Shown here piece after piece: positions 1 to 64,000 of a stretch of 64,000 nucleotides of DNA; positions within the stretch are counted from its first letter, which is position 1, and the number at the start of each line of letters is the position of its first letter. The DNA lies in contig JANQMA010000012.1 in assembly GCA_028280285.1 (NCBI GenBank), positions 24,817 to 88,816 of the forward strand, written 5' to 3'. Source of the stretch: Candidatus Omnitrophota bacterium (lineage in GTDB: Bacteria; Omnitrophota; Gorgyraeia; Zapsychrales; Zapsychraceae). The notes below the pieces were generated by a model. The model was given only the letters and a program-made list of their open reading frames with translations. It was not told where the DNA came from and did no database searches. The position numbers were made by a program, and so were the translations under genes.

Positions 1-3000
1 ACCTGCTCGCCCAGGATTATTTGCTCAAACAGCTTACCGCGTCACTGATGTATCCGGAAGGTGAGTTGGGGCAAAAATTCTGGGAACGTATTAGGCAAAC
101 AGATGCTGGATCCTTGATGCTAGATGCTAGATCCGAAATCCAGGATCTAGGATCTAGCATCAAGGATCTAACATCTATGTTCAATAAAGTCTGGATTGTT
201 CCGAGCAAGGCGGTTGTCTATGAACGCGATCAGGTGGCGTATGTGGGGGAAGTTGAGTTTAAAGTGATGTTGGAAAATGACTATTTAGCGTATAGCGAAC
301 AGCGGATAGCGGATAGTAGTGTTCAGCAATCAGCTGATAACTCTCTAAACGCTAACCGCTATACGCCAAACGCTGAAATCATCCGCGAAGTGATCATTCC
401 AGCTCTTGAGCAAGAAGTGAATCAGGGCCAACATTTCGCCAAGCTCCGCCAAATACAACACTCGCTCATTCTTGCCACATGGTATAAACAAAAACTGAAA
501 GACTCACTTTTAACGCAAGTCTACGCTGATCAAAACAAAACCAAAGGCATCGATATTGCTAATCCACAAGAGCAAATCCAAGGTATTTATGACCAATACA
601 CCGAAGCCTTCAAGCAGGGTGTTTATGATTATATTAAGGAAGAATACGATCCGGCTACACAGCAAATTATCCCGCGCAAGTATTTTTCTGGAGGAATCGA
701 TGAAGCGGCTTTAAAGGAAACAATTTCCGTGCAAGATCTTGCTGCGATGACCAATAAAGATGACTTTATGCAGGGTGAACCCTATGGAGCTCAAGTGCGG
801 TTAGATTCGGCGGTGTTGTCAAAAGCAAAGAAACAGCATATTTACGACAGACTGGAGTATTTTATTCATGATATAAAAAGTAAACATGCCGTAGTTGAGG
901 TCAGTATACCACGTATAGCTGAAGATATTATTGCTGGTTTTGACGATGAATATCAAGACTTTAGAGACAGTTACGGGAATCTAATAAGTATTAGAGATGG
1001 CATGCACAAAACTATTGAAAAACGGGGAGATGTGAAATTTATATCAGATAGAAGATATACCAACTTAGAAAAAACATACAAAGAACTGCTTGCGAATTTA
1101 GAACTGATTAGAAGCCAGTCATTAAAAAATCTGGTTAATCAAAAGAAGATTCAACTACAATCAAAACAAAATATTATACGCATCAAAAAAATGGTGGATG
1201 AGATATATTTTATATTAGGCTCTGTTTTAAACGATGAACTAATCATTAGATCGTTTATGGCCGAAGATCTTTTCCCTTCCAGCCAGAACATTCTACCGCA
1301 ACAAAGAGAAGGGCTTAAGATTTATAAGAAGATAAAGGGCGATAATTTTGAAGTGCAGGGGGATAAGGTCTATTTGAAAAGGGTTTTGGATAATTTGCTC
1401 AAAAATGCGGCCCAGGCGATCTATGATAATGATAGTAAAGAGAGAAATATTACAATTACAATGCGGAAAATGGGACGGCGTTATTATGAAATACGTATGA
1501 AAGACACGGGGGCAGGAATTGTGAACACAAGGCTTTCTAAAATATTTAACCGCGGAGAGTCTAGTAATGGAGTTGGTCATGGGCTGGGTTTGCCTTTTGT
1601 TGCGGATGTTGTTAAAAAACATAATGGCCAGATTCGTGTGCGCAGTAGTTTAGGCAAGGGTGCGGAATTTATCATCACACTGCCAAGGAAAAAAGAGGAT
1701 ATTGAAAGGAATGGTGCGGATTTTAAAATTACGTATGAATCTATGGACGCGGCGGGTTTATCGGAGGCAGTAGAGGAGGATGTTTCTGATAGCTGGATGT
1801 TGACAGAAGATAGGGAAAGAATGGCAGCTCTTGAAAGAGACTTGGAAAAAAGGACTGGTGATGTCGAAGAGAAAAAAGAAGCTGTTGCACAGTTTAGGCG
1901 ATTTTTAAAAGATGTGCATGAAGGTCAAGCAGTTGTCGATGGAGAGGGGCGCCTTATTGGTCAAAACATGATGGCATTATTACATGAGGATATGACAGAA
2001 ACCCATATGCAGCAATGGGCACTTGCCCACTATAAAGATGATGTTTACGCAAATCGCTTACGGGCGCTTATCATTTTGACATCATTTTTTCATGATGATG
2101 TCCTGGGTAATACATTAACGGCTTTCGGTCAAAGTCTGGTTTTTGTTAATGGGGTTACAGAGCAACAGACTAAAGAATTTAAGCAGTTGTCAAGTAAGGT
2201 TAATAACAGTCTTAGTCAACTAACGTACAATCGATTTTCCACGGTGAATTTAAAGGATGGGTTTCAAAAATTACAGGCGTTGATTGAAGAAGTACACGCA
2301 GTCGACTTACCGCAATTACGTGAAACGTTTGGCGAAGAATTTTTTAACATAAATAAAATTTTTGACGAATACTTTTTAAAAATCGAGAATGTTTTTACAG
2401 AATTTAACGAGCAGCTGTCGCATCTAGATCCGGCGAGTTTGAGCGATGAGGATGTGCAGCGGATTTTAGGGATGGATGATCCTGTGATTAACGGGCTTCA
2501 AAAACATTTGGATAGCCCCGTGCGTAAGGCAACTAATGAAGGGTTGATTGTCCCGAAAGTATGGAGCGGGCTGGATAAACAGATTAATATTGTTCAAGAG
2601 ATTAGAGGCGTCATTGCAGAGGCTATAAAAGATGTTCAAGATCCGTCGGGGGCTGATCTCGATCCACGGAAAGTTATCATTCAGATTCCTTCCAGTTTAG
2701 AGCAGTTGCGCTACGATAACGGAAAAGTTTTTTGGCGGGCAGTAAGAGATATTGATATCGATTTATTTTTACCGTATGGATGGCAAGGAGTAAGTATCAC
2801 AAGAGGTAATAAATCTGTAAGATTGCCTGCATATCTCAAAGAACGGTTAGTAGATTATGAGAATAAGCTTGGGATGTCGGAAGGCAAAAAGCTTGATTTA
2901 AATATCATCGAGTTAACACCGTCGACTTTTTTAGAGTATATTGAGGATGGCAAGTTGAAATTTCATTGGGCTTATTTATTCCTTCCGCAAAATCTATATT

Positions 3001-6000
3001 ACGGTGATGTTGAGCATTTAGAAAATTACATTAAGCAAAGGGTAAAAGATGTCGGTATTAATGATTATTGGAAAGCTGTTTTAAAGGGCTACGCTATGGT
3101 CTACAGCGAGGCTGAAGATTATTTTGAAGAACGTGATTATGATAAGGTGCTTAAACGTTTGCTTATCGCGGCCCATTTTCGTCAGGATAAAGAGGCAATC
3201 AAGGATATACGCAACCGTATGATGCAACGTTATGGAGAAGCTAAGCATGTCCGTTTTTCCAGAGAATTTGTCCGAAAGTACTTGGACCATGCCAAACCGC
3301 CTTATGATATACAATGGACCACAGAACAGGCAGATTCCGCAAATCTAAAAAAAGAAGACGTGGATCAAGTTACATGGAGTGTTTGGCAGGAAATATTAGA
3401 TTTATTTGAACATGGACATTTTAAAGCACAACAATTAGACCGAAACTGGTATGAGGAAAAGTTGAAAAATAAAAAAGTGACTGTAAGTTTATTGAGAAAA
3501 ATCAAACGGGAAATAGATGAAGATATTAATTGGGTGGATGAAAAAAATAGAATTAAAGAAGGTCTGATTAAATATAAAGGAGATATTCATAAAATTAAAA
3601 TGGAGTTTTCTGATGTTTATATGCATAGCACACGAATTGCAAATTTTATTAAACAAAATGAGGAGTTATACGAATTATTTATGAAATATTGGAAGACTGC
3701 GATGTTAGAAGAGAAGAGCGCTTTTCTAAAAGCAATAGAAAAAACTATTCCAAAATATAGGCAATGGGATAAGTACGGGAGGCAGTATTATTTTAATGTA
3801 TCTGAAATTACCGCCAAATTTGAAAGATGGTTTGAAGATTGGGACACCCCGAAAACAAGACCGCTAAAGGATTTGGTAAAAAATGAGATAAAAGAAAGAA
3901 CCAACTGGTTAATAGCTATTCGTTATATAACTAAAACTATTAATGGGGAACAGATTGACTTTCAAGGTGAATACGGGATAGAAGGAACTTCAATAAAGGC
4001 ATTTGCACGTACTTTAATTAAACGAGATAAAGAATTAAGCGATAAGATTAAAGGCAAAATATTATGGTATATAGGACGTAGTGCTAGAGATGCGGCTTCT
4101 TTTTCGGATAAAGATTTGAAAAAATATGATATTAAAGTGTTAAAAGGCGGACAGGATCGTCTGGTAGATGACCCGTGGCCTAACTCTATTTTTTTCCATG
4201 AAGTGATTGTATACATTTATGATACAGAGGGCAGACTTCTTTTGACAAGAAATAATGATGCGACAGAACAGGACGATTTGGAAATTTTTATTAGGATTAA
4301 AGATAATTTACTTGATGACAACAAGTTGTCAGCTGAAGATATTGCAGAGAGGATACTTTACGAAGATTTTCGATTGCAAGCCAATAGGGATTCTTTTGTT
4401 CAATTAGATACTGAGTATCTAAAAGATCCAGTGAATAATAGACGTAATAGGTTTCATAAAAGAACGCAGCTTATTTATCCAGCTGCCTCCGATGAGTTGC
4501 GACGAATGCAAGAATATTATAATAAACGGAAGTTTGATGCGTTGTGGTTAATATCTGTGGATCATCTCGATGATTTTAAAAGGGACCATGGGGATGTTTT
4601 GGGCGGCTCTAAGGACATTTATGAGTCGGTTAAGTCCAAGGTATTCAAACAGATTGATAAAAATGTTTTTGAACCTAAACGTAAACAGCAGGAAGCAGAT
4701 GAATTAGAACAGTATAGACAAAAATTATTTCCTGAGTGGGAGATTCGAGAGTCAATAATTCAGGATATTAAGGCAAAAGTTGCCGTGTCATTAACTCCAG
4801 ATGACACTATAAAAGGAAAAGGGGCAAAAATAAAATCTTGGTTGCTTAATCGAATAAGAGAAGATGCTTCATTGTTGGATATTTTGAATCCTTTTTCGAA
4901 TAAAAATTTGGCAGAAATATGGGAAGTTAGTGAGCAATCAGTTAGAGCTATTATGAGTCAGTTGTTCCTAAGTTATCCATCTAAACGAGATTTAGGGTGG
5001 AAGAGGCATGCTTTTCCTGACCAAGTTTATACATTTGATGATTATGTAAAGAGCAAAGGAGATAATCGACAGTATGATTATTTAATTTCTTATTATGCAG
5101 AGAAATTTGGCGTCGAACCAATGTCTTATGAAGAAGCTAAAGCGGTTTATGAAAAAGCAGATGAAGAACAGAAAGAGGGAAATAAAAAGAGTAAGAAAAC
5201 TTTAGAAGAAATTGATCAGACACATCCGGCAATTAGAGAATACATTGCGCCACGCGTGGCCCGCCAATTGAGGCTAGGATCGGATGTAATCGAGCCCCTT
5301 GTGGATGCTTTGGTTTATGAGACCTATCATGGGGTATATGATCTTGATGAGATCTTCAAATTATTAAATATGGGATCACAGGATAGAAAATTTGTTAGGG
5401 CAAGGTGGTTTACGCAGTTACCAATTAATCCAGACGAAGTAAGAAGTAAGTTTATTAAAGAGGGTATTATTAAAGACGATGAGGCCGCGCTGATTTCACT
5501 TGAGGATTTTAAAGACTTATTACCTGAGTATTTTGTTGAAAATAGTGATAATCCTTATGAGCTTAACCGTAATTTTTATCATACTTACGGTGTAAGAAGT
5601 CTTAGGGGCCAATTTTATCAAGGTGTTTATCAGTTGCGTAAAACGTTAATAAATGAAAAGACGCATAGTTTATCGCGTTATTTAGAACTGAACGCTCCAG
5701 AGCAAAACTTTGAGGATTTTGGTTTTGATGAATCAGATATTTTAAGAATTAAATTAATAGGACGAAAATTAGGTTTATGGACATTTTATTTCGATCAAGA
5801 ATCTCTTGCTATCACTGAATTTAGAATTAGTGAAGACATGTATAATAAGCACATAGTCATGTATGAAGATATGGATCAGTTTATGATGCAGATAGCTAAA
5901 AGCATATTTAATGTTTTTTCTATAGATACAGCCGGAGATGAATTAATTCCTTTTGCGAATTTTGTTTATGAGACAAGCCCTATTGATCAATTGTGGTATG

Positions 6001-6569
6001 CTCTTGAAGAGGATGGGCATATTAGGGATAAATCCAATTGGAAATTTAACTTCGCTGCTTTAATTCTTGCGGTGAGAATAGCCATTAAGCATCGTATTAC
6101 GTCTGTAGAGGCGATTATAGAGTTACAAAAATATTTGGAGACCACTAATGAGGAAGACCTCGATGCAGATACACTTATTACATTAGGAACTTTAGGCTTA
6201 AGTGAGTATGCAAAAAATGTGAAATATGATGAAACAAATAGAAAAGTGTTAAAACAATTTTCTTATGCTGATGCTGCAGCGTTAGAAGAAGCACCTGGAG
6301 GGATTGATTTGACGCCGCAGGCGTGGGATTTGGATACAGTTGGTGCCGAGGGACAGAATTGCGCCGATGATGAGCCTGATTCAGGGTGTATCCGGCTCAA
6401 CTTTCCACCTGAGCAGATTGAGCAGATGAGAAACAGTATTGACGGCTTTGTGCCGGTGATTATCAACTTCCAACCTATCACCAACCTGCCGCTCTTTTTA
6501 GGGCTTAAAGATACCGAAATGCCACAACCAGTTGAAATAAAAGAAGAATTAGCTGTTTTACGGGAATGA
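1..6569 (+). CDS. Giant multidomain protein (C-terminal 2182 aa visible; 5' end lies upstream of the window) with an embedded HATPase_c/GHKL ATPase domain
   Basis: The frame is open from nt 3 to the stop at 6567-6569, so the first in-window TTG at 21 is not the true start. An internal segment has the N-box (DNLLKNAAQA), G1 (KDTGAGI), G2 (GHGLGLPF) and G3 (GKGAEFIITLP) motifs of histidine-kinase-type ATPases. The remainder has no family I can name from sequence. Confidence 0.7.
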   Translation, partial: LLAQDYLLKQLTASLMYPEGELGQKFWERIRQTDAGSLMLDARSEIQDLGSSIKDLTSMFNKVWIVPSKAVVYERDQVAYVGEVEFKVMLENDYLAYSEQRIADSSVQQSADNSLNANRYTPNAEIIREVIIPALEQEVNQGQHFAKLRQIQHSLILATWYKQKLKDSLLTQVYADQNKTKGIDIANPQEQIQGIYDQYTEAFKQGVYDYIKEEYDPATQQIIPRKYFSGGIDEAALKETISVQDLAAMTNKDDFMQGEPYGAQVRLDSAVLSKAKKQHIYDRLEYFIHDIKSKHAVVEVSIPRIAEDIIAGFDDEYQDFRDSYGNLISIRDGMHKTIEKRGDVKFISDRRYTNLEKTYKELLANLELIRSQSLKNLVNQKKIQLQSKQNIIRIKKMVDEIYFILGSVLNDELIIRSFMAEDLFPSSQNILPQQREGLKIYKKIKGDNFEVQGDKVYLKRVLDNLLKNAAQAIYDNDSKERNITITMRKMGRRYYEIRMKDTGAGIVNTRLSKIFNRGESSNGVGHGLGLPFVADVVKKHNGQIRVRSSLGKGAEFIITLPRKKEDIERNGADFKITYESMDAAGLSEAVEEDVSDSWMLTEDRERMAALERDLEKRTGDVEEKKEAVAQFRRFLKDVHEGQAVVDGEGRLIGQNMMALLHEDMTETHMQQWALAHYKDDVYANRLRALIILTSFFHDDVLGNTLTAFGQSLVFVNGVTEQQTKEFKQLSSKVNNSLSQLTYNRFSTVNLKDGFQKLQALIEEVHAVDLPQLRETFGEEFFNINKIFDEYFLKIENVFTEFNEQLSHLDPASLSDEDVQRILGMDDPVINGLQKHLDSPVRKATNEGLIVPKVWSGLDKQINIVQEIRGVIAEAIKDVQDPSGADLDPRKVIIQIPSSLEQLRYDNGKVFWRAVRDIDIDLFLPYGWQGVSITRGNKSVRLPAYLKERLVDYENKLGMSEGKKLDLNIIELTPSTFLEYIEDGKLKFHWAYLFLPQNLYYGDVEHLENYIKQRVKDVGINDYWKAVLKGYAMVYSEAEDYFEERDYDKVLKRLLIAAHFRQDKEAIKDIRNRMMQRYGEAKHVRFSREFVRKYLDHAKPPYDIQWTTEQADSANLKKEDVDQVTWSVWQEILDLFEHGHFKAQQLDRNWYEEKLKNKKVTVSLLRKIKREIDEDINWVDEKNRIKEGLIKYKGDIHKIKMEFSDVYMHSTRIANFIKQNEELYELFMKYWKTAMLEEKSAFLKAIEKTIPKYRQWDKYGRQYYFNVSEITAKFERWFEDWDTPKTRPLKDLVKNEIKERTNWLIAIRYITKTINGEQIDFQGEYGIEGTSIKAFARTLIKRDKELSDKIKGKILWYIGRSARDAASFSDKDLKKYDIKVLKGGQDRLVDDPWPNSIFFHEVIVYIYDTEGRLLLTRNNDATEQDDLEIFIRIKDNLLDDNKLSAEDIAERILYEDFRLQANRDSFVQLDTEYLKDPVNNRRNRFHKRTQLIYPAASDELRRMQEYYNKRKFDALWLISVDHLDDFKRDHGDVLGGSKDIYESVKSKVFKQIDKNVFEPKRKQQEADELEQYRQKLFPEWEIRESIIQDIKAKVAVSLTPDDTIKGKGAKIKSWLLNRIREDASLLDILNPFSNKNLAEIWEVSEQSVRAIMSQLFLSYPSKRDLGWKRHAFPDQVYTFDDYVKSKGDNRQYDYLISYYAEKFGVEPMSYEEAKAVYEKADEEQKEGNKKSKKTLEEIDQTHPAIREYIAPRVARQLRLGSDVIEPLVDALVYETYHGVYDLDEIFKLLNMGSQDRKFVRARWFTQLPINPDEVRSKFIKEGIIKDDEAALISLEDFKDLLPEYFVENSDNPYELNRNFYHTYGVRSLRGQFYQGVYQLRKTLINEKTHSLSRYLELNAPEQNFEDFGFDESDILRIKLIGRKLGLWTFYFDQESLAITEFRISEDMYNKHIVMYEDMDQFMMQIAKSIFNVFSIDTAGDELIPFANFVYETSPIDQLWYALEEDGHIRDKSNWKFNFAALILAVRIAIKHRITSVEAIIELQKYLETTNEEDLDADTLITLGTLGLSEYAKNVKYDETNRKVLKQFSYADAAALEEAPGGIDLTPQAWDLDTVGAEGQNCADDEPDSGCIRLNFPPEQIEQMRNSIDGFVPVIINFQPITNLPLFLGLKDTEMPQPVEIKEELAVLRE
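1340..1690 (+). other. HATPase_c (histidine kinase-like ATPase) domain inside the giant ORF
   Basis: The peptide runs GDKVYLKRVLDNLLKNAAQAI...MKDTGAGI...GVGHGLGLPFVADVVKKHNGQIRVRSSLGKGAEFIITLP. No recognisable H-box/DHp dimerisation segment lies immediately upstream. Confidence 0.6.
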
Positions 6570-6777
6570 TAGCGGTGATTTTAGGTTTAAGGCGTTAGGT
6601 GTTGGGTGTAAGATGAAAACAATATGTTCAACCTAAAACCTAATCCCTACAACCCTTTTTAACTTTTATATGATAAGAAAGCGTTTTCTTAAAACCCTCC
6701 GATCCAACACCTTAGCCTAAGAAAATGTGGCATACTTGTTATATGGGATGCATTGTGTGTCCGAAAGGAGGTGCGCT

Positions 6778-7059
6778 ATGAAACGAGTACTTACACTAAC
6801 AGTAGCGTTGGCCTTTGTTTTTGCATGTGCAGTTCCGGCGTTTGCCTATGATATGGAGCGCCCAGTGAAGAAAATCACTGAAGGAACAGTAGATGTAATC
6901 AAATCACCACTTCACCTTGTTGAAAAGCCAATTGATGGCTTAAAAAACCATGACTATCCTGTCATTGGTTTCATGAAAGGTCTTCTTAAAGGACCATTTC
7001 ATACACTGAAAAAAGCAGGTGGTGGCGTGGTAGATATAGCTACTTTCCCAATTAAGTAG
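6778..7059 (+). CDS. Small secreted hypothetical protein (~93 aa)
   Basis: A strong SD (AAAGGAGG) precedes ATG 6778. The N-terminal signal peptide is MKRVLTLTVALAFVFACAVPAFA. No domain was recognised. The longer ORF-track start at 6727 lacks an RBS. Confidence 0.5.
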   Translation: MKRVLTLTVALAFVFACAVPAFAYDMERPVKKITEGTVDVIKSPLHLVEKPIDGLKNHDYPVIGFMKGLLKGPFHTLKKAGGGVVDIATFPIK

Positions 7060-7105
7060 TTATGTCTTAAACATTTGCGAGTACGTTGATTTGATATAAC
7101 GTACG

Positions 7106-7140
7106 CCCGGGCCGGCTCCCTAGGGAGCCGGTCCTTTTTT
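7106..7140 (+). terminator. Rho-independent terminator
   Basis: A GC-rich hairpin CCGGCTCCC-TAGG-GAGCCGG is followed by TTTTTT, downstream of the small secreted ORF. Confidence 0.7.
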
Positions 7141-7305
7141 GTCCATTTCTTCAGTGTTTACCATAATTAAACTTTGTGCTATGATACCGCCCTGAAATTC
7201 AAGAGCCCTTTGCAAACCTATGGGGTTACGATGGGAAAGTCCCTATTAAACCTCATAGGTTGTGATGGCATTCTAATATATATTACTTAAAAAATAGAGG
7301 GACGT

Positions 7306-7926
7306 ATGATGGACGACAGAGATAGAGTTTTGGACTTTTGGTTCGAAGGCCTGGAAGAAGGCACGGTTGTGACAACCGATAGTGATCTTCATAAATGGTG
7401 GTTCGCCAGAACCGATGAGATGAATAAAAAGATTGCTGATGGGTTTAAAGCTGATCTTAAACATGCCGCTTTCGGGGATTATGACAGCTGGCGCGACCCT
7501 AAGGGGCGCTTGGCCCTTGTGATTATCTGTGATCAGTTTTCGCGGTGCGCAGGCAAAGGCACAGCCCGTGCGTATGACAATGATCTTAAGGCGCTCGAGC
7601 AAGCCTTGTATTGTGTCAAAAAAGGGGAGGACAAAGAATTGTCATTCATTGAAAGAATCTTTCTTTATCTGCCGCTTATGCATTCTGAGACCATGGAAAT
7701 TCAGGAGATTTCGCTTAAGTGTTATCGTGATTTGGTAACCGAGGCCGAAGAAGCAGAGGACATCAATACAGAGTATTTTAAGTATGTGTTAGGTCTTGCT
7801 CAAAATTGTTATACCATCATCAATGAGTTTAAACGTTTTCCGCAACGCAACAAACTACTCAAACGCAAGGCCACATCGACGGAAATAAACTTCGTTCAGA
7901 ATCCAGATAATTTAATTGAAACATAA
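7306..7926 (+). CDS. DUF924 family protein
   Basis: The N-terminal VLDFWF...WF signature and ~200 aa size are typical of DUF924. An AG-rich RBS precedes the start. Confidence 0.55.
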   Translation: MMDDRDRVLDFWFEGLEEGTVVTTDSDLHKWWFARTDEMNKKIADGFKADLKHAAFGDYDSWRDPKGRLALVIICDQFSRCAGKGTARAYDNDLKALEQALYCVKKGEDKELSFIERIFLYLPLMHSETMEIQEISLKCYRDLVTEAEEAEDINTEYFKYVLGLAQNCYTIINEFKRFPQRNKLLKRKATSTEINFVQNPDNLIET

Positions 7927-7941
7927 ACTAAGGGGGGGAAT

Positions 7942-8169
7942 ATGGGAGACGATAAATGCAATTGTGGTAAATTTGGTTTATGGATTATTATTTTACTTTT
8001 GATTAATACTTTTTTTATTGGAAGTATTTGGTGCAAAATGGTTATGCAGTGCAAAACGAGCAAATGTTCTTGGTCTAAAAGCGGTTCAAAAATCTGTCCT
8101 TTAACTGGCAAAAATCTTGATGGCGCTAAGGGCTCGGCCATGGATGCTAAAGGTTCAAAGGCCGAATAA
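7942..8169 (+). CDS. Small Cys-rich membrane protein (75 aa), hypothetical
   Basis: A very strong SD (AAGGGGGGG, 5-nt spacer) precedes the start. There is one predicted TM helix (GLWIIILLLINTFFIGSIW) flanked by Cys clusters (CNC...C...C...C...C). Confidence 0.45.
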   Translation: MGDDKCNCGKFGLWIIILLLINTFFIGSIWCKMVMQCKTSKCSWSKSGSKICPLTGKNLDGAKGSAMDAKGSKAE

Positions 8170-8170
8170 G

Positions 8171-8266
8171 TTTATCGGTCACGGTCACGGTGACGATGCC
8201 CGTATCGTCTACCGTTAACGTCCAACGTTACCGATACGGGCATCGTAATCGAAAAACGTTACCGAG
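8171..8266. repeat. Conserved palindromic leader element, copy A (upstream of ptsP-like gene)
   Basis: A 13-bp perfect stem GATGCCCGTATCG/CGATACGGGCATC encloses nested palindromes (CGTTAACG, AACGTT). It is about 80% identical to the element at 46770-46850. Confidence 0.6.
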
Positions 8267-10531
8267 TTGTTAAATATGGAACAAGCACGGATCAAAAATC
8301 ATACACAGCTTCTTTGTGATGTCGGAGAGCTTGCGGGACTGTTTCATGATTCAACCAGCCTCGAGGGCTTTCTGCAGCGCATCGTCGAGATGGTTGCCGA
8401 GCATATCAAGGCCGAGGTGTGTTCGATTTATCTTTTTTATGAAGATACACAAGAATTGGAATTAAGAGCGACTAAAGGTCTTAACAAGGATCTTATCGGT
8501 AATGTTAAGTTGAAACTCGGTGAAGGGTTAACCGGTTTGGCTCTTAAAGAGTTACGTCCTGTTAGAGAAGAAAATGCGAGTAAAAATGAAAACTTCAAAT
8601 TTTTTCCGGGGTTGGGGGAAGAGCAGTATGAATCATTTCTAGCCGTGCCTATTCTGCGTGGACGCTCGCGCATCGGCGTTATGGTTGTGCAAAAAATAAC
8701 TAAACACTATTTTTCCGAGGAAGATGCAACTGTCCTGCGGGCGATTACCTCGCAATTGGCTAATACCATTGAAATGACCCGCGTTATTCTCGGAGTGGAT
8801 GAAGAGCATGATCTGCGCAAGGAATCTTTTCAAGAAGAGCAGGCCGACATTATTTATGGCCAGGTCGGTTCCTCCGGTTTTGCATTGGCTGAAGGTTTGG
8901 TTATTAAGGATGATGTGGAAAAGTTGATTGTTGAAGATAATAAAACGTATTCCTATGATGATCTTGAACGTGCATTTGCCGAGACCGAAGAACAACTTGA
9001 GAGTATGCAGACCCAAATTGAAGAGAGGCTCGCCGATGTCGCCTCGCTTATTTTTTCCGCTCAAATTCTTATGCTTAAAGATAAAAGTTTTGTGGATCAT
9101 ATCCGCAATGGTGTCAGCAATGGCGAAAACCCTCCGCAGGCCGTACTACGCGTTGTTAATCAATACATAGATAAATTCAGCAATATCCCCAATCCTTATA
9201 TTCGCGAAAAGGCAAATGATGTGCGTGATATCGGTAAACGTCTTCTTAATAACCTGACGGACAAAAAGGATGTGTATTCCGATACGCAAGATAAAATTAT
9301 TATTGCTAAGGAGCTTTTGCCGTCGGATGCGCTCAAATTTAGCTCCCAGGGGGTTAAGGGAATCATTGTTTTACGCGGTGGGGCAACGGGCCATTTAGCG
9401 ATTTTGGCTCAGTCGCTTCAGATACCGCTGATCATCGCAGATGTCAAAAGTCTTCTTAACACACCTTTAGCTACGCCGATTTTGATGGATGGTAATCAAG
9501 GCCTTATTCATATCAATCCGTCGGATGAGATTATTAAATCTTATGAGAGTTTTGTCACGCATGCTGTAGATCTTGAGGTGCTTAAACAAGAGGTGAAAGA
9601 CACAACCCAAACGGTTGACGGGACATCTATTGATTTATACGCCAACATTAATTTATTAAATGATCTTGACCACGCAATTGCCTTTAAAGCACAAGGGGTC
9701 GGGCTTTATCGCACGGAGTTTCCATTTATTGTGCGCAGTAATTTTCCTAATGAAGAAGAGCAACTGCTTGTTTACCGGAAATTATTATCCCAGATGGAAG
9801 GCAAGGAGGTGACGATCCGTACCCTTGATATCGGTGGAGATAAGGTGCTCAATTACTTTCAGGAAAACGCGAATGAAACCAATCCTTTTCTGGGGTTGCG
9901 TTCCATCCGTTTCTCTCTTAAATATCAGGATATTTTCCGGAATCAAATCCGGGCGATTTTACGTGCCGCGGCTGACAGGGAGTCTATTCGCATTATGTTT
10001 CCTATGATCTCATCGCTTGATGAATTTATCGATTCCAGGGCTGTTGTGTATGAATGCATTGAAGAGCTAAAGTCCTATAATCTTGATTTTTGTGCAAATG
10101 TGCAAATCGGTATGATGGTTGAAATCCCATCTGTCGTTGGGATTATTTATGATTTAGCCAAAGAGGTGGATTTTTTCTCAATCGGTAGTAATGATTTTGT
10201 GCAGTACATGTTGGCGGTTGACCGCACGAATGAAAAGGTGTCTTATCTTTATATGCCACATCATCCGGCCGTGTTAAGAGGTCTTAATAAGATTGTTACT
10301 AAGGCCTGCGAAATGGATAAGCCTGTTTCGCTTTGCGGAGACATGGCACATGATGAAAGGTATTTGGAGTTTCTTATCGGTATTGGACTAACAAATTTTA
10401 GTATTAACCCGCTTTATATTCCACGTGTACAAAAATTTATCGAGGGCCTTGATGCCAAGCAAGCTAAAGAAAAAGCGTATGAGGTGCTTAAGATGAATAG
10501 TCTTACGGAGCTGGGTAAGGTATTTGAATAA
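8267..10531 (+). CDS. ptsP: GAF domain-containing phosphoenolpyruvate-protein phosphotransferase (enzyme I-Ntr type)
   Basis: An N-terminal GAF-like region is followed by EI signatures: GGATGHLAILAQSLQIPLI (phosphohistidine mobile domain), LYRTEF and SIGSNDFVQYMLAVDRTNE (PEP-utilising TIM barrel). The likely true start is ATG 8276 (MEQARIK). Confidence 0.8.
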   Translation: MLNMEQARIKNHTQLLCDVGELAGLFHDSTSLEGFLQRIVEMVAEHIKAEVCSIYLFYEDTQELELRATKGLNKDLIGNVKLKLGEGLTGLALKELRPVREENASKNENFKFFPGLGEEQYESFLAVPILRGRSRIGVMVVQKITKHYFSEEDATVLRAITSQLANTIEMTRVILGVDEEHDLRKESFQEEQADIIYGQVGSSGFALAEGLVIKDDVEKLIVEDNKTYSYDDLERAFAETEEQLESMQTQIEERLADVASLIFSAQILMLKDKSFVDHIRNGVSNGENPPQAVLRVVNQYIDKFSNIPNPYIREKANDVRDIGKRLLNNLTDKKDVYSDTQDKIIIAKELLPSDALKFSSQGVKGIIVLRGGATGHLAILAQSLQIPLIIADVKSLLNTPLATPILMDGNQGLIHINPSDEIIKSYESFVTHAVDLEVLKQEVKDTTQTVDGTSIDLYANINLLNDLDHAIAFKAQGVGLYRTEFPFIVRSNFPNEEEQLLVYRKLLSQMEGKEVTIRTLDIGGDKVLNYFQENANETNPFLGLRSIRFSLKYQDIFRNQIRAILRAAADRESIRIMFPMISSLDEFIDSRAVVYECIEELKSYNLDFCANVQIGMMVEIPSVVGIIYDLAKEVDFFSIGSNDFVQYMLAVDRTNEKVSYLYMPHHPAVLRGLNKIVTKACEMDKPVSLCGDMAHDERYLEFLIGIGLTNFSINPLYIPRVQKFIEGLDAKQAKEKAYEVLKMNSLTELGKVFE

Positions 10532-10537
10532 TAAATT

Positions 10538-10605
10538 TGTGTAATGTGTCATGTGTTATGTGTAATAAAAATTTTAATTACACGTTACACTTTACACATT
10601 ACACA
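10538..10605. repeat. Unique imperfect inverted repeat (heptamer-word arms) in the ptsP-ychF spacer
   Basis: Left arm tgtgtaatgtgtcatgtgttatgtgtaat and right arm attacacgttacactttacacattacaca match at about 24 of 29 positions as a reverse complement. Confidence 0.6.
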
Positions 10606-10624
10606 GTAGAAGCAAGGAGCAAGA

Positions 10625-11698
10625 ATGGAAATTGGAATCGTTGGCCTGCCTAACGTCGGTAAATCAACTTTGTTTAATGCCCTAACGGGGGCTTCAGCAG
10701 CATCGGAAAACTTTCCGTTTACAACGATTGAACCGAATGTCGGTATTGTACCGCTTCCTGATATACGTTTGGGTGAACTTGTTAAGCGTAACAATTCACA
10801 AAAGGAAGTACCGGCCGGGATCCGGTTTGTGGATATTGCAGGGCTTGTCAAAGGCGCCTCTGCCGGCGAAGGTTTAGGCAATAAATTCTTGTCGAACATA
10901 AGATCCTGCGAAGCGATTGCGCATGTGGTGCGGTGTTTTGAAGATGATGATGTGGTTAATGTTATGGGGGCACTTGATCCGGATGGAGCCGCTGAAATTA
11001 TTGAAACGGAACTCATGATTGCCGATATGCAGCAGATTGAAAAAACCATTGATCGTTTACGTAAGATCGCTAAAACAGGGGATAAAGAGGCCCAAGCCAA
11101 GCTGCCTCATTTAGAGACAGCGCTTAAAGGCCTAGAGGAGGGCAAGTCGGTCAGAACACTCGGAATTCCGGAAGATATTGTGCAGGAGTATCAATTTCTT
11201 TCTGGTAAACCGATTCTTTATGTTGCCAATATTGATGAAAACAATTCAGCCCCCGAGGCGATTGAAAAATTAAAAGCGCGTGCCAAGCGCGAAGGCGCCG
11301 AGATCGTTGTATTATGTGCGAAGATGGAGGCCGAAATTGTGCAACTACCCGAGGAGGACCGCTCCGATTATTATGAAGCGGCCGATATCGATAAACCAGG
11401 TTTGCATACCCTCGCTGAAGCGGGATGTCGCCTTTTAAAGCTTGTTTGTTTTTTTACCTCTGGGGAAAAAGAAACCCGTGCTTGGTTGATTCCTGAAGGC
11501 ACCAAAGCCCCCCGTGCCGCTGGGAAAATTCATACCGACATCGAACGCGGATTTATCCGGGCCGAAACATATACCTACGACGATTTAATCAAACATGAAT
11601 CAGAGTCTGCCCTGCGCTCAGAAGGTCTTATGCGCTTAGAAGGCAAAGAGTATGTGATGCAGGATGGGGATGTGGTTCACTTCAGGTTCAGTGTGTAA
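10625..11698 (+). CDS. ychF: Redox-regulated ribosome-binding ATPase YchF
   Basis: The N-terminus MEIGIVGLPNVGKSTLFNALT is the Obg-like GTPase G1 motif. Length is 357 aa with a C-terminal TGS-like domain. SD AAGGAG precedes the start. Confidence 0.9.
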   Translation: MEIGIVGLPNVGKSTLFNALTGASAASENFPFTTIEPNVGIVPLPDIRLGELVKRNNSQKEVPAGIRFVDIAGLVKGASAGEGLGNKFLSNIRSCEAIAHVVRCFEDDDVVNVMGALDPDGAAEIIETELMIADMQQIEKTIDRLRKIAKTGDKEAQAKLPHLETALKGLEEGKSVRTLGIPEDIVQEYQFLSGKPILYVANIDENNSAPEAIEKLKARAKREGAEIVVLCAKMEAEIVQLPEEDRSDYYEAADIDKPGLHTLAEAGCRLLKLVCFFTSGEKETRAWLIPEGTKAPRAAGKIHTDIERGFIRAETYTYDDLIKHESESALRSEGLMRLEGKEYVMQDGDVVHFRFSV

Positions 11699-11702
11699 AG
11701 GG

Positions 11703-11882
11703 AATAAAGATAAAAAGTGGTAAAGTGATAGAGTGGCAGAGTGGTAAAAAGGTTAAAGGTTGAAATTAAATTGTTAATCTTAAACCTATAATATTACTTT
11801 TATCTTTATTATTTCTTGATTGTTTTACTATCACTCTACCACCAATTATCACTTTACTTATGCTTATCACTTTTTACCTTTG
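11703..11882. repeat. Strand-asymmetric word-repeat region in the ychF-dinB spacer
   Basis: The left ~60 nt is almost C-free and built from gtggtaaa / gtgataga / gtggcaga words. The right ~95 nt is almost G-free and built from the complementary words ttatcactt / ctctaccacc / ttacttt. Confidence 0.5.
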
Positions 11883-11898
11883 ACACGGAGCTCATAAA

Positions 11899-13101
11899 TT
11901 GCTAACGCGCAAGATCGCCCACCTCGACATGGATGCCTTTTTTGCGGCCGTTGAACAGCGGGATAATCCTTCTCTTAAAGGAAAACCTGTTGTCATCGGT
12001 GCTGACCCGAAGGGAGGGCAAGGGCGCGGCGTTGTGTCTACCTGCTCTTATGAGGCGCGTCCCTTTGGCATTCATTCGGCCATGCCAATAACGCGTGCGT
12101 ATCGTTTATGTCCACATGCTGTTTATTTGCGGGGTAATTCCCGTAAATACCGTCATGCTTCCAATCAAATTTTTGATATTCTTAAAAATTATACACCGGA
12201 CATTCAACCAATATCCATTGATGAGGCCTTTATGGACATCTCGGGATGTTTTCATGGATCAGAGACAGCAACTGATCTTTGTTGTCGGATTAAAGATCAC
12301 ATTAAAAGAGAGGTACAGCTTAATGCCTCTATTGGCATTGCGCCCAACAAAATGATCGCCAAAATTGCCTCGGATTATTGCAAGCCTGATGGCTTGCTTG
12401 AGATAAAGCCGGAGGACATGCTCAACTTTTTATGGCCGCTGCCGATTGGTAAGATTTGGGGCGTTGGTGCTAAAACGCAAGAAGCGCTCGTCGCGATGAA
12501 TATTAATAATGTCGGAGATCTTGCCAAGTATCCGGTAGACAAACTGCACGCACGTTTTGGGGAATATGGAATTAAGCTTTCGAAATTAGCTAATGGGATT
12601 GATGAGCGTCCGGTCGAGGATGATGATGAAGTTAAATCAGTCTCTAATGAACATACCTTTGATACCGATACACGTAATCTCGATGAAATTTATGATAAGC
12701 TGCTTTTTCTAAGCCAAAAGGTTGCCCGTCGCCTGCGTCGCCATGGACTTAAAGGAAAGACGATAGGTATTAAAATCCGTACCGCGGATTTTCGTACCAT
12801 TACCCGTGCGCATACTATTGGTCAACGTATTCATTTTGATGATATTATTTACAAGGAAGTTAAACAGATGTTTGAGGCTAATTATAAGCCTAACACGCGT
12901 ATTCGCTTGATCGGTGTGCGGGTATCTAATTTCGAAGATCCGTATGTTCAGGAAAGCTTGTTTGAATCACCGGAAGATAGTAAGAGAGAAAGTATGTACA
13001 AAGCAATCGATCAGATTAAAGATAAATACGGAGAAAAGGCCATTAAGAGCGGTCATGTGAAAACGCATGAAAACAAAGAAGTACGGGACAGGAATTTGTA
13101 A
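11899..13101 (+). CDS. dinB: DNA polymerase IV
   Basis: The N-terminus has the HLDMDAFFAAVE motif of Y-family polymerases. Length is 400 aa with little-finger-domain conservation. Confidence 0.9.
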   Translation: MLTRKIAHLDMDAFFAAVEQRDNPSLKGKPVVIGADPKGGQGRGVVSTCSYEARPFGIHSAMPITRAYRLCPHAVYLRGNSRKYRHASNQIFDILKNYTPDIQPISIDEAFMDISGCFHGSETATDLCCRIKDHIKREVQLNASIGIAPNKMIAKIASDYCKPDGLLEIKPEDMLNFLWPLPIGKIWGVGAKTQEALVAMNINNVGDLAKYPVDKLHARFGEYGIKLSKLANGIDERPVEDDDEVKSVSNEHTFDTDTRNLDEIYDKLLFLSQKVARRLRRHGLKGKTIGIKIRTADFRTITRAHTIGQRIHFDDIIYKEVKQMFEANYKPNTRIRLIGVRVSNFEDPYVQESLFESPEDSKRESMYKAIDQIKDKYGEKAIKSGHVKTHENKEVRDRNL

Positions 13102-13418
13102 CTGGTAAAAACCACGTATTAACTTGTCTAATATACCAAATATGGTATAAATATAATATCCGGCTCGAGGCCGGTTGTATTGCATTGTGCAGCGACTTAA
13201 ATCGTTTGCGAGACCGTGAACGATTCTCCGGAGCGAAACAATGCAATACAGAACCCCGAGAGCTTTATTTATAGTTCTCGTTGGGCTTCTGCATTGGTTG
13301 CTTCGTTCCGTGCGCCGTTTGCCTCTGCTAAACGGCTTAAGTCACTCAGCAATCCAATGCAAACGGCCAACTCGAACCAATAAATATGCATTCACAAAAA
13401 ATTTGGAGGCAATTAATT

Positions 13419-13763
13419 ATGAAGGAAAAAATAATAAAAGGGAGTGACAATGTTTTTAAAGACATTGAGGCAAAAAATCCTAAACAATCTTTGGCACGTT
13501 CGGTTATTATGTCTTTGATTACCAAGGAAATCCAGGAGCGAGGTTTGACTCAAATTCAGGCGGGAAAAATCCTTGATTTACCGCAGTCAAAAGTGTCCGG
13601 TCTGATCAATGGTAAGTTGAGCCTTTTTTCTCTTGAGCATTTATGTAAAATGTTGGCTGCACTAGGCAACACAGTCTATATTTCGATTAGAAAAAAATCT
13701 CAAACATCCAAAGTGCACAAGCCAAGGAAAAGAGTAAAGGAAGTATTGGTTAAAGTGCAGTAA
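13419..13763 (+). CDS. XRE-family HTH protein, HigA-like antitoxin-type
   Basis: SD GGAGG lies 9 nt before ATG 13419. The N-terminal GSDNVFKDI motif and an HTH (TQIQAGKILDLPQSKVSGLINGK) are typical of HigA-type XRE antitoxins. No toxin partner ORF was found. Confidence 0.55.
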   Translation: MKEKIIKGSDNVFKDIEAKNPKQSLARSVIMSLITKEIQERGLTQIQAGKILDLPQSKVSGLINGKLSLFSLEHLCKMLAALGNTVYISIRKKSQTSKVHKPRKRVKEVLVKVQ

Positions 13764-13775
13764 CTGCCCGTAGAT

Positions 13776-14615
13776 TTATCTCTTGCTGAAGTACCTTTTC
13801 TGCAATTCCTTCTTTAAAAATTTAAATGCCTCGTCGACATCATCATAGATGTGGAACAAATTAAGGTCACTTTTAGAAATGACACCCCATTTATCCAGGG
13901 CCTTGAAGTTAATCACATCATTCCAAAATTCACGTCCGAACAGAATAACTGGCATATACTTTTTTGTTTTCTGTGTTTGAATGATGGTGAGTAGTTCAAA
14001 GAGCTCATCAAATGTACCAAAACCGCCAGGGAAAACGACCAGCGCCTTGGCCAGGTAGAAAAACCAGAATTTGCGGATGAAAAAATAATGAAATTCAAAA
14101 GAAATGTCAGACGTTTGATAGGGATTGGGATCTTGTTCAAACGGAAGGCTAATATTAAGGCCGACTGATTTGCCGCCTGCTTTTTTGGCGCCGAGATTAG
14201 CCGCTTCCATCATGCCCGGACCACCACCGGAGCAAATATAAAAATGCTGCTTTTTATGATTGGCCTGGTTGAACCAGTGTGTTAATTTTTTCGCTAAGTC
14301 AACGGCCTGTTCATGATAATGGGCCAGTTTGACGGCATGCTCAGCTTTTTCGATAAGATGTGCGTAGTCTGCGTCTTTTTTATGACAACGTTTAGCGTAG
14401 GTTAGCTTTTTCTGAGCCTCTTTTAAAGAAGTAGATCTGGCTGATCCAAAAAAGACAACGGTGTTATGCACATCATTAACCCGCAAACGGTGGGCTGGCT
14501 CAATGAGCTCGCACATGATGCGAATATTACGCGCCGTAGGAGAGGCGAGAAAGTTTGGGTTTTTATAGGCCTTGATGATGGAGGCTTTTTTTGTTTTTTT
14601 GCGAGATTTAGTCAT
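13776..14615 (-). CDS. LOG family protein (TIGR00730 Rossmann-fold nucleotide-binding / cytokinin riboside 5'-monophosphate phosphoribohydrolase-like)
   Basis: Carries the GGGPGMMEA motif and the PGGFGTFDELFE motif (PGGxGTxxE). Confidence 0.75.
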   Translation of the reverse strand: MTKSRKKTKKASIIKAYKNPNFLASPTARNIRIMCELIEPAHRLRVNDVHNTVVFFGSARSTSLKEAQKKLTYAKRCHKKDADYAHLIEKAEHAVKLAHYHEQAVDLAKKLTHWFNQANHKKQHFYICSGGGPGMMEAANLGAKKAGGKSVGLNISLPFEQDPNPYQTSDISFEFHYFFIRKFWFFYLAKALVVFPGGFGTFDELFELLTIIQTQKTKKYMPVILFGREFWNDVINFKALDKWGVISKSDLNLFHIYDDVDEAFKFLKKELQKRYFSKR

Positions 14616-14640
14616 TTCGTGTCCTTCGAAATAGATAAAT

Positions 14641-14712
14641 TTGTTTAATGTTTATAGTTTAATGTTTATTAAGTTTACTTAAACTTTAAACAGTAAACAT
14701 TAAACTGTTTGT
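14641..14712. repeat. AT-rich intergenic inverted-repeat family, copy 1
   Basis: Sequence is ttgtttaatgtttatagtttaatgtttatt...aaactttaaacagtaaacattaaactgttt. Related copies lie at 17451, 37117, 40656 and 43750. Confidence 0.6.
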
Positions 14713-14713
14713 A

Positions 14714-15562
14714 TTATTTTAACTTCAGTTCCGCCCAAATCGGAATATGATCGCTGGCTGATTTATCAATCACTTTGCCTTTATCAATGATGTCAAAGTT
14801 ACGTGTGTAAAAATGGTCTAATGTCGGTTTTTTATGCGCGAGAAACCAGGCGTGGTTGGTCCAGCCAATGTCATCTGTGACCCAGTCATAGTTATTGCGT
14901 TTAAATGCAGTAAATATTTCATTCTGATCTTTTTTGGTGAATGTATTAAAATCACCGCCGACAATCACATGCGTTATCTCTTCAGGGATAGTCGCGAGGA
15001 TTTTATCAATCCGTTGACGCCGTTCTGTCGGCCGGTTAAATATTCCTAAGTGAAGAGAGATCGCCGCTATGTTTGTCCCGCGGTAATCCAGTATTGTGAC
15101 AACTGCGATGCGCTGACGTTTATTAATATTTTTGTTGGGTAAAATGACTTTATAATCACTCGTAATTTTCCATTTAGACAAAACGGCATTGCCAAAGTCT
15201 TTTCCGTTAATGGGATGCAACACAGCCGGATAATAAACGTAATTATATTGAAGGGCCTGTGCAATACGCTCAACACCGTCTTGATCCATTTCCTGCAGCA
15301 AGATAATGTCGGCATCATTCAGTTCTGCGTGTGAGGACAGCACGTTCGTTGCCTTGGTTATTTTTTTTGCGTATTTGATATTATAGGAGACAACTTTGAT
15401 ATTTTTGTCAGGGTTAACCCACCCCTTGACAATGTTGTCAGATGCATAGCGTGGTTTTTCTGTAGATGTATAATTTCTCAAATAATCCTCTATCTGACTA
15501 CATCCGTTTAGAATTAAGCCTGCTAGAAGGCATATCAGAAGGTGTTTTGATTTAGAAATCAT
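14714..15562 (-). CDS. Endonuclease/exonuclease/phosphatase (EEP) family lipoprotein
   Basis: A lipobox (LNGCSQ) follows the signal peptide. EEP-like motifs are present (LQEMDQ, GGDFNTF, SDHIPIWAEL). Confidence 0.6.
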   Translation of the reverse strand: MISKSKHLLICLLAGLILNGCSQIEDYLRNYTSTEKPRYASDNIVKGWVNPDKNIKVVSYNIKYAKKITKATNVLSSHAELNDADIILLQEMDQDGVERIAQALQYNYVYYPAVLHPINGKDFGNAVLSKWKITSDYKVILPNKNINKRQRIAVVTILDYRGTNIAAISLHLGIFNRPTERRQRIDKILATIPEEITHVIVGGDFNTFTKKDQNEIFTAFKRNNYDWVTDDIGWTNHAWFLAHKKPTLDHFYTRNFDIIDKGKVIDKSASDHIPIWAELKLK

Positions 15563-15673
15563 GCATAACCGTCATAATATTTTCATATCACCAGCACGCC
15601 AAAAGTATAGCACATTTTTACTGTAATTTTATATTTTCCCTTTAAAATATAATTGTCTTTCAACAGGTATTAT

Positions 15674-16333
15674 ATGAAAAACTGGATACTGACATTTTTA
15701 TTGCTTATTATACCTTTGTCTGCCGAAGCGGCGGAGAAATTCATCTATCAATCGTATGACAAAAATAATGAGCTTCTGGATCATTGGTTTTCACTAGAAT
15801 TTATTGAACGTAATGCGCAAGGATGGCGCATGCGCTCGCATCGTAAAATTGATGGGCTTGATATTTATGAAGAATATCAACTGGATGAGAATTATGCCAC
15901 ATTGTGGTGGAATGTCGATTGCAAAGAGCACGGCACCTCTTATAAGGGAAGACGTGTGGGTAATAAGTTGATTATGCAGGGCAGGCTCAATGGCAAGGAA
16001 TTGACACGGGAGATTAAAATCGATGACAAGCCCTTTTATTATAATCCTAAGGTCGGGTTGATTCCTTTTGCTAAATCCGATGAGACGAAACATGAATTTT
16101 GGGGTATTCATAACCTTGTTTTGGCGCGGTATAATTTAATTGCCAAAAAGATCGGTAAACAAAAGCTTTTAATTGACGGAGTTGAAGAGGAGGTCGTTGG
16201 GATTGAATGGAAGGCCCGACGTGTTCCGGCGCTCATATTTAACCGGACCTATTGGTTTCGCACATCGGATTATATGTATGTCCGTCAGGATGAAAAACGC
16301 GGTGTTAGGCGGGAGCTTGTGGGAGTAGAATAA
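15674..16333 (+). CDS. Secreted hypothetical protein
   Basis: Signal peptide MKNWILTFLLLIIPLSAEA. No domain was recognised. The start was moved from the ORF-track 15653 to the Met that begins the signal peptide. Confidence 0.45.
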   Translation: MKNWILTFLLLIIPLSAEAAEKFIYQSYDKNNELLDHWFSLEFIERNAQGWRMRSHRKIDGLDIYEEYQLDENYATLWWNVDCKEHGTSYKGRRVGNKLIMQGRLNGKELTREIKIDDKPFYYNPKVGLIPFAKSDETKHEFWGIHNLVLARYNLIAKKIGKQKLLIDGVEEEVVGIEWKARRVPALIFNRTYWFRTSDYMYVRQDEKRGVRRELVGVE

Positions 16334-16436
16334 TTTATCTAAAGAGTGATCAGAGTTCAGTGATCAGTGGTCAGTTTCCATGGTCTATGATTACTGAGCA
16401 CTGGTCACTGATCACTTGTAAAAAAAGGAGCAAGGC

Positions 16437-16718
16437 ATGACAAAAGCAACAGCAAGGCATATTTTAGTCGAAACAGAAGATGAATGTCTAAAATTAAAAC
16501 AAGAGATTGAAGGCGGGGCTGACTTTGCAGATTTGGCAGCTCAGCATTCTAAATGCCCATCAGGTCAGCAAGGCGGTGATCTAGGTGAATTTGCCCCAGG
16601 CGCAATGGTTCCGGAATTTGACAAGGTTGTATTTTCCGCAGATATCGGGACAGTCCAGGGGCCGGTTGAGACGCAGTTTGGCTATCACTTGCTTGAGGTG
16701 ACGAGTAGGGAGGATTAA
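16437..16718 (+). CDS. ppiC: PpiC-type (parvulin) peptidyl-prolyl cis-trans isomerase
   Basis: Near full-length similarity to E. coli PpiC (ARHILV...GADFADLAAQHSKCPSGQQGGDLGEF...MVPEFDKVVFS...QFGYHLLEV). SD AAAGGAG precedes the start. Confidence 0.85.
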   Translation: MTKATARHILVETEDECLKLKQEIEGGADFADLAAQHSKCPSGQQGGDLGEFAPGAMVPEFDKVVFSADIGTVQGPVETQFGYHLLEVTSRED

Positions 16719-16720
16719 TA

Positions 16721-16788
16721 AATAGTGCCAGGTACTATTTTTTGTATTTCTATTTTTAAAAATGGTAAAAATAGTACCTGGCACTATT
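16721..16788 (+). terminator. Perfect 22-bp inverted-repeat hairpin after ppiC
   Basis: AATAGTGCCAGGTACTATTTTT ... AAAAATAGTACCTGGCACTATT, followed by a T-rich tract. It overlaps the ORF-track start of the next gene, which argues that gene starts further downstream. Confidence 0.55.
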
Positions 16789-16904
16789 TATTTGTAATCA
16801 TCTTTGCCTGCACATTGGCTCACGCTGACATCGAATGGGAAGATGAGGATGAAGGGAAATTTATTTTTGGCGCCCCATCCGTCGTGGAGGAGCAAAAGCC
16901 CAGA

Positions 16905-17441
16905 ATGCCCCGTAAAAACGGTACAATTATCCGTTATTACGGGGATGGAGGGCTTAAGAGTAAAGCCACATACAAAGACGGCGTCAAAGAAGGCCCCGTC
17001 AATGAGTATTACCCTAACGGTAAATTAAAAAAAGCATTTAATTACAAGAACGGCAAAATAGACGGAAAAGTGAGCATCTATTCGCCGCAAGGGGTTCTTG
17101 TATCGCGTGAAGAATACAAAAACGAGGTTAAAGATGGCGTGGCGCTACAGTATTACCCGGATGGGACCGTTAAGATTGAAAGCACCTATCTGAATGGAGA
17201 GCGTGTTGGTGTTTCGCGCAGTTTTTATCCGGATGGTCGTCTTTGGGAAGAGGTTAATTTTGACTCAGGCCGTCAACATGGCCCCACGAAAATATTTCAT
17301 AAAAACGGTAACTTAAGGATCAATAAGATATATAATCAGGGAAGATGCGAAACGATGACAAAGTATAAAAATGGTGAAGCGGTATCGGAGGAATCTTGCG
17401 GATCTAATGTTAAGGTTCAAAGTGATTTAGATAGTGAATGA
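16905..17441 (+). CDS. MORN-repeat protein (YwqK-like)
   Basis: Repeated YxxGxxxG units (YYPNGKLKKAFNYKNGKIDGKVSIYSPQG; YYPDGTVKIESTYLNGERVG). The start is uncertain (ATG 16905 or TTG 16816), because the ORF-track start at 16725 lies inside the ppiC terminator hairpin. Confidence 0.5.
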   Translation: MPRKNGTIIRYYGDGGLKSKATYKDGVKEGPVNEYYPNGKLKKAFNYKNGKIDGKVSIYSPQGVLVSREEYKNEVKDGVALQYYPDGTVKIESTYLNGERVGVSRSFYPDGRLWEEVNFDSGRQHGPTKIFHKNGNLRINKIYNQGRCETMTKYKNGEAVSEESCGSNVKVQSDLDSE

Positions 17442-17450
17442 TAGGTTTGT

Positions 17451-17517
17451 TCAATGTTTAGAGTTTATTGTTTTAAAATCGTGGTTAAACATTAAACAGT
17501 AAACTTTAAACTGTTTG
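17451..17517. repeat. AT-rich intergenic inverted-repeat family, copy 2
   Basis: Sequence is tcaatgtttagagtttattgtttt...aaacattaaacagtaaactttaaactgtttg. Confidence 0.55.
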
Positions 17518-17557
17518 ATGATAATGATTGTTTTCTAAAGAAAGGTTAAGCTACACA

Positions 17558-17974
17558 ATGTTCAAAGCCGAGATCAACCGACAATTGATGATAAGGGCTG
17601 ATAATGAAGTGGGTTCTTTATCTGAATTGACTTCCATTATGACACGTGCGCAGATTAATTTGCTTGCTCTGTGTGCATATGAGGTCGAGGGTAATGTTGC
17701 GATTATGTTTGTAACGGATGATAATAATGATGCCCGGAAATTATTACAGGAAAAAGGGTATCATGTTGAAGAGGAGGAAGTTATTCTTGTTGATGTGCCC
17801 AATCAGCCGGGAGCGCTTCAAGTTATAGTCGACAAATTCCGTGAATCGGGGATAAACATGCGGCTGCTTTACGGCAGTACCGGACAAAATGCGAAACATA
17901 GCACAGTTGTTATCATTGCAGAAGATAATCTCGATGCAATGATGATGATTAAAACAGAGCTTGAGCGTGGCTAG
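17558..17974 (+). CDS. ACT domain-containing protein
   Basis: Two ACT-like beta-alpha-beta-beta-alpha-beta segments are visible. An AG-rich RBS lies before ATG 17558. Confidence 0.5.
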   Translation: MFKAEINRQLMIRADNEVGSLSELTSIMTRAQINLLALCAYEVEGNVAIMFVTDDNNDARKLLQEKGYHVEEEEVILVDVPNQPGALQVIVDKFRESGINMRLLYGSTGQNAKHSTVVIIAEDNLDAMMMIKTELERG

Positions 17975-17995
17975 AGGATGTTTTAGCATTAATAT

Positions 17996-19018
17996 ATGAA
18001 TTCTCTTACCCAAAAAATCTCCTTTTCTCTTCTGGCAGCGCTTCTTATTTATTTAGCATTTTTTTCTATCCTTAATACACAAGTATTTACTAAAGCCATC
18101 ATATTTATTGCATTTCATCGAGCCGATAAGTCTGTTGAAGTATTAGATATTTCTTTCAGAGACCATATTCTGGATATTCCTGATTTTTTACAACTGAGTG
18201 ACTTTTCCATTTCTATTAGAGATAAAGATAAGATCACATGGGATTTGACTGCCAATGAGGCGAGCATCGAATGCCGTAATTGCCTTGATGAGGATAAAAG
18301 ACAGTTGGACATTCGTGTGGTGGATATGCAGATCAAAAATAATGAAGAAATCTATGTCGGTCATCTAGATTTGCAATTGGTGCTGGATTTAAAAGGCAAA
18401 GCGATTTGGAAAACCAATGGTGATATCCGGATTAAGTATATTGAGGATAGTGGGTTAGAGATCAAAAATTTTAAGGCATTGATTGCTGGGTATAAAAATG
18501 AGGTTGTTGTAAAGGATGTTTGGGCGGAGTTGGCCAAGGGGATTATAAAGGGCGAAATATTTCTGGAATATGCTAAAAATCTGCCCTATAGTATTAGCAT
18601 GCAATTTGTGGATATTGATGCGGATGAAATAGGTAATGATGGGCGACCTTTAAAAGAACATGTGCGTGGTCTATTTGACGGTTTTGTTGAAGTTTCCGGG
18701 AATGCAAAACGTATTAAACGTTTTAATGGAAGGATTTATGCCCCGAGCCAAAGCCGGGTGCATTCCAGGTTAATTGGTTTTTTGATGGGCTACCTGCCAA
18801 AAGAGGCCATTACAGAGCAATTTAAAGCGATTGTTAAATCTGATGATTTTGTTAACCTTGATGAATTTGATGTGACGTTTGTTAATAGTTCAGCGACATC
18901 TATTTTTACAAAAATACATATGCTTAGTCGTGAAAATAGTTTTGATTTAAACCCGGATATTGATATAAGACTGGGGACAAATATTATTAATCTTAAATCT
19001 TTACTAAAAGGTGACTAG
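17996..19018 (+). CDS. Membrane-anchored hypothetical protein, possibly a short YdbH-like (AsmA-family) protein
   Basis: It has an N-terminal TM helix and sits immediately upstream of the YnbE-like and YdbL-like genes, which follow ydbH in the E. coli ydbH-ynbE-ydbL operon. It is only 340 aa against ~880 aa for E. coli YdbH, and I cannot verify the homology from sequence alone. Confidence 0.35.
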   Translation: MNSLTQKISFSLLAALLIYLAFFSILNTQVFTKAIIFIAFHRADKSVEVLDISFRDHILDIPDFLQLSDFSISIRDKDKITWDLTANEASIECRNCLDEDKRQLDIRVVDMQIKNNEEIYVGHLDLQLVLDLKGKAIWKTNGDIRIKYIEDSGLEIKNFKALIAGYKNEVVVKDVWAELAKGIIKGEIFLEYAKNLPYSISMQFVDIDADEIGNDGRPLKEHVRGLFDGFVEVSGNAKRIKRFNGRIYAPSQSRVHSRLIGFLMGYLPKEAITEQFKAIVKSDDFVNLDEFDVTFVNSSATSIFTKIHMLSRENSFDLNPDIDIRLGTNIINLKSLLKGD

Positions 19019-19021
19019 ATA

Positions 19022-19237
19022 ATGTTACGCAATGCATTTTTTGTGAGCGGGCTTCTTTGTGTTTTATTTTTGGTGTCGGGTTGTACAGTTAAAGCTGTCG
19101 GGGATCCACAAAGACCAATTACCATTAACGCGCATATTACGCTTGATATTAAAGGTTTGGAAAAAACAGCACTAAACATTGAAGATTATGTAAGCGGAGA
19201 AAGTCAGCTTGAAACCCAAAGCACACCGGGAGAATAA
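19022..19237 (+). CDS. ynbE: YnbE-like lipoprotein
   Basis: Lipobox LVSGC, then the PITIN hallmark (QRPITINAHITLDIKGLEK). The ~70 aa size matches YnbE. Confidence 0.6.
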   Translation: MLRNAFFVSGLLCVLFLVSGCTVKAVGDPQRPITINAHITLDIKGLEKTALNIEDYVSGESQLETQSTPGE

Positions 19238-19241
19238 AACT

Positions 19242-19649
19242 ATGAAAATAGGTTTAGTTATATTATTTATTTTTTCTTTATCGGTTGTGACAACACAACC
19301 GCTTGAGGCTGCCGGCTATAGTCTTAAAGAAGTAACGCCGGCTGTACAAAATGCCCTTGATGCACGCAAAAAGCGTTTTGATCGTTTGGCAGATCTTAAG
19401 GTTAAGGGCATGATCGGTGAAAATAATAATGGCTATGTTTCGGCGCTTGAGAAAAATAATGCCGCTGAGCAATTAGCCGATGAGGAGAATCAGAACCGTC
19501 GTGTTATTTATAAAGCCATTGCGCAGCAAAATGGTCTGGGTAAATCTGTTGATATTATAGAGAAGGTTTTTGCCCAGGTGAGGCGTGATAAAGCGCAATC
19601 AGGTGAAATGATCCAGCTTGAAACAGGTGACTGGGTTCAAAAACAATAA
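19242..19649 (+). CDS. ydbL: YdbL-like (DUF1318) periplasmic protein
   Basis: Signal peptide plus strong similarity to E. coli YdbL (GENNNGYVSALEKNN...RRVIYKAIAQQNGLGKSVDIIEKVFAQ...QSGEMIQLETGDWVQK). Confidence 0.65.
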   Translation: MKIGLVILFIFSLSVVTTQPLEAAGYSLKEVTPAVQNALDARKKRFDRLADLKVKGMIGENNNGYVSALEKNNAAEQLADEENQNRRVIYKAIAQQNGLGKSVDIIEKVFAQVRRDKAQSGEMIQLETGDWVQKQ

Positions 19650-19664
19650 ACCGAGGAGGTTTAT

Positions 19665-20135
19665 ATGGTGAAGGCCACTGAGAAAAGACAGCGCAAGCGA
19701 TATGTACCTAAGAAAAATGTCAGGGTTGATTTCTATTATCCTGTTAAAACAAAGGTTGAGTTTGAACAGGATGAAAAATCTACAGAAGAACATTCAAAAC
19801 ATCAGGGAATGAGTAAAAATTTTAGCACTCATGGGATGTGTTTTAATTCGGATGTCTGCCTCAATCGAGGGGAACATTTAAACCTTGAAGTTTACATCCC
19901 GCTTCGGGAAGAGCCTATCTGTATGGAAGGGCGTGTCTGCTGGTCGGATGAGGAGCAAAAAGATTCATTTGATACAGGTGTTGAGATTCTTTCTGTTGAA
20001 GGAAAGAACGTGGATGATACGGTTTATCATGATGAAGTCTATGATGTCGATTGGAGTGAGGTTTTGGAATCTGTTTTAGGTCAATTTCGTATTTTGGCGC
20101 AGAAGGAGAGAGAAAAAAATGATGCTCAAAAATAA
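19665..20135 (+). CDS. PilZ domain protein (c-di-GMP-binding type)
   Basis: Carries the RxxxR motif (RQRKRYVPKK) and a (D/N)xSxxG-like motif (NFSTHGMCF), followed by a beta-barrel region. Confidence 0.55.
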   Translation: MVKATEKRQRKRYVPKKNVRVDFYYPVKTKVEFEQDEKSTEEHSKHQGMSKNFSTHGMCFNSDVCLNRGEHLNLEVYIPLREEPICMEGRVCWSDEEQKDSFDTGVEILSVEGKNVDDTVYHDEVYDVDWSEVLESVLGQFRILAQKEREKNDAQK

Positions 20136-20766
20136 AATACATCTGCTGAGTGTATTGATGCTTTTTGTATTTGCGGGAGGATGTTCATCGGCTAACAAAG
20201 GGATGTCGTACTCAGGGTTTTTAGGCGACTATTCACGTATACGCCCAAGTAACATTATTGAGGATGTTTATGTGGATAAAAGTGATACCAAGACACTGGG
20301 CGATTATGATAAATTTATTATTACTCCGATTGTTATGTTTTTTCATAATGATGCGAAGGGGATCGGTGTTGAGCCCGGTAAACTTAAAGAGCTGACGGAT
20401 ATTTTTTATGATAAAGCGGTTGAAGCGTTATCTGAGCACTATGAGATTGTGGATGAACCTGGTGAGGGTGTTATGCTTATTCGCATTGCTGTGACCGATG
20501 TTGTCGCAAACAAAGTGGCGCTTAATTTGCATTGGTCAACGACAGCAAGTGGGGTTGGTATCGGTGGAGCGGCGATTGAGGCGGAGTTTCTTGATTCGGT
20601 AACACAGGAAAGAGTGTTGGCTTTTATTGATTCGCGTAAGGGCAAACGTTACAAATACAATAAGGGTTTGACAAAATGGGGGCACACCAAAGATGTCTTC
20701 GAACAATGGGCGACTATGTTTGTTGAACGTTTGGATGAATTGCATGGGTATACGGAGGAAGGATAG
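20119..20766 (+). CDS. Lipoprotein, hypothetical
   Basis: Signal peptide with lipobox (FAGGCSS). No confident family assignment. Confidence 0.45.
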   Translation: MMLKNKIHLLSVLMLFVFAGGCSSANKGMSYSGFLGDYSRIRPSNIIEDVYVDKSDTKTLGDYDKFIITPIVMFFHNDAKGIGVEPGKLKELTDIFYDKAVEALSEHYEIVDEPGEGVMLIRIAVTDVVANKVALNLHWSTTASGVGIGGAAIEAEFLDSVTQERVLAFIDSRKGKRYKYNKGLTKWGHTKDVFEQWATMFVERLDELHGYTEEG

Positions 20767-20769
20767 GGT

Positions 20770-21300
20770 ATGAATACAGCAACTCAGCCGGATGATTATT
20801 ATGCAGCCAGGTTATTTATCGGTTTAACAGTGGGTGATATTATGCGCAGGGACCTTGTTTTAATTTATAGTGATGAAAATTTAAGCAAGGCATTGCAGTT
20901 GTTTGTGAAAGAACATATTTTTTATCTGCCGGTTGTCAATCGCTCGCAAAAATTAATGGGGATTTTAACGCAAAAGTATCTATATAAAATTCGCTCACCG
21001 CGCCGGATTATTGATCCGGACATGGAATTTAATAAAGAAGTATTGCGTGATGGCGATAGTTTTTATGAGAAAGAGACATTGGATAGTTATATTCTTTCTA
21101 ATATTATGTTTAAAACACCATTTACCATGAACCCGGAGCAAACCGCAGCAGAAGCTGTTTTACATATGGCGGATAAACATTTGGGCTGCATTCCCATTGT
21201 CGAGAATAATGGTAAAATATGCGGTGTGTTGACGGCCGATGAAATTATGAATTTTATCGGGCGAGTAATTCGGCAAAACGGAAATATTATCGGTGAATAA
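20770..21300 (+). CDS. CBS-pair domain protein
   Basis: Two CBS motifs are visible (IMRRDLVLIYSDENLSKALQLFVKEHIFYLPVV ... GCIPIVENNGKICGVLTADEIMNFI). Confidence 0.6.
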   Translation: MNTATQPDDYYAARLFIGLTVGDIMRRDLVLIYSDENLSKALQLFVKEHIFYLPVVNRSQKLMGILTQKYLYKIRSPRRIIDPDMEFNKEVLRDGDSFYEKETLDSYILSNIMFKTPFTMNPEQTAAEAVLHMADKHLGCIPIVENNGKICGVLTADEIMNFIGRVIRQNGNIIGE

Positions 21301-21318
21301 AATTTGAAGTTGTTGAAT

Positions 21319-23298
21319 GTGAAACAATATTGGCCGACCATAGTTTTGTTTTTGGTCGGCTTTCTTATTTATGCCAACACGTTAAACGGCGAGTTTCAGT
21401 TTGATGATTTTGGTTACATTGTCTATAATAAAGCGATTCACAATATCAATGATATTCCGGCGATTTGGAATGCGCTATCCCATCCTAGCCGTTTTGTTGC
21501 TTTTTTTACCTTTGCGTTAAACTATCACTATCACGGTCTTAATGTTTTTGGATATCATTTGGTCAATGTTATTATTCATTGTGCTAATGGGCTTTTGATT
21601 TTTTATTTTCTGCAGTTATTTCTAACCAAACTTCAGCAGCAAAATAAATTCCGTCGGGGTGAAGTAAAATATTTTGCTTTTTTTGTCGCTTTGCTTTTTC
21701 TTATTCATCCTGTTCAAACACAAGCTGTCAGTTATATTGTGCAGCGTTTCACATCGCTCGCCACATTATTTTACCTTGCAAGTTTATGTTTGTTTTTAAT
21801 GGCGATGAAAGCTGAAACAAAGAAAGATAAGCTTCGGCTGTGGATTAGGCTTATTGTTACGTGTGCTTTGGGCATGTTGACCAAACCTATTGTCTTCACA
21901 TTGCCGTTTATGCTTATTTTTATTTACCGTGTTTGTTTCGGGCGTATCGCTTATAGCAAAGTAATTATGCTTTGTTTGCCGCTTTTCATTATTCCGGCGT
22001 GCTTTGCTTTTAATGTCCAAAATATATTTTTTAAACAGATCCCATCGGGCTCGCATGTGGGTGATATGATTACGATGGGCAATTATGCACTGACACAGTT
22101 CAGTGTTCTTTTGCAGTATTTCAAAATTTTAATGCTTCCGCTTGGGCAGGTGCTCGACTATGATTTTCCGGTTGTGAACAGCATTCTCAATCTGCGTGTA
22201 TTAGGCGGCATGGGATTAATTGGAATTTTAGGGTGCGTGGCTGTCCGTACGTATAGAAAAAATTTTATTGTGTCATTTGGCATTATCTGGTTCTTTTTAA
22301 CCATTGCAGTCAGCTCAAGTATTATCCCGATTCGTCATGTGATTTTTGAGCATCGTCTGTATTTACCGTCGATCGGTTTTTTTATTGTGCTCGTTGCGCT
22401 TATAGATCGTAGCCTGCGCATGCCCTTTAAAGCATGGGTTATTGTCATTTTAACGTTGTGTTTGGGTGTGGCTACGTATGAACGTAACAAGGTATGGCAG
22501 ACACAGGTATCTTTATGGCAAGATGTCATCGAAAAATCACCTAATAAGTTCCGTGGGTATGAGCATCTTGGTAATATTGCACTTGATCATCATCAGTATG
22601 CAGCGGCGTTAAATTACTATGATCGTGTGCACAAGCTTAATCCTGACTATACAATGATATTGCTGAATTATGCCATTGCCCTTAAAGGGTTGGGGCAATA
22701 TGCGCAAGCGCTTGAACTTTTTGAAAGAATCGAATTTGATTTTGATCGTAATCCACGTTTGTATTTTAACCGGGCTGTACTTTGGGAGCAGCTGGGTCAA
22801 ACAGATAAGGCGCTTGCCGATTACAGCTGGGCGATTACCTTGAATGATCGGTATTTAGCTGCGTATATCAATAGGGCCAATTTATGGGCCGAGTTAAAAG
22901 AATATGAGCGGGCTCAAATAGACTTTATTCAGGCTAAAAAGATTAATGATCAGGTGAAAGAGGTGTATATCGGCTTGGGTAATTTATATGGGAAGCAGGA
23001 AAAGTACGGCCTGGCCATTATTCATTTTAGTCAGGCCATTGCTGTGGATCCTGCATTCGCCCAAAGCTATCATAATCGCGGCAATGCCTATTTTTTTAAT
23101 AATAATCTCTACGAGGCTCTTCAGGACTACAATTTAGCGATAAAACTTGAACCGGCACAAGGATTAGTGTATTATCATCGTTCAGTAGTGCATGAGCGTT
23201 TAGGTCATATTCGCAAGGCCTTGGAGGATGCGCTCAAGGCACGGTCATTAGGGGCCAAGCTACCCAAAGGCTATATCGATAAACTTCAAAAGCGTTAA
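21319..23298 (+). CDS. TMTC-like integral membrane protein with C-terminal TPR repeats (DUF1736-type), paralog 1
   Basis: About 10 TM segments, the FQFDD and HxxRF motifs, and at least 6 C-terminal TPR units. The N-terminus aligns with the paralog at 23311 (MKQ...GEFQFDDFGYI), which supports the GTG 21319 start. Confidence 0.6.
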   Translation: MKQYWPTIVLFLVGFLIYANTLNGEFQFDDFGYIVYNKAIHNINDIPAIWNALSHPSRFVAFFTFALNYHYHGLNVFGYHLVNVIIHCANGLLIFYFLQLFLTKLQQQNKFRRGEVKYFAFFVALLFLIHPVQTQAVSYIVQRFTSLATLFYLASLCLFLMAMKAETKKDKLRLWIRLIVTCALGMLTKPIVFTLPFMLIFIYRVCFGRIAYSKVIMLCLPLFIIPACFAFNVQNIFFKQIPSGSHVGDMITMGNYALTQFSVLLQYFKILMLPLGQVLDYDFPVVNSILNLRVLGGMGLIGILGCVAVRTYRKNFIVSFGIIWFFLTIAVSSSIIPIRHVIFEHRLYLPSIGFFIVLVALIDRSLRMPFKAWVIVILTLCLGVATYERNKVWQTQVSLWQDVIEKSPNKFRGYEHLGNIALDHHQYAAALNYYDRVHKLNPDYTMILLNYAIALKGLGQYAQALELFERIEFDFDRNPRLYFNRAVLWEQLGQTDKALADYSWAITLNDRYLAAYINRANLWAELKEYERAQIDFIQAKKINDQVKEVYIGLGNLYGKQEKYGLAIIHFSQAIAVDPAFAQSYHNRGNAYFFNNNLYEALQDYNLAIKLEPAQGLVYYHRSVVHERLGHIRKALEDALKARSLGAKLPKGYIDKLQKR

Positions 23299-23310
23299 AT
23301 CAAAATACAT

Positions 23311-25860
23311 ATGAAACAGATCCTTATTAAACTGCTGGCTGTTGGGCTTATTTGCGGTGTAGGTTGGGGTATTTATTCTAACTCTTTGCATGGTAAGTTT
23401 CAATTTGATGATATGGGTTATATCGCTCGCAATGATTCGATTCGCGATATTACTAATATTAAAGCGATTTGGAATGCTTTGGCCCATCCAAGCCGGTTTA
23501 TCGGTTTTCTTACATTCGCTGTCAATTTTCATTTTTCCAAGAGCGATGTCTACGGGTATCATGTCACCAATGTGATCATTCATATTCTCGTCGCGTTAAG
23601 TGTATGGTGGTTTGTCAGGAATTTGTTTAGGACCCCGCGTATCGTTAATCTCAATGGTATATCTAAAGAAATATATGAGGGAAGGGAATGGATTGCCTTT
23701 TTTGTGGCGGCTGTATTTTTAACCCATCCGATTGAAACGCAAGCAGTATCCTATATTGCGCAACGTCTTGCCTCTTTGGCCACGCTGTTTTATATTTTGA
23801 CGCTAAATTTTTATGTTAAGGCACGCTTAAATAAAGTGCGTTGGCAAAGTATTGGGCTTTTTATTTGTGCGTTTCTGACAGCGATTTTGGGGATGTTTAC
23901 CAAGCAGATCACATTTACACTTCCCTTTATGGTGGTGATCATTGAGTTGTATTTTCTCAATAAGGACGGCAACCTGTCTTGGATTAAAAGAATTTTTAAA
24001 CCGCAGTATGTGGCGCTTTTTATCGGATTTTTATTAATTATCCCGTGGATGTTTGATTTCGATCCTAAAAATGTTTTCAAATGGAATATTGCCTCAGGTT
24101 CGCATATTGGGGATATTATCAATCCGGTTAATTACTTTTGGACGCAGATGGAGGTGGTCCCGCATTATATCCGTTTACTATTCATTCCTATAGGACAGAA
24201 TCTCGACTATGACTGGCAGGTGGTTAATACTTTTTGGGATCCTCAGGCATTATTTGGTTTTATTTTTTTAATCGCTTTGTTTATTTTCGGTCTGCGTTGT
24301 TATAAAAAACATGTGTTTGTGTCTTTCGGTATTCTCTGGTTTTTTGTGACCGCCAGTATTGAATCAAGTATTATTCCGATTCGCCATGTGATTTTTGAGC
24401 ATCGGGTTTACTTGCCGTCATTCGGTTGTTTTATTGCTGTTCTTCCTTTTCTTTATGGGTTTATGCGTAACCGCAATGCTTATTTAACTGTCGTGACGGT
24501 TATTGTGGTGATATTATCTGTTCTAACCTATAAACGCAATGAGGTGTGGGCGAATCATTTTTCTATGTGGAATGATGTTAAAAAAGGTTCTCCTAATAAA
24601 GCACGGCCTTATAACAATTTGGCGATCGGTTATTTGGAGTTACGCCAAAATGATGAAGCACTCGTCGAGCTTAATGAGTCGCTCAGGATTGATCCAAATT
24701 TTGCTGAGGCGCTTAATAACCGTGGTGTTGTTTGGAAGCGCAAAAGGCTCTATGATCTGGCACTTAAGGATTTAAACAAAGCTATTGAAATTAATCCGAG
24801 TTATATTGATGCCTATTATAATCGCGGTAATGCGTTTCATTATAGTGGCCGGTATCAGGAGGCCCTTGCGAGTTTTGCCAAGGTGCTTGAGATTAATCCA
24901 AATTTTACCGAAGCATACAATGAGTTGGGGATCGTTTACAAAAAGATGCGCCAATATGATAAATCGCTTCAAATGTATAATGAGGCGCTTAAACGTGTGC
25001 CGACGTATGGTGATGCGATTTACAACCGGGGCAATGTGCATTATTTAAAAAAGGATTATCAAAAAGCATTAAGTGATTTTACTAAGGCAATAGCCTATAA
25101 AAAGAATTTTATTGAAGCCTTTAATCAGCGTGGCGTCGTGAACCGGCAGTTGGGACGTAATCAAGAAGCGCTGAATGATTTTTCCAGCGCTCTAAGAATT
25201 AATCCGAAGAATGTCACATCCTACTATAATCGGGCCAAGGTGTATATTGCTATGGAAAAACTCGATGAAGCGGTTATTGATTTAACTAAAGCCATTTCGA
25301 TTAATGCTAATTTAAAAGAGGCTTATAATGAGCGCGGGATTGTTTATAAGAAGCAGCAAAAATACCAAAGGGCCATAGAAGACTTCACGAAGGCGATAAG
25401 TCTGGATACTAAATATGTTGATGCCTACAACAACCGCGGTAATGCCTATACGGGACTTAAACAATATGACTTGGCCCTTAATGATTATAATACAGCGATT
25501 GGGATCAATCCGAATTTTGCGACGTCGTATTATAACAAGGGTCTTATCATGGATTACAAGGGGGCGTTTAAGGAGTCACTTGCGCTTTATGATAGGGCGA
25601 TCACACTGAATCCGAATATAGCCATTATGTATTGGAAGCGAGGTAATGCGTACCGCAATGTTGAGGAGTATGAAAAGGCAATGGAAGATGTGCTTAAGGC
25701 GCAAAGCATGGGGTTTCAGGTTCATCATGTCTATTTGAAAAAACTTGAGAATGATATTACGCGGGCCCAAAAGGCCGCTGAGGAATTAGCCGGCGACAGT
25801 CAGGATGAGATTGAAATTATGGATAAAAAGAAGAGAAAGAAAAAACGTAAGAAGAAGTGA
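23311..25860 (+). CDS. TMTC-like integral membrane protein with C-terminal TPR repeats, paralog 2 (849 aa, Lys-rich tail)
   Basis: Same architecture as 21319-23298, with about 10 TPR units. The C-terminus is DKKKRKKKRKKK. Confidence 0.6.
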   Translation: MKQILIKLLAVGLICGVGWGIYSNSLHGKFQFDDMGYIARNDSIRDITNIKAIWNALAHPSRFIGFLTFAVNFHFSKSDVYGYHVTNVIIHILVALSVWWFVRNLFRTPRIVNLNGISKEIYEGREWIAFFVAAVFLTHPIETQAVSYIAQRLASLATLFYILTLNFYVKARLNKVRWQSIGLFICAFLTAILGMFTKQITFTLPFMVVIIELYFLNKDGNLSWIKRIFKPQYVALFIGFLLIIPWMFDFDPKNVFKWNIASGSHIGDIINPVNYFWTQMEVVPHYIRLLFIPIGQNLDYDWQVVNTFWDPQALFGFIFLIALFIFGLRCYKKHVFVSFGILWFFVTASIESSIIPIRHVIFEHRVYLPSFGCFIAVLPFLYGFMRNRNAYLTVVTVIVVILSVLTYKRNEVWANHFSMWNDVKKGSPNKARPYNNLAIGYLELRQNDEALVELNESLRIDPNFAEALNNRGVVWKRKRLYDLALKDLNKAIEINPSYIDAYYNRGNAFHYSGRYQEALASFAKVLEINPNFTEAYNELGIVYKKMRQYDKSLQMYNEALKRVPTYGDAIYNRGNVHYLKKDYQKALSDFTKAIAYKKNFIEAFNQRGVVNRQLGRNQEALNDFSSALRINPKNVTSYYNRAKVYIAMEKLDEAVIDLTKAISINANLKEAYNERGIVYKKQQKYQRAIEDFTKAISLDTKYVDAYNNRGNAYTGLKQYDLALNDYNTAIGINPNFATSYYNKGLIMDYKGAFKESLALYDRAITLNPNIAIMYWKRGNAYRNVEEYEKAMEDVLKAQSMGFQVHHVYLKKLENDITRAQKAAEELAGDSQDEIEIMDKKKRKKKRKKK

Positions 25861-25906
25861 TAAGAGTTTCACAAATTTAGTGTTTTTCTGAACAAGTATC
25901 CTGCCG

Positions 25907-27277
25907 ATGAAAACAATCCCCCAATGGGCGAATAATAAAGATAACTTGGACTTTAATGAAGAATTCACCCGCGCCTATGATCTTTTAGAAAATAGCAGTA
26001 AGCATGTTTTTATTACCGGTAAAGCCGGTACAGGTAAATCAACCCTCCTTAAATATTTCCGTTCTAACACGATCAAAAATGCCGCGGTTGTTGCTCCGAC
26101 TGGAGTTGCTGCCATTAATGTTCAGGGCCAGACGATTCATTCCTTTTTTGGGTTTAAGCCCGACATTACGCCACAGACAGTAGTCGATTTGCGTGTTTCT
26201 AAACAAAAACGTGAAATGTTTGCTGCACTTAACATGGTTATTATTGATGAAATATCCATGGTGCGTGCGGATTTGCTTGATTGTGTAAATAAGTTTTTGC
26301 GTATGTATGGACCTGACCCGACGCTTAATTTCGGGGGTGTACAGATGGTGTTTTTTGGTGATATGTTTCAACTCCCGCCGATTGTTACTTACCAGGACCG
26401 TGCGCTTTTTGCCGAGCATTACCGCAGTCCTTATTTTTTCAATGCCCATGTGATGGAGGATTTGGGGCGTGATGGCTTTGAAGGTTTGGAGTTTGTTGAA
26501 CTTAAGAAAGTCTACCGGCAAACCGATCAAGATTTTGTCGATATCCTAAATGCGATTCGGGATAATACGGTTAATTCTGAGCAGCTAGCGGCTTTAAACG
26601 CGCGGTGCGATCCAGGTTTTGAGTCGGATGATGATGACTTTTATATTTACTTAACGACGACCAATAAACAAGCGGATGAAATTAATCAAAATCATTTAAG
26701 CGGTATATCGGCGATTGCCCAAACATTTGGGGGAGAGAGGACAGGACAGTTTGATTTGAAGAGTCTGCCCACCCAAGAAGAATTGACCCTTAAATTAGGG
26801 GCGCAGATCATGTTGCTTAATAATGACCCAATGGGCCGCTGGATCAATGGGAGTATTGGCAAAGTGCTTTCTTTTCATGGGGATGAGACCAATGCATCGA
26901 TTCGGATTGAGCTGGCTGATGGGAAGGTTGTCAATGTAACGCCCTTTACTTGGGAGATGTTTAAGTTTTCCTATGACGCGAAATCTGGTATGCTAGTCTC
27001 AGAAAGTGTTGGGTCGTTTACTCAGCTGCCGATCAGACTTGCCTGGGCGGTGACTATTCATAAAGCGCAAGGCAAAACCTTTGAACGGGTTATTGTTGAT
27101 GTGGGGCGCGGCACTTTCGCGCACGGTCAGATGTATGTGGCACTTACGCGTTGTACATCTTTAGATGGGCTTATTTTAAGTAAGCCAATTAGCAAACGCG
27201 ATATCATTGTAGATCGCAATATTGTTGCGTTTAGTAAATTTCATAAAATGGTGCAGGCAAAAGGACGGTTTGAATGA
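25907..27277 (+). CDS. Pif1/RecD-like superfamily 1 helicase (AAA_30-type)
   Basis: Walker A (GKAGTGKST), Walker B/DE (VIIDEISMV) and motif VI (TIHKAQGKTF) are present. The ~456 aa size is typical of bacterial Pif1-like proteins. Confidence 0.7.
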   Translation: MKTIPQWANNKDNLDFNEEFTRAYDLLENSSKHVFITGKAGTGKSTLLKYFRSNTIKNAAVVAPTGVAAINVQGQTIHSFFGFKPDITPQTVVDLRVSKQKREMFAALNMVIIDEISMVRADLLDCVNKFLRMYGPDPTLNFGGVQMVFFGDMFQLPPIVTYQDRALFAEHYRSPYFFNAHVMEDLGRDGFEGLEFVELKKVYRQTDQDFVDILNAIRDNTVNSEQLAALNARCDPGFESDDDDFYIYLTTTNKQADEINQNHLSGISAIAQTFGGERTGQFDLKSLPTQEELTLKLGAQIMLLNNDPMGRWINGSIGKVLSFHGDETNASIRIELADGKVVNVTPFTWEMFKFSYDAKSGMLVSESVGSFTQLPIRLAWAVTIHKAQGKTFERVIVDVGRGTFAHGQMYVALTRCTSLDGLILSKPISKRDIIVDRNIVAFSKFHKMVQAKGRFE

Positions 27278-27834
27278 AGATAGCGATCTGTATTATTTTT
27301 CTCATTATTGGTTTTACATTTATAGGTATGAAGTATGGAAAACTAAGTACAGCCAACGCGCGTCAGGAGAAAACAATGACAAACGCAGATGGATCAATCG
27401 ATATTTATGATTACGCAACAAAGCAAATCAAAAAAATGAAACCAATCGTTAAAAGTAAAGATGAGTGGCGCAAAGTATTAACGCCGGAACAATATTATAT
27501 TTTGCGTGAAGAAGGAACAGAACGGCCGTTTACGCATCCTTTAAATGACAATAAGAAAAAAGGGGTCTATAAGTCGGCAGCATCCGGTGTTGTCTTATTT
27601 CATTCTGATCAAAAGTTTGAGTCGGGAACGGGTTGGCCGTCTTTTTTCGATGTTGTGGCGAAAGAAAATATCGAACTTAGAGAAGACAATTCACTTTTTA
27701 TGACGCGCATAGAGGTTGTCGATAAAATTAGCGGTTCCCATTTAGGGCATGTGTTTAATGACGGACCGCCGCCAACAGGTTTGCGTTATTGCATTAACGG
27801 GGCGGCGCTTGTCTTTGAAGAAACCACTGAATAA
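27274..27834 (+). CDS. msrB: Peptide-methionine (R)-S-oxide reductase MsrB with an N-terminal membrane anchor
   Basis: The catalytic RYCINGAAL motif and the HLGHVFNDGP motif are present. An N-terminal TM helix precedes the domain. Confidence 0.85.
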   Translation: MKIAICIIFLIIGFTFIGMKYGKLSTANARQEKTMTNADGSIDIYDYATKQIKKMKPIVKSKDEWRKVLTPEQYYILREEGTERPFTHPLNDNKKKGVYKSAASGVVLFHSDQKFESGTGWPSFFDVVAKENIELREDNSLFMTRIEVVDKISGSHLGHVFNDGPPPTGLRYCINGAALVFEETTE

Positions 27835-27836
27835 TA

Positions 27837-29000
27837 ATGGGCGAACAAAGAGCACCGAAGCTCAAAATCAATATTCATCCTGTCGTCGGGCGACACGCTA
27901 CCTGGCTTGAACTTTTCTACGATCTTGTCTACGTTGCCGTTTTGGCTCAACTGACCCATATGTTCATCGAGGATTTTACCTTTGATGGGCTCATGCGTCT
28001 TGTATTTTTATTGGTTGTTGTTTTATGGGCTTGGGCCGGACACACGATGTATTCTAACCGCTTTGACATGGATGATAGTGTCCATCGGATTTTAACATTT
28101 TTGCAGATGTTTCTTGCACTTCTTTTGGCTGTGTTTATTACGCATGCCTTCGATGAGACAGCGAACGCATTTGCCATGACCTATTTCGGTATTCGTTTTT
28201 TGTATGTTCTGAGTTATCTACGAATTATTTCTTACCATAAAAATTTAGCTAAACCGCTTATGCCGGTGATTCTTGGCTTTGGTTTCGAGTGCTTACTCTG
28301 GATTATTTCTATTTATGTCCCAACGCCATTTAAATTTCTTGTTTGGGCGGAAGCTATTATTATTTCTCTATATGTGCCGCGTTTAGGTATTAAAGGGTTT
28401 GAAAAGGCTCCGGTTCATCCCGAACATTTACCGGAACGTCTCGGATTATTCGTTATTGTTGTTTTGGGAGAGTCGATTGTTGCGGTGGTTACGGGTATTT
28501 CCCATATTCAATGGCATGTGGTCGAGTTAGTGACGGCGGTTTCTGGTTTTGTACTGGCTGTCAGTATTTGGTGGTTATACTTTGAGTTTTTAGAGCGGTT
28601 TATTGTCGGGGAGAAGATGCGTACCGGGCATATGTATTTGTACGGGCACATTCCTCTTTATATAGGACTCACTCTTCTGGCGGTAGGGATCGGACAGATT
28701 ATTTTAAGTGAACCATGGGTTCCCCAACAGGAGATTCGCTCGACGATTTGTGTAGGGCTTTTGCTTTTTCTCGCTCCCCTTGCTTATTGGCGGTCTACCC
28801 GCATACCTTTTCACGAGATGTTTAAAGTTATGTTGCCCGACTTTATCATGCTGGTGGGTATTGTGGTTATCTTTTTTTGTAATGAGTTTTGGACACCTTC
28901 GGTATTTTCGGCTGTCTGTGCGACAATATTCCTGATTTATGTTGTGCAAAAACATAACTGTTGTTACTCTAAAGAGCGATTAAAGCGTAAAAGAATGTGA
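27837..29000 (+). CDS. Low temperature requirement protein A (LtrA) family membrane protein
   Basis: N-terminal WLELFYDLVYVAVLAQL signature and about 10 TM helices. Confidence 0.65.
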   Translation: MGEQRAPKLKINIHPVVGRHATWLELFYDLVYVAVLAQLTHMFIEDFTFDGLMRLVFLLVVVLWAWAGHTMYSNRFDMDDSVHRILTFLQMFLALLLAVFITHAFDETANAFAMTYFGIRFLYVLSYLRIISYHKNLAKPLMPVILGFGFECLLWIISIYVPTPFKFLVWAEAIIISLYVPRLGIKGFEKAPVHPEHLPERLGLFVIVVLGESIVAVVTGISHIQWHVVELVTAVSGFVLAVSIWWLYFEFLERFIVGEKMRTGHMYLYGHIPLYIGLTLLAVGIGQIILSEPWVPQQEIRSTICVGLLLFLAPLAYWRSTRIPFHEMFKVMLPDFIMLVGIVVIFFCNEFWTPSVFSAVCATIFLIYVVQKHNCCYSKERLKRKRM

Positions 29001-29095
29001 TTATCGTTTATCGGTTTTGAGGCGCGTTACGTCCTTCGACCTTTGTCTGTTGAATCGTGTCTTTAAACTGGCTGTGGAACATAAAATTTTAATAT

Positions 29096-30073
29096 ATGAG
29101 AATAAAACAGTCGTTTTTGATTAAATTTATGTGCATCATCAGTATGGTGCTGTGTCTGCCGCGGTTAAGCGTCGCCGAAATATTCGTTCCGCAAAGAGAA
29201 GAGACGCTTTTGGTTATCGGTCAGGATAAGGATAATCTTATCGCTTATATTGATGAGATGAGAACGATCCCGGCGGGGTTTATGTTTTATACATCAATCC
29301 AGGTTACCGATGGTCTTTTTGAGCCGGCACCGGACAGAGGGGCGGGCATTCAGCATGCCCAGTATTTTATCGAGAATTATCCCAACACGGTTGTGCAGTT
29401 GGGGCTTTATATGGTCGGGGCATTGGACGATACTGTGCGAGGTGTTTATGATGCAAACATTGATAAGTTAGCCAAGTGGATTAAACAGACGCAAAGGCCG
29501 GTTTATTTGCGCATCGGCTATGAGTTTGATTTGTCGGAAAATGGGTATGATTCAGAAAAATATATTAAGGCGTTCCGGTATGTTGTTGACTATTTAAGAG
29601 AAAACAATGTAACTAATGCCAATTATGTCTGGCATTCGTATGGGTATATTAATCCTGGCAAATTGCCGCAGCAGTGGTATCCAGGAGATGAATATGTTGA
29701 TTGGATTGGCGTGTCTTATTTTAATGCATTTAATAAGTGGAATATAGATTATGTGCAACGGTTTGCGACTGGACGGCAAAAACCGTTTATGATTGCTGAG
29801 GCAACGCCTTATCGCATCGGCGTTGAAGGGGGTAAGGACTCTTGGAAAAGATGGTACCGGCACTTTTTTGCATTTATCGAAGAAAATAATGTGAGAATGG
29901 TTTCTTACATTAGTGCGGACTGGAATAAATTGTCTATGTTCCGTGAAGAACAGTGGGGGGATTCGCGTGTCTATATGGACCGTAGCGTTAAGAAAAGCTG
30001 GCGTAAAGAAATTAAAAAGAAACGTTATTTACTTTCGTCCGAGGAGTTGTTTCAAAAACTGAACTATGAATGA
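29096..30073 (+). CDS. Secreted putative glycoside hydrolase (TIM-barrel, GH26/GH113-like)
   Basis: Signal peptide present. A YLRIGYEFD segment resembles the catalytic-acid region of mannanase-like GH families. The family assignment is tentative. Confidence 0.4.
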   Translation: MRIKQSFLIKFMCIISMVLCLPRLSVAEIFVPQREETLLVIGQDKDNLIAYIDEMRTIPAGFMFYTSIQVTDGLFEPAPDRGAGIQHAQYFIENYPNTVVQLGLYMVGALDDTVRGVYDANIDKLAKWIKQTQRPVYLRIGYEFDLSENGYDSEKYIKAFRYVVDYLRENNVTNANYVWHSYGYINPGKLPQQWYPGDEYVDWIGVSYFNAFNKWNIDYVQRFATGRQKPFMIAEATPYRIGVEGGKDSWKRWYRHFFAFIEENNVRMVSYISADWNKLSMFREEQWGDSRVYMDRSVKKSWRKEIKKKRYLLSSEELFQKLNYE

Positions 30074-30746
30074 GCCGATCGGGGTCACCCAAATTTTTAA
30101 AACTGCTGTAGAATTATACAAAAGAAACTTCAAGATTTTTATTTCTATTAGTCTGCTTTTTGCGGTTACAACAGTTGGTTTGTCTAAAGTTCTCAATGTT
30201 CAGAATAATGGTGGTCCTGCGGAATTTATATTTTTTCTTTTATCTACCATTGTCTCTAGTTGGTTCTCCATGGCGCTTATGTACACGAGTGTTTTTTTAC
30301 TTCAGGGTAAGAAAGTTGACTTTACACAGGTACTGAGGCTTCCGCAAGAGAGATATTTTTACTATTTGATTGTTAACGGCATTTTGGTGGTTATGGTCAT
30401 GTGCGGGTTATTTTTGTTTATTGTGCCTGGCATTTATTTGGCTATTATTTATAATTTTTCGTCTACGTTATGTGTTCTTGAAAAAACAGATCTTAGGACA
30501 TCATTTCTTAAAAGCACGTTTCTTGTGAAAGGCTATTTTTTTAATATACTCGGATTTTTTATGATCATTGCTGCCTTGGTTTTTACACCCGAGATGCTGA
30601 TTATGCCGCTTAAAGAAAACAATCCTTCCATTGCGCTTGCCATAGGACGGATTTTAGCGACGCTTGTCTTACCGGTTGTGATGATCAGCCAGGTCGGTCT
30701 TTATTTGAGAATGACTGAACTTAAAAAACATATGTTAGGGGCCTAA
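30066..30746 (+). CDS. Integral membrane protein, hypothetical
   Basis: About 6 TM helices. No motif recognised. Confidence 0.45.
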   Translation: MNEPIGVTQIFKTAVELYKRNFKIFISISLLFAVTTVGLSKVLNVQNNGGPAEFIFFLLSTIVSSWFSMALMYTSVFLLQGKKVDFTQVLRLPQERYFYYLIVNGILVVMVMCGLFLFIVPGIYLAIIYNFSSTLCVLEKTDLRTSFLKSTFLVKGYFFNILGFFMIIAALVFTPEMLIMPLKENNPSIALAIGRILATLVLPVVMISQVGLYLRMTELKKHMLGA

Positions 30747-32050
30747 TGGGCGAACAATCTTTCAGTGTTTCACAACTTAATTATTTGATCAAAGATTCGA
30801 TCAACGGGTGTTTTCCGCATCTTGTGTGGGTGACGGGGGAAATCCAGGGATTTGACCGCAATAAAAATAAAAGCCATGTTTTCTTTGAACTTGTCGAGAA
30901 AGACAAGGGTTCGCATGAAATAAAGGCCAAGATTGGTTTGGTTATCTTTGCCGGGAAGAAGGCTGTGATTGCCGATACTTTAAGAAGAAGCGAGAATGCC
31001 TTTGTCCTTAAAGATGATATTGAAGTGAAGTTTGCCTGCAAGGTCGATTTTTATCCGCCCCACGGAGCGATGCGTTTGATTGTTGAGAGCATTGATCCGG
31101 TACATACGCTTGGTAAAGTTGCACAACAGCGTCAGAAGCTGATTGCTGATTTGAAAAAAGCAGGAACACTTGAGAAAAACAAACAATTGAGTCTGCCACG
31201 GGTGCCGCTTAAAATCGGTCTTGTGACATCGCATGACTCGGCGGCGTATAATGATTTTGTTGACGAGATTGAGGATAGTGGGCTGAGCTTTTCTATTATT
31301 GTGCGCAATACCTTGATGCAGGGGGCTAAAACAGAAAGTGATGTGTGTCAGGCGATCGATGAGCTGCAAAAGATTAAAGGGCTTGATGTGATTGTCATTA
31401 CACGCGGGGGCGGATCGATTGCTGATTTAAGCTGGTTTGATTCGAAAAAAATAGCTGAGAAAATAGCTGTCGCAAGGGTGCCTGTTTTCAGCGGCATTGG
31501 TCATGAAATCAATTCGACTATTGTTGATTTAGCCGGCCACACGTATGCTAAGACCCCGACAGCGATTGCGCAAGTTTTGGTTGACCGTGTAAATATATTT
31601 TTAGAACGACTTGATGAGTTGCAAGAACGCCTGGTAGAGTTGACCGAAGATTATTTTGATCGTCAGCGCACCCGCTTAAAGGATAGAGCGGAACGTTTAA
31701 AATATGGAACCCAAACGTTTCTTAAAGATCACAATGAATTCTTAGTTAAAGTCCGGGAGAATTTGCGTCTGCGTCCAATGGCAGTACTTAAACAGCAGCG
31801 ATTAGCTGTTGCATTGCTTACGCGAGGAGTGAAAAAAAATGCTTTGGATTTTACACAAGATACTCGTCGTCGACTTAGAAATATTGAAAAGGTGATGCAG
31901 GCGTATTCACTGGAAAAAACGTTAAAGCGGGGTTTTAGTATTACGCGAAGTAAAGACGGTAAGGTGGTGCGGGAGACGAAGGCTGTTAAAAAGGGGGATG
32001 AGTTGAGAACGCAGGTGGCGGTGGGAGAGATAATAAGTGAGGTGAAATAA
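30746..32050 (+). CDS. xseA: Exodeoxyribonuclease VII large subunit
   Basis: N-terminal OB fold (VSQLNYLIKDSINGCFPHLVWVTGEIQGF) and a catalytic core with a coiled-coil tail. It is followed by xseB. Confidence 0.85.
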   Translation: MGEQSFSVSQLNYLIKDSINGCFPHLVWVTGEIQGFDRNKNKSHVFFELVEKDKGSHEIKAKIGLVIFAGKKAVIADTLRRSENAFVLKDDIEVKFACKVDFYPPHGAMRLIVESIDPVHTLGKVAQQRQKLIADLKKAGTLEKNKQLSLPRVPLKIGLVTSHDSAAYNDFVDEIEDSGLSFSIIVRNTLMQGAKTESDVCQAIDELQKIKGLDVIVITRGGGSIADLSWFDSKKIAEKIAVARVPVFSGIGHEINSTIVDLAGHTYAKTPTAIAQVLVDRVNIFLERLDELQERLVELTEDYFDRQRTRLKDRAERLKYGTQTFLKDHNEFLVKVRENLRLRPMAVLKQQRLAVALLTRGVKKNALDFTQDTRRRLRNIEKVMQAYSLEKTLKRGFSITRSKDGKVVRETKAVKKGDELRTQVAVGEIISEVK

Positions 32051-32142
32051 TAAAGTGATTTGGGATTGGTGCTTGATGGTTGGTTTTAAAACCAATCACA
32101 AACCACCAGCCGCCGATCACGCAATCAATAAAGGAGTCGTAA

Positions 32143-32340
32143 GTGCCAGAAATCAAATATTCAAAATCTATCGAGAAGCTTGAGAAAATTATCGAAAATA
32201 TTGAAAACGAAGAGATTGATGTCGATGAGTTAGCCAAACAAGTCAAAGAAGCGGTGGGTTTGATCAAAACCTGTAAAGATAAAATTACCAAGGCGGAAAC
32301 GGAGGTCAAGAATGTGGTCGATGCTTTGGAGGATGAATAA
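32143..32340 (+). CDS. xseB: Exodeoxyribonuclease VII small subunit
   Basis: A 65-aa helical protein (SIEKLEKIIENIENEEIDVDEL). SD AAAGGAG lies 7 nt before GTG 32143. Confidence 0.8.
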   Translation: MPEIKYSKSIEKLEKIIENIENEEIDVDELAKQVKEAVGLIKTCKDKITKAETEVKNVVDALEDE

Positions 32341-32343
32341 GTT

Positions 32344-33591
32344 TTGAACTTATCTAATTTCCTCAAGACATTAGGCCCAGGCCTAATCTTCGCCGGGACC
32401 TGTATTGGTGTTTCTCACCTCGTGCAATCCACAAGGGCCGGGGCGAATTACGGTTTTATCATGCTGTGGTTTGTCATTGCCGCCAACATCTTTAAATTTC
32501 CTTTTTTTGAATTTGCCCCGCGTTATGTTCAGGCGACGGATAATAACTTGCTCGTCGGGTACAAAAAGGTTGGGAACTGGGCGTTTTATTTATTTTTTAT
32601 TCTTTCGCTTTTGACCATGTTTCCGATTCAGGCAGCGGTAACGCTTATTTGCACAGGGCTGTTTGTCAATTTGTTTGGTTGGCCGTTTGATCATGTTTAC
32701 ATGGTGGCGTTGATTCTTGCGATTTGTTGTACGATTCTTCTTTTAGGTCGATATCCGCTGCTGGATAAATTAATGAAGGCGATGATTTTGTTCCTCGGTA
32801 TTTCAACGATTATTGCGCTCGGGGCAGCGATCATTAAAGGTGGTGCGGCGCAGCCAGAATTCAGTAATAAATTTGTCTGGGATGGTGTCGGTGTGGCTTT
32901 TCTTGTTGCTCTTATGGGTTGGATGCCGACGACCATGGAGATCGGTGTCTGGCATTCGTTCTGGACGGCCGAGCGCGCTAAACAAACCGGTTACAAACCA
33001 ACACTTAAAGAAGTGCTTCTCGATTTTCATATCGGTTATTGGGGAACAATGGTGATGGCGGTGTTTTTTGTTTCTCTGGGCGCACTGGTTATGTATGGGA
33101 CTGGCGCGACATTTAGTAATTCGGCAGCGGGCTTTACGGGGCAAGTGATTGAACTTTATACTAAGTCACTCGGCAGTTGGAGCCATTGGGTGATTGGTAT
33201 TGCGGCCGCGACCACGATGTTTTCAACGACGATTTGTTGTTTGGATGCCTTCCCGCGTGTGTTTCGCGAGGCTGTGATCATCATTAATCCGCAAATGGTA
33301 AAAAAAAAGGATATGTTATATTTGGTCTGGATATTACTCGTGGCGGCTGTTTCGGTTCTTATTATTGGAAAGTTTTTGTATCGCATTAAGGTGCTTGTTG
33401 ATTTTGCCACTATTCTTGCCTTTTTGGCAACACCGGTTTTTGCTTTTATTAATTTAAGAACAGTGACGGATCAACATGTTCCAGAAGACAAACGTCCATC
33501 TAAAGGACTCATTGCTTTTAGTTGGCTGTGCATTTTGCTTTTAGCCGGCTTCGGTCTGTTTTTCCTCTATTGGCGATTTGTACTAACATAA
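32344..33591 (+). CDS. Nramp-related divalent metal cation transporter family protein
   Basis: The GPGLIFAGTCIGVSHLVQSTRAGANYGF N-terminal motif resembles the Nramp GPG/DPGN region. There are 11-12 TM helices. Confidence 0.5.
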   Translation: MNLSNFLKTLGPGLIFAGTCIGVSHLVQSTRAGANYGFIMLWFVIAANIFKFPFFEFAPRYVQATDNNLLVGYKKVGNWAFYLFFILSLLTMFPIQAAVTLICTGLFVNLFGWPFDHVYMVALILAICCTILLLGRYPLLDKLMKAMILFLGISTIIALGAAIIKGGAAQPEFSNKFVWDGVGVAFLVALMGWMPTTMEIGVWHSFWTAERAKQTGYKPTLKEVLLDFHIGYWGTMVMAVFFVSLGALVMYGTGATFSNSAAGFTGQVIELYTKSLGSWSHWVIGIAAATTMFSTTICCLDAFPRVFREAVIIINPQMVKKKDMLYLVWILLVAAVSVLIIGKFLYRIKVLVDFATILAFLATPVFAFINLRTVTDQHVPEDKRPSKGLIAFSWLCILLLAGFGLFFLYWRFVLT

Positions 33592-33683
33592 TTTCGCTTT
33601 GAACTCTGCCTATTTGAAACGGACATTGGTCGAGAACATAAAATGAAGGTTTTAAAAATTTTTATTAAACGTAAGGATATGCA

Positions 33684-34691
33684 ATGGAAAAACAGACAAT
33701 AATAGTTATTCCCGGCGACGGAATTGGACCAAGTATTGTTGAGGCAACGGTTAATGTGCTTGATGCACTCGGGTGCGCATTTGAATACGTGCATTGTGAT
33801 GCCGGACTTGCGGCGGTTGAAAAAGGCGAAGACCTTATCCCGCAAAACACATTGGATTTAATTGCCGCACACAAAGTGGCACTCAAAGGACCGATCACAA
33901 CTCCCGTGGGAGAGGGTTTTAGTTCGATCAATGTTGCGTTGCGTAAGACCTTTGAGTTGTATGCAAACGTGCGTCCGGTGATTACGTTTGTCGGGACAAA
34001 ATCACGTTTTGAGGACATTGATATCATTACGATTCGTGAGAACACAGAGGGTATGTATTCGGGCGAAGGCCAGACGCTCAGTGACGGGGGGGAATATGCC
34101 GAGGCCATGAGTGTTGTAACCAGAGAAGGCTCCGCGCGTGTGCTCAAGTTTGCCTACGAATTGGCCCGCAAAAAGGGGCGTAAAAAAATCACGGTGGTCC
34201 ACAAAGCAAATATCCTTAAAACAACCTCCGGCCTTTTTCTTGATACGGCACGTGAGGTTGCCAAGGAGTATACGGATATTGAATCAACGGAGATGATTGT
34301 GGATAATTGCTGCATGCAGTTGGTGATGAATCCGCATCAGTTTGATATGATTGTCACCACGAATCTTTTTGGGGATATTATTTCTGATTTATGTGCTGGC
34401 CTTGTCGGTGGGCTTGGGATGGCGCCGGGGGCCAATATCGGGGATAAGGCGGCCATTTTTGAAGCGGTGCACGGCAGCGCGCCGGACATTGCCGGGCAAA
34501 ATATTGCCAATCCCACGTCGATCATGCTGGCTGCGGCATTAATGCTCGATTATTTGGGGATGCCGGATAAGGCGGATAAGCTGCGCACGGCACTGCGTCT
34601 GACGATTGAAGATGAGCGCTCACGCACGCGGGATTTGGGAGGCACGTCTGGCACAACGGAATTTACCGAGGCCGTGATCGCGCATTTTTAA
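33684..34691 (+). CDS. Isocitrate/isopropylmalate dehydrogenase family enzyme (335 aa; NAD-IDH / homoisocitrate DH-like)
   Basis: The family signature [27 protein letters not shown] is present. SD AAGGA precedes ATG 33684. Confidence 0.75.
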
Positions 34692-34762
34692 TGCCGTGTA
34701 TGATTTATTCTGCTCAAATTTTTCTTTTAAATATGGAATAGGAATGCTATCATTTGGACTCT

Positions 34763-34836
34763 GCGCCCGTAGATCAACTGGATAGATCATCAGTCTTCGG
34801 AACTGAGGGTTGGGGGTTCGAATCCCTCCGGGCGCG
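34763..34836 (+). tRNA. tRNA-Arg (anticodon TCG)
   Basis: It folds by hand into a cloverleaf: acceptor GCGCCCG/CGGGCGC, D stem GATC/GATC, anticodon stem TCAGT/ACTGA with loop CTTCGGA, and T stem GGGGG/CCCTC with loop TTCGAAT. CCA is not encoded. Confidence 0.8.
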
Positions 34837-34845
34837 TTTTCTATT

Positions 34846-36426
34846 ATGAATTTTATTAAATTACAAAAAGAGCAGATATTTTTTTGTCTTGTTTTTTTCT
34901 TCATCGCTGCGATCAATTTGCTCATCTATTATCCGTCCTTCTTTCATATCCCGCGGTCTGATCAGCTTATTTACCTTGCCAACACCGCCGACCAAAAGGA
35001 TTGGTTGAGTTTGGCTTTTTCCCATTATGGATATGATCGCGTTGAACATTATTTCTGGGGATGGGATGCGCGCCTTTTCCGTCCCATGTTCTTTTTTATT
35101 TTAGGGACGATGAAGTATTTGTTTCACTATGACTTTGTTCTCTGGCAGGTGACTGTCTTTGTTTTTCATTTATTTGTGCAGTGGCATTTGCTTAAGCTGC
35201 TTGCACGTTTTGGGTCATTGGTTCTTGGCGGCTGCTTAACGCTTTGGTTTTCTTCTTTGATTGCCGGTATTGAAATGGTGACATGGCACCACATCGGTCC
35301 ATATCTGATTTTTGTAAGCCTTATTTTAATGGCACTCGACTGCATTTTTGAAATCATACAATCACAAAAAATAACGTCCAAAAAGCTTATCAAACTCACA
35401 CTATTTTTATTGATTGCCTGTTTTATTTATGAAATTGGGTGTATCTTGGGTGGAATATTTTTTCTTTCAATTATGGCCCTTTATTTTAGATTTAAAAAAG
35501 AGGGTAAAGAGCTGCCGCCGGTCATGATGGCCTTTTGTGTTTTGCTGCCAAGCATCTTTTATGTATTTACGTATTTTTTCGATTTATACATACGCAAAAC
35601 GGATTTTATTCAGGCGGTGGACACGGCCGATGCGTTTGATATTTTAAAAACAATGAAAGCATTCTTTTTCACTTTATGGTGGATGATTTATACAGGTAAT
35701 TTTGCTGCATTTGTCGATATTAAAGTTCTTCAGCGCACCATTTTTAAAGTGACCGGCTTTCATCAGTTTCAATATTTTATGAATCTGACGACTCTTTTAA
35801 AGGTCTACATGATTGCTGTTCTTAGTTTGTGGGTGAGTGGATTATGGATGATTGTGGGCAGTATTGTGAAGGGGGCCTTGAAGAAAAGATGGTTATTTTT
35901 GCTTATCCTGTTTTCTGCGGTTTTTATTCAGATATTCATTATTATTATTGGACGCACCAATTTAAGCGGGCTTCTACCGACACTGATTAATAATTCCTAT
36001 TATGGGTATTTTGTGTGGATTTATTTGGTTGTCTTGATTGGTTTTTTAACGGCAGAATATTGGAGGACCTTAAACAAATTTAATCCAGCCAAAATTATTA
36101 CTGCTTTTTTGATTTTTGGTATTGTTGGGGTCAATGGTAAAATAGTCTATGATGCTAATAAACAGCGTGCACACAATGAGAAAATCAGGTATCATTTGAT
36201 AAAACAGGTAAGGGTTCTTGAAAAGGAGTTTGGGGAGAACTTTTCTTTTGGGATTCAACCGATTATGTCGCCACCCATGACATGGGTTAAACCCAAGACA
36301 GGTAAAGGAGAAAAAGAGTTTAAATACCTGGAGCTGCTTTATCCGCGTCAATTTGATTTTTTTAATCCTCAATATGTTTTTGTTTTGACTCCAGATGGAA
36401 CCATTATGAGAGGAAAGCGGTATTAA
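34846..36426 (+). CDS. Polytopic membrane protein (~526 aa), hypothetical
   Basis: At least 12 TM helices. The start is set at MNFIKLQ because the ORF-track start at 34810 overlaps the tRNA. Confidence 0.45.
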   Translation: MNFIKLQKEQIFFCLVFFFIAAINLLIYYPSFFHIPRSDQLIYLANTADQKDWLSLAFSHYGYDRVEHYFWGWDARLFRPMFFFILGTMKYLFHYDFVLWQVTVFVFHLFVQWHLLKLLARFGSLVLGGCLTLWFSSLIAGIEMVTWHHIGPYLIFVSLILMALDCIFEIIQSQKITSKKLIKLTLFLLIACFIYEIGCILGGIFFLSIMALYFRFKKEGKELPPVMMAFCVLLPSIFYVFTYFFDLYIRKTDFIQAVDTADAFDILKTMKAFFFTLWWMIYTGNFAAFVDIKVLQRTIFKVTGFHQFQYFMNLTTLLKVYMIAVLSLWVSGLWMIVGSIVKGALKKRWLFLLILFSAVFIQIFIIIIGRTNLSGLLPTLINNSYYGYFVWIYLVVLIGFLTAEYWRTLNKFNPAKIITAFLIFGIVGVNGKIVYDANKQRAHNEKIRYHLIKQVRVLEKEFGENFSFGIQPIMSPPMTWVKPKTGKGEKEFKYLELLYPRQFDFFNPQYVFVLTPDGTIMRGKRY

Positions 36427-36530
36427 TTTTTTAATTTCTTGCTTCAGACTTTTTTAGAAATATGCGATACTAATAAAAATAATAACCGATTCTTTTTTGT
36501 ATCTTTAGTGGGTGTTGTGTAAGTAAAAAT

Positions 36531-37103
36531 ATGGCTATTGAGAAATTCGACAATGAACTGGTTGAAAAGGCCATCGTTGAAACAGCTAAAGAAATGTTTC
36601 AGGTGATGCCAAACCCTCCGATGACTAATGATCCTGTTACTGAGATTTGTGATGTTATTGAATACAAGGGACGGATGCGTATTACCAGTTTTGATAAATT
36701 CCAGGCATCGAGTTTTGTTACGGCCGTCAGCTTTTATGGCGATGAGGACAACCTTAAGGAAGAGAAAAACGCACGGGCCACATTAACTGTCAGTGTTAAA
36801 GAAGAGGAGGCGGTGCGGCTACTCACCGGGATTGGTCAGAAAGATTTTGATGAAGAAGACGCAGAGGCTGTGCTTGAGGAGTGCGGCAAGCTCTCTGTGG
36901 CTTTTGCAGAAAAATTTCAGACACATCTAAGTAAATCCGGTTATATGAAATTTGTTATGTCGGAGCCGATCAAAACAAAAAACTCTATTCCCCAAGGTGT
37001 TAACTTTCCATTTAAGATGTATAAGTATTTAGAGGTTCAATTCGAACTTTGGCGTAATATCTGCTTTATTGTCAGCGCTGTTGTTGATCCCACGGCGAAG
37101 TAA
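36531..37103 (+). CDS. Hypothetical protein (190 aa)
   Basis: An intact ORF with good coding potential. A weak resemblance to CheX-like folds cannot be supported from sequence alone. Confidence 0.4.
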   Translation: MAIEKFDNELVEKAIVETAKEMFQVMPNPPMTNDPVTEICDVIEYKGRMRITSFDKFQASSFVTAVSFYGDEDNLKEEKNARATLTVSVKEEEAVRLLTGIGQKDFDEEDAEAVLEECGKLSVAFAEKFQTHLSKSGYMKFVMSEPIKTKNSIPQGVNFPFKMYKYLEVQFELWRNICFIVSAVVDPTAK

Positions 37104-37116
37104 AGACCTCCATAGG

Positions 37117-37182
37117 GTTTAATGTTTAATGTGCAATGTTTAATCAGGTTTTTTAAACGTTAAACTTTAAACATTAAACAGA
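37117..37182. repeat. AT-rich intergenic inverted-repeat family, copy 3
   Basis: Sequence is gtttaatgtttaatgtgcaatgtttaatc...aaacgttaaactttaaacattaaacag. Confidence 0.55.
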
Positions 37183-37191
37183 TTTTGTCTT

Positions 37192-38010
37192 TTATTTCAA
37201 CATCATCTCACTCCCACACTGATGGGCGATGTTTTCATCAATGGTGAATGTTTGCAGGCTATAGCCGGCCAAGAGCATGCGGCTGGCAATCAGGTTGATT
37301 ATGCGCGGGATGCCTCCTGTTAGACGGTGCACGGCATCTAGGGCATCATCTGTGAACTGCGGGAAGTCTTCATGTGTTTGGATTGAACGTGCGGTTTGAA
37401 TGCGGTGATTGATGTAGGCCTTTGTATTTTCAAGGTTAAAAGCCGACAGGTAAAATCTGAGGGTAATCCGTTGATCAATTTGGCGTAATGCTGTGCCTTG
37501 TAATTTATCAAATAAATCGGCCTGTCCACATAAAATAATTTGTATCAGCTTATCCTTTTCGGTTTCAAGGTTGGATAAAAGACGCAGCTGCTCAAGTTTC
37601 TGAGTATGCAGTTTTTGTGCTTCATCCACAATGAGAAGAATATTACGTCCTTTTTTGCTTTCATTCAGGAAAAAGTAGTTGAGGTGCTCGATGGCATCAT
37701 ATTTATTGTGACAGGGCTCCTCAATACCGAGTTTTTGCGCAATTGTCTTCAAGAGTTCAAGGTCTGACAAATCCGGGTTTAATATTAATATAGTTTCAGT
37801 TGAGTCATCGCACTTGTCTATCAACAGCTTGCATAAGGTTGTTTTGCCCGAACCCACATCACCGGTTAGAAGCATAAGCCCTTTGCGCTCTTTAATGCCG
37901 TAGCTTAGGTGAGAGAGGGCCTTTTCATGTTGTTCGCTGGGGTAGTAAAATTTTTTATCGGCGGTTTCTCTAAATGGATCTATTGTTAAATGGTAGAAGT
38001 CTGTGTACAT
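37192..38010 (-). CDS. ExeA/GspA-like AAA ATPase
   Basis: N-terminal DPF motif (FYHLTIDPF), Walker A LTGDVGSGKTTL and Walker B LLIVDEAQ. Size and order match COG3267 ExeA-type proteins. It lacks a peptidoglycan-binding domain. Confidence 0.65.
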   Translation of the reverse strand: MYTDFYHLTIDPFRETADKKFYYPSEQHEKALSHLSYGIKERKGLMLLTGDVGSGKTTLCKLLIDKCDDSTETILILNPDLSDLELLKTIAQKLGIEEPCHNKYDAIEHLNYFFLNESKKGRNILLIVDEAQKLHTQKLEQLRLLSNLETEKDKLIQIILCGQADLFDKLQGTALRQIDQRITLRFYLSAFNLENTKAYINHRIQTARSIQTHEDFPQFTDDALDAVHRLTGGIPRIINLIASRMLLAGYSLQTFTIDENIAHQCGSEMMLK

Positions 38011-38152
38011 GGTGTGTATTTTAGCACAGATAAAAGGCGACGGGCACTTTTTTCAAAAAAGTGACCGTCGCCCTTTATCCTATTGACTTAGCTTCTCTGC
38101 GCGATATAATGACACTATACTATAACCCTTTTATTTTCATTAACTTTCACAC

Positions 38153-39781
38153 ATGTTGAAGAATTTGACTGTCTTTTATCTAACCTTTCTGCTTTCCATT
38201 TTGACCGGGACAGGCGCACTGGCCCAGGTAAACATTCAAGGGGAAATCATTAATATGGATGCCATTAACGGCTACGCTTTTAGTGATTTAACTCAAGATT
38301 ACCTGTCTAAAGGAGACATTGTCCAAATCCTTGATGGGAGAGACTTGATCACTTATCTAGAGGTTGTAGAGGTTAAGTCCACATTTAGTCGCTTGGGATT
38401 TGCCGGTCAGATGACTCAAAAAGAAGATTTTCAAACGATTGATATTGGGAATCGTGTGGTGATCGCAGACAAGGCAAAGGAAGTAGCACGCATTGATCAA
38501 GACAATCAACAGTATCAAAAGAAAGTTGATAGTCTTAATCAAATCATTACGGCACTTACGCAAGAATTGGATAATATGAAGAGTTTAGGTTCTGCCTCAA
38601 AGCTCAAAAAAGACCTGGATGAAGTGCAAAAATCAAACGAAAAACTCAATACCAAACTATTATCATTTCAAAAACTTCTGCAAGATAAGACGGCGGATGT
38701 GGCGCAGATAAAAGAAGAAAATACTGTTTTAAGAGATAAGGCAAAGCGGTTAGAAAAGAAGTTGCAAGAAAAAGATCAATTTGATCGTACATCATTGGAA
38801 GCTAAACTTTCTGAAGCTCAGAAAGATCTTCAGACCATCGATCAATTGTCCCGTCAAAAGATTGCTCTTTCGGATAGCTTGGCGCTTGCGAATAAAAAAA
38901 TTGTTGAACAAGAAAAGATTATTGATGAACTTAAGGGGCGTTTGGCCAAACAAGATGAGGAAGTAAAGCTTTTCAATGACAAGCTTTCCAAATATAAAGC
39001 TCAAAGAGATGCGGCTCAATTGGAGCTGCTTGAAGGGATGCGGCAGGTTAAAGAAATAGAATCATCGATTCCTGGTTTAATCAAGGCTGTGCGTCAACCT
39101 TTAGAAGACAGACTTGCGCTTTTAACAGAAGAACTTGATGTTGCCCGGTTGAATATTAAAGAGGCCAATCTCCGGTTGTCGAAAGTTTCGGGTGAAAAAA
39201 ACAATTTACGCAATCAACTGGTCTCCATTGAAGAGAATCGAGGTAGTTTACATAAACAGTTTGAACAGGTAACTACGGAGCTGAATGAGAAGACAGATAG
39301 TTTGCAAAAAATGCAGGACCGCCTTACTGCTATGAAAAAAGAAAAAGCGCTTGTAATGGCCTATACGGCCCAGTTGGAGGACAGGAATAAAGGTTTGGAG
39401 AATAAAATTGGTAAAAAAGGTAACATGGAATCTGATTTACGGGAAATGGAGGAGAAAAGGGACTTTTTAAAGCAGCAATTGGCTATTTTAAATGACCGGA
39501 CGAATAATATTGATGCGATTACCAGTAAGTTAAAAGAAGTGCAGGAGCCATTTACCGACGAAATTGCGCGGCTGGAAGCAGATGTGGGACGCCTGAAAAA
39601 AGAGTTAGATGAAAAAAATATCGTTATTCAGTCTCTACGTAAAAGCCGTGGGGCAGAGACGATTATGCTTGATATGGATGCTGTTAATGTGGCCTTTCAA
39701 GAAGATCAGGTTGATATGAAAAAGTTATTATCCATTAAAGAAAGAATTGAAAAATCCTTTGATGGTTTATCTAATCCATAA
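38153..39781 (+). CDS. Secreted protein with an N-terminal beta-rich domain and a ~430-aa coiled-coil
   Basis: Signal peptide, then heptad-rich sequence (QELDNMKSL...LEKKLQEKD...) over more than 400 aa. Confidence 0.5.
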   Translation: MLKNLTVFYLTFLLSILTGTGALAQVNIQGEIINMDAINGYAFSDLTQDYLSKGDIVQILDGRDLITYLEVVEVKSTFSRLGFAGQMTQKEDFQTIDIGNRVVIADKAKEVARIDQDNQQYQKKVDSLNQIITALTQELDNMKSLGSASKLKKDLDEVQKSNEKLNTKLLSFQKLLQDKTADVAQIKEENTVLRDKAKRLEKKLQEKDQFDRTSLEAKLSEAQKDLQTIDQLSRQKIALSDSLALANKKIVEQEKIIDELKGRLAKQDEEVKLFNDKLSKYKAQRDAAQLELLEGMRQVKEIESSIPGLIKAVRQPLEDRLALLTEELDVARLNIKEANLRLSKVSGEKNNLRNQLVSIEENRGSLHKQFEQVTTELNEKTDSLQKMQDRLTAMKKEKALVMAYTAQLEDRNKGLENKIGKKGNMESDLREMEEKRDFLKQQLAILNDRTNNIDAITSKLKEVQEPFTDEIARLEADVGRLKKELDEKNIVIQSLRKSRGAETIMLDMDAVNVAFQEDQVDMKKLLSIKERIEKSFDGLSNP

Positions 39782-39782
39782 C

Positions 39783-40646
39783 ATGGCAATGACAGAGAAG
39801 CGTTTTAAAAATTCCGATATTATTTCAAGAGCGCAAGAAAAGCAAAGCATAGAGCGTAGAGAGTCAGAGACCGAAATGGATGCGCCTGCTTCTGATTTTT
39901 CTTTTATTGAAAAGGAAAATACACTAGAAGAAAATGAATCTACCTTAAACGCAGAGATACAAAATCTACAAGTTCAAAAAAAGCAGCTTAAAGAAGAAAT
40001 CGAAGTCTTGCGTCGTTTGAAGGAAAAAGTCAAAAACGATGCGCGCCCAATTAGTCTGACGGTTTTCAACGAAAAAACAGTGCTGCCACTTACAATTCTA
40101 GTCGTTGCGGTTTTAACTACAGCAGGGGTTTATTTTTTACAAAATTTAGATGCCGGAAAAGATAAGGCTGTCAATGTTATCAAACATCCGCTTTTATCGG
40201 TTTTTACAGTTGAGGAGCATACTGAGTTGGCGCAAATTTATATGGCCCAAAAAGATGTGTTTGATCGCGAATATGATAAATTGAGCTTAAGGGTTGCACT
40301 GATTAATCAGCTGCTACAGAGTGATGAAGCACAAAAAGACAATGTTTTAAGTCAAGGGGACGTCCTTTTAAAAAATGAAGTTTTTATTGAATATCAACAT
40401 CGTCTAGGGATAATGGAATTGCAGAAAATTCTCTTTGAGCCGGATAGTAGAGATGTGGCAGAGGAGCTTAAAAAAGGCATTAACGGTGTCAAAAATGAAA
40501 TGGTGATGCGTCTTAAGAAGTCTATTCCTAGTGGGTTTTCGGCCCAAACACAGGAAGGTATTACGACTTTGGCGAATAAAATGTTTTTGGATGTGCGTCT
40601 TAGTGCGATCGATGCTATACGGGGGGCGGCAAGGATATTGAAGTAA
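39783..40646 (+). CDS. Coiled-coil protein with a central TM helix
   Basis: Starts 2 nt after the previous stop (MAMTEKRF). It has a coiled-coil N-terminus, a TM helix (LPLTILVVAVLTTAGVYFL) and a C-terminal globular region. Confidence 0.45.
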   Translation: MAMTEKRFKNSDIISRAQEKQSIERRESETEMDAPASDFSFIEKENTLEENESTLNAEIQNLQVQKKQLKEEIEVLRRLKEKVKNDARPISLTVFNEKTVLPLTILVVAVLTTAGVYFLQNLDAGKDKAVNVIKHPLLSVFTVEEHTELAQIYMAQKDVFDREYDKLSLRVALINQLLQSDEAQKDNVLSQGDVLLKNEVFIEYQHRLGIMELQKILFEPDSRDVAEELKKGINGVKNEMVMRLKKSIPSGFSAQTQEGITTLANKMFLDVRLSAIDAIRGAARILK

Positions 40647-40655
40647 GAATAAGGG

Positions 40656-40728
40656 TTAACTTGTTTAAAGTTTATTGTTTAAAAATATTTAATAACACAT
40701 TAAACAATCAACATTAAACATTAAACTT
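40656..40728. repeat. AT-rich intergenic inverted-repeat family, copy 4
   Basis: Sequence is gtttaaagtttattgtttaaaaa...cacattaaacaatcaacattaaacattaaac. Confidence 0.5.
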
Positions 40729-40744
40729 CTAATGAGGAGACTTG

Positions 40745-41110
40745 ATGAGCGAGATCGATCCGAATTTACAAGCACAAGTGAAAGAAAAACTAAGTGCGGC
40801 AGCAGCCGAAATGGAACTTCCACTGGAAGTATTTATGGAAATTGTAGGTGAATCGATGGGGCCGACGGCAGAGGATATGGTTAAGCTTGGCGAGGTTGTT
40901 GAATCGGGAAATTATGAAGATATTCAGGCCATTTCACACAAAATGAAGGGGACCTTTGGTAATCTACGGCTTGACAGTTTGGTGGGCAATGCCGGGCGCA
41001 TTAATGATCTATCAAAGAATGCTGAAGGTATTGATGAAATTAAACAATTATACTCCGCGCTTCAAAAAGATTTTGATGAATTTATTGCCATAATCAAAAC
41101 ATTGTCATAA
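40745..41110 (+). CDS. Hpt (histidine phosphotransfer) domain protein
   Basis: Carries the ISHKMKGTFGNL motif (HxxKG with phospho-acceptor His) in a ~120-aa helical protein. Confidence 0.55.
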   Translation: MSEIDPNLQAQVKEKLSAAAAEMELPLEVFMEIVGESMGPTAEDMVKLGEVVESGNYEDIQAISHKMKGTFGNLRLDSLVGNAGRINDLSKNAEGIDEIKQLYSALQKDFDEFIAIIKTLS

Positions 41111-41141
41111 GATCTGCGTTTTTTCTTACATTAACCAATTC

Positions 41142-42971
41142 ATGTCACAAAAAAATACATATATTCTAGGGATTTCTGCGTTTTATCACGACAGTGCTGC
41201 GGCGCTTGTGAAAGACGGTGTAGTTATCGCGGCTGCTCAAGAAGAGCGTTTTACACGCATTAAGCACGATCAGTCCTTCCCGATTAATGCGATTAACTAT
41301 TGTTTGCGTGAAGCTGACATTGATGCCAATCAACTAAGCTATGTTGGTTATTACGAAAAACCGTTTATTAAATTTGAGCGTTTGCTTAAGACCTATTTTG
41401 CGTATGTTCCGTGTGGACTTTTTTCTTTTCTCAAAGCCATGCCGGTGTGGCTTAAACATAAACTGTTTCTTAAAAGCTTTATCCAGGATGAATTAAATTA
41501 TACCGGTGATATTGTTTTTTGTGAGCACCATGAGTCGCATGCCGCTTCTGCCTTTTATCCATCACCGTTTAAACAGGCGGCTGTGCTTACTATGGATGGG
41601 GTTGGGGAGTGGACGACAACGAGTTTCGGTCAAGGCGATGGTAACCAATTAACGCTGTCTGGTGAGATGCATTTTCCTCACTCACTTGGCCTGTTGTATT
41701 CGGCGTTTACCTACTACACGGGTTTTCGTGTTAATTCTGGGGAGTATAAATTAATGGGGCTTGCACCTTATGGTGAGCCTAAGTATGTTGATTTAATCCG
41801 TGATAGTTTGCTTGATTTAAAAGAAGATGGTTCGTTTAAACTCGATATGCGTTATTTTAACTATTGCGCCGGGTTGACGATGACGTCCAAGAAGTTTCAT
41901 AATTTATTTGGCGGCCCACCGCGTAAACCCGAAGCACCGATTAGTCAAAAAGACATGGATATCGCCCGTTCTATCCAAGCGGTGACCGAGGAGATTATGC
42001 TTAAAATGGCGGATCATGCGCATAAAACAACAGGGATGGACAATTTGTGTCTGGCCGGGGGTGTTGCGCTTAATTGTGTCGGTAATGGCAAAATACTTAA
42101 GCAAAGTAAGTTTAAAAATATTTGGATTCAGCCGGCCGCCGGAGATGCGGGAGGAGCGCTGGGTGTCGCGCTTTACACATGGCATCAATATTTAGGGCGT
42201 GAGCGTGTGGTGGATGATGTGCATGATTTGCAAAAAGGCTCATACTTGGGGCCTCAGTATGACGAGCCATACATTGAGCAATTTTTAAATAGTACGGAAA
42301 CACATTATGAAAAAGTTGATCACAGTGATTTGCCTAAACGTATAGCTCAGTTAATTAATGATCAGAATGTGGTCGGACTGTTTCAAGGGCGTGCCGAGTT
42401 TGGGCCGCGTGCATTGGGCGGACGTTCTATTTTGGGTGATGCGCAAAGCGCAAAAATGCAGGAGATTATTAATTTGAAAATTAAATTCCGTGAATCCTTT
42501 AGGCCTTTTGCGCCCAGTGTTTTGCGTGAGCGTGTCAGCAGGTATTTTGATTTGGATCGCGAAAGTCCTTATATGCTTTTGGTAGCTCCTGTTAAGGAAA
42601 GTCAGATTAATCCGGAGTCGCTTTATACAGATAAACAGGGACTTGAACGTTTAAAAATTAAACGTTCTAATATTCCGGCGATCACGCATGTTGATTATTC
42701 GGCACGGGTGCAAACGGTGGAAGAAAGGACCAATCCGCTGTATTACAATATTATCCGTGAGTTCGAAAATCTGTCGGGTTGTCCTGTCGTGATTAATACG
42801 TCATTTAATGTGCGTGGCGAGCCGATTGTCGGCACACCGGAAGACGCCTACAGGTGTTTTATGTGCACCAATATGGATTATCTGGTGATTGAAAATTATA
42901 TTTTTGAAAAAGTCAAACAACCGAATAAAGATAACTATAAATTATCGGATATCTCGACATTGGTGGATTAA
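41142..42971 (+). CDS. NodU/CmcH-family carbamoyltransferase
   Basis: The N-terminus YILGISAFYHDSAAALVKDGVVIAAAQEERFTR belongs to the Kae1/YgjD-like carbamoyltransferase N domain. A C-terminal carbamoyltransferase domain follows. Length is 609 aa. Confidence 0.85.
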   Translation: MSQKNTYILGISAFYHDSAAALVKDGVVIAAAQEERFTRIKHDQSFPINAINYCLREADIDANQLSYVGYYEKPFIKFERLLKTYFAYVPCGLFSFLKAMPVWLKHKLFLKSFIQDELNYTGDIVFCEHHESHAASAFYPSPFKQAAVLTMDGVGEWTTTSFGQGDGNQLTLSGEMHFPHSLGLLYSAFTYYTGFRVNSGEYKLMGLAPYGEPKYVDLIRDSLLDLKEDGSFKLDMRYFNYCAGLTMTSKKFHNLFGGPPRKPEAPISQKDMDIARSIQAVTEEIMLKMADHAHKTTGMDNLCLAGGVALNCVGNGKILKQSKFKNIWIQPAAGDAGGALGVALYTWHQYLGRERVVDDVHDLQKGSYLGPQYDEPYIEQFLNSTETHYEKVDHSDLPKRIAQLINDQNVVGLFQGRAEFGPRALGGRSILGDAQSAKMQEIINLKIKFRESFRPFAPSVLRERVSRYFDLDRESPYMLLVAPVKESQINPESLYTDKQGLERLKIKRSNIPAITHVDYSARVQTVEERTNPLYYNIIREFENLSGCPVVINTSFNVRGEPIVGTPEDAYRCFMCTNMDYLVIENYIFEKVKQPNKDNYKLSDISTLVD

Positions 42972-43014
42972 GATAAGCCCATTCAACTGCGTCAGTTGAA
43001 TGGGCGGTATTGTC

Positions 43015-43569
43015 ATGAAACAAGAAGAAACAAACAATTTAAAAATTTTTGGCTTCGGTGTGGCGCTTATACCTTCGTATCTCTTTTTTATGGATATATT
43101 CAAAGAGATATTTGCGCCTGGTTTTGGGATGTTTCTTCTTTATTTTTTTGTGTTTTTAATTTTTGCTCTTTGGATAATCAGTTTATCCGTTAAATACCAT
43201 ATTGTTTATCTTATTGTTTTGTCAGGTCTTTTGATATTTGATATTAGGTTCCAGTTAGCTCATGGGTCGGGTCTTTTTACGATTATATTTTACGCTGTTT
43301 CATTAGTTTTTTATTCTTGGGCCTGGATTCACCCGCCGAGTTTAAAACCGGTTTATGACAAATGGATGGGGGCAGCACATTTTATTGGTTTTATTATTTC
43401 TAATGTTATTTTGAGTATTTTGTATATAATAGCTTTTGTTCCGGCAGGGATTGTTATCCGTTTACTTCAGAAAGATTTGCTTAATCAAAAAATTGATCAT
43501 AAAGCGTCAAGTTATTGGATTATACGAGAGGATAAATTTGATAAAGATTCATGCCTGCGTCAATTTTAA
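43015..43569 (+). CDS. SxtJ-like membrane protein
   Basis: A 4-TM small membrane protein directly downstream of the carbamoyltransferase, as in sxtI-sxtJ-sxtK-type triads. The true start is probably MKQEE at 43015. Confidence 0.5.
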   Translation: MKQEETNNLKIFGFGVALIPSYLFFMDIFKEIFAPGFGMFLLYFFVFLIFALWIISLSVKYHIVYLIVLSGLLIFDIRFQLAHGSGLFTIIFYAVSLVFYSWAWIHPPSLKPVYDKWMGAAHFIGFIISNVILSILYIIAFVPAGIVIRLLQKDLLNQKIDHKASSYWIIREDKFDKDSCLRQF

Positions 43570-43591
43570 AGAAAGACACTGAATGGGGAAG

Positions 43592-43741
43592 ATGTCGATT
43601 ATCAAAGAGTTTTGGGAGTTTATTAAAATCAAAAAGAAGTTTTGGTTGGCCCCCATTATTTTCTTTCTTTTATTGCTTAGTTTATTTATTATTTTTGCAC
43701 AATCTTCGACTGTTGCGCCGTTTGTGTATACTCTGTTTTAA
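43592..43741 (+). CDS. DUF5989 (SxtK-like) small membrane protein, 49 aa
   Basis: Translates to MSIIKEFWEFIKIKKKFWLAPIIFFLLLLSLFIIFAQSSTVAPFVYTLF. It is missing from the ORF track because it is under 60 aa, and the overlapping 65-aa ORF at 43551 is in a different frame. Confidence 0.6.
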   Translation: MSIIKEFWEFIKIKKKFWLAPIIFFLLLLSLFIIFAQSSTVAPFVYTLF

Positions 43742-43749
43742 ACGATAAA

Positions 43750-43866
43750 ATTGTTTATTGTTTAATGTTTATAGTTTAAACAAGAGTAAAAAAGTGGAAT
43801 AACGATACTTTTAATGTATTTTTTAAATTTTTTTTAAACATTAAACTTTAAACAGTAAACAAATTT
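43750..43866. repeat. AT-rich intergenic inverted-repeat family, copy 5 (longest)
   Basis: Left arm ttgtttattgtttaatgtttatagtttaaac, a ~60-nt centre, then aaacattaaactttaaacagtaaac. It shares an exact 22-mer (ttgtttaatgtttatagtttaa) with copy 1. Confidence 0.55.
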
Positions 43867-43874
43867 AGAAAACC

Positions 43875-44981
43875 ATGTCTATTACGGAACAAAATTTACT
43901 CCGCACCCCACTCTACAACGCTCACGTAGCGCTTAATGCGCGCATGGTTCCTTTTGGCGGGTGGGAAATGCCCGTGCAATACGAAGGTATTCTCACTGAG
44001 TATGAGCACACACGTAACGGTGCTGCTGTGTTTGATATTTCCCATATGGGTGAGTTTATTGTTGAGGGGGATTTAAAAGAAAGTAGTTTGGATAAAATAG
44101 TGACCATGCGTTTGGATGATCTGCCGGTTAAGTCTAGCCGGTATGGCTGCATTTGTAATGAAGACGGTGGCGTGATCGATGACTGCATTATCTTCCGCTT
44201 AGAAGAGCGCAAATGGTTTGTTGTGGTGAACGGAGCGACGATTGACAAAGATGCCGCGCATTTTCAAAAGCATTTAACCGACAAAGCTGTTTTTACAAAT
44301 GTTTCAATGGATTTAGGCAAAATAGATATTCAAGGGCCGCAGTCTCGTGATGCACTGATGCACCTGGTGCCGGAGATTAAAAGTTTAGAATATTTCAAGT
44401 TTGATTATTTTACACTGTGCGATGAGGAAAATATTTTGATCAGTCGCACCGGGTATACCGGAGAATTAGGTTTTGAAATATTTTTTCCATGGGATAAAAC
44501 AGAAAAATTGTGGCAAAAATTGCTTAACAATGATACTGTAAAGCCAGCTGGATTAGGCGCGCGTGATATCCTCCGTTTGGAGGCAGGCTACAGCCTTTAT
44601 GGCCATGAGCTTAATGATCAATTATCCCCGCTTGAATCCGGGCTTAGCCGGTTTGTTGATTTAGATAAAGATTTTATCGGCCGCGATTATCTGCTTAAAC
44701 AAAGACAAGAAGGTTTACCGCAAAAAATAGTTGGTTTTATTTCTGAGTCGCGACGCTCTCCGCGCGCTGAGCAGAAAATTTTAAGCGAAAATGAAGAAGA
44801 GATCGGGTGGGTGACAAGCGGTTGCTTTTCCCCTCAGCTAGGTAAAGGCATTGGTCTAGGGATGGTGAAAACAGACTTTGCCAAAAGAGATACAAAAATA
44901 TTTTTTGGGGCTGACAAAACAAAAGTCCCCGCTATAATAAGTTCAAGAATATTTTATAAGAGTGAATCCATTAAGAGTTAA
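43875..44981 (+). CDS. gcvT: Glycine cleavage system T protein (aminomethyltransferase)
   Basis: N-terminal TPLYNAHVALNARMVPFGGWEMPVQY signature, 368 aa, and position upstream of gcvH. Confidence 0.9.
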   Translation: MSITEQNLLRTPLYNAHVALNARMVPFGGWEMPVQYEGILTEYEHTRNGAAVFDISHMGEFIVEGDLKESSLDKIVTMRLDDLPVKSSRYGCICNEDGGVIDDCIIFRLEERKWFVVVNGATIDKDAAHFQKHLTDKAVFTNVSMDLGKIDIQGPQSRDALMHLVPEIKSLEYFKFDYFTLCDEENILISRTGYTGELGFEIFFPWDKTEKLWQKLLNNDTVKPAGLGARDILRLEAGYSLYGHELNDQLSPLESGLSRFVDLDKDFIGRDYLLKQRQEGLPQKIVGFISESRRSPRAEQKILSENEEEIGWVTSGCFSPQLGKGIGLGMVKTDFAKRDTKIFFGADKTKVPAIISSRIFYKSESIKS

Positions 44982-44995
44982 AGGAGAAAGAGGCA

Positions 44996-45391
44996 ATGGA
45001 AGAAGTTGAATTGGTTGATCACTATTTGTATACCAAGGATCATGAATGGGTAGAGATTGACGGTGAGACAGCGACGGTAGGTATTACAGAATATGCACAA
45101 GCTTCTTTAGGTGATATCACATTTATTGAACTGCCCAGTATTGATGATGAAGTTGAACAGTTTGGTGATTTTGCTTCGGTTGAATCGGTTAAGGCGGCAA
45201 GTGATATCTTTGCTCCGGTTTCAGGTTCTGTGGCGGAAGTCAACACGGAGCTCGAAGAAGAGCCGGGCCTTATCAATAAATCCTGCTACGAAAAGGGGTG
45301 GATTGCCAAGATTGCAATCGCCGACATCGAAGAAAAAAATAGCTTAATGACAGCTGATGAATATCAGAATTTTTTAGTTAGCTCCGGTTAG
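44996..45391 (+). CDS. gcvH: Glycine cleavage system H protein
   Basis: Lipoyl-lysine motif (FASVESVKAASDIFAPVSG), 131 aa, SD GGAGAAAGAGG. Confidence 0.9.
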   Translation: MEEVELVDHYLYTKDHEWVEIDGETATVGITEYAQASLGDITFIELPSIDDEVEQFGDFASVESVKAASDIFAPVSGSVAEVNTELEEEPGLINKSCYEKGWIAKIAIADIEEKNSLMTADEYQNFLVSSG

Positions 45392-45412
45392 AACTAACCT
45401 AGAAGGACCGTT

Positions 45413-46768
45413 TTGATTCCCTATATTCCCAATACAGAAGTTGATGTTCAAGAAATGTTAAAGGCCATCGGAGTTAAGTCCATTGATGATCTTTTTATCG
45501 ACATCAAACCGCAGCATAAACCTAAATCTTTTAATCTTCCGGAAAGCAAATCCGAATTTGAAGTTTTAGAGTACATTAAAGAGCTGGCCGCGAAAAATGT
45601 TCAGGATTTAAAATATTTTATCGGTGGCGGGTATTATGATCATTATGTGCCGTCTGCCGTATCGGCTCTTATTTCTCGTGGTGAATTTTATACAGCTTAT
45701 ACTCCTTATCAGCCGGAATGTTCCCAAGGTACCTTGCAAGCACTTTATGAATTTCAAAGTTCGATCTGCACTTTAACCGGTATGGAAGCGGCGAATGCAT
45801 CGCTTTATGACGGCGGCACGGCTCTTTTTGAAGCGATTATGATGGCGATCCGCATAACAAAGCGTAAAAAAATTGTGATGGACGGAGGGGTAAGTCCCAT
45901 TTATCGGAAGATTATTGATACTTATACCTCCAATCTTGATTATGAATTTTGTGAAACGCCGGTTGAGCACGGTCACAGCAGCCGTTCTGAGATTAAAAAA
46001 CTTCTCGATAAAGATACGGCCGCAATTATTCTGCAAAATCCGAACTTTTTCGGAGCCATTGATGATTTTACCGATATTGTCGAAGAGGCGCATGCACAAG
46101 GCGTACTTGTCATTGAAAGTGTTTATCCGATTTCGCTCGGTCTTATTAAACCGCCGGGCGAAATGGATGTCGATATTGTAACAGGGGAAGGTCAAAGTTT
46201 GGGTCTTTCGCTTAACTTCGGCGGGCCGTATCTTGGGTTTATGGCAACCAAGAAAAAATATATTCGCAAACTCCCGGGGCGTATTGTCGGTGAAACAGTG
46301 GATAAAAACGGTCAGCGTTGTTTTGTCAATACTCTGCAGGCGCGTGAGCAACACATCCGGCGTGAGAAGGCAACCTCTAATATTTGCACGAATGTTTCAC
46401 TCTGTGCGGTGCAATCCTTAATTTATATGTCGCTTCTCGGACGTGAAGGATTAAAGGAATTAGCGCAAACGAATTTAAATAAAGCTGAGTTTATGAAACA
46501 AACGCTTGAAAAAATTGACGGGGTTCAGGTGAAGCGTTCCTCTCCGTCATTTAATGAGTTTACCGTATGCCTGCCGATTGATGCGTCGATTGTGGTTGAA
46601 AAAATGATCCCCATGGGCTTTGCGGCCGGATTTCCGCTGGGGCGGTACTATGAAGGTATGGATAATTATATGATTATTGCGGTGACAGAAAAGCGTACGA
46701 AGGATGAGATATTGGAATATGCCGAGGCGTTGCGTAATGTTTTGGCTTCGGAACTAGCAAAAACGTAA
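45413..46768 (+). CDS. gcvPA: Glycine dehydrogenase (decarboxylating) subunit 1
   Basis: 451 aa with the N-terminal half of the P-protein (PYIPNTEVDVQEMLKAIG; YTPYQPECSQGTLQALYEFQS). Confidence 0.85.
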   Translation: MIPYIPNTEVDVQEMLKAIGVKSIDDLFIDIKPQHKPKSFNLPESKSEFEVLEYIKELAAKNVQDLKYFIGGGYYDHYVPSAVSALISRGEFYTAYTPYQPECSQGTLQALYEFQSSICTLTGMEAANASLYDGGTALFEAIMMAIRITKRKKIVMDGGVSPIYRKIIDTYTSNLDYEFCETPVEHGHSSRSEIKKLLDKDTAAIILQNPNFFGAIDDFTDIVEEAHAQGVLVIESVYPISLGLIKPPGEMDVDIVTGEGQSLGLSLNFGGPYLGFMATKKKYIRKLPGRIVGETVDKNGQRCFVNTLQAREQHIRREKATSNICTNVSLCAVQSLIYMSLLGREGLKELAQTNLNKAEFMKQTLEKIDGVQVKRSSPSFNEFTVCLPIDASIVVEKMIPMGFAAGFPLGRYYEGMDNYMIIAVTEKRTKDEILEYAEALRNVLASELAKT

Positions 46769-46769
46769 A

Positions 46770-46850
46770 TCGTTGTACGGTTTCGAGACCCGTATCGTAT
46801 AACGGTAACGTTAACGTAACCGATACGGGCATCGATAACGAATACCGAGA
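46770..46850. repeat. Conserved palindromic leader element, copy B (upstream of gcvPB)
   Basis: Sequence is gagaCCCGTATCGtataacggtaacgttaacgtaaccGATACGGGCATCGataacgaataccgag. It is about 80% identical to 8201-8266 and ends ~12 nt before the ATG. Confidence 0.6.
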
Positions 46851-46862
46851 TAAAATTAAAAT

Positions 46863-48329
46863 ATGGATCTAATCTTCGAAAAATCAGTCAAGGGGCGTCG
46901 CGGCTATGAAAATCCAGCATGTGACGTTGATGTTGTGGCAGAGGTTCCGGTTAATTTAAAGCGCAAAGAGGACTGTGCGTGGCCGGAGCTTTCCGAGCTT
47001 GATGTTGTGCGTCACTTTACATCGCTTTCGCAGCGGAACTATGCGATTGACACGCAGTTTTATCCGCTTGGCTCATGCACCATGAAGTACAATCCTAAGT
47101 TTACCGAAACCGCTTGTCAGACACCAGGACTGGCAGACTTGCATCCATTATTACCACAGCTCAAACAGGGTGAGAAGCACGCGCAAGGGGCGTTGGAACT
47201 CATGTATGAGTTGGAACAGTGGCTTGCCGAGATTACCGGGCTTGATTATTTTACGATGCAGCCGTTGGCCGGCGCACACGGCGAGTTAACCGGCGTTATG
47301 ATGATGGCGGCGTATCACAAGGCCCGTGGTAACAAAAAAAAGTATATTATCGTGCCTGATTCAGCTCATGGGACTAATCCGGCGACAGCATCAATCGCCG
47401 GGTACGATATTATTTCTATCCCGTCCGATCGCGACGGTTCGATGGATATGGAGATTTTAAAACAGCATGTGACCGATGAGGTGGCCGGACTAATGCTTAC
47501 GTGTCCTAATACGCATGGTGTTTTTAATTCTAATGTCGATGAGATTGCGAAGTTGATTCATAGCGTTGATGGCATTATGTATTATGACGGGGCTAATTTA
47601 AATGCGATTCTCGGCCGTTGCCGTCCTGGGGATCTTGGTTTTGATGTGATGCACATTAACACGCATAAAACATTTACCACGCCACATGGCGGAGGGGGGC
47701 CTGGCGCTGGGCCTGTCGGTGTGAATAAAAAGCTTGAACCATTTTTACCGATTTCGCGTGTTGTTAAAAAAGAGGATGGCACCTTTGCGCTTAATTATAA
47801 TTATCCGGATTCCATTGGCTACATTTCTTCCTTTTATGGCAATTTCGGTTTGCTGGTCCGTGCCTTTGCCTACATTGTTATGGCGGGTCAAGAGGGCCTT
47901 AAAGCGGTCAGCGATCATGCGGTCCTTAATGCGAATTATATTCGGGCCAAACTCAAGGATACATTTCATCTAGAGTTCGATCGCATTTGTATGCATGAGT
48001 CTGTTTTTTCGGCCAAACACCAAGCCGCATGCGGCGTGCATGCGGTGGATATTGCCAAATATTTAATTGATCAAGGCATGCATCCACCAACCGTTTATTT
48101 TCCACTCACCGTTAAAGAAGCGGTGATGATTGAGCCGACCGAAACAGAATCAAAGCAAACAATGGACCTGTTTGTTAAGGCGATGAAAGAGGTTGATCAT
48201 CTGAGTCAGGAAGGCCAAACCGATTTTTCCAACCTGCCGCAAACAACACCTGTGACCAGGCCTGATGAAGTAAGGGCTGCACGTGAGTTGAATACGAATT
48301 TTTTTGAATTAAGGGGACACATTACTTAA
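46863..48329 (+). CDS. gcvPB: Glycine dehydrogenase (decarboxylating) subunit 2
   Basis: 488 aa with the PLP-binding C-terminal half of the P-protein (MHINTHKTFTTPHGGGGPGAGP). Confidence 0.85.
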   Translation: MDLIFEKSVKGRRGYENPACDVDVVAEVPVNLKRKEDCAWPELSELDVVRHFTSLSQRNYAIDTQFYPLGSCTMKYNPKFTETACQTPGLADLHPLLPQLKQGEKHAQGALELMYELEQWLAEITGLDYFTMQPLAGAHGELTGVMMMAAYHKARGNKKKYIIVPDSAHGTNPATASIAGYDIISIPSDRDGSMDMEILKQHVTDEVAGLMLTCPNTHGVFNSNVDEIAKLIHSVDGIMYYDGANLNAILGRCRPGDLGFDVMHINTHKTFTTPHGGGGPGAGPVGVNKKLEPFLPISRVVKKEDGTFALNYNYPDSIGYISSFYGNFGLLVRAFAYIVMAGQEGLKAVSDHAVLNANYIRAKLKDTFHLEFDRICMHESVFSAKHQAACGVHAVDIAKYLIDQGMHPPTVYFPLTVKEAVMIEPTETESKQTMDLFVKAMKEVDHLSQEGQTDFSNLPQTTPVTRPDEVRAARELNTNFFELRGHIT

Positions 48330-48376
48330 TTCGATATGTAATAATTAAACTAATTAAGTAATGTGTCCCCTTAATT
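48307..48376 (+). terminator. Perfect 25-bp inverted repeat overlapping the gcvPB stop codon
   Basis: AATTAAGGGGACACATTACTTAATT ... AATTAAGTAATGTGTCCCCTTAATT. The left arm encodes the last residues (LRGHIT*) of gcvPB. Confidence 0.55.
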
Positions 48377-48379
48377 CAC

Positions 48380-49102
48380 ATGATTCTTAAAGATATCTCA
48401 TTCGATATTCCAGAAGAAAATTTATTGTTTGACGATGTTCTTTTACATCTTGCCGATAAAGTAAATGAACAAGAATATTTACGTTTTTGGCAGTCTTCCG
48501 TTTATTTTGTGGTGATGGGGCGTATTAGCCGTGAAGAGGAAGATGTTAACTTTGATGCGATTAAAGCAGATGGTGTGCCTTTGTTGCGTCGCTCATCCGG
48601 TGGCGGAACGGTGATTCAGGGGAAAGGTTGCCTTAATTTTGCCCTTGTCTTGGATAAAAGAAAAAACAGAGAACTGGACGATTTAAAAAAATCATACACA
48701 ATTATTCTGGATCAAATTTGTGCAGCCCTTAAACAATGCGGGATTAAGGCTAAAGTTATGCCGATTTCCGATATTGCGCTTATGAACGATCAAAAAATTT
48801 CCGGTAATGCACAGAAAAGAGGACGTAACTTTATTTTGCATCATGGAACGATTTTGTGTGACTTTGATTTAAGTGTGATTGAGAAATATTTATTTATGCC
48901 GAAAGACATGCCGGATTATCGCAATGGGCGCACACATTTGGCTTTTGTTGGCAATATTGGTGTTGGTGTGGATCAAGTTAAAGAAGCTATACGGTCAGTT
49001 TTTTCTATTAAAGAGGAAGAAAGTGATCTAACAGATCAAGAAAACAATCTTTTAAAAAAATTTATTAAAAGCCATCGTGAAAAAATATGTTTAAACTATT
49101 AA
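48380..49102 (+). CDS. Lipoate-protein ligase / octanoyltransferase family protein (BPL/LplA/LipB catalytic domain)
   Basis: Conserved region RRSSGGGTVIQGKGCLNFALV...ISGNAQKRGRNFILHHGTI. Placement after the gcv operon is consistent with lipoylation of GcvH. Confidence 0.6.
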   Translation: MILKDISFDIPEENLLFDDVLLHLADKVNEQEYLRFWQSSVYFVVMGRISREEEDVNFDAIKADGVPLLRRSSGGGTVIQGKGCLNFALVLDKRKNRELDDLKKSYTIILDQICAALKQCGIKAKVMPISDIALMNDQKISGNAQKRGRNFILHHGTILCDFDLSVIEKYLFMPKDMPDYRNGRTHLAFVGNIGVGVDQVKEAIRSVFSIKEEESDLTDQENNLLKKFIKSHREKICLNY

Positions 49103-50415
49103 ATGCCTGTTGTTTGATGCTATGTGTTATTTGCGCGGGGTGTAATAATAACCAGGATGTTGAAGAGAAAAAAATGACGGTGAGTGTTAACAAAGCACCA
49201 ATCCAATCCTCACAAAAAAAATCAGATTCAGCAGCTCCACTACAAGACGCAGCCTATCAGACCTACATCGATTTTTTTGAAGAAGTGTATGACACGATGG
49301 CTGAAAATTATTATCAGCCTGTTTCCCGCGAAAATTTCGATCGTTTCATTGATTTATTCAATGATAAAATTTACGGACAGCTTTCCGAAACGGGCAAATC
49401 TATTGATTTTATCCGTTGGCGTTCTACCGCTTTTTTAATTGATCATCTCAAAGGCTCCGAAGATGTTTTCTCGGCCTTTTATCCGCCCAAACCGGCCAAA
49501 GAATATGAAGCAACGGCTCTCGGTAAACGCATTGATTTGGGTGTGGAAGGTAATCTTACAGATCAAGGATTCGCCGTGCGCAATGTTGAGATAAGGGCGG
49601 ATGCTTATGAAAAGGGCTTACGCAAAAATGATGTTATTGTTCAAATTGATGATAAAGATGTTGCCAGCCTTGATCAGTCGACCATTATCGATATGTTAAC
49701 ACCTTTGGAAGGAGAGGTGGTGAAACTTAACTATTTTGCGTCTGACGGCACTATTAAAACCATTGAGGTTGTCAGTCGTGAATATTTTAAGCAGATGACA
49801 TTTGTTGTTCCAACAAAACTTCCGGGTGTTTATGGTCTTAGGATTAAGCGGTTTAATCGTAAAACATCGGAAGATATGCTCAGATTTCTTCAAACATTTA
49901 AAAATCTCAAGCCGAATGGAGAAATGATCGGTTTGATTTTGGATTTGCGTGATAATCCCGGTGGCCCGCCTTTGGCGGCGCGTGAGATATCATCGTTCTT
50001 TTTAACACCGGGAGAAATTCTCACTTATTTCAAAAAACACAACACAGACAAAATTGAGTTGGATATCCCGCGTATTCCTGAACAATTTCATGTGCGCGTA
50101 CCAATGGTTATTCTCATCGATGAAAATACCGGTAGTGCAGCGGAAATGTTTTCCGGTGTCATGCAGAGAAAGGGACGCGCCATACTGATGGGAGAAAACT
50201 CTGCCGGACAGGTTATGCTTAAAAGTATGTTTCATTTTGATGATGAATCCATGCTTCTTTTAATTACGCAGCGTGGTCATTATCCCGATGGCGGTGTTTT
50301 TAGTTTTTCTGGATTGACGCCTGAGCGTTTTAATGATCAGATGGATGGGGATGACATTGTTGATTATGCGTCGAAATACTTGCTGTATATTCATAAGAAA
50401 AGTGAAAAAGAATGA
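49087..50415 (+). CDS. S41 family C-terminal processing peptidase lipoprotein
   Basis: Lipobox (CAGCNN), PDZ-like segment and the S41 motif GLILDLRDNPGGPPLAAREISSFF. Confidence 0.65.
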   Translation: MFKLLNACCLMLCVICAGCNNNQDVEEKKMTVSVNKAPIQSSQKKSDSAAPLQDAAYQTYIDFFEEVYDTMAENYYQPVSRENFDRFIDLFNDKIYGQLSETGKSIDFIRWRSTAFLIDHLKGSEDVFSAFYPPKPAKEYEATALGKRIDLGVEGNLTDQGFAVRNVEIRADAYEKGLRKNDVIVQIDDKDVASLDQSTIIDMLTPLEGEVVKLNYFASDGTIKTIEVVSREYFKQMTFVVPTKLPGVYGLRIKRFNRKTSEDMLRFLQTFKNLKPNGEMIGLILDLRDNPGGPPLAAREISSFFLTPGEILTYFKKHNTDKIELDIPRIPEQFHVRVPMVILIDENTGSAAEMFSGVMQRKGRAILMGENSAGQVMLKSMFHFDDESMLLLITQRGHYPDGGVFSFSGLTPERFNDQMDGDDIVDYASKYLLYIHKKSEKE

Positions 50416-50419
50416 TTAA

Positions 50420-50500
50420 TGTTGTTAGTTGCTCGTTGTTAGTTGTTGGATCACAACAACCAACAACCAACAACCAACAACGATTGAAACCTTGCTAACT
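50420..50500. repeat. Unique imperfect inverted repeat (GTTGTTAG words / CAACAACC words)
   Basis: Left arm gttgttagttgctcgttgttagttgttgg and right arm cacaacaaccaacaaccaacaacg have a C-free versus G-free strand asymmetry. Confidence 0.55.
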
Positions 50501-50501
50501 A

Positions 50502-51197
50502 ATGACAGATAAAATTCTCATCATAATCCCCGCTTATAACGAAGAAGAAAGTATTGCGGGTATTATCAAGGAAGTCTTGGCGCTTAATTTGTCTGTTTCT
50601 GTTTTAGTTATTGATGATGGTTCAACAGATAATACAACATCGGTTGCCAAAGATTTGGGAGTTGACGTTATATCGCTTCCGATTAATCTAGGTATTGGTG
50701 GTGCAGTCCAAACAGGATACAAGTTTGCCCAAAAAAATGGTTTTGATATTGCTGTGCAAGTAGATGGGGATGGGCAGCATGATGTGACTTATTTAAATGC
50801 ATTGCTTGAGCCTATTATTAAGGAAGAAGCGGATATGGCCATCGGTAGCCGGTTTATTCCGCCTTATTTAGGTTATCAATCTTCTTTTATTAGAAGAATT
50901 GGTATTAATTTTTTTGCTTATCTGATTAGTTTTTTAACGGAATATAAGGTCACAGATCCAACATCGGGGTTTAGGGCGGTGAATAAAACATTAATTGATG
51001 TATTTGCGGACTATTATCCGGCGGATTATCCCGAACCAGAGGCCATTGTTGTTGCCGGGCGTGTTAAAAGTCGTATTCAAGAAGTTCCTGTTGAAATGCG
51101 TGCACGAAAAACAGGAAACAGTTCTATCCGTTATTTAAAAACATTGTATTATATGATAAAAGTAACATTTGCGATTGTTATGGAGAAATTCAAATAA
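50502..51197 (+). CDS. Family 2 glycosyltransferase (DPM1/GtrB-like polyprenyl-phosphate glycosyltransferase)
   Basis: ILIIIPAYNEEESI...VLVIDDGSTDNT, DxD region (VQVDGDGQHD), 231 aa. Confidence 0.7.
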   Translation: MTDKILIIIPAYNEEESIAGIIKEVLALNLSVSVLVIDDGSTDNTTSVAKDLGVDVISLPINLGIGGAVQTGYKFAQKNGFDIAVQVDGDGQHDVTYLNALLEPIIKEEADMAIGSRFIPPYLGYQSSFIRRIGINFFAYLISFLTEYKVTDPTSGFRAVNKTLIDVFADYYPADYPEPEAIVVAGRVKSRIQEVPVEMRARKTGNSSIRYLKTLYYMIKVTFAIVMEKFK

Positions 51198-51589
51198 TGG
51201 GTATGGCCAATATTATTGCACTTTTAGTTTCTGTTTGTCTTCTTTTATTAATATTTGAATTGTTGCGTGAAGAACGTTTAACATTTAAATATGCCGTAGG
51301 ATGGATTATCCTTGTGGTGCTTGCTATCCTTGGAGCGCTATTTGATGAAAAACTGTTTGAACTGGCGCATTTTTTTGGTTTTGAACTAGCCAGCAACTTT
51401 GTTTTTTTTGCCGTGCTAGCTTTTTTTGTATTTTTAAGCCTGTTTATGACAATATTTTTATGCCAGCAGAATAAAAACAATGATATTATGATTCAAAAAA
51501 TTGGGATGCTTGAGCATGAGGTCAATCAATTAAAGAAAAAGAAAGATTTTCAAGCTAATGGTAAAGATAACAACACCGCAAGCGAATGA
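51197..51589 (+). CDS. DUF2304-type small membrane protein
   Basis: Three TM helices and the LLREERLTFKYAVGW motif. It follows a GT2 gene, which is typical for this family. Confidence 0.5.
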   Translation: MGMANIIALLVSVCLLLLIFELLREERLTFKYAVGWIILVVLAILGALFDEKLFELAHFFGFELASNFVFFAVLAFFVFLSLFMTIFLCQQNKNNDIMIQKIGMLEHEVNQLKKKKDFQANGKDNNTASE

Positions 51590-52220
51590 TTGGGACAATT
51601 ACTGGAGTCTTGATCAGACAAAACGTTTTACTAAGATAAGTTGGTCGAAAAGACGTATTATACATATATTAGACCAGTATTGTGTTAAGGATGGTTTTGC
51701 GCTGGATGCTGGTTGTGGTAGTGGATTTTTTTCTAAATATTTTTGTGATAAGAATATGCAAACAACTGCGCTGGACTATTCACAGGAAGCGCTTGATATT
51801 GCCTTAAAGATGACCAATAATCACGTCGAGACTTTTCAAACTGACTTAACTCAACCAGGCCTTGATAAAAAAGTCAGACACCATTTTGATATTATTTTTA
51901 CAGATGGTCTGTTTGAACATTTTTCTGATGAGCAGCAAGATGTGATTATGCAAAACTTTAAAAGCGTTTTAAAGGATAGTGGTTACATTATAACGTTTGT
52001 TCCTAATAAATGGTCGCCCTGGGAATTAATACGTCCATTTTTTATGCCAGGTATTGAAGAAGATCCTTTTATTATGTCGCGTTTAATTCATTTAAATCAA
52101 CGCAATGAATTAACAGTTGTTGAAAAAAATGGTATTAATACGCTTCCGTTTGCTTTATCGCCTGATAAGCTTTTCGGTTCTGCCTTTGGAATGCTTTTAT
52201 TTACTATTGCGAAAAAATGA
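51558..52220 (+). CDS. Class I SAM-dependent methyltransferase
   Basis: Motif I LDAGCGSGFFSKYF plus post-I and II regions. The start is uncertain, since it overlaps the previous ORF by 32 nt. Confidence 0.6.
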   Translation: MVKITTPQANDWDNYWSLDQTKRFTKISWSKRRIIHILDQYCVKDGFALDAGCGSGFFSKYFCDKNMQTTALDYSQEALDIALKMTNNHVETFQTDLTQPGLDKKVRHHFDIIFTDGLFEHFSDEQQDVIMQNFKSVLKDSGYIITFVPNKWSPWELIRPFFMPGIEEDPFIMSRLIHLNQRNELTVVEKNGINTLPFALSPDKLFGSAFGMLLFTIAKK

Positions 52221-53233
52221 TGAATCAATCTGTCAGTGTTGTTGTTCCTGCCTATAATTGTAGTCAAACAATAGCGGAAGTGATTAAAGCGTTACTTAAT
52301 CAAACCATTAAACCTCAACAAATCATCATTGTTGATGACGGTTCTTCCGACGATACAGCAAGTATTATTAAATCGTTTGATAAAATCACATATATTTATC
52401 AAGACAATGGTGGTCCGGCCACGGCGCGTAATAACGGTGCAAAACACGCCACAAGCGATTACATTTTTTTTACTGATTCCGATTGTGTTGCCCGTAAAGA
52501 TTGGTTAGAAAAGGCGATTATTCATTTTAACCGCGATGATATTGCTGTTGTTTGCGGCAGTTATGACATTGTTAATAGCGAAAGTATTCTTGCCCGTTGT
52601 ATCCACAAAGAAATTTTGTTTCGTCACAATACTTTGATGCCCGATTATCCAAAAGCTTTTGGTAGTTATAATTTTGGTATTCAAAAAGGAGTTTTTGATC
52701 AATTGGGTGGTTTCAATGAACAGTACCGGTTTGCCAGCGGTGAAGACAATGATTTAAGTTATAAAGTTTTAAAGGCCGGCTATAAAATCTATTTTGCTAA
52801 GGATAGTTTGGTTGCACACGTTCATACCCATGTTTTGGCTAAGTATCTGAAAGAACAATTTCGTCATGGGTTTTGGCGTGTCAAAATGTATTTAACGCAT
52901 CCAGAAATGATGCGTGGCGATGATTATACATTTTGGAAAGATATTGTTGAGGTCGGTTTGTGCGAATTGGTCCTTTTTCTGGGATTTCTAGTCATTTTTT
53001 TTCCTCATTTGGTTTTTTACTCTGCTTCAGGGTTGGTTCTATTGGTTTTACTAGAGTTATGGTTTGGGCTTAAAACCGCTGGAAATTACAAAGACGGCAT
53101 TTATTTCGCCTATGTGCTTTTTTTAAGGTCATTTGCACGGTTTTTTGGGTTTTTAACGGGGACAATATGTCTTTTCCCTGTGTTTTTTTTCGTTTTTGTC
53201 CGCAATCGGAATTTGAGCCGCAAGGCCTCCTAA
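52217..53233 (+). CDS. Family 2 glycosyltransferase with C-terminal transmembrane region
   Basis: VSVVVPAYNCSQTI...IIIVDDGSSDDT, DSD motif (FTDSDCV), and 3-4 C-terminal TM helices. Confidence 0.7.
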   Translation: MMNQSVSVVVPAYNCSQTIAEVIKALLNQTIKPQQIIIVDDGSSDDTASIIKSFDKITYIYQDNGGPATARNNGAKHATSDYIFFTDSDCVARKDWLEKAIIHFNRDDIAVVCGSYDIVNSESILARCIHKEILFRHNTLMPDYPKAFGSYNFGIQKGVFDQLGGFNEQYRFASGEDNDLSYKVLKAGYKIYFAKDSLVAHVHTHVLAKYLKEQFRHGFWRVKMYLTHPEMMRGDDYTFWKDIVEVGLCELVLFLGFLVIFFPHLVFYSASGLVLLVLLELWFGLKTAGNYKDGIYFAYVLFLRSFARFFGFLTGTICLFPVFFFVFVRNRNLSRKAS

Positions 53234-53590
53234 AATGCTTATCTTCCCTATTATTGTATTTAGATCAAAATAATGATGTTTTGCGGTGTCCAGTCTGATT
53301 ATTGTTAGTTTTTTGATGTATATCTCCTGAAAGTCCGTGTCACTTATTTTTTCATTTGAATATTTTTTAACAACTGTAATGGCGATATTTTGCGTTTGTT
53401 GCTAAAGACTGATTGTGCAGTATTTTACGCATTTGCTCATATGGAATGATAGTTTTTTACCAGAAATGAAGAAATTTTTATATTTATTCATTTTCTTTAT
53501 ATCCAAATAAAAAATTCCTCCTTGTTTCTCGACGGGTAAGGGGGGTGGCTCAGAAATGTGATTTCTGTGTGAAAATTTTTTATTTTTAGC

Positions 53591-53625
53591 TTGCACACTA
53601 TTTATTACTTTATAACATTATATAT
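53591..53625 (+). promoter_or_regulatory. Candidate sigma70-type promoter giving a leaderless or near-leaderless transcript for the secretin operon
   Basis: TTGCAC (53591-53596), a 16-nt spacer, TAACAT (53613-53618), then ATG at 53626 with no SD. This is pattern match only. Confidence 0.3.
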
Positions 53626-54300
53626 ATGGCCGATAAAGAAAGCGCACAAGATAAGCTAGCTAAGATGATACAGGCATCTGCCAAAAGTGCGGATGCACCT
53701 GCAGATGATCCCGCGGCGGCATTAGCAGCTGCAACAGGAGCCCAACCTGTTGGAGCGGGAGCAAAATCAAAAAAGGGCGCCAAAAAGAATCCTGCTGAGC
53801 TTATTAAACTATTGAACGTCGTTTTGATTGTGGCTGTTGTGGGCTGTTTGGGGCTTTTATTTAATCAGTTTGCGGTAGGCAATAGCTTGATCAATTCAAG
53901 CAGCGAATTTGGGGCGGACATCACGGTTAAAAAAGGACTACGTCCTAATTTAGCCCTACCAACGGTTCAGAGACTTTCGTACTATCTTGCCGATATTAAT
54001 AGCAGAAATATTTTTCAGCCGTTTCAAAGAGAGGTTGAAGAAACGGTGACAAAGGTTTCCGATACAACGCGGGCAGTCGCCCGTAAAACACGCGATTTTC
54101 GTCTTGTTGGGGTGGCTTGGTTTGACTCGGTTGATTCCGCCTCAGCAATGATTGAAGATACAAATAAAAAAGTCACTTATTTTCTTCGCAGAGGCGAAAA
54201 AATAGGGGATGTTTCTGTAAAAACCATTTATGCCGACGGTGTAGAGCTAGGCTATCAAAATGAGGAGATAATAATACAATATGACAAATCTCAACTATAA
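53626..54300 (+). CDS. Membrane-anchored protein, possible secretin-associated PilP/GspC-like component
   Basis: An Ala/Pro/Lys-rich low-complexity N-terminus, one TM helix (LLNVVLIVAVVGCLGLLF) and a periplasmic beta-rich domain. It overlaps the secretin gene start by 20 nt. The functional assignment rests on context only. Confidence 0.3.
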   Translation: MADKESAQDKLAKMIQASAKSADAPADDPAAALAAATGAQPVGAGAKSKKGAKKNPAELIKLLNVVLIVAVVGCLGLLFNQFAVGNSLINSSSEFGADITVKKGLRPNLALPTVQRLSYYLADINSRNIFQPFQREVEETVTKVSDTTRAVARKTRDFRLVGVAWFDSVDSASAMIEDTNKKVTYFLRRGEKIGDVSVKTIYADGVELGYQNEEIIIQYDKSQL

Positions 54301-55864
54301 AATCAAAATGGTTGTTGCAATGGTTGTGTTTTTTGGTTTTGCAACGGCACTCTTGGCGCCTACAGTGTCGCAGGCCAGATCGCCTAAACCCATTGTGATA
54401 AAAAGTATGAACGAAGCAATCTCCCGGCGTATGCAAAGAGAGATCACATTGGATGTTCGCGATATGAATATCGTTGATGTTATCAAATTTCTTGCGCTGA
54501 AAGGAGATTTCAACGTTGTTATCAGTCCAACCGTAGAAGGCCGTGTAACGGTTCTTTTGAATAATGTCAGCATTGAAGATGCGATGGATATTGTCATTAT
54601 TTCTAACCGTTTGGCGTATAAGGTTGAGAATAATATTGTCCAGGTTTTTACAGATGCTGAGTATGAAGCCATTTACGGCAAACGGTTCTCTGATAAAACT
54701 CAGGTGCATATTGTGCGTTTACAATATTCCAAACCAAGCTATGTGTTAGCGGCGCTCGACAATATCAAAAGTAATGTCGGTAAAATCATTATTGACGAGG
54801 ATACGGGTTCTGTTGTGATGATTGATACGGCCGAAGCCATTGGGTTAATGAAAAATGCCCTTAAAGAGATTGAAAGGCCCTTGGAAACAATTACCTATAC
54901 GCTGCAGTATGCCGAAGCCGATATTGTTGCAGAGAAGCTGCGTGCACGGATTGATGCCAAAGCGGTTGGGTCTATCACGCCGGATGAGCGAAGTAATAGT
55001 TTAATTGTGCGTGCTTATCCTGAACGGACAAAAGAGGTGCTTGATATCATTAAAAAGCTTGATACCGAGACTAAAGAAGTCATGGTTGATGCGCGTATTC
55101 TGCAAATTGTTCTTAAGCCGGAATATGATGTTGGTGTTGACTGGGAAGTTGATTTTGATGGTTCTGATAATGCGTTGCGTTTTAGTAATCTCTATTTGGA
55201 TACAGCGAATATATCAAGTACGGATAACCTTGCGTCTACTTTTGGATCGATTGCTGTCGGGGATATCAGCGCAGATGACTTTACAGTCAAAATTCGTTCC
55301 CTTGAGCAAGTCAGTGATACGAAAATTTTATCTAATCCTAAAATTCTTGTAACCAATAATGAAGAAGCTAAAATTCATATTGGCGACACAGTTCCTTATA
55401 TTATCTCGACGACATCAGGGACGGGGGATAATGCGATTACCAGTGAAGATGTGCGTTTTGTCGATGTGGGACTTAAGCTTAATGTCACCCCTAAAATAAA
55501 CGATGAGGGCATGGTGACTATGCGTCTACGACCGGAAATTTCGACAGTTGTTGCTCAAATTACTTCTGAAGGCGGCGGAATTCCGCAGGTTAACAAAACT
55601 GAAGTTGAAACAACTGTTATGGTGCAGGACGGCAATACAATTATCATGGGTGGCCTTAAAAAAGATGATAAGGTGCATGTGAAAAAAGGTTTTCCTGTCC
55701 TCATGGATTTGCCGTGGTTTGGCCCGGTTTTTGGCCGCACAGATGATGAAATCACAGAAACAGAAATCGTTATCTTTATCACACCAACGGTTGTATCAGG
55801 TTATGATACATACGTTGATTATGAAGGAGATATAAAACCGTTTAAAGAGTATAGCATTAAATAA
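54281..55864 (+). CDS. Secretin (type II secretion / type IV pilus GspD/PilQ family)
   Basis: Signal peptide, N-terminal secretin_N-type domains, and the conserved C-terminal secretin domain (GGIPQVNKTEVETTVMVQDGNTIIMGGL...VPVLMDLPWFGPVFGRTDDEITETEIVIFITP). Confidence 0.8.
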   Translation: MTNLNYKIKMVVAMVVFFGFATALLAPTVSQARSPKPIVIKSMNEAISRRMQREITLDVRDMNIVDVIKFLALKGDFNVVISPTVEGRVTVLLNNVSIEDAMDIVIISNRLAYKVENNIVQVFTDAEYEAIYGKRFSDKTQVHIVRLQYSKPSYVLAALDNIKSNVGKIIIDEDTGSVVMIDTAEAIGLMKNALKEIERPLETITYTLQYAEADIVAEKLRARIDAKAVGSITPDERSNSLIVRAYPERTKEVLDIIKKLDTETKEVMVDARILQIVLKPEYDVGVDWEVDFDGSDNALRFSNLYLDTANISSTDNLASTFGSIAVGDISADDFTVKIRSLEQVSDTKILSNPKILVTNNEEAKIHIGDTVPYIISTTSGTGDNAITSEDVRFVDVGLKLNVTPKINDEGMVTMRLRPEISTVVAQITSEGGGIPQVNKTEVETTVMVQDGNTIIMGGLKKDDKVHVKKGFPVLMDLPWFGPVFGRTDDEITETEIVIFITPTVVSGYDTYVDYEGDIKPFKEYSIK

Positions 55865-55889
55865 AACCCAAACCCACAAGAGGTGACCT

Positions 55890-56375
55890 ATGAAATATCT
55901 ATCAGTCAAGCTGACAGCTGTTTTGGCTGTTCTGACGTTTTTGGCCTTTTTTACCGTCGATGTATTTGCCACTCCGGAATCGGTACGTAAGGAGACGCAA
56001 ACATTAAATATTCTAACGCGTATTGATGCCTTTGCTGAAACGGATCCTGTGCTGCGTAGTGATGCGGCCAAGGCGCATTATAACATGGGCAATATTTATT
56101 ATCGCAAAGGGGAATATGAAATTGCGGCCCGTGAGTACTATCAAGCATCAACTTTAATGCCAGATGATCCTGATGTGCACTATAATTTGGCATTTGTGAG
56201 CTCTCAGCACCTATTTGACTATAGAACGGCACTCAAGCATTACAAAATGTACTTATATCTCAAGCCTGGCGCGCGCGATGCCAAGTTTGTTAAAAGAAAG
56301 ATCAATGAAGCGGAGCTTTACATAAGATCTTTGGTTGATTCACCATTGGAAAAATCGATAGAGCGCAGCAGATAA
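55890..56375 (+). CDS. TPR-repeat protein (PilF/PilW-like secretin partner), secreted
   Basis: Signal peptide plus 3 TPR units (AHYNMGNIYYRKGEYEIAAREYYQASTLMPDDPDVHYNLAFV). It lies immediately downstream of the secretin. Confidence 0.5.
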   Translation: MKYLSVKLTAVLAVLTFLAFFTVDVFATPESVRKETQTLNILTRIDAFAETDPVLRSDAAKAHYNMGNIYYRKGEYEIAAREYYQASTLMPDDPDVHYNLAFVSSQHLFDYRTALKHYKMYLYLKPGARDAKFVKRKINEAELYIRSLVDSPLEKSIERSR

Positions 56376-56470
56376 AGCATATTGCTCTCAACAAAAAAAG
56401 TTACAAAAATTTGATCGGTTGGCGTAACTACTTGCTGCAAAATTACTTTTGAAAAAAAACGATTTTTATC

Positions 56471-56499
56471 TTGTAGACGAATTGTGCGATGCATATAAT
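56471..56499 (+). promoter_or_regulatory. Near-consensus sigma70 promoter upstream of the first FGE-domain gene
   Basis: TTGTAG (56471-56476), a 17-nt spacer, TATAAT (56494-56499), about 50 nt upstream of ATG 56552. Confidence 0.45.
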
Positions 56500-56551
56500 A
56501 TCTATAATTAGATATTAGATAATTTCAATCTATATTATTATTTCTTATACT

Positions 56552-58138
56552 ATGAATATAAATAAAAGGTTTGTTCTTTTACTAATTATCCTCGTCGAGA
56601 TATTTATTCTTACCGTTTCTAATGTTCACGCCAATAACTTATTCTTATCAAATGTCAGCCTAGAATCAAGAGATCCAGCCAGTGATACCGTGGTTGTTGA
56701 GTTTGATTTATCCTGGAATAACGCATGGTATACAAAAATTAATCATGATGCTGTGTGGCTTACTTTTCGTTTAGACAATGGGGCAAGTCCAACCGATAAA
56801 CGTCTTTGTGCAATTACATTCAGTGGTGTTAATCCTGTTGGTTCATCGACCGGTACAAATACAGCGATCGAAGTGTATGTGCCCAATGATAAGCTTGGGG
56901 TCTTTGTCCGTTTGGCAGACTTTGGTAGCGAAGCACAGGTCAGTTCTCAAAATCTTCAAGTCACAGTTGATTATGCCAGCTGCGGTTTTACCGAAAACGA
57001 TCAAGTTGAAGCAACGGTTTTTGGTCTAGAAATGGTTTTTGTGCCACAAGGGGCCTTTTATGCGGGTGATTTTGACACAAGTGCTGCAGCCTTTAACCAA
57101 GGATCATCGGATACGGATGCTTGGTATATTTCCAACAGCGCAGCTATCAGCGTGGCCAACCCTTCATCCAACGGGTATCGTTATGTATCTAATAACAACA
57201 CGAACGAGGCGGCAACCGGCGCTTCATTTACCATCGATTCGGATTTTCCGAACGGCTACGATGCTTTTTATGCCATGAAGTACGAGATCACAGAAGGACA
57301 ATGGGTTGAGTTTGTTAATTCACTACCGACGGATGCTGCCAGATCAAACCGTGATTTGACCAACGGCAGCCATAAAAATTCGGATGCGGTTAAATCACGC
57401 AATACAGTCAGCTGTTCTGGAACACCCACAGTTTGTTCAACTTCTCGTCCTTACCGGGCAGCGACATATTTAACCTGGATGGATTTACTAGCATTTTTGG
57501 ATTGGGCGGCCTTAAGGCCAATGACGGAACTTGAATTTGAAAAAATGGCACGTGGTGCCGTTTTACCTGTTGCTGGTGAATTTGCCTGGGGTACGACGGA
57601 TATTACAGCTGCTGCGGCGATCAGTGTCGGCGATGAAGATGGCACCGAGACAATCACAACGGCCAGCGCCAATGCCAATTACAATAACACTGTTTTTACC
57701 GGAGGTGATGCGGACAACGGCGGCGAGCATACACAGGGAGCGCTTCGTTCCGGGATCTTTGCCGGTTCTGTGTCGAACAAAGTATCTGCCGGAGCAAGCT
57801 ATTACGGTGTTATGGAGCTTTCGGGTAATGTGATTGAACGTGCGGTGACCGTTGGCAATGCGAGTGGAAGAAGTTTTACAGGAACACACGGTGACGGTGT
57901 TTTAACGACAACATCATCGTTTGAAGGCAATGCCACCAATTCTGATTGGCCCGGCATTGATGCCACACCGGCCAATGGAGTGACCGGTGCTGATGGTTCC
58001 GGTTTTAGAGGCGGGGCTTTTAGTGAGGTATCAAGCAATCGACTAAGGGTTTCCGATCGCTATGATGCGGCAAATGCTTCGACAGTTGCGTTTAACGATG
58101 CAGGCGGCCGAGGCGTACGCACTTATGACGGAAACTAA
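56552..58138 (+). CDS. Secreted FGE (formylglycine-generating enzyme/SUMF1)-domain protein with a novel N-terminal domain, paralog 1
   Basis: Signal peptide and an ~150-aa N-terminal beta-rich domain. The FGE-domain hallmarks are LEMVFVPQGAFYAGD, RPYRAATYLTWMDLLAFLDWAALRPMTELEFEKMARG and GFRGGAF. The C-terminal Cys pair of catalytic FGEs is not evident. Confidence 0.55.
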   Translation: MNINKRFVLLLIILVEIFILTVSNVHANNLFLSNVSLESRDPASDTVVVEFDLSWNNAWYTKINHDAVWLTFRLDNGASPTDKRLCAITFSGVNPVGSSTGTNTAIEVYVPNDKLGVFVRLADFGSEAQVSSQNLQVTVDYASCGFTENDQVEATVFGLEMVFVPQGAFYAGDFDTSAAAFNQGSSDTDAWYISNSAAISVANPSSNGYRYVSNNNTNEAATGASFTIDSDFPNGYDAFYAMKYEITEGQWVEFVNSLPTDAARSNRDLTNGSHKNSDAVKSRNTVSCSGTPTVCSTSRPYRAATYLTWMDLLAFLDWAALRPMTELEFEKMARGAVLPVAGEFAWGTTDITAAAAISVGDEDGTETITTASANANYNNTVFTGGDADNGGEHTQGALRSGIFAGSVSNKVSAGASYYGVMELSGNVIERAVTVGNASGRSFTGTHGDGVLTTTSSFEGNATNSDWPGIDATPANGVTGADGSGFRGGAFSEVSSNRLRVSDRYDAANASTVAFNDAGGRGVRTYDGN

Positions 58139-58157
58139 TACAAAACAGTTGGGGGAG

Positions 58158-59813
58158 ATGAAAAAAGAATATAACATGCCAAGCAGGTCTCTTTTTATTT
58201 TAACAGCAGTGGTAGCGCTTTCCTTCTTTACTGCGCAATCTGTTTTTGCCAATAATCTTTCTATCGAAAGTTTTTCTGTTTATTCGACGAGCGAAGCAGC
58301 CAACACGATTACCTATGCGGCTGATATAACATGGGAAAACAGCTGGCGGACGACAACGAATTATGATGCTGTTTGGGTTTTCCTTAAATATTCAACCGAT
58401 GCAGGCATGACATGGAATCACGCCAGTATGGCCAATAATGGGGTGAATCCAAATGGATTCAGTGCGCCTACCGGGTTTGAGATTGTTGTTCCGGATGACG
58501 AAAAAGGATTCTTTTTACAGAGAACGGATTTAAGTTCGGGTAATGTTTCTGCCGAGGATGTAAAGTTTATTTGGGATTACGGGCAAGATGGATTGACAGA
58601 TGATCAAGCCATGGCAGCTAATACGATCAATAAAGTTTTTGGAATCGAAATGGTTTATATCCCTGAGGGACCTTTTTATGCCGGTGATGATAACAGCTCG
58701 TCGGAATACCGATTTAAACAAGGCTCCTCTGATAATGACCCTTGGTATATTCAGAGTGAAAATGCGATTACTACGACGAACTCTACCGCCGATGGGTTCT
58801 ATTATCAAAGTTCTTCCGCCTCTTCGGAAAGTGCCAGCGGGGCGGTATTTATTATTCAAACTTCTTTTCCAAAAGGCTACAACGACCATTATCAAATGAA
58901 GTATGAGTTGACCGAAGGGCAGTGGGTTGACTTTTTTAACACACTCTCGAATGCGCAAAAAACGAATAGAGATATTACAGCGTCGACGAATGGCGGTAAA
59001 AATTCAGATAGTGTCGTGACACGCAATACCATTGCCTGGGATTCATCCAGTCCGGCATCCGATGCCACAACCGACCGCGCTGATCGTCCGGTGACCTATG
59101 TGTCCTGGCCGGATGTGTTAGCGTACGCGGATTGGGCCGCCTTAAGACCGATTACCGAACTTGAGTATGAGAAAGCTGCACGTGGAATCGATATTACTCC
59201 TCTATCCGATGAACTCGCTTGGAGCAAGACAACATATAATCAAGCCGAAGCCAGTGAGATATTTCCTGATGCCGATGAAGACGGCGAAGAGCAAATTTTT
59301 GACGGAGCTGCCAATTTAAATCGTAATTCCCTTGGTTGGTCGTCCGGTGATGGACGCGCAGGCGGTAGTGCGGCCGGTCAGGCAGGTCCTTTACGTGCAG
59401 GTATTTTTGCAGAAAGTTCAACTAACCGCACGACGAGCGGATCAGGATATTATGGATCAAAAGAATTGTCCGGTAATTTATCTGAGATGGTGGTTACAGT
59501 CGGTAACGCGTCGGGACGTGGTTTTCTCGGAACACATGGAGACGGCAGCCTCTCGACCATCAGCAGTTATGAAGGTAATGCAACAAATTCTGATTGGCCG
59601 GGGATTAATGCCACAGATAGTGCACGTGGTGTGACAGGCACATCAGGTTCTGGATATCGTGGAGGAAATTTTAATTCGTCGAATGTCAGACATTTTCAAG
59701 TTTCAAACCGAACAAACGCAGCCAAAGACGCAGACGGAGCCAGCTATAGTCAGCGTTATGATGCTTCATTTGGTATGTTTGGTTCAGGCCGTTTAGGAAG
59801 GACGGCCCCGTAG
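58158..59813 (+). CDS. Secreted FGE-domain protein, paralog 2
   Basis: Same architecture (IEMVYIPEGPFYAGD; RPVTYVSWPDVLAYADWAALRPITELEYEKAARG; GYRGGNF). The mature protein is essentially Cys-free. The start is ATG 58158 or 58176. Confidence 0.55.
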   Translation: MKKEYNMPSRSLFILTAVVALSFFTAQSVFANNLSIESFSVYSTSEAANTITYAADITWENSWRTTTNYDAVWVFLKYSTDAGMTWNHASMANNGVNPNGFSAPTGFEIVVPDDEKGFFLQRTDLSSGNVSAEDVKFIWDYGQDGLTDDQAMAANTINKVFGIEMVYIPEGPFYAGDDNSSSEYRFKQGSSDNDPWYIQSENAITTTNSTADGFYYQSSSASSESASGAVFIIQTSFPKGYNDHYQMKYELTEGQWVDFFNTLSNAQKTNRDITASTNGGKNSDSVVTRNTIAWDSSSPASDATTDRADRPVTYVSWPDVLAYADWAALRPITELEYEKAARGIDITPLSDELAWSKTTYNQAEASEIFPDADEDGEEQIFDGAANLNRNSLGWSSGDGRAGGSAAGQAGPLRAGIFAESSTNRTTSGSGYYGSKELSGNLSEMVVTVGNASGRGFLGTHGDGSLSTISSYEGNATNSDWPGINATDSARGVTGTSGSGYRGGNFNSSNVRHFQVSNRTNAAKDADGASYSQRYDASFGMFGSGRLGRTAP

Positions 59814-59834
59814 TTTTGCTTTAAGTAATCCTAC

Positions 59835-62800
59835 ATGAGCAACCATAGAACAAAAGAAAATTTATTTCACGCGTGTTTGACGTGGTTTGTGATATTTACA
59901 TTCCTGCTCGCGCAAACGCCTTCGACTGTCTATGCACAGTTTACAGGAGGTAGTTTCGGCGGGGATGGCACGTCATCCCTCGGTGAAGGTATATATAAAG
60001 GTGGATCCGAAGAAGGCTCTTCAAGTAGTTCAACGTCAAGCACCGCTTCATTAGCTCATGGTGAGGCGACGCAACTTGTATTCACACAAAGTCCTTCCAC
60101 AAGCAAACACTTGCACAAATTCGAACGCCAACCGATCATAGAAGTTCGAGATGCAAATGGTAATGTGATTACAACAGATAATACTACTGCCGTTTCTTTG
60201 GATCTATTTAATAACCCTGGTGCCGCCAAACTTGGCGGCACCACGACGGTGACAGTATCCTCCGGGGTTGCTGTTTTCACCGATCTTTCCGTTAATAATC
60301 CTGCCGAAATGTACACGCTGATCGCATCCGCACCAGGACTGACATCCGCGTTTTCAGATCCGTTTGATATTTTAACCGGTACAGGTCCACGGGCCATGGC
60401 ACTCTGGGATGAAACAGGGGGCGGCGGCTTCACTATTTATGTATGGTTAGAGTCAGACAATGACCGTGAAGAATTATCTGATAATGGAGGTAGTCCTGAC
60501 GACGCAGCGACCATTACGATCCTTGATGCGCAAGGCAACACGGAGTTGTCACCAGCTTTAACACTTGATACCACCAATGATTGGTTTAAATCAGCGGACC
60601 GTGTTTGGACGTTGACCGAAGCGGATGAAAAAGATGATTACTTTGCCAAGGTTCAAATTACACAAGATCCGGGCGGAGCTAATACAACCACCGATGCTAT
60701 CGTTCCTCTTGAAGTCATCAAACCGATTTTAGCGGAAATAGCCGATGTTAATTGGGATCTGCTTGCCGCTATTAAAGCCAAGACCGATACAATTAATTGG
60801 GATGATATTACAGAAATTAAGGCCAAAACCGATACGATTAATTGGGATGATATTAGTGTCTTGAGAACAGATGTAACAACAATTAAAGGTTATCTTGATG
60901 ATGTGAATTGGTCTGATGTCGAGAGGATGAGCGAAGCCGGTATTAATTGGGAAAATATTATGGTCATGACCAGTTTTGAAATTAACTGGACTGATATTGA
61001 CCGATTAAGTAAGGAAGGTGTGAATTGGACGGAAATAGCTGATTTGGCTGCGCGCGATATTAATTGGGATGACATTGAAGTTTTCAGTCAGGCGGGGGTT
61101 AATTGGGACGATTTAGTTGCCTTGAGTGAAGCGGGGGTTAATTGGGATGATCTTGCTGTCATGACGGCACAAGGAGTGAATTGGGCAGATATTAAAGTGC
61201 TGCATGATAAAGGAATGAACTGGGATGCCCTTGTTTTTCTAGGTACGGCCGATGTGAATTGGGATGATATTTCAGCGATGAGTAATGCCGGCGTTATTTG
61301 GAGTGAATATATCAATTGGTCTGACCTTGCTGTCTTATCTAATGCCGGTGTTAACTGGGATGATCTTGATGAGATGAGTGACGCCGGTATCAATTGGGAT
61401 GATTTAACCGTGATGAGTGAAGCGGGGGTTAATTGGGATGATTTACAGGAGTTATCAACGGCAGGTATTAATTGGTCTGACCTGACGGTAATGACTGAAG
61501 CCGGCATTAATTGGGCCGATATTGAAGTTTTATCGACGCAAGGTGTTAACTGGACGGATATTGGTGTTATGACAGCCCAAGGTATTAATTGGGCCGATAT
61601 TGATGTGCTTTCAAAAGCGGGTGTTAATTGGTCAGGCATTCAAGACTTAAGTACCGCCGGAGTGAATTGGGATGGGATTCAACATTTAAGTGTATCTAGT
61701 ATTAACTGGGATGATATTGAACAGTTAAGTAAAAAAGGTGTCAACTGGGATGACTTACAACAAATGACCACCGCCGGTGTTAACTGGAATGACATTGAAC
61801 AGTTGAGTACGACAGGTATCAATTGGGATGGCATCCAGCATTTAAGCACCTCAGGTGTTAACTGGTCAGATATTGGTGTTATGACAAAGGCCGGGGTGAA
61901 TTGGGCTGATATTGATGTATTGAGTAGGACGGGAGTGAACTGGAATGATATTCAGGTTATGACGGTCGCGGGCATAAACTGGGATGATATCGGACAAATG
62001 ACAACAGCGGGTGTTAACTGGGATGATATTGAGCAATTAAGTAAGACGGGTGTGAACTGGGATGACTTACAACAAATGACCACCGCCGGTGTGAACTGGG
62101 ATGATATTGAACAGTTAAGTAAGGCCGGTGTGAACTGGGATGATATCCAAGTCATGTCGACAACAGGAGTCAATTGGAGCGGCATTCAGCACCTCAGTGT
62201 TTCCGGTGTTAACTGGTCGGATATCGGGGTCATGTCGGAGGCTGGTGTCAACTGGGATGGCATCCAGCATTTAAGTGTGTCTGGTGTGAATTGGTCAGAT
62301 ATCGGGGCGATGACAACAGCCGGCGTCAATTGGGATGACATTGAACAGTTAACAAAAAAAGGTGTGAACTGGGATGATATTCAGGTTATGACGGTCGCGG
62401 GCATAAACTGGGATGATATTGGACAAATGACAATCGCTGGTGTGAACTGGGATGATATTGAACAGTTGAGTAAAAAAGGTGTCAACTGGGATGGGATTCA
62501 AGATTTAAGTACTGCCGGCGTGAACTGGGATGACTTACAACAAATGACCACCGCCGGTGTGAACTGGACCGATATTGAAGTTTTATCAAAGACGGGTGTT
62601 AACTGGGATGATCTGCAAGTGATGACGGTCGCCGGCGTTAACTGGTCGGATATCGGGGTTATGTCAAAAGCCGGTGTTAACTGGGATGGCATCCAGCATT
62701 TAAGTACATCCGGTGTTAATTGGGATGATTTACAAGCGTTATCCACCGCCGGTGTGAACTGGGATGATATTGAACAGTTGAGTAAAAAAGGTGTCAACTG

Positions 62801-64000
62801 GGATGACTTACAACAAATGACCACCGCCGGTGTGAATTGGGATGATATCGGTGCTCTGACGACAGCTGGTGTAAACTGGGATGATATTAAGGCATTAAGT
62901 GAGACGGGTGTGAATTGGGATGACTTACAACAAATGACAACAGCGGGTGTGAATTGGTCGGATATCGGCGTCTTATCAACGACCGGTGTGAACTGGGATG
63001 ATATTAAGGTATTAAGTGAAACAGGCGTCAACTGGGATGGCATTCAGCACCTCAGTGTTTCCGGTGTCAACTGGTCGGATATCGGGGTGATGTCAACGGC
63101 CGGTGTTAACTGGAATGATTTACAACAAATGACCACCGCCGGTGTGAATTGGGATGATATCAAGGTATTAAGTGAAAACGGTGTTAATTGGGATGGTTTA
63201 CAAGACCTTAGTACCTCGGGTGTGAATTGGGCGGATCTTGGTGTAATTTCAGCAACGGGAGTGAATTGGGATGATATTAAGGTATTAAGTGAAACAGGTG
63301 TCAACTGGAATGGTATTCAACACCTCAGTGTTTCCGGCGTTAACTGGTCGGATGTCGGAGTGATGTCGACGGCCGGAGTGAACTGGGATGATATTGAACA
63401 GTTGAGTAAGACAGGCATTAACTGGGATGATATTGAACAGTTAAGTAAGACAGGCATTAACTGGGATGATCTGCAAGCTATGACAACAGCCGGTGTGAAC
63501 TGGGATGATATTGAGCAGTTAAGTAAGGCCGGTGTGAACTGGGATGATATTGAGCAATTAAGTAAGACGGGTGTGAACTGGGATGACTTACAACAAATGA
63601 CCACCGCCGGTGTGAATTGGTCGGATATTGGGGTGATGTCGGTGGCCGGTGTGAACTGGGATGATATTAAGGTCATGAGTGAAGGCGGAGTGAATTGGAG
63701 CGGCATTCAGCACCTCAGTGTTTCCGGTGTTAACTGGTCGGATATCGGGGTGATGTCGACGGCCGGAGTGAATTGGGATGATATTGAACAGTTAAGTAAA
63801 ACAGGTATTAACTGGGATGATATTGAACAATTAAGTAAGACGGGTATTAATTGGGATGATTTTCAGGTGATGACCACCGCTGGAGTGAATTGGACGGATA
63901 TTGGCGTCTTATCAAAAGCTGGTGTTAACTGGACAGATATTCAAGTCTTGTCGGAGGCAGGCGTTAACTGGTCGGATATTGATGTGATGTCAAAAGCCGG
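59835..64000 (+). CDS. Giant secreted tandem-repeat protein (>1388 aa, 3' end beyond the window): signal peptide, Ser/Gly-rich linker, Ig-like domain, then >80 copies of a 13-aa GVNW[DS]DIxxLS unit
   Basis: The frame is open from ATG 59835 to the window end. It is absent from the ORF track because no stop falls inside the window. The signal peptide is MSNHRTKENLFHACLTWFVIFTFLLAQTPSTVYAQ. The repeat consensus is x-x-G-V-N-W-[DS]-[DG]-I-x-x-[LM]-[ST]. Confidence 0.75.
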   Translation, partial: MSNHRTKENLFHACLTWFVIFTFLLAQTPSTVYAQFTGGSFGGDGTSSLGEGIYKGGSEEGSSSSSTSSTASLAHGEATQLVFTQSPSTSKHLHKFERQPIIEVRDANGNVITTDNTTAVSLDLFNNPGAAKLGGTTTVTVSSGVAVFTDLSVNNPAEMYTLIASAPGLTSAFSDPFDILTGTGPRAMALWDETGGGGFTIYVWLESDNDREELSDNGGSPDDAATITILDAQGNTELSPALTLDTTNDWFKSADRVWTLTEADEKDDYFAKVQITQDPGGANTTTDAIVPLEVIKPILAEIADVNWDLLAAIKAKTDTINWDDITEIKAKTDTINWDDISVLRTDVTTIKGYLDDVNWSDVERMSEAGINWENIMVMTSFEINWTDIDRLSKEGVNWTEIADLAARDINWDDIEVFSQAGVNWDDLVALSEAGVNWDDLAVMTAQGVNWADIKVLHDKGMNWDALVFLGTADVNWDDISAMSNAGVIWSEYINWSDLAVLSNAGVNWDDLDEMSDAGINWDDLTVMSEAGVNWDDLQELSTAGINWSDLTVMTEAGINWADIEVLSTQGVNWTDIGVMTAQGINWADIDVLSKAGVNWSGIQDLSTAGVNWDGIQHLSVSSINWDDIEQLSKKGVNWDDLQQMTTAGVNWNDIEQLSTTGINWDGIQHLSTSGVNWSDIGVMTKAGVNWADIDVLSRTGVNWNDIQVMTVAGINWDDIGQMTTAGVNWDDIEQLSKTGVNWDDLQQMTTAGVNWDDIEQLSKAGVNWDDIQVMSTTGVNWSGIQHLSVSGVNWSDIGVMSEAGVNWDGIQHLSVSGVNWSDIGAMTTAGVNWDDIEQLTKKGVNWDDIQVMTVAGINWDDIGQMTIAGVNWDDIEQLSKKGVNWDGIQDLSTAGVNWDDLQQMTTAGVNWTDIEVLSKTGVNWDDLQVMTVAGVNWSDIGVMSKAGVNWDGIQHLSTSGVNWDDLQALSTAGVNWDDIEQLSKKGVNWDDLQQMTTAGVNWDDIGALTTAGVNWDDIKALSETGVNWDDLQQMTTAGVNWSDIGVLSTTGVNWDDIKVLSETGVNWDGIQHLSVSGVNWSDIGVMSTAGVNWNDLQQMTTAGVNWDDIKVLSENGVNWDGLQDLSTSGVNWADLGVISATGVNWDDIKVLSETGVNWNGIQHLSVSGVNWSDVGVMSTAGVNWDDIEQLSKTGINWDDIEQLSKTGINWDDLQAMTTAGVNWDDIEQLSKAGVNWDDIEQLSKTGVNWDDLQQMTTAGVNWSDIGVMSVAGVNWDDIKVMSEGGVNWSGIQHLSVSGVNWSDIGVMSTAGVNWDDIEQLSKTGINWDDIEQLSKTGINWDDFQVMTTAGVNWTDIGVLSKAGVNWTDIQVLSEAGVNWSDIDVMSKA
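60740..64000 (+). repeat. Coding tandem repeat array with 39-nt period (about 83 units in the window)
   Basis: The GGTGTGAACTGGGATGATATTGAACAGTTAAGTAAG-type unit repeats head-to-tail. Higher-order 78/117-nt blocks recur almost identically. Confidence 0.85.

What the first reader, a model, noticed from the sequence alone, without database searches (positions are those of the whole stretch)
1..6569. Giant protein (>2182 aa) with an isolated histidine-kinase-type ATPase domain and otherwise unrecognisable sequence
A complete HATPase_c catalytic core (N, G1, G2 and G3 boxes) is embedded about 440 aa into the visible portion, without an obvious DHp/H-box upstream. The remaining ~1700 aa match nothing I can name. 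GHKL ATPases embedded in very large proteins occur in MORC-like and other NTP-driven machines. The gene is truncated by the window edge and is followed by a small secreted protein at 6778.
Basis: partly seen in the sequence, partly recalled or inferred. Interest (0 to 1): 0.6.

Follow-up and report, generated by a model that had tools for sequence, protein, structure and literature searches.

The report
Exported Omnitrophota capped-cargo protein with kinase core
The big gene is real: it belongs to a huge, undescribed family in the little-known bacterial phylum Omnitrophota, whose members share a signal peptide and the same head and tail but carry unrelated middles, here a histidine-kinase core plus 1,500 residues with no known relative.

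Summary
Nt 3-6569 encode the last 2,188 residues of a 2,325-aa protein (P0001); the window lacks 137 residues. The HATPase_c domain is genuine and of the histidine-kinase class, not MORC-like.

1. The missing N-terminus is a Sec-type signal peptide. It is followed by a ~330-aa N-module shared at 50-60% identity with hundreds of Omnitrophota proteins.
2. The last ~90 residues are a second shared module (GGIDL...GFxPVIINIxP...LPLFLG). Between these caps the family carries unrelated cargo, including PGK, PGM, methyltransferases, GNAT and response-regulator receiver domains.
3. An H-box does exist. His426 (FIHDIKS, nt 867-869) is the only invariant residue outside the ATPase domain among ten kinase-bearing members, about 177 aa upstream of the N-box.

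About 1,500 residues (nt 1752-6236) are an orphan. An exhaustive search of 1.84 billion representatives with 1,200 of them (aa 721-1920) found only the protein itself.

The signal peptide with AxA|Q, tenfold cysteine depletion and one paired-Cys loop argue that the protein is exported. Best reading: a secreted or envelope capped-cargo protein, a mid-size relative of the phylum's giant multi-enzyme proteins. What the caps do is unknown. Interest is moderate to high.

The parts
3..6569 (+). 3' 94% of the gene for a 2,325-aa protein (residues 138-2325 plus the TGA stop). The first 137 codons lie upstream of the window.
   Evidence: the translation is identical to P0001 from residue 138
3..695 (+). 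Visible part of the conserved N-module (P0001 aa 38-368, ending RKYFSGG). The missing part carries the signal peptide MINKAFQKSLFFRLLNIAILAVFFVTSIMSAQGLA|Q and the first 100 residues of the module.
   Evidence: All 119 homologs listed carry this module at their N-terminus at 47-62% identity by BLAST. There is no Pfam, NCBIfam or PDB relative. AF2 gave pLDDT 68.7 and pTM 0.63.
101..176 (.). Imperfect DNA palindrome (34-nt arms, 91% complementary, 8-nt loop) lying in frame inside a variable loop of the N-module. It encodes DAGSLMLDARSEIQDLGSSIKDLTS.
   Evidence: The region has low pLDDT.
284..370 (.). Second in-frame palindromic segment (26-nt arms, 77% complementary) in the hypervariable loop of the N-module. 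It encodes ...SEQRIADSSVQQSADNSLNANRYTPNA.
   Evidence: The same peptide sits at the same loop in five other family members, and the loop is 22-63 aa long across the family.
855..887 (+). H-box-like motif EYFIHDIKSKH. The candidate phospho-acceptor His426 is at nt 867-869.
   Evidence: It is the only invariant residue outside the CA domain in the alignment of 10 kinase-bearing family members (A4).
888..1358 (+). Long helical linker, the remainder of a DHp-like region, between the H-box and the CA domain. The H to N-box distance is about 177 aa, against about 110 in ordinary kinases.
   Evidence: Some PDB and NCBIfam kinase alignments reach back to P0001 aa ~500-515 (the region aligned with CusS-like and HprS DHp helix 2).
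1359..1691 (+). HATPase_c (CA) domain with intact N, G1, F, G2 and G3 boxes.
1752..6236 (+). Orphan cargo of 1,495 aa. It has no detectable homolog, repeat, TM segment or cysteine. GC3 is 0.31, against 0.41 +/- 0.04 for other genes in the window.
6297..6506 (+). Conserved C-module core: GGIDL ... paired-Cys loop CADDEPDSGC (6360-6389) ... GFVPVIINFQPITNLPLFLGL.
   Evidence: It is present at the extreme C-terminus of most of the 119 listed homologs, detected by BLAST in 112. AF2 on this module alone gave no stable fold, pTM 0.29.
6507..6566 (+). Variable acidic C-terminal tail. Tails after the LFLG motif are 0-50 aa long across the family.
6778..7059 (+). Small secreted protein of 93 aa, weakly TIGR04073-like. 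It is probably co-transcribed with the large gene but is not a conserved partner.
   Evidence: No such neighbour recurs in the 79 related loci.
7109..7144 (+). Terminator-like hairpin (11 pairs, 9 of them G-C) plus a T-run. It is the first terminator-like site after the large gene.

Best explanation
The ORF encodes a 2,325-aa protein of an uncultivated Omnitrophota bacterium. It belongs to a very large, multi-paralog family found so far almost only in MAGs labelled Omnitrophota. I call these capped-cargo proteins.

Every member has four parts:
- a Sec-type cleavable signal peptide (small-x-A|Q);
- a ~330-aa N-module of unknown fold;
- a hypervariable middle, the cargo;
- a ~70-aa C-module (GGIDL...GFxPVIINIxP...LPLFLG).

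In this member the cargo has two parts. The first is a divergent but complete histidine-kinase transmitter core, with H-box His426, a long helical linker and a canonical ATP-binding CA domain. The second is ~1,500 residues of lineage-specific orphan sequence.

Proposed working:
1. The protein is exported through Sec, and the signal peptide is removed to leave an N-terminal Gln (inferred).
2. The two caps are the constant parts. They provide sorting, anchoring or assembly in the envelope or at the cell surface (inferred; mechanism unknown).
3. The cargo supplies the activity, here ATP binding and probably His autophosphorylation (inferred from intact motifs).

It is thus a mid-size relative of the signal-peptide-bearing, multi-enzyme long and giant proteins already described for this phylum.

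Shown: the architecture, family membership, kinase motifs, orphan status and the compositional signatures of export. Inferred: localisation, the role of the caps and kinase activity.
For: Architecture:
- All 119 listed homologs carry the N-module once at the N-terminus, and most carry the C-module at the extreme C-terminus. Nothing in between is shared, apart from weak CA-domain matches in 17 of them.
- The cargo Pfam sets are unrelated to one another: PGK, PGM, PGI, UGPase, PPDK, methyltransferases, GNAT, PP2C, SNF2, REC, HATPase_c.

Distribution:
- There are at least 590 loci in species-representative genomes, nearly all titled Candidatus Omnitrophota.
- Several paralogs occur per genome, often in tandem.
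- No gene is conserved next to them.

Export:
- P0001 has a single N-terminal hydrophobic segment and no internal one.
- Of 105 full-length members, 103 have an h-region and 93 have small-x-A followed by Q.
- Cysteine is 0.09% in the target and in the family, against 0.98% in the other window ORFs (P about 1e-7).
- C-modules carry either 0 Cys (101) or exactly 2 Cys (12), never 1.

Kinase:
- HATPase_c scores E 1.3e-19.
- The NCBIfam hits shown (best 25 of 66) and all PDB hits are histidine kinases.
- There is an invariant His in an H-box-like motif.

Orphan cargo:
- Only the protein itself was found in 5.8e9 clusters, and in an exhaustive phmmer search of 1.84e9 representatives with 1,200 of its residues.
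- Nothing was found in PDB or Pfam.
- The sequence is coding-like.

Mosaicism:
- GC3 is 0.45 and 0.57 in the caps but 0.31-0.34 in the cargo.
- N- and C-module divergences co-vary (Mantel r 0.59, 0 of 999 permutations).
- P0002 is the nearest relative in both caps, yet its cargo is unrelated.

Literature:
- Omnitrophota long proteins frequently carry HATPase_c, methyltransferase, GNAT, PGM and REC domains, and 94% have a signal peptide or TM helices (bioRxiv 10.64898/2026.06.07.730766; bioRxiv 10.1101/2023.11.21.568195).
Against: - A histidine kinase and the cytoplasm-type enzymes carried by other members need ATP and phosphorylated metabolites. These are not expected outside the cytoplasm.
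- The signal-peptide call rests on sequence rules, not on a trained predictor or an experiment.
- The H-box is not recognised by Pfam HisKA, and the H to N-box spacing is atypical.
- A weak PDB alignment would place the canonical H position about 70 residues further downstream, at a Thr, in conflict with this assignment.
- No receiver domain is encoded anywhere in the window.
- The N-module model is only moderately confident and matched no known fold. The C-module alone did not fold. The caps' role is therefore conjecture.
- The source genome itself could not be retrieved. Phylum assignment rests on the homologs' titles.
Confidence: 0.6

Rival explanations
1. It is an inner-membrane-anchored cytoplasmic kinase. 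The N-terminal hydrophobic segment is an uncleaved anchor, or is not used for export. The whole capped family then works on the cytoplasmic face, tethering ordinary metabolic and signalling enzymes to the membrane.
For: - The kinase core and the family's cargo enzymes (PGK, PGI, PGM, PPDK, PRTases, REC, HTH) are all cytoplasmic by ancestry and need ATP.
- The 2026 preprint reads nearly half of the phylum's long proteins as membrane-anchored with cytoplasmic domains.
- West-Roberts et al. note that some extracellular predictions 'seem highly unlikely'.
Against: - Basic residues precede the hydrophobic core, which predicts N-in and bulk-out.
- A small-x-A|Q motif follows the core in 93 of 105 members.
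- There is tenfold cysteine depletion, and cysteines occur only in pairs.
- P0001 has no second TM segment that could bring the bulk back inside.
Confidence: 0.22
2. It is a MORC-like or other non-kinase GHKL NTP-driven machine. The ATPase would drive conformational work by the large remainder of the protein.
For: The GHKL fold is shared, the protein is very large, and Pfam finds no HisKA domain.
Against: - All significant matches are two-component histidine kinases, for example ZraS, FixL, CusS-like, WalK and AtoS.
- The G2 box is GxGLGL and the F box is of kinase type.
- An invariant His lies upstream.
- No S5-fold transducer, or any other recognisable domain, follows the ATPase.
Confidence: 0.04
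3. The cargo is decaying or meaningless filler. On this view the 1,500-aa orphan is recently created or junk sequence kept open by chance or by polarity, the kinase core is a relic, and only the caps matter.
For: - The orphan has no homolog anywhere.
- GC3 is lower than in every other gene checked in the window.
- Many family members also have cargo with no Pfam domain.
Against: - 1,495 codons without a stop at 36% GC is essentially impossible by chance; the other frames carry 15-74 stops per 1.5 kb.
- Codon usage is best in frame.
- Amino-acid composition is that of a globular protein, with no repeats or low complexity.
- All ATP-binding boxes are intact.
Confidence: 0.08

Closest known systems
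Omnitrophota long or giant proteins ('Archaeovorins', multi-enzyme metabolic clusters; West-Roberts et al. 2023 bioRxiv 10.1101/2023.11.21.568195; Nielsen & Lui 2026 bioRxiv 10.64898/2026.06.07.730766)
   Same: - Same phylum.
- N-terminal signal peptide.
- Cytoplasm-type enzyme and signalling domains, with HATPase_c among the commonest, in proteins predicted to leave the cytoplasm.
- Large unannotated stretches and sequence-unique bodies.
   Different: - Those studies treat proteins of at least 10-30 kaa with tens to hundreds of TM helices, SecA-DEAD and C39 domains.
- This protein is 2.3 kaa, with no internal TM helix and none of those domains.
- The conserved N- and C-terminal caps seen here are not mentioned in either paper as far as I could read.
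- No protein with several N-modules ranked above the single-module hits, so giants are probably not simple concatenations of these units.
Two-component sensor histidine kinases (HisKA/DHp + HATPase_c)
   Same: - CA domain with N, G1, F, G2 and G3 boxes.
- A conserved His in an h-H-[DE]-[LIV]-x-[NS] motif upstream.
- Helix-rich region between the two.
   Different: - No HisKA Pfam match.
- The H to N-box spacing is about 177 aa instead of about 110.
- No TM sensor, HAMP, PAS or GAF domains.
- The protein is predicted to be exported rather than cytoplasmic.
- No response regulator lies within 64 kb.
- Nearest outside relatives are at most 42% identical, over the CA domain only.
Type IX secretion cargo proteins of Bacteroidota (signal peptide + variable functional region + conserved C-terminal domain)
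   Same: The logic is the same: a Sec signal peptide, variable functional body and a conserved C-terminal module of about 70-90 aa. Gln directly after the signal-peptide cleavage site is also a known feature of Bacteroidota secreted proteins (my own knowledge).
   Different: - The C-module has no sequence relative in PDB and did not fold as an Ig-like sandwich.
- There is an additional large conserved N-module.
- The presence of T9SS genes was not examined.
- This is an analogy only.
Cellulosomal dockerin-bearing enzymes and polymorphic toxin systems (Rhs, CDI, MARTX)
   Same: Constant trafficking or docking modules are combined with interchangeable payload domains, in many paralogs per genome.
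   Different: - Here both ends are constant and the payload is in the middle.
- Payloads are metabolic or signalling enzymes and orphans, not CAZymes or toxins.
- No cohesin-like partner or immunity gene is conserved nearby.
MORC, GyrB, Hsp90 and MutL GHKL ATPases
   Same: Bergerat ATP-binding fold.
   Different: There is no transducer domain, and all sequence matches are to kinases.

Membership tests
Histidine kinase transmitter core | HATPase_c (CA) domain with N, G1, F and G2 boxes | tested here: met
   Pfam PF02518 E 1.3e-19, above the gathering score. Boxes were located.
Histidine kinase transmitter core | Conserved phospho-acceptor His in an H-box on a DHp helix | tested here: inconclusive
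   His426 is invariant in 10 of 10 aligned kinase-bearing family members, within H-box-like motifs. However, Pfam HisKA is not matched, the spacing to the N-box is about 177 aa, a weak PDB alignment puts the canonical H position at a Thr about 70 residues further downstream, and no structure of this region was predicted.
Histidine kinase transmitter core | Cognate response regulator (receiver domain), usually adjacent | tested here: not met
   tblastn with the CheY and PhoB receiver domains found nothing in the 64-kb window at E < 1. Receiver domains do occur as cargo in other family members.
Histidine kinase transmitter core | Kinase core located in the cytoplasm | tested here: inconclusive
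   The signal-peptide features and cysteine depletion argue for export. There is no experimental or trained-predictor evidence.
MORC, GHL-type GHKL ATPases | ATPase followed by an S5-fold transducer domain, with sequence affinity to MORC, MutL, GyrB or Hsp90 | tested here: not met
   No such Pfam or NCBIfam hit was found. All hits are kinases.
   P0001 residues 1-35 end in ...SAQGLA|Q. The same motif occurs in 93 of 105 members.
Archaeovorin-type giant proteins | More than 30 kaa, numerous TM helices, SecA-DEAD or C39 domains, glycosyl hydrolase or transferase content | tested here: not met
   The protein is 2,325 aa, has no internal TM-like segment and has none of those Pfam domains.
T9SS cargo | C-terminal Ig-like beta-sandwich CTD recognised by T9SS | tested here: not met
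   The AF2 model of the C-module is largely coil (pTM 0.29). A profile search of PDB sequences found no hit. The presence of T9SS genes was not examined.

The most novel reading that the evidence does not exclude
The N- and C-modules may constitute a phylum-specific sorting or assembly system. It would take cytoplasm-type enzymes and signalling proteins, including complete histidine-kinase cores and receiver domains, out of the cytoplasm in a cysteine-free form. Their destination would be the cell surface, an energised extracytoplasmic space, or the prey or host cell.

The C-module, which is unfolded on its own and contains a strongly beta-prone PVIINIxP strand, could dock into an N-module or another receptor. 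This might happen head to tail between proteins, giving non-covalent counterparts of the phylum's giant multi-enzyme proteins.

On this reading the protein would be an exported histidine kinase, something without precedent.
Probability: 0.3. Interest if true: 0.85.

Novelty: new variant of a known kind. Interest (0 to 1): 0.6.

Why it matters
Omnitrophota are abundant, uncultivated nanobacteria thought to live as predators or episymbionts. Their giant proteins are a recognised puzzle because they put 'cytoplasmic' enzymes behind signal peptides.

This locus shows a tractable, mid-size form of that puzzle: hundreds of paralogous proteins of 0.4-3.7 kaa with two constant caps and freely exchanged cargo.

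The caps offer a handle (HMMs, antibodies, fusions) for finding out where these proteins go and how. The kinase core offers a simple biochemical test of whether such cargo is active.

If export is confirmed, it would mean two-component phosphotransfer and sugar-phosphate chemistry outside the cytoplasm or inside prey cells.

The 1,500-aa orphan also illustrates how much lineage-unique coding sequence these cassettes hold.

Tried and rejected
- **Retrieving the source contig or upstream DNA.** The look-up of encoding contigs had no record for P0001 or for its closest relative P0002. The genome-contig scan did not contain the source genome; the best hit was 56% identical. The listing of cluster members gave no accession or name.
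- **Testing whether the N- and C-modules fold together.** The C-module alone did not fold.
- **Conserved neighbourhood.** Clustering all ORFs of the 79 related loci found no recurrent neighbour apart from antisense shadow ORFs. The small downstream ORF is not a partner.
- **Giants as concatenated capped units.** This is rejected for now. Every listed homolog has exactly one N-module, and no multi-module protein out-scored them.
- **Internal repeats in the orphan.** None were found.
- **H-box placement.** A first reading of a PDB alignment put the H-box position at a Thr near aa 490. I set it aside after the family alignment showed the invariant His426.
- **Other copies of the two palindromic segments.** None were found in the window or in the 79 loci.
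- **Literature.** Searches found no description of the capped family.

Full report
**Observation**

Frame 3 of the + strand is open from nt 3 to a TGA at 6567-6569, giving 2,188 codons. A database protein, P0001 (2,325 aa, NCBI origin, 91-kb contig), is identical over the whole visible part. Window nt 3-6566 translates exactly to its residues 138-2325.

Pfam finds HATPase_c at visible residues 453-563 (E 1.3e-19, 71 bits, cutoff 26.4) and nothing else of significance. The N, G1, F, G2 and G3 boxes are all intact.

The reading frame is real. It has no stop in 6.5 kb, against 15-74 stops per 1.5 kb in each of the other frames. Codon usage is best in frame, and GC1 > GC3 > GC2.

**What the ends are**

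The 119 best homologs are 1.2-3.7 kaa long. They match only two parts of the protein:
- P0001 residues ~1-375, at 47-62% identity;
- the last ~90 residues, at 31-56% identity.

Each homolog has exactly one N-module, directly after an N-terminal hydrophobic segment. Most have one C-module at the very end. The stretch in between is unrelated from protein to protein.

The precomputed Pfam sets for the middles are very diverse. They include phosphoglycerate kinase, phosphoglucomutase, glucose-6-phosphate isomerase, UDP-glucose pyrophosphorylase, PPDK/PEP-utilising domains, FBPase, methyltransferases, GNAT, PP2C, protein kinase, SNF2 helicase, receiver domains, HTH, HATPase_c, or nothing at all.

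N-module motifs include KYFLASLTxP, WVNLSPYE, TEMGRDLLAQDYxLKQ, FNKVWIVP, LRQIYxSxILAxWYK and RKYFSGG.

The C-module consensus is GGIDLnP..l.Lq...G..i.f..dp..l....i.GFxPVIINIxP..nLPlfLG, followed by 0-50 variable residues.

Nearly all were in MAGs titled Candidatus Omnitrophota. Some were labelled 'uncultured Planctomycetales', and one short contig 'Lysobacterales'. Several paralogs occur per genome. Many are in head-to-tail tandem, and ORF sizes run from ~400 to more than 2,400 aa. No other gene is conserved next to them.

**Is it exported?**

- The recovered N-terminus reads MINKAFQKSLFFRLLNIAILAVFFVTSIMSAQGLA|QV. It has a basic n-region, a 16-residue hydrophobic core and a small-x-A site followed by Gln.
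- Of 105 family members with complete N-termini, 103 have such a core, 94 have a basic n-region and 93 have small-x-A followed by Q.
- P0001 has no other hydrophobic segment; the highest 19-residue Kyte-Doolittle mean elsewhere is 1.39.
- Cysteine is almost absent. There are 2 in 2,188 residues (0.09%), against 0.98% in 27 other ORFs of the window. About 21 would be expected (Poisson P about 1e-7). The family average is also 0.09%.
- The only two cysteines sit 9 residues apart in an acidic loop of the C-module (CADDEPDSGC).
- Across the family, C-modules have either no cysteine (101) or exactly two (12), never one.

Cysteine exclusion with paired exceptions is a known signature of proteins that fold outside the cytoplasm (general knowledge). 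Together with the signal peptide, I take it as reasonably strong but indirect evidence for export.

**The kinase**

The NCBIfam hits shown (the best 25 of 66) and all PDB hits are two-component histidine kinases, including AtoS, PnpS, ZraS, VirA-like, FixL, WalK and CusS-like. All lie far below the equivalog cutoffs and cover mainly the CA domain. Nothing resembles MORC, MutL, GyrB or Hsp90, and no transducer domain follows.

Seventeen of the 119 family members also carry HATPase_c cargo, and none has a Pfam HisKA annotation. I aligned ten of these kinase regions, each with the 230-260 residues upstream. Exactly one invariant residue lay outside the CA domain. It is a histidine inside H-box-like motifs:
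- FIHDIKS in this protein (His426, nt 867-869);
- FHDLNNF, VHDLGNF, VHELRSP, IHDLKNAL, FHEVNNF, RHEVGNF, QHQLGNR, FHQFRTW and SHEILPW in the others.

The distance to the N-box is about 177 residues, against roughly 110 in ordinary kinases. Some PDB alignments cover part of that interval as DHp helix 2.

I therefore read the region as a divergent but complete transmitter core, not an isolated ATPase. Two cautions apply. The DHp fold was not modelled, and activity is inferred from motifs alone.

Outside the family, the closest relatives are ordinary 400-560-aa kinases, at most 42% identical over the CA domain only. No receiver domain is encoded in the 64-kb window. Receiver domains do occur as cargo in other capped proteins.

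**The orphan**

Residues 721-2215 (nt 1752-6236) have no homolog. Three searches support this:
- a word-indexed search of 5.8 billion clusters with residues 837-2215 returned only P0001;
- an exhaustive phmmer search of 1.84 billion representatives with residues 721-1920 returned only P0001;
- PDB and Pfam gave nothing.

The region has no internal repeats. Its composition is that of a charged globular protein.

GC3 of the cargo is 0.31-0.34, lower than in 27 other genes of the window (mean 0.41, sd 0.04, minimum 0.32). The caps have GC3 of 0.45 and 0.57. The gene is thus compositionally mosaic.

Divergences of the N- and C-modules co-vary across 109 proteins (Mantel r 0.59, 0 of 999 permutations). 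The nearest relative in both caps, P0002, has unrelated cargo. This fits caps that descend, and perhaps function, together while the cargo is replaced.

**What the caps do**

This remains unknown. The N-module AF2 model is a mixed alpha/beta domain (pLDDT 68.7, pTM 0.63, 78 residues above 90). It has no Foldseek match in PDB and no sequence-profile match.

The C-module alone is predicted to be largely unstructured (pTM 0.29), despite its strong conservation. That is what one expects of a motif that folds on a partner.

The end of the N-module (YFSGG, then a hydrophobic residue, D/N and L/F/M) weakly echoes the start of the C-module (GGIDL).

**Relation to what is known**

Two preprints describe Omnitrophota giant proteins of at least 10 kaa and up to 147 kaa. 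HATPase_c, methyltransferase, GNAT, HAD, PGM and receiver domains are among the commonest domains, and 94% carry a signal peptide or TM helices. Their localisation is openly debated. Seymour et al. note that giant ORFs are poorly conserved.

The present protein shares the phylum, the signal peptide and the odd cargo repertoire. It is 2.3 kaa, lacks TM helices and SecA or C39 domains, and has conserved caps that those papers do not mention as far as I could read. No multi-N-module protein out-scored the single-module hits, so the giants are probably not simple concatenations of these units.

I therefore class it as a new variant of a known kind.

**Verdict**

The most likely account, at 0.6, is a Sec-exported capped-cargo protein with a probably active histidine-kinase core and a lineage-unique body. 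The main rival, at about 0.2, is a cytoplasmic-face, membrane-tethered kinase.

Noticed in passing
window 101-176 and 284-370: Two imperfect DNA palindromes lie in frame inside variable, low-confidence loops of the N-module coding sequence (34-nt arms at 91% complementarity; 26-nt arms at 77%). The peptide of the second (SEQRIADS...SADNSLNA..RYTPNA) recurs at the same loop in five other family members. No other copy was found in the window or in the 79 loci.
   Followed up: partly
homologs P0034, P0029, P0065, P0096 and others (N-module loop 2 and C-module loops): The hypervariable loop (22-63 aa) of many family members contains peptides that, from memory, look like in-frame translations of REP- or MITE-like palindromic repeats (e.g. 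VIPAQAGIH, GRGLIHQTQ, MDSRFRGNHN). This is reminiscent of Rickettsia palindromic elements inserted into coding genes. It was not tested at the DNA level.
   Followed up: no
window 6778-7059 and 7109-7144: A small secreted protein weakly matches TIGR04073, the exosortase-system-associated family (35 bits, cutoff 50). A strong terminator-like hairpin follows it, and none lies between it and the large gene, so the two are probably co-transcribed. It is not a conserved neighbour of the family.
   Followed up: partly
whole window: Nearly all long ORFs are on the + strand and cumulative GC skew rises monotonically (0.19 to 5.23). The 64 kb appear to lie on one replichore with genes co-oriented with replication.
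   Followed up: no
window 54281-55864: A secretin gene is present (Secretin + Secretin_N, type II/III/IV-pilus type). West-Roberts et al. report type II secretion genes near giant Omnitrophota genes. Here it lies 48 kb from the capped-cargo gene.
   Followed up: no
window 34810-36426 and 38153-39781: Two ~540-aa ORFs have no Pfam match. The second has only weak coiled-coil-type similarity to SMC and Rad50.
   Followed up: no
L072 5923-8964 and 8971-12939; also L010, L033, L052, L060, L062, L075, L078: Capped-cargo genes often sit in head-to-tail tandem with very short spacers. In L072 the two are in the same frame, 6 nt apart; in L010 they overlap by 44 nt.
   Followed up: partly
L020 (JBLINE010000094.1, titled Lysobacterales) and many 'uncultured Planctomycetales' MAG contigs: Typical family members occur on contigs labelled with other taxa. 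This probably reflects mis-binning or placeholder taxonomy rather than true occurrence outside Omnitrophota.
   Followed up: no
window 3-695, 819-6236, 6297-6506: The gene is compositionally mosaic. GC3 is 0.45 (N cap) and 0.57 (C cap) against 0.31-0.34 (cargo), while other window genes average 0.41 +/- 0.04.
   Followed up: partly
L044, L061, L024 (ORFs of 400-530 aa): Short family members consist of the signal peptide and N-module with a brief tail and no recognisable C-module. They could be minimal forms or truncated pseudogenes.
   Followed up: no

What the first reader, a model, noticed from the sequence alone, without database searches (positions are those of the whole stretch)
10538..10605. 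Many intergenic spacers carry long, gene-specific imperfect inverted repeats built from degenerate 7-8-nt words with a strand-composition switch
This applies to the spacers at 6575-6720, 10538-10605, 11703-11882, 16342-16417, 32056-32140 and 50420-50500. In each, the first half is nearly C-free (words such as gtgtaat, gtggtaaa, gtgatcag, gttgttag, ttaggtg). The second half is nearly G-free and made of the complementary words. Each spacer uses a different word, so these are not copies of one mobile element. They can form 20-40-bp imperfect hairpins. In some cases the word order suggests segment-wise rather than strictly mirror complementarity, which I could not resolve by eye. So many independent, non-homologous palindromes is unusual for ordinary Rho-independent terminators.
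Basis: seen in the sequence. Interest (0 to 1): 0.55.

Follow-up and report, generated by a model that had tools for sequence, protein, structure and literature searches.

The report
Hairpins built from tandem 7-base repeats
The spacers between genes in this uncultured Omnitrophota bacterium carry hairpins whose arms are each about four tandem copies of a 7-base word, G-containing arm first; they look like fast-evolving palindromic microsatellites rather than transcription terminators, and the same architecture recurs in unrelated bacteria.

Summary
All six cited spacers hold long imperfect hairpins with a C-poor 5' arm and a G-poor 3' arm, far beyond chance: 15 strong hairpins against 0.4 in shuffles.

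Each arm is about four tandem copies of a 7-nt unit (8 nt in one case). I count 13 such hairpins. Five share the word GTTTAAT, so words are not all locus-specific. Arms pair almost as well when slid by 7 nt (72-73%) as in the mirror register (78%). That explains the "segment-wise" impression.

They are unlikely to be terminators:
- none has a U-tract;
- they fill spacers inside probable operons (xseA|xseB, ptsP|ychF|dinB);
- two lie in frame inside a conserved coding region;
- a relative with 87% YchF identity has 16- and 23-nt spacers with no hairpin;
- a canonical terminator is positionally conserved nearby.

The closest known relatives are heptanucleotide microsatellites, especially the convergent GGGAATC pairs of Xanthomonas. 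New here are many non-G-quadruplex words in one genome, and a strong "G-arm first" bias across phyla (26 versus 2).

Best reading: slippage-driven palindromic microsatellites, tolerated where harmless. Function and the cause of the polarity remain open.

The parts
10537..10606 (.). H3. Heptad hairpin (TGTGTAA)x4 / (TTACACN)x4 with a 10-nt loop. It lies between ptsP and ychF. This is the finding's index case.
   Evidence: (z -6.5)
6584..6716 (.). H1. G/T-rich arm at 6584-6613 (units TTAGGTG/TTGGGTG). It has two alternative A/C-rich partner arms, at 6625-6654 and 6696-6716. It follows the giant gene.
11705..11881 (.). H4. The longest hairpin. The left arm has period 8 (AAAGTGGT, about 4.4 copies), with G/C 19/1. 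The right arm has G/C 2/16. It lies between ychF and dinB.
   Evidence: (z -5.7)
16344..16417 (.). H6. Heptad hairpin (AGTGATC)x4.4 / (TGATCAC)x4.1, upstream of the PPIase gene.
32055..32120 (.). H8. Heptad hairpin (GATTGGT-type units) between xseA (30746-32050) and xseB (32143-32340).
50419..50483 (.). H13. Heptad hairpin with a degenerate left arm (GTTGTTA x3.9) and a perfect right arm (CAACAAC x4.0, 100% matches). It lies between the S41 peptidase gene and a glycosyltransferase gene.
14640..14708 (.). H5. GTTTAAT-word heptad hairpin between two minus-strand genes.
17451..17517 (.). H7. GTTTAAT-word heptad hairpin.
37115..37181 (.). H9. GTTTAAT-word heptad hairpin between convergent genes.
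40660..40728 (.). H10. GTTTAAT-word heptad hairpin.
43750..43866 (.). H11. GTTTAAT-word heptad hairpin with a long loop, 8 nt upstream of gcvT.
101..176 (+). H0. Heptad hairpin (AGATGCT x4.6 / ATCTAGG x4.7) translated in frame inside the conserved N-terminal domain of the 2188-aa protein. It coincides with an 11-12-aa insertion relative to 14 homologues.
   Evidence: (z -11.5)
284..377 (+). H0b. Heptad hairpin (TAGCGGA x4.4 / CTAAACG x4.3) translated in frame in a variable linker of the same protein.
   Evidence: (z -7.2)
7109..7140 (+). Contrast feature, not a heptad hairpin. This is a canonical intrinsic terminator (11-bp GC stem plus T6). It is conserved in position, but not in sequence, in two relatives.

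Best explanation
These are palindromic heptanucleotide microsatellites. Each is an inverted pair of short tandem arrays (about 4 units of 7 nt) of one word, with the G-containing, C-poor array always 5' of its C-containing, G-poor complement.

Proposed origin and turnover (inferred, not shown):
- Arrays arise and change by replication slippage in 7-nt steps.
- The two arms are kept on the same word by inverted duplication or arm-on-arm templating.
- They persist only where extra sequence is harmless. In practice that means the few nucleotides between a stop codon and the next ribosome-binding site, and variable linkers of proteins.

Likely consequence when transcribed (inferred): a 25-45-bp imperfect hairpin that can pair in several registers, sitting in a polycistronic mRNA. 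It would at most act as a 3'-exonuclease barrier or an RNase III-type processing site. It is not the lineage's terminator.

Shown here: anatomy, period, multi-register pairing, polarity, positions, evolutionary lability and in-frame occurrence.
Inferred: the slippage and template-switch origin, and the RNA consequences.
Unexplained: the cause of the G-first polarity.
For: **Anatomy.**
- Period 7 is the only enriched tandem period: 13 arrays against 0-1 at lags 4-12. Tandem Repeats Finder agrees.
- In 84 other loci (1.1 Mb, many phyla) there are 19 lag-7 arrays against 0-3 for lags 5, 6 and 8-10. This matches the published heptamer simple-sequence-repeat excess and the slippage-unit hypothesis cited in PMC4692102 and PMC4679880.

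**The arms behave as two arrays, not as a faithful mirror copy.**
- Complementarity is 78% in register and 72-73% at +/-7 nt.
- Variant positions are not mirrored.
- One arm of H13 is a perfect (CAACAAC)x4 while its partner is degenerate.

**No sign of strand-specific RNA selection.**
- Mismatches of G.U type number 15 and of A.C type 10.
- Sense and antisense folding energies are mixed.

**Evolutionary lability.**
- The relative with 87% YchF identity (L082) has 16- and 23-nt ptsP-ychF and ychF-dinB spacers with no hairpin.
- The 85% relative (L083) has an unalignable heptad hairpin (AGTGGTC/AGTGATC) in ychF-dinB.
- The 79% and 71% relatives have none there.

**Positions incompatible with efficient termination.**
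- H8 lies between xseA and xseB. Others lie within ptsP-ychF-dinB.
- The hairpins begin 3-14 nt after the stop codon and end 8-24 nt before the next start codon (coordinates).

**In-frame occurrence.** H0 and H0b are translated inside a conserved Omnitrophota domain. H0 is an 11-12-aa insertion relative to 14 homologues.

**Contrast.** A canonical GC-stem plus U-tract terminator is positionally conserved after the orthologous small gene in all three genomes.
Against: - The polarity is too consistent for a purely neutral process. All 12 compositionally asymmetric hairpins in the window are G-first. Over all sequence examined, the composition-blind tally is 26 G-first against 2 C-first.
- Every arm has about 4 units (3.9-4.7 copies). 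This is narrower than free slippage would suggest, although the lower bound is set by the detection threshold.
- The word GTTTAAN recurs in many unrelated contigs with GC 0.32-0.60. That hints at a preferred or functional word.
- One orthologous pair in another lineage (L134/L137) keeps its hairpin.
- No direct evidence of slippage, such as +/-7-nt polymorphism, could be obtained. Only one strain of this genome is available.
Confidence: 0.5

Rival explanations
1. The hairpins are functional RNA elements in polycistronic mRNAs. They could act as intercistronic hairpins that stabilise the upstream segment or direct RNase III-type processing, as REP hairpins and the stem-loops of selective RNA processing and stabilisation operons do. 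A variant is a hairpin gated by an OB-fold RNA chaperone (cold-shock protein or S1) that loads on the G/U-rich heptads before the complementary arm is transcribed.
For: - The hairpins sit precisely between the stop codon and the next ribosome-binding site, in co-oriented gene strings.
- Folding is strong and significant.
- The strict "G/U arm first" order makes sense for co-transcriptional loading. It also makes sense for avoiding exposure of a C-rich, G-free stretch resembling a Rho utilisation site.
- A cold-shock domain binds one heptamer per protein, according to the work summarised in PMC4679880.
- All arms have about 4 units.
Against: - The hairpins are not conserved at orthologous junctions in relatives with 79-87% YchF identity.
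- No compensatory changes are seen, and there is no G.U over A.C bias on the sense strand.
- For H13 the antisense RNA folds much better than the sense RNA, -39.7 against -27.5 kcal/mol.
- Two copies lie inside a coding sequence.
- There is no shared heptamer consensus across words: information content 4.6 against a null of 4.31 +/- 0.17.
Confidence: 0.25
2. The hairpins are non-canonical, U-tract-less, bidirectional transcription terminators or insulators used by this lineage.
For: - They lie just downstream of stop codons.
- One lies between convergent genes (H9) and one after the giant gene (H1).
- They are palindromic and therefore bidirectional.
- The stems are long.
Against: - None has a T-run. 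The terminator scan does not pick any of them up.
- They separate xseA from xseB with no room for a promoter.
- Close relatives have 16-23-nt spacers at the same junctions.
- The lineage demonstrably has canonical terminators that are conserved in position.
- Two lie inside an intact 2188-aa open reading frame.
Confidence: 0.1
3. The hairpins are miniature mobile elements (REP/REPIN-like or MITE-like) belonging to several families. They would be copied around the genome by a trans-acting enzyme, and the "different words" would be different families.
For: - The GTTTAAT hairpins at 14640, 17451 and 43750 share the unit order TTAAACAGTAAAC. This suggests copying rather than convergence.
- Hairpins appear as insertions relative to L082, and one as an in-frame insertion in a gene. 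The latter recalls Rickettsia palindromic elements (my recollection).
- A separate REP-like two-copy repeat does exist in the window, at 8186-8251 and 46772-46846, with 75% identity.
Against: - Family members share only the heptamer word. Loops, flanks and termini differ, and no terminal inverted repeats, target-site duplications or GTAG/CGTC heads are seen.
- Most words occur once in 64 kb.
- No transposase, RAYT or reverse transcriptase was found among the roughly 40 window proteins scanned.
- Multi-register pairing and the perfect (CAACAAC)4 arm point to in-situ slippage.
Confidence: 0.1

Closest known systems
Convergent inverted pairs of GGGAATC heptamer repeats in Xanthomonas intergenic regions (Rehm et al. 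2015, PMC4692102)
   Same: - Both are intergenic tandem heptamers.
- There are 70-75 cases per Xanthomonas genome in which a plus-strand G-rich array is followed closely by a minus-strand one ("convergent"). This is the same G-first hairpin architecture.
- Length and sequence vary between close species, while the type of repeat tends to persist.
   Different: - Xanthomonas uses essentially one G-tract word, and it was interpreted through G-quadruplex formation.
- Here one 64-kb window holds about nine different words, most without G-tracts (GTTTAAT, TGTGTAA, TTGTTAG and others). G-quadruplexes therefore cannot be the common denominator.
- Every array in the window is paired, and arms are uniformly about 4 units.
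Heptanucleotide simple-sequence-repeat excess in bacteria, and cyanobacterial STRR repeats (Mrazek 2007 and Mazel 1990, as cited in PMC4692102 and PMC4679880)
   Same: - A unit length of 7 is uniquely over-represented.
- The repeats lie in intergenic positions.
- The proposed origin is polymerase slippage with a 7-nt step.
   Different: - Those reports concern mainly direct arrays of a few genome-wide words.
- Inverted pairing, polarity and multi-word usage were not described as a rule, as far as the papers I could read show.
TAACTGA direct repeats of marine Beggiatoaceae, cyanobacteria and Bacteroidetes (MacGregor 2015, PMC4679880)
   Same: - Both are intergenic heptamer arrays of 2-6 copies next to start codons.
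- The word is shared across distant phyla, as GTTTAAN is here.
- OB-fold proteins (S1, cold-shock proteins) were proposed as one-per-heptamer binders.
   Different: - Those are direct repeats, oriented relative to the downstream gene. Only one inverted case was found among 170.
- Here the repeats are always inverted pairs.
REP / REPIN elements (Bertels and Rainey 2011, PMC3116915)
   Same: Both are extragenic imperfect palindromes of 70-100 nt that fold as long hairpins. Both are tolerated between co-transcribed genes, with roles in mRNA stability proposed.
   Different: - REPINs are near-identical copies with conserved heads, and they are mobilised by a RAYT transposase.
- The hairpins here share only architecture, or at most a 7-mer word, and are internally tandem-repetitive.
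Intrinsic (Rho-independent) terminators
   Same: Both are hairpins placed shortly after a stop codon.
   Different: The hairpins here have no U-tract, have A/T-rich stems with periodic mismatches, lie inside probable operons and an open reading frame, and are not conserved. The true canonical terminator nearby is conserved.
Rickettsia palindromic elements (my recollection of Ogata et al. 2000; not checked here)
   Same: Both are palindromic sequences found in frame inside protein-coding genes as well as between genes.
   Different: Rickettsia palindromic elements are a conserved family of 100-150 bp. H0 and H0b are unique heptad arrays.

Membership tests
Heptanucleotide simple-sequence repeats (STRR / long simple-sequence repeats) | Head-to-tail copies of a 7-nt unit, at least 3-4 copies | tested here: met
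   Tandem Repeats Finder reports period 7, 3.9-4.7 copies and 73-100% matches in 21 arms. Lag-7 autocorrelation is 0.64. The window has 13 lag-7 arrays against about 0.1 in shuffles.
Heptanucleotide simple-sequence repeats (STRR / long simple-sequence repeats) | Predominantly intergenic location | tested here: met
   11 of 13 hairpins are intergenic. The other 2 are in frame in a variable part of an open reading frame.
Xanthomonas-type convergent heptamer pairs | A G-rich array on the plus strand followed closely by the same array on the minus strand | tested here: met
   All 12 compositionally asymmetric hairpins in the window are G-first. The composition-blind scan finds 9 of 9 detected pairs in the window to be G-first.
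Xanthomonas-type convergent heptamer pairs | A G-tract word able to form G-quadruplexes (GGGNATC) | tested here: not met
   The words are TGTGTAA, GTTTAAT, AGTGATC, TTGTTAG and similar. None has four G3 tracts.
Intrinsic terminator | A U/T-rich tract immediately 3' of the stem | tested here: not met
   The terminator scan of 1-20000 lists the site at 7109 but none of the heptad hairpins. The sequences following the stems are, for example, GTAGAAGC, GATTGAAA and TGTAAAAA.
Intrinsic terminator | Location at the ends of transcription units | tested here: not met
   H8 lies between xseA and xseB, 22 nt before the xseB start. L082 has 16- and 23-nt spacers at two of the junctions.
REP / REPIN | Many near-identical full-length copies with a conserved GTAG or CGTC head | tested here: not met
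   The five GTTTAAT hairpins share the word but not loops, flanks or ends: 54% mean column identity, with invariant columns confined to the repeat units.
REP / REPIN | A cognate RAYT (Y1 transposase) in the genome | not testable with these tools
   Only 64 kb of the genome is available. No such domain was found among the roughly 40 proteins scanned.
MITE | Terminal inverted repeats of an insertion-sequence family, plus target-site duplication | tested here: not met
   No duplicated flanks or conserved termini appear at the hairpin borders.
Integron attC site | RYYYAAC ... GTTRRRY order of the core sites, in arrays of promoterless cassettes | tested here: not met
   The order here is the opposite (GTT-type units first, AAC-type last). 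The flanking genes are housekeeping genes: ychF, dinB, xseAB and gcv. The attC definition is from my own knowledge.
Any Rfam RNA family | Covariance-model match | tested here: not met
   Only a tRNA passes the gathering threshold. At E <= 0.5 nothing overlaps a heptad hairpin.

The most novel reading that the evidence does not exclude
G-first inverted heptamer arrays may be a widespread, unrecognised class of bacterial cis-element. Its geometry (7-nt units, about 4 per arm) would be set by OB-fold single-strand binders, with one cold-shock or S1 domain per heptamer. On this reading, the G/U-rich 5' arm is a co-transcriptional loading platform. Occupancy of that platform decides whether the hairpin forms. 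That would gate read-through, processing or translation at operon junctions. The near-universal polarity would then reflect the order of transcription, or avoidance of exposing a C-rich, Rho-accessible arm first.
Probability: 0.12. Interest if true: 0.8.

Novelty: new variant of a known kind. Interest (0 to 1): 0.55.

Why it matters
Heptamers are the most over-represented long microsatellite unit in bacteria, and nobody knows why.

This window shows the phenomenon in an extreme and clean form. Every array is paired, there are many different words, and the arm size is uniform. It comes from an uncultured phylum. Because most words cannot form G-quadruplexes, the window also removes the explanation offered for the one well-described case, in Xanthomonas.

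A strong "G-arm first" bias holds across phyla and across words: 26 G-first against 2 C-first in the sequence examined, in addition to the 70-75 convergent pairs per genome published for Xanthomonas. A bias this strong calls for a mechanism. The candidates are a directional mutational process at replication forks and a co-transcriptional constraint such as Rho avoidance or chaperone loading.

There are also practical consequences:
- Such hairpins can be mis-annotated as terminators.
- They can break assemblies.
- They can insert in frame into proteins.

Tried and rejected
- **Known RNA families.** Rfam at the gathering threshold and at E <= 0.5 finds nothing on the hairpins.
- **Strand-specific RNA selection.** Sense against antisense folding energies are mixed. 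The count of G.U-type against A.C-type mismatches, 15 against 10, is not significant.
- **"Three-frame stop module".** First arms carry stop codons in 43 of 66 frames, against 35.4 +/- 3.0 in shuffles (P about 0.009). Most arms do not cover all three frames, so this is at best a weak contributor.
- **A shared heptamer consensus.** Across 30 words from this window, other loci and the literature, the best rotational alignment has information content 4.6, against a null of 4.31 +/- 0.17 with a maximum of 4.71. There is no common motif.
- **Homology of the ychF-dinB hairpins.** The hairpins of the window and L083 are not alignable.
- **Integron attC.** The polarity is the opposite and the flanking genes are housekeeping genes.
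- **Promoter in the hairpins.** None of the listed sigma-70-like hits falls in a hairpin.
- **More of the same genome.** The only other contig carrying the same YchF is 100% identical to window 3359-13206. Two look-ups at the right end of the window found nothing.
- **Elhai et al. 2008.** This paper, on small dispersed repeats within cyanobacterial heptamer arrays, could not be read.
- **Literature on Omnitrophota terminators or hairpins.** The search found nothing relevant.

Full report
**Source of the window.**
The window comes from an uncultured Candidatus Omnitrophota bacterium. Its YchF (10625-11698) is 62-71% identical to YchF of Omnitrophota metagenome-assembled genomes. The N-terminal domain of the giant protein at 3-6569 belongs to a family found almost only in Omnitrophota. 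GC content is about 0.40. The plus strand has a positive GC skew throughout, and nearly all genes lie on it.

**Checking the observation.**
- An ungapped hairpin scan finds 15 hairpins scoring >=12, against a mean of 0.4 in 30 dinucleotide shuffles. It finds 11 scoring >=15, against none. It recovers 10538-10605 exactly.
- RNA folding z-scores for the cited spacers run from -4.4 to -6.5. The exception is 6572-6660, at -2.2. Folded as DNA, the index case gives z = -5.5.
- First arms are nearly C-free and second arms nearly G-free.

- Each arm is a tandem array of a 7-nt unit. Mean autocorrelation within arms is 0.64 at lag 7 and 0.26-0.32 at lags 3-12 otherwise.
- A composition-blind scan finds 13 lag-7 arrays in the window, against 0-1 at every other lag from 4 to 12 and about 0.1 in shuffles.
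- Tandem Repeats Finder independently reports period 7 with 3.9-4.7 copies for essentially every arm. The exception is period 8 for the left arm of 11705-11881.
- All lag-7 arrays are arms of hairpins.
- I count 13 heptad hairpins. Besides the six cited, five use the same word, GTTTAAT: 14640, 17451, 37115, 40660 and 43750. Two more lie at 101-176 and 284-377.
- Because both arms repeat one 7-mer, complementarity is 78% in the mirror register, 72-73% when slid by +/-7 nt, and 24-32% at any other shift. This resolves the "segment-wise versus mirror" puzzle. It also means variant positions are not mirrored between the arms.

**Other palindromes in the window are of different kinds.**
- A canonical terminator lies at 7109-7140.
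- A two-copy dispersed repeat lies at 8186-8251 and 46772-46846.
- Two perfect inverted repeats of 26-27 bp lie at 16717-16792 and 48305-48378.

**Are they terminators?**
- None has a T-run.
- They start 3-14 nt after the stop codon, with one exception. They end 8-24 nt before the next start codon, so they fill spacers that leave room only for a ribosome-binding site.
- One lies between xseA and xseB. Others lie between ptsP, ychF and dinB.
- In the closest relative available (L082, YchF 87% identical), gene order is the same. Its ptsP-ychF and ychF-dinB spacers are 16 and 23 nt, with no hairpin.
- The 85% relative (L083) has a different, unalignable heptad hairpin in ychF-dinB and two more elsewhere in 9 kb. 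The 79% and 71% relatives have none at these junctions.
- By contrast, the GC-stem plus T-run terminator after the orthologous small gene is present in all three genomes, with different stem sequences. The lineage therefore uses canonical terminators where it terminates.

**Two hairpins are translated.**
The hairpins at 101-176 and 284-377 lie inside the open reading frame of the giant protein. They are flanked by strongly conserved residues. The first coincides with an 11-12-aa insertion relative to all 14 aligned homologues. The second sits in a variable linker. A terminator or operon-junction role cannot apply there.

**RNA-level selection.**
I found no support for it.
- Sense and antisense energies are mixed. 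For 50416-50490 the antisense RNA is 12 kcal/mol more stable.
- Mismatches that would be G.U in the sense RNA (15) do not significantly exceed those that would be A.C (10).
- One arm can be a perfect array while its partner is degenerate, as at 50454-50481 against 50421-50447. This looks like independent, recent slippage.

**Generality.**
- In 84 other loci fetched for unrelated reasons (1.1 Mb, many phyla), lag-7 arrays again stand out: 19 against 0-3 for lags 5, 6 and 8-10.
- Many of these are inverted pairs, including L015, L044 (two), L050 (two), L073, L039, L043, L058 and L076.
- A metagenome scan for one right-arm motif, TTAAACAGTAAACNTTAAAC, returned 63 contigs with GC 0.32-0.60. Some carry the same kind of hairpin with GTTTAAN or CGTTTAC words. 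Others carry long solitary arrays.
- A composition-blind tally over everything gives 26 hairpins with the G-richer array first and 2 with the C-richer array first (L097 and L138), plus one or two ambiguous cases.
- A palindrome reads the same on both strands, so this polarity does not depend on how a locus is oriented or on gene direction.

**Comparison with what is known.**
- Heptamers are the most over-represented long simple-sequence-repeat unit in bacteria, and a polymerase slippage step of 7 nt has been proposed (Mrazek 2007, as cited in PMC4692102 and PMC4679880).
- Rehm et al. 2015 describe 70-75 "convergent" inverted pairs of GGGAATC arrays per Xanthomonas genome and discuss G-quadruplexes.
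- MacGregor 2015 describes TAACTGA direct repeats shared by distant phyla. She notes that one cold-shock domain binds one heptamer.
- The present case belongs to this kind but differs in four ways: many words in one genome, most unable to form G-quadruplexes; obligatory pairing; uniform arms of about 4 units; and in-frame copies.
- No common heptamer consensus exists across 30 words.

**Mechanism.**
I commit, at about 0.5, to palindromic microsatellites. On this reading they are generated and remodelled by 7-nt slippage and arm-on-arm templating. They are retained where harmless, and any effect on mRNA is incidental (a 3'-exonuclease barrier or a processing site).
- Shown: anatomy, multi-register pairing, lability, positions and in-frame copies.
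- Inferred: the mutational route and the RNA effects.
- Unexplained: the strict G-first polarity and the uniform arm length. Both are the best arguments for the functional rival.

Candidate explanations for the polarity, all inference:
- Selection against exposing a C-rich, G-free arm resembling a Rho utilisation site before its partner is made.
- Co-transcriptional loading of OB-fold chaperones on the G/U-rich arm.
- A leading-strand-biased template switch.

**Limits.**
Only one strain and 64 kb of this genome were available, so slippage polymorphism and genome-wide copy numbers could not be measured. No transcript data exist here.

Noticed in passing
window 13150-13385: A multi-branched structure of about 220 nt lies between dinB and an HTH_37 gene. 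Its RNA minimum free energy is -103 kcal/mol, with z = -10.9 against shuffles. It has no Rfam match and no BLAST hit in the plasmid collection. It could be an undescribed non-coding RNA or a compound palindrome.
   Followed up: partly
window 16717-16792 and 48305-48378: Two perfect long inverted repeats, with 26- and 27-bp arms and 24- and 20-nt loops (z about -11). They are not heptadic. The left arm of the second is the last 7 codons plus the stop codon of gcvPB, and its right arm ends 1 nt before the lplA ATG. It looks like a recent inverted duplication of local sequence.
   Followed up: partly
window 8186-8251 and 46772-46846: A two-copy dispersed repeat of about 70 nt, 75% identical, with a CCCGTATCG/CGATACGGG stem. 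It contains both G and C and is not heptadic. The second copy sits between gcvPA and gcvPB. It looks like a REP-type family.
   Followed up: partly
window 7109-7140; L082 about 6660-6700; L083 about 497-525: A canonical intrinsic terminator (GC-rich stem plus T-run) follows an orthologous small secreted-protein gene. It is conserved in position, with different stem sequences, in three related genomes.
   Followed up: yes
window 38029-38079: A 24-bp palindrome (GATAAAAGGCGACGGGCACTTTTT tca AAAAAGTGACCGTCGCCCTTTATC) lies between divergently oriented genes (z -7.7 and -9.4 for the two strands). It looks like a bidirectional terminator or an operator, but it sits at gene starts.
   Followed up: no
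window 60700-64000: A long run of 39-nt (13-aa, '..VNWDDI..') tandem repeats with higher-order periods of 78, 117 and 273 nt. It appears to be coding on the plus strand and runs off the window. GC skew is very high there (0.34).
   Followed up: no
window 3-6569: A giant 2188-aa protein with a single HATPase_c domain (residues 453-563). Its N-terminal domain has hundreds of homologues almost exclusively in Omnitrophota. The open reading frame enters from the left edge of the window.
   Followed up: partly
window 6584-6716: The G/T-rich arm of the first cited spacer has two alternative complementary partners, at 6625-6654 and 6696-6716. Two mutually exclusive hairpins are therefore possible.
   Followed up: no
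all heptad arms in the window: Arm length is strikingly uniform, at 3.9-4.7 units by Tandem Repeats Finder. Arrays in other organisms reach 8-16 units (L044, L092, L105).
   Followed up: no
L098 8990-9106; L143 3320-3450; L130: Metagenome contigs retrieved with the TTAAAC motif carry further, different heptad hairpins: ATGGATA / TCAATTT in L098 and ATTGAAA arrays in L143. L130 is a (CCCTAAA)n telomere-type eukaryotic contig, which is an unrelated chance hit.
   Followed up: no

What the first reader, a model, noticed from the sequence alone, without database searches (positions are those of the whole stretch)
53626..64000. Candidate surface-apparatus locus: PilP-like anchor, secretin, TPR partner, two FGE-fold proteins and a giant repeat fibre
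The gene order (membrane-anchored periplasmic protein overlapping a secretin, a TPR partner, two non-catalytic-looking FGE-fold secreted proteins, then a giant secreted repeat protein) loosely parallels systems in which FGE-like lipoproteins and a secretin-class channel handle a huge repetitive adhesin (for example the GldJ/GldK and SprB logic). No pilin, ATPase or T9SS core genes are visible in the window, so this could be an uncharacterised adhesion or secretion module.
Basis: inference. Interest (0 to 1): 0.6.

Follow-up and report, generated by a model that had tools for sequence, protein, structure and literature searches.

The report
Secretion channel genes beside repeat fibre
In an uncultivated ultra-small bacterium (phylum Omnitrophota), the outer-membrane channel genes of a type II secretion-like machine sit directly upstream of two enzyme-like but probably non-enzymatic proteins and a very long repeat protein, an arrangement kept across the phylum that may build a tether for attaching to other cells.

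Summary
In detail: six tightly packed + strand genes encode a membrane-anchored GspC/PilP-like protein, a secretin, a small TPR protein, two paralogous FGE-fold proteins lacking the catalytic cysteines, and a signal-peptide protein with at least 82 units of a 13-residue repeat that runs off the window.

The window is from Omnitrophota. About 30 loci across the phylum keep this order, including divergent ones whose upstream flanks differ. The secretin is not an orphan. In relatives, the repeat protein is followed by a 435-aa unknown, an F-type ATPase gene set and a GspE-F-G-J-K-PilMN-PilO operon that has no secretin or GspC of its own. The finding is therefore most likely the outer-membrane half of a split type II secretion-like system, with a candidate cargo embedded in it.

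The FGE-fold proteins belong to a cross-phylum family. In Bacteroidota and their relatives its genes are followed by genes for type IX secretion cargo. This suggests a periplasmic partner of the neighbouring exported protein, not a GldJ/GldK homologue.

Published Omnitrophota work describes the ATPase/pilus co-location but not this secretin-FGE-fibre module in the papers I could search. Export of the fibre through the secretin is inferred, not shown.

The parts
53234..53625 (.). AT-rich intergenic region upstream of the cluster. Most relatives carry an about 296-aa AAA_22 (ExeA/MshM-class) ATPase gene at this position; it is absent here.
   Evidence: Sequence read. The AAA_22 gene occupies this slot in L001-L007 and others, and is absent in L008, L011, L013, L015, L017 and L086. 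The promoter-like sites found are no more numerous than in shuffled sequence.
53626..54300 (+). Bitopic inner-membrane protein (224 aa) with a conserved C-terminal beta-rich domain. It is the GspC/PilP-class connector to the secretin.
   Evidence: Weak T2SSC and GspC_delta hits, both below their cut-offs. One hydrophobic segment at residues 55-86. The C-terminal block is conserved in 11 orthologues. The gene always sits immediately upstream of the secretin. A profile search found no solved-structure match.
54281..55864 (+). Secretin (527 aa) of the GspD/PilQ class: signal peptide, weak STN/N0 match, two Secretin_N domains and a C-terminal secretin domain.
   Evidence: PF00263 E 1.1e-46; Secretin_N E 2.6e-21. 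GspD model 241.6 bits against a cut-off of 351; PilQ model 238.7 against 284. The best solved relative is the T2SS GspD 5wln, E 9e-39.
55890..56375 (+). Small TPR protein (161 aa) with an N-terminal hydrophobic leader and no lipobox. Candidate secretin accessory.
   Evidence: TPR_11 E 1.2e-13. Weak similarity to PilW, Tgl and GltE TPR lipoproteins, all far below their cut-offs. It follows the secretin in nearly all relatives; L022 shows no TPR match there and in L064 an FGE gene intervenes.
56552..58138 (+). FGE-fold protein A (528 aa): signal peptide, mature N-terminus NNLFLSNVSL, N-terminal beta-sandwich (about residues 30-163) and a C-terminal FGE-sulfatase-like domain without the catalytic cysteines.
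   Evidence: PF03781 32.1 bits against a cut-off of 23.3. 2839 homologues, with the top 120 at 56-64% identity, all from Omnitrophota where a name is given. Cys occurs only at positions 86, 144, 288 and 295. In the AlphaFold model only the N-terminal sandwich is confident. Only the core FGE motif matches solved FGEs, E 1e-5.
58176..59813 (+). FGE-fold protein B (545 aa from this ATG; the longest ORF starts at 58062). It is a paralogue of A, contains no cysteine, and ends in GRLGRTAP.
   Evidence: PF03781 49.5 bits. 45% identical to A. Zero Cys. A-type then B-type order is kept in close relatives, and the copy number ranges over 1, 2 and 4 across the phylum.
59835..64000 (+). 5' part (1388 codons, open at the window end) of the repeat-fibre gene. 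Domains: signal peptide (aa 1-34), low-complexity linker, Ig-like domain (aa 78-180; 60066-60374), second beta-sandwich (aa 185-295; 60387-60719), then 13-residue repeats G-[VI]-N-W-[DS]-D-[IL]-x-x-[LM]-[ST]-x-x from about 60744 onward.
   Evidence: Translation. Repeat statistics. Tandem DNA repeats with a 39-nt base period and higher-order periods at 63-91% match. AlphaFold model: two beta domains at pLDDT 75-90, and each repeat as a 9-residue helix plus 4-residue loop at pLDDT about 50. The Ig-like domains match adhesion molecules and S-layer domains. Orthologues range from 868 aa to 6919 aa.

Best explanation
The region is the outer-membrane half of a split type II secretion-like (type IV filament) system of Omnitrophota, with a candidate cargo module embedded in it.

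**Channel genes.** The bitopic GspC/PilP-class protein links the inner-membrane platform to the GspD/PilQ-class secretin. The TPR protein, and in most relatives an ExeA/MshM-class AAA_22 ATPase, probably assist secretin assembly. This role is assigned by analogy and was not tested.

**Inner-membrane half.** In relatives it comprises GspE with a c-di-GMP-type MshEN domain, GspF, GspG, minor pseudopilins, GspK, a PilM-PilN fusion and PilO. It lies downstream of the repeat gene, after a 435-aa unknown protein and an F-type ATPase gene set. It encodes no secretin or GspC of its own.

**Candidate cargo.** Between the two halves sit one to four FGE-fold genes and the fibre gene.
- The fibre protein is exported to the periplasm by Sec.
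- It has no membrane anchor.
- It carries two Ig-like domains, tens to about 500 helix-loop repeats of 13 residues, and a helical C-terminal domain of about 200 residues.

**Proposed mechanism (inferred).**
- The cysteine-less FGE-fold proteins act in the periplasm as binding, escort or docking partners of the fibre.
- The fibre is then passed through the secretin and displayed as a long adhesive tether for contact with host or prey cells.

**Shown:** gene content, domain assignments, loss of the FGE catalytic residues, conserved linkage, and the absence of a secretin from the downstream operon.

**Inferred:** that the window's own contig continues in the same way, that the fibre leaves the cell through this secretin, and what the FGE-fold proteins do.
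For: 1.
2. The order [AAA_22]-HR protein-secretin-TPR-FGE(1-4)-fibre appears in about 30 Omnitrophota loci. Divergent loci keep it although they lack the window's upstream genes; in L024 the flank is an AMP-binding enzyme and a hydrolase.
3. One genome, L086 (GCA_016201795.1), shows the whole block on one strand. Its fibre is short (868 aa): HR-secretin-TPR-FGE-FGE-fibre-435aa-ATPase genes-GspE-GspF-GspG.
4. Eleven metagenome loci show the fibre C-terminus, then the 435-aa gene, the ATPase genes and GspE-GspF. None of 80 loci centred on GspE has a secretin, GspC-like or FGE homologue in the sequence held, which is at most 10 kb on each side.
5. The downstream operon in L107 contains T2SSG, T2SSJ (weak), T2SSK, PilM+PilN and PilO. 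Its GspG scores 146.5 bits against the equivalog cut-off of 88.85.
6. The fibre has a signal peptide. The complete short orthologues P0145 and P0148 have no further hydrophobic segment and no Pfam export domain.
7. Across phyla, the FGE family is followed by a gene for an exported protein. A T9SS C-terminal sorting domain is found directly downstream in 20 of 25 loci from Bacteroidota and relatives. One Bdellovibrionota locus has a fusion to DUF285 surface repeats.
8. The FGE-fold proteins lack the catalytic cysteines.
9. A non-catalytic FGE fold serving as a periplasmic docking hub has a precedent in PorK, GldK and GldJ (PMC12421860).
Against: - No experiment or expression data are available.
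- The conserved block also contains an F-type ATPase gene set. In close relatives it is preceded by the same housekeeping genes (LplA, S41 peptidase, glycosyltransferases). Omnitrophota gene order is thus conservative in general, and adjacency alone is weak evidence of function.
- L019 has FGE-FGE-fibre directly after a Suf operon, with no secretin in 8.4 kb upstream.
- Homologues of the FGE family outside Omnitrophota never have a secretin next to them.
- Type II systems normally export compact folded proteins. Passage of a 1,000-7,000-residue fibre has no precedent that I know of.
- Seymour et al. classify the downstream genes as a type-4a pilus, not a T2SS.
- The secretin, GspE and GspF all score below the GspD/E/F and PilQ/B/C equivalog cut-offs.
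- The window ends inside the fibre gene, so the downstream half is not seen for this genome.
- The structure models of the FGE domain and of the repeats have low confidence.
Confidence: 0.45

Rival explanations
1. These are two unrelated modules kept side by side by conservative gene order. The secretin, connector and TPR protein serve the type-4a pilus or T2SS for pilus extrusion or other cargo. The FGE-fold proteins and the fibre form an independent envelope or surface module that does not use this secretin.
For: - An F-type ATPase gene set lies inside the same conserved block, and housekeeping genes are syntenic upstream in close relatives.
- L019 has FGE-FGE-fibre without a nearby secretin.
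- The FGE family is widespread without secretins in other phyla.
- Five Omnitrophota FGE paralogue loci (L026, L027, L029, L032, L038) have no secretin.
Against: - The cluster stays intact in divergent Omnitrophota that lack the window's upstream genes (L018, L022, L024, L028, L035, L040).
- Intergenic gaps are 21-176 nt with no convincing terminator.
- The complete fibre orthologues show no other export signal.
Confidence: 0.3
2. The FGE-fold proteins are enzymes that modify the fibre in the periplasm before export, for example by oxidising or otherwise modifying a residue of the invariant N-W-(D/S)-D motif. They would use chemistry other than the copper/cysteine mechanism of FGE.
For: - The FGE-sulfatase fold supports several chemistries (FGE, EgtB, SenA). 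FGE-B has weak EgtB/SenA matches in one short stretch.
- Many residues are invariant across 36 homologues, including acidic and aromatic positions.
- The gene is paired with a neighbouring exported protein across phyla.
- N and W are invariant in all 77 regular repeat units.
Against: - There are no catalytic cysteines.
- The EgtB-type iron ligands lie in a DinB domain (my own knowledge), and no such domain was detected.
- Neighbouring proteins in other phyla do not carry the NW repeat, so no common substrate motif is evident.
- The paralogue copy number varies from 1 to 4.
Confidence: 0.15
3. The super-locus encodes a surface-motility or grappling machine. The FGE-fold proteins form a periplasmic ring or track as PorK/GldK/GldJ do. 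The giant fibre is the moving adhesin or 'leg'. The adjacent F1-like ATPase supplies force, as proposed for Mycoplasma mobile gliding.
For: - Seymour et al. report that a non-respiratory type-2/3 F-type ATPase is co-located with pilus genes in every Omnitrophota class, and they compare it with the Mycoplasma gliding motor.
- The ATPase genes lie between the fibre gene and gspE. I found no a-subunit gene there.
- The alpha and beta subunits match the MMOB1660/1670 gliding models at 396 and 412 bits, below their cut-offs.
- PorK, GldK and GldJ use a non-catalytic FGE fold as a structural hub.
Against: - The alpha and beta subunits pass the ordinary atpA and atpD equivalog cut-offs, so they may be the cell's normal ATP synthase.
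- The FGE-fold proteins are not lipoproteins and match no GldJ/GldK model.
- I know of no mechanism coupling a cytoplasmic F1 ATPase to a secreted, anchorless fibre in a cell with two membranes.
- The idea rests on gene adjacency only.
Confidence: 0.1

Closest known systems
Type II secretion system (GspC-GspD outer-membrane assembly with a GspE/F/G/J/K platform) that has a substrate gene encoded inside or beside the gsp cluster, as with Klebsiella pulA or E. coli sslE (from my own knowledge)
   Same: - A secretin preceded by a bitopic connector protein.
- In relatives: GspE, GspF, a GspG that passes its equivalog cut-off, a T2SSK-domain protein, and a Sec-dependent candidate cargo encoded within the cluster.
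   Different: - The cluster is split by the cargo genes and an ATPase operon.
- PilM-PilN and PilO replace GspL and GspM.
- The connector lacks a PDZ domain.
- The secretin, GspE and GspF fall below their equivalog cut-offs.
- The presumed cargo is a 0.9-7 thousand-residue repeat fibre and not a compact enzyme.
- FGE-fold accessory genes are unknown in type II systems.
Omnitrophota 'symbiotic F-type ATPase / type-4a pilus' loci (Seymour et al. 2023, PMC10066038)
   Same: In relatives, F-type ATPase genes lie immediately upstream of GspE/PilB, PilC, pilin and PilMNO genes, within 10 kb. This is the architecture that paper reports in every class of the phylum.
   Different: - That paper's main text does not contain the words secretin or sulfatase.
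- The fibre gene, the 435-aa gene and the secretin module upstream of the ATPase are not described there.
- I did not test whether the ATPase here belongs to their 'symbiotic' clade.
T9SS PorK/GldK/GldJ (non-catalytic FGE-fold lipoproteins) with the SprB giant adhesin
   Same: - Exported FGE-fold proteins that lack the two catalytic cysteines.
- They are encoded next to a secretion apparatus and a very large repeat surface protein.
- Homologues in Bacteroidota and relatives sit next to T9SS cargo genes.
   Different: - No lipobox.
- No match to GldJ/GldK/PorK models.
- A distinct N-terminal beta-sandwich and a conserved mature N-terminus NN[IL]x[VI]SN.
- The channel is a secretin and not SprA/Sov.
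- No PorL/M/N genes were seen.
MSHA-type pilus cluster (MshL secretin, MshM AAA_22 ATPase, MshN TPR protein, MshE with MshEN domain)
   Same: An AAA_22 ATPase, a small upstream protein, a secretin and a TPR protein occur together, plus an assembly ATPase with an MshEN domain in relatives. The MSHA gene content is from my own knowledge.
   Different: - The MshL model scores 174.5 against a cut-off of 250.
- The major filament subunit is GspG-type.
- The AAA_22 gene is absent from the window.
- The gene order differs.
- FGE and fibre genes are inserted.
T2SS-like locus upstream of Omnitrophota giant genes over 30,000 aa (West-Roberts et al. 2023, bioRxiv 10.1101/2023.11.21.568195)
   Same: Same phylum, and the same theme of secretion genes next to very large surface proteins thought to mediate prey contact.
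   Different: - That locus has more than 10 subunits, including gspD/E/F, rcpC and a Rotamase_2 isomerase, and precedes multi-domain transmembrane giants.
- Here there is no rcpC or isomerase. The fibre is anchorless and built of one 13-residue repeat. The FGE-fold genes are not mentioned in that preprint.

Membership tests
Secretin superfamily | C-terminal secretin domain (PF00263) with N-terminal Secretin_N ring domains | tested here: met
   PF00263 159 bits against 27.5. Secretin_N 76.1 bits against 28.2, two stretches.
T2SS secretin GspD (TIGR02517 equivalog) | Score at or above the curated cut-off of 351.35 | tested here: not met
   241.6 bits. The best solved relative is nevertheless a T2SS GspD, 5wln, E 9e-39.
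Type IV pilus secretin PilQ (TIGR02515) | Score at or above the curated cut-off of 284.35 | tested here: not met
   238.7 bits. No AMIN domain was reported by Pfam.
Type II secretion system (whole system) | GspD plus GspE, GspF and the major pseudopilin GspG in one system | tested here: inconclusive
   The window holds only the secretin and the connector. In relatives GspG passes its equivalog cut-off (146.5 against 88.85). GspE (558.7 against 630) and GspF (318 against 424) are best hits but fall below their cut-offs. The window ends before this region.
GspC | Bitopic protein with the T2SSC homology region (PF11356 at or above 27 bits) | tested here: inconclusive
   20.4 bits, E 4.7e-4. NF041515 24 bits against 150. 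The topology fits. No PDZ domain. A profile search found no solved-structure match.
   No PilP family appeared at E <= 0.01 in Pfam or NCBIfam. The protein has an internal transmembrane segment and no lipobox.
Formylglycine-generating enzyme (catalytic FGE/SUMF1) | FGE-sulfatase fold | tested here: met
   PF03781 32.1 and 49.5 bits against 23.3. The core motif aligns to solved FGEs at E 1e-5.
Formylglycine-generating enzyme (catalytic FGE/SUMF1) | Two active-site cysteines near the C-terminus | tested here: not met
   FGE-B has no cysteine. FGE-A has Cys only at 86, 144, 288 and 295, none after the RGG motif. The position of the catalytic pair is from my own knowledge of FGE and from PMC12421860.
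GldJ/GldK/PorK (T9SS FGE-fold lipoproteins) | Outer-membrane lipoprotein (lipobox Cys) matching GldJ/GldK/PorK family models, in a T9SS context | tested here: not met
   Signal-peptidase-I type leaders ending in A|NN with no Cys, both in the window and in homologues from other phyla. No such NCBIfam hit at E <= 0.01. No T9SS genes appear in the window.
MSHA pilus secretin MshL (TIGR02519) | Score at or above 250.2 | tested here: not met
   174.5 bits.
Omnitrophota 'symbiotic' F-type ATPase/T4aP locus (Seymour 2023) | Type IV filament genes within 10 kb of an F-type ATPase gene set of the type-2/3 clade | tested here: inconclusive
   Co-location is met in relatives. Clade membership of the ATPase was not tested: the alpha and beta subunits pass the ordinary atpA/atpD cut-offs and also match the Mycoplasma gliding models below their cut-offs. 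This cannot be seen in the window.
T1SS-exported RTX-type giant adhesins | RTX nonapeptide repeats, a C-terminal T1SS signal and adjacent ABC/MFP/TolC genes | tested here: not met
   No such Pfam domains occur in the window part. The complete orthologue P0145 has none on record. No T1SS genes appear in the flanks.

The most novel reading that the evidence does not exclude
The secretin module, the FGE-fold pair, the length-variable helical fibre, the 435-aa protein, the F1-like ATPase and the GspE-PilO operon together form one host-attachment or surface-motility organelle of ultra-small Omnitrophota.

In this reading the FGE-fold proteins build a periplasmic ring or track, as PorK/GldK/GldJ do. 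A fibre of up to about 500 repeats is threaded through the secretin. The F1-like ATPase or the pseudopilus piston extends or pulls the fibre. This would be a new kind of grappling machine combining parts known from T2SS, T9SS and Mycoplasma gliding.
Probability: 0.1. Interest if true: 0.85.

Novelty: new variant of a known kind. Interest (0 to 1): 0.55.

Why it matters
Omnitrophota are abundant, uncultivated, ultra-small bacteria thought to live attached to, or preying on, larger cells. How they hold on to those cells is unknown.

This locus offers a concrete, phylum-wide candidate.
- It is a secretin-based export apparatus with an embedded fibre gene whose length varies from about 0.9 to 7 thousand residues between genomes. 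If each 13-residue helix-loop unit adds roughly 1 nm (a rough inference from helical-repeat proteins in general), the longest versions would exceed the cell's own diameter.
- It identifies a widespread, unnamed family of non-catalytic FGE-fold periplasmic proteins. Their genes are followed by genes for exported surface proteins whichever secretion system the phylum uses. This points to a general, unstudied step in surface-protein biogenesis.

Both ideas can be tested in the Velamenicoccus archaeovorus enrichment culture and in cultivable Bacteroidota such as Kordia or Winogradskyella.

Tried and rejected
- **Exact-sequence look-ups** of the window's FGE-A, and of its 100%-identical database entry, found no contig. 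The source contig beyond the window could not be read.
- **AlphaFold of FGE-A** with 36 homologues gave mean pLDDT 52. Only the N-terminal sandwich was usable, and Foldseek against the PDB gave nothing below E 0.001. No structural comparison with PorK/GldK was therefore possible.
- **An in-register alignment of repeat segments** (A3) was slid out of register by MAFFT and was not used.
- **A profile of the connector protein** found no solved structure.
- **Protein searches with the fibre N-terminus and repeats** returned only fragments under 1000 aa.
- **The representative-library search** was dominated by the common Ig-like domain (9571 hits) and said little about the repeat.
- **The promoter/terminator scan** found no more sites than in shuffled sequence.
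- **Pfam hits of the repeat region** to Lysostaphin_N (103 bits, itself a 13-residue tandem repeat by my own knowledge), Ntox33, VD10_N, TniQ, and to the NCBIfam DotG/IcmE and Dmc1 models. I judged these to be periodicity or composition artefacts and not homology.
- **The AAA_22 ORF at 37192-38010 (-)** is only 34% identical to the AAA_22 gene that occupies the slot in relatives. I did not take it as a relocated orthologue.
- **Membership in GldJ/GldK, PilP, MshL and catalytic FGE** was rejected (see the membership tests).

Full report
**1. What is in the window**

Between 53626 and 64000 the + strand carries six closely spaced ORFs.

- **53626-54300.** This 224-aa protein has one hydrophobic segment at residues 55-86. 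It gives a weak, sub-threshold match to the type II secretion protein GspC: PF11356 at 20.4 bits against a cut-off of 27, and NF041515 at E 2.7e-5. No PilP model matched.
- **54281-55864.** This gene overlaps the previous one by 20 nt and encodes a clear secretin. PF00263 scores 159 bits and there are two Secretin_N domains. It scores almost equally against the GspD and PilQ models and below both cut-offs, 241.6/351 and 238.7/284. Its best solved relative is the T2SS secretin 5wln.
- **55890-56375.** This is a 161-aa TPR protein with a hydrophobic leader and no cysteine.
- **56552-58138 and 58176-59813.** These are paralogues, 45% identical. Each has a signal peptide, an N-terminal beta-sandwich and an FGE-sulfatase domain above Pfam's cut-off.
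- **59835 onward.** A signal-peptide protein runs 1388 codons to the window end without a stop.

Genes from 43875 to 53233 encode glycine-cleavage proteins, a lipoate ligase, an S41 peptidase, glycosyltransferases and a methyltransferase.

**2. The repeat protein**

The repeat unit is 13 residues: G-[VI]-N-W-[DS]-D-[IL]-x-x-[LM]-[ST]-x-x. N and W are invariant in all 77 regular units, and there are 82 units in the window. At the DNA level the base period is 39 nt, with higher-order periods of 78 to 429 nt at only 63-91% match. The array is therefore old and conserved at the protein level, not a recent expansion.

An AlphaFold model of residues 1-620, built with 18 orthologous fragments, gives three regions:
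- an Ig-like domain at residues 78-180, pLDDT about 90;
- a second beta-sandwich at residues 185-295;
- for each repeat, a 9-residue helix and a 4-residue loop, at low confidence (pLDDT about 50).

The two beta domains match Ig-type adhesion and S-layer domains. The Ig-like domain is very common in large proteins: 9571 library hits were dominated by it.

Two complete short orthologues, P0145 (868 aa) and P0148 (900 aa), add a conserved helical C-terminal region of about 200 residues ending in VVxAWxE. They have no hydrophobic segment other than the signal peptide and no Pfam export domain. Called lengths in other genomes are at least 1080, 3479 (cut by the contig end), 4867 and 6919 residues. 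Pfam hits of the repeats to Lysostaphin_N and others are, in my judgement, periodicity artefacts.

**3. The FGE-fold proteins**

FGE-B has no cysteine. FGE-A has four, all before residue 296. The two catalytic cysteines of FGE, which follow the RGG motif near the C-terminus, are therefore absent. The position of that pair comes from my own knowledge and from PMC12421860. Only the central motif aligns to solved FGEs.

NCBIfam returned no GldJ, GldK or PorK hit. The leaders end in A|NN with no lipobox. The AlphaFold model of the FGE domain was too poor to compare folds.

**4. Origin and synteny**

FGE-A has 2839 database homologues. The top 120 are 56-64% identical, and where a source names them they come from Omnitrophota.

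Neighbourhoods of four homologues all show AAA_22 ATPase - small protein - secretin - TPR - FGE - FGE - giant ORF. A scan of one genome per species with an FGE alignment returned 80 loci. I mapped the window's proteins on them by tblastn.

- About 25 Omnitrophota loci keep the order.
- FGE copy number is one in L017, L028, L030 and L040, two in most loci, and four in L035.
- The AAA_22 gene is present in most loci but absent in the window, L008, L011, L013, L015, L017 and L086.
- The divergent loci L018, L022, L024, L028, L035 and L040 lack the window's upstream housekeeping genes. In L024 the flank is an AMP-binding enzyme and a hydrolase. They still keep the cluster.
- L019 is an exception: a Suf operon is followed directly by FGE-FGE-fibre, with no secretin.

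**5. What lies beyond the fibre gene**

In L086 the fibre is short, so the downstream genes are visible. They are a 435-aa signal-peptide protein with no family match, seven F-type ATPase genes, then an assembly ATPase with MshEN and T2SSE domains, a T2SSF protein and a T2SSG pseudopilin, all on the same strand.

A metagenome scan with that ATPase gave 80 loci.
- Eleven show the fibre C-terminus, the 435-aa gene, the ATPase genes, GspE and GspF in this order.
- None of the 80 has a secretin, GspC-like or FGE homologue in the sequence held, at most 10 kb either side of GspE.
- In L107 the genes after GspF are a Peptidase_MA_2 protein, GspG, a T2SSJ-like pseudopilin, a T2SSK protein, a PilM-PilN fusion, a PilO-like protein and a TPR protein.
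- That GspG passes its equivalog cut-off, 146.5 against 88.85.

The inner-membrane and pseudopilus half of a type II-like system therefore lacks its outer-membrane half. The only candidate for that half is the module in the finding.

In more distant Omnitrophota, the domain of the 435-aa protein forms the C-terminal end of a large Ig-repeat protein upstream of the ATPase genes. This ties it to the large surface protein.

**6. Literature**

- Seymour et al. [quoted passage not shown] Their text does not contain the words secretin or sulfatase.
- West-Roberts et al. 2023 describe a different locus of more than 10 genes with gspD/E/F, rcpC and a rotamase, upstream of giants over 30,000 aa. They do not mention FGE.
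- A 2026 preprint repeats that observation, and the terms FGE, formylglycine and sulfatase do not occur in it.

In the papers I could search, the secretin-FGE-fibre module is not described. I did not test whether the ATPase here belongs to the 'symbiotic' clade. Its alpha and beta subunits pass the ordinary atpA and atpD cut-offs and also match the Mycoplasma gliding models below their cut-offs. I found no a-subunit gene in the set.

**7. The FGE family outside Omnitrophota**

Full-length homologues at 35-40% identity share the mature N-terminus NN[IL]x[VI]SN and the C-terminal RTAP. They occur in Bacteroidota, Ignavibacteriota, Cloacimonadota, Kiritimatiellia, Lentisphaerota, Verrucomicrobiota, Bdellovibrionota and others, and never next to a secretin.

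- In loci from Bacteroidota and relatives with at least 2.5 kb of downstream sequence, 20 of 25 have a gene with a T9SS C-terminal sorting domain directly downstream on the same strand. Pfam confirmed six of these, and an HMM built from those six found the rest.
- One Bdellovibrionota protein fuses the FGE module to DUF285 surface repeats.
- In L072 the downstream cargo shares the fibre's Ig-like domain.

The family itself has no sorting domain, so it should remain in the periplasm. The cross-phylum rule is 'FGE-fold gene, then a gene for an exported surface protein'. This points to a periplasmic partner of the neighbour whichever outer-membrane translocon is used.

**8. Interpretation**

The best-supported reading has three parts.
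- The secretin, connector and TPR genes are the outer-membrane half of a split type II-like (type IV filament) system.
- The FGE-fold proteins are non-catalytic periplasmic partners of the fibre.
- The fibre is the system's embedded cargo, displayed as an adhesive tether.

The first part is well supported (my estimate is about 0.75). The second and third are inferences, which brings the whole statement to about 0.45.

The main rival is that conservative gene order keeps two unrelated modules together (0.3). L019, the ATPase genes inside the block, and the family's independence from secretins elsewhere all argue this way. An enzymatic role for the FGE-fold proteins (0.15) and a motility or grappling organelle involving the ATPase (0.1) are not excluded. 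These readings overlap, so the estimates are not meant to sum to one.

**9. Verdict**

The linkage is conserved, but the secretin belongs to a type II-like system whose remaining genes lie beyond the window. The GldJ/GldK comparison is an analogy, not membership. I rate this a new variant of a known kind, of moderate interest.

Noticed in passing
window 21-6569 (+): The window opens inside a very large ORF, with 2182 codons to its stop. It carries a histidine-kinase-type HATPase_c domain (E 1.3e-19) and little else recognisable. This resembles the C-terminal end of an 'Archaeovorin'-type Omnitrophota giant protein as described by West-Roberts et al. The contig therefore carries two unrelated very large genes.
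   Followed up: partly
window 37192-38010 (-), with neighbours 34810-36426, 36531-37103, 38153-39781 and 39747-40646: An AAA_22 ATPase lies here (best NCBIfam match the XrtA/PEP-CTERM-associated ATPase, 244.6 bits, below its cut-off). It is 34% identical to the AAA_22 gene that precedes the secretin module in relatives. It is surrounded by four ORFs of 190-542 aa with no Pfam match. Whether it substitutes for the missing gene at 53234-53625 is unknown.
   Followed up: partly
L086 13933-19336; L107 4578-9999; L100 and L087 likewise: The F-type ATPase gene set between the fibre gene and gspE has an unusual order: alpha, epsilon, a c-like 72-76 aa protein, a 75-aa protein, a b/delta fusion of 250 aa, gamma, beta. 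No a-subunit gene was detected. The alpha and beta subunits pass the ordinary atpA/atpD cut-offs but also match the Mycoplasma gliding-ATPase models MMOB1660/1670 at about 400 bits.
   Followed up: partly
L086 12610-13917; L107 3254-4558; L158 1-4857; L119 1-3950: A conserved protein of about 435 aa with a signal peptide and no family match always follows the fibre gene. In more distant Omnitrophota its domain forms the C-terminal end of a large protein with Kre9/KNH-like Ig repeats, just upstream of the ATPase genes. This gene fusion links it to the large surface protein.
   Followed up: partly
L034, L036, L037, L039, L041-L043, L045, L046, L052, L060, L061, L065, L066, L071, L072, L077, L078, L080, L082: In Bacteroidota, Ignavibacteriota and Cloacimonadota, the homologue of the window's FGE-fold proteins is followed on the same strand by a gene ending in a T9SS C-terminal sorting domain. 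This holds in 20 of 25 loci with enough downstream sequence. I found no description of this pairing in the one literature search aimed at it.
   Followed up: yes
L063 3737-8050: A Bdellovibrionota protein of 1437 aa fuses the same FGE-fold module to four DUF285 (BspA-like) surface-repeat units.
   Followed up: no
window 59787-59807 (+): A terminator-like hairpin (8 pairs, 5 of them G-C, followed by a T-rich tail) sits at the end of FGE-B, 28 nt before the fibre gene's start codon. It could attenuate read-through into the very long gene, but the scan as a whole found no more sites than in shuffled sequence.
   Followed up: no
window 19665-20135 and 21304-25860 (+): A PilZ-domain protein and two large TPR proteins (664 and 849 aa) lie in one + strand run about 13 kb downstream of the first giant ORF. 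West-Roberts et al. report pilZ genes immediately downstream of most Omnitrophota giant genes.
   Followed up: no
L020 7464-13155: In this 1.29-Mb contig the secretin and both FGE genes appear as several frame-shifted pieces. This could be decay of the module in that lineage, or assembly or sequencing errors. I did not distinguish between these.
   Followed up: no
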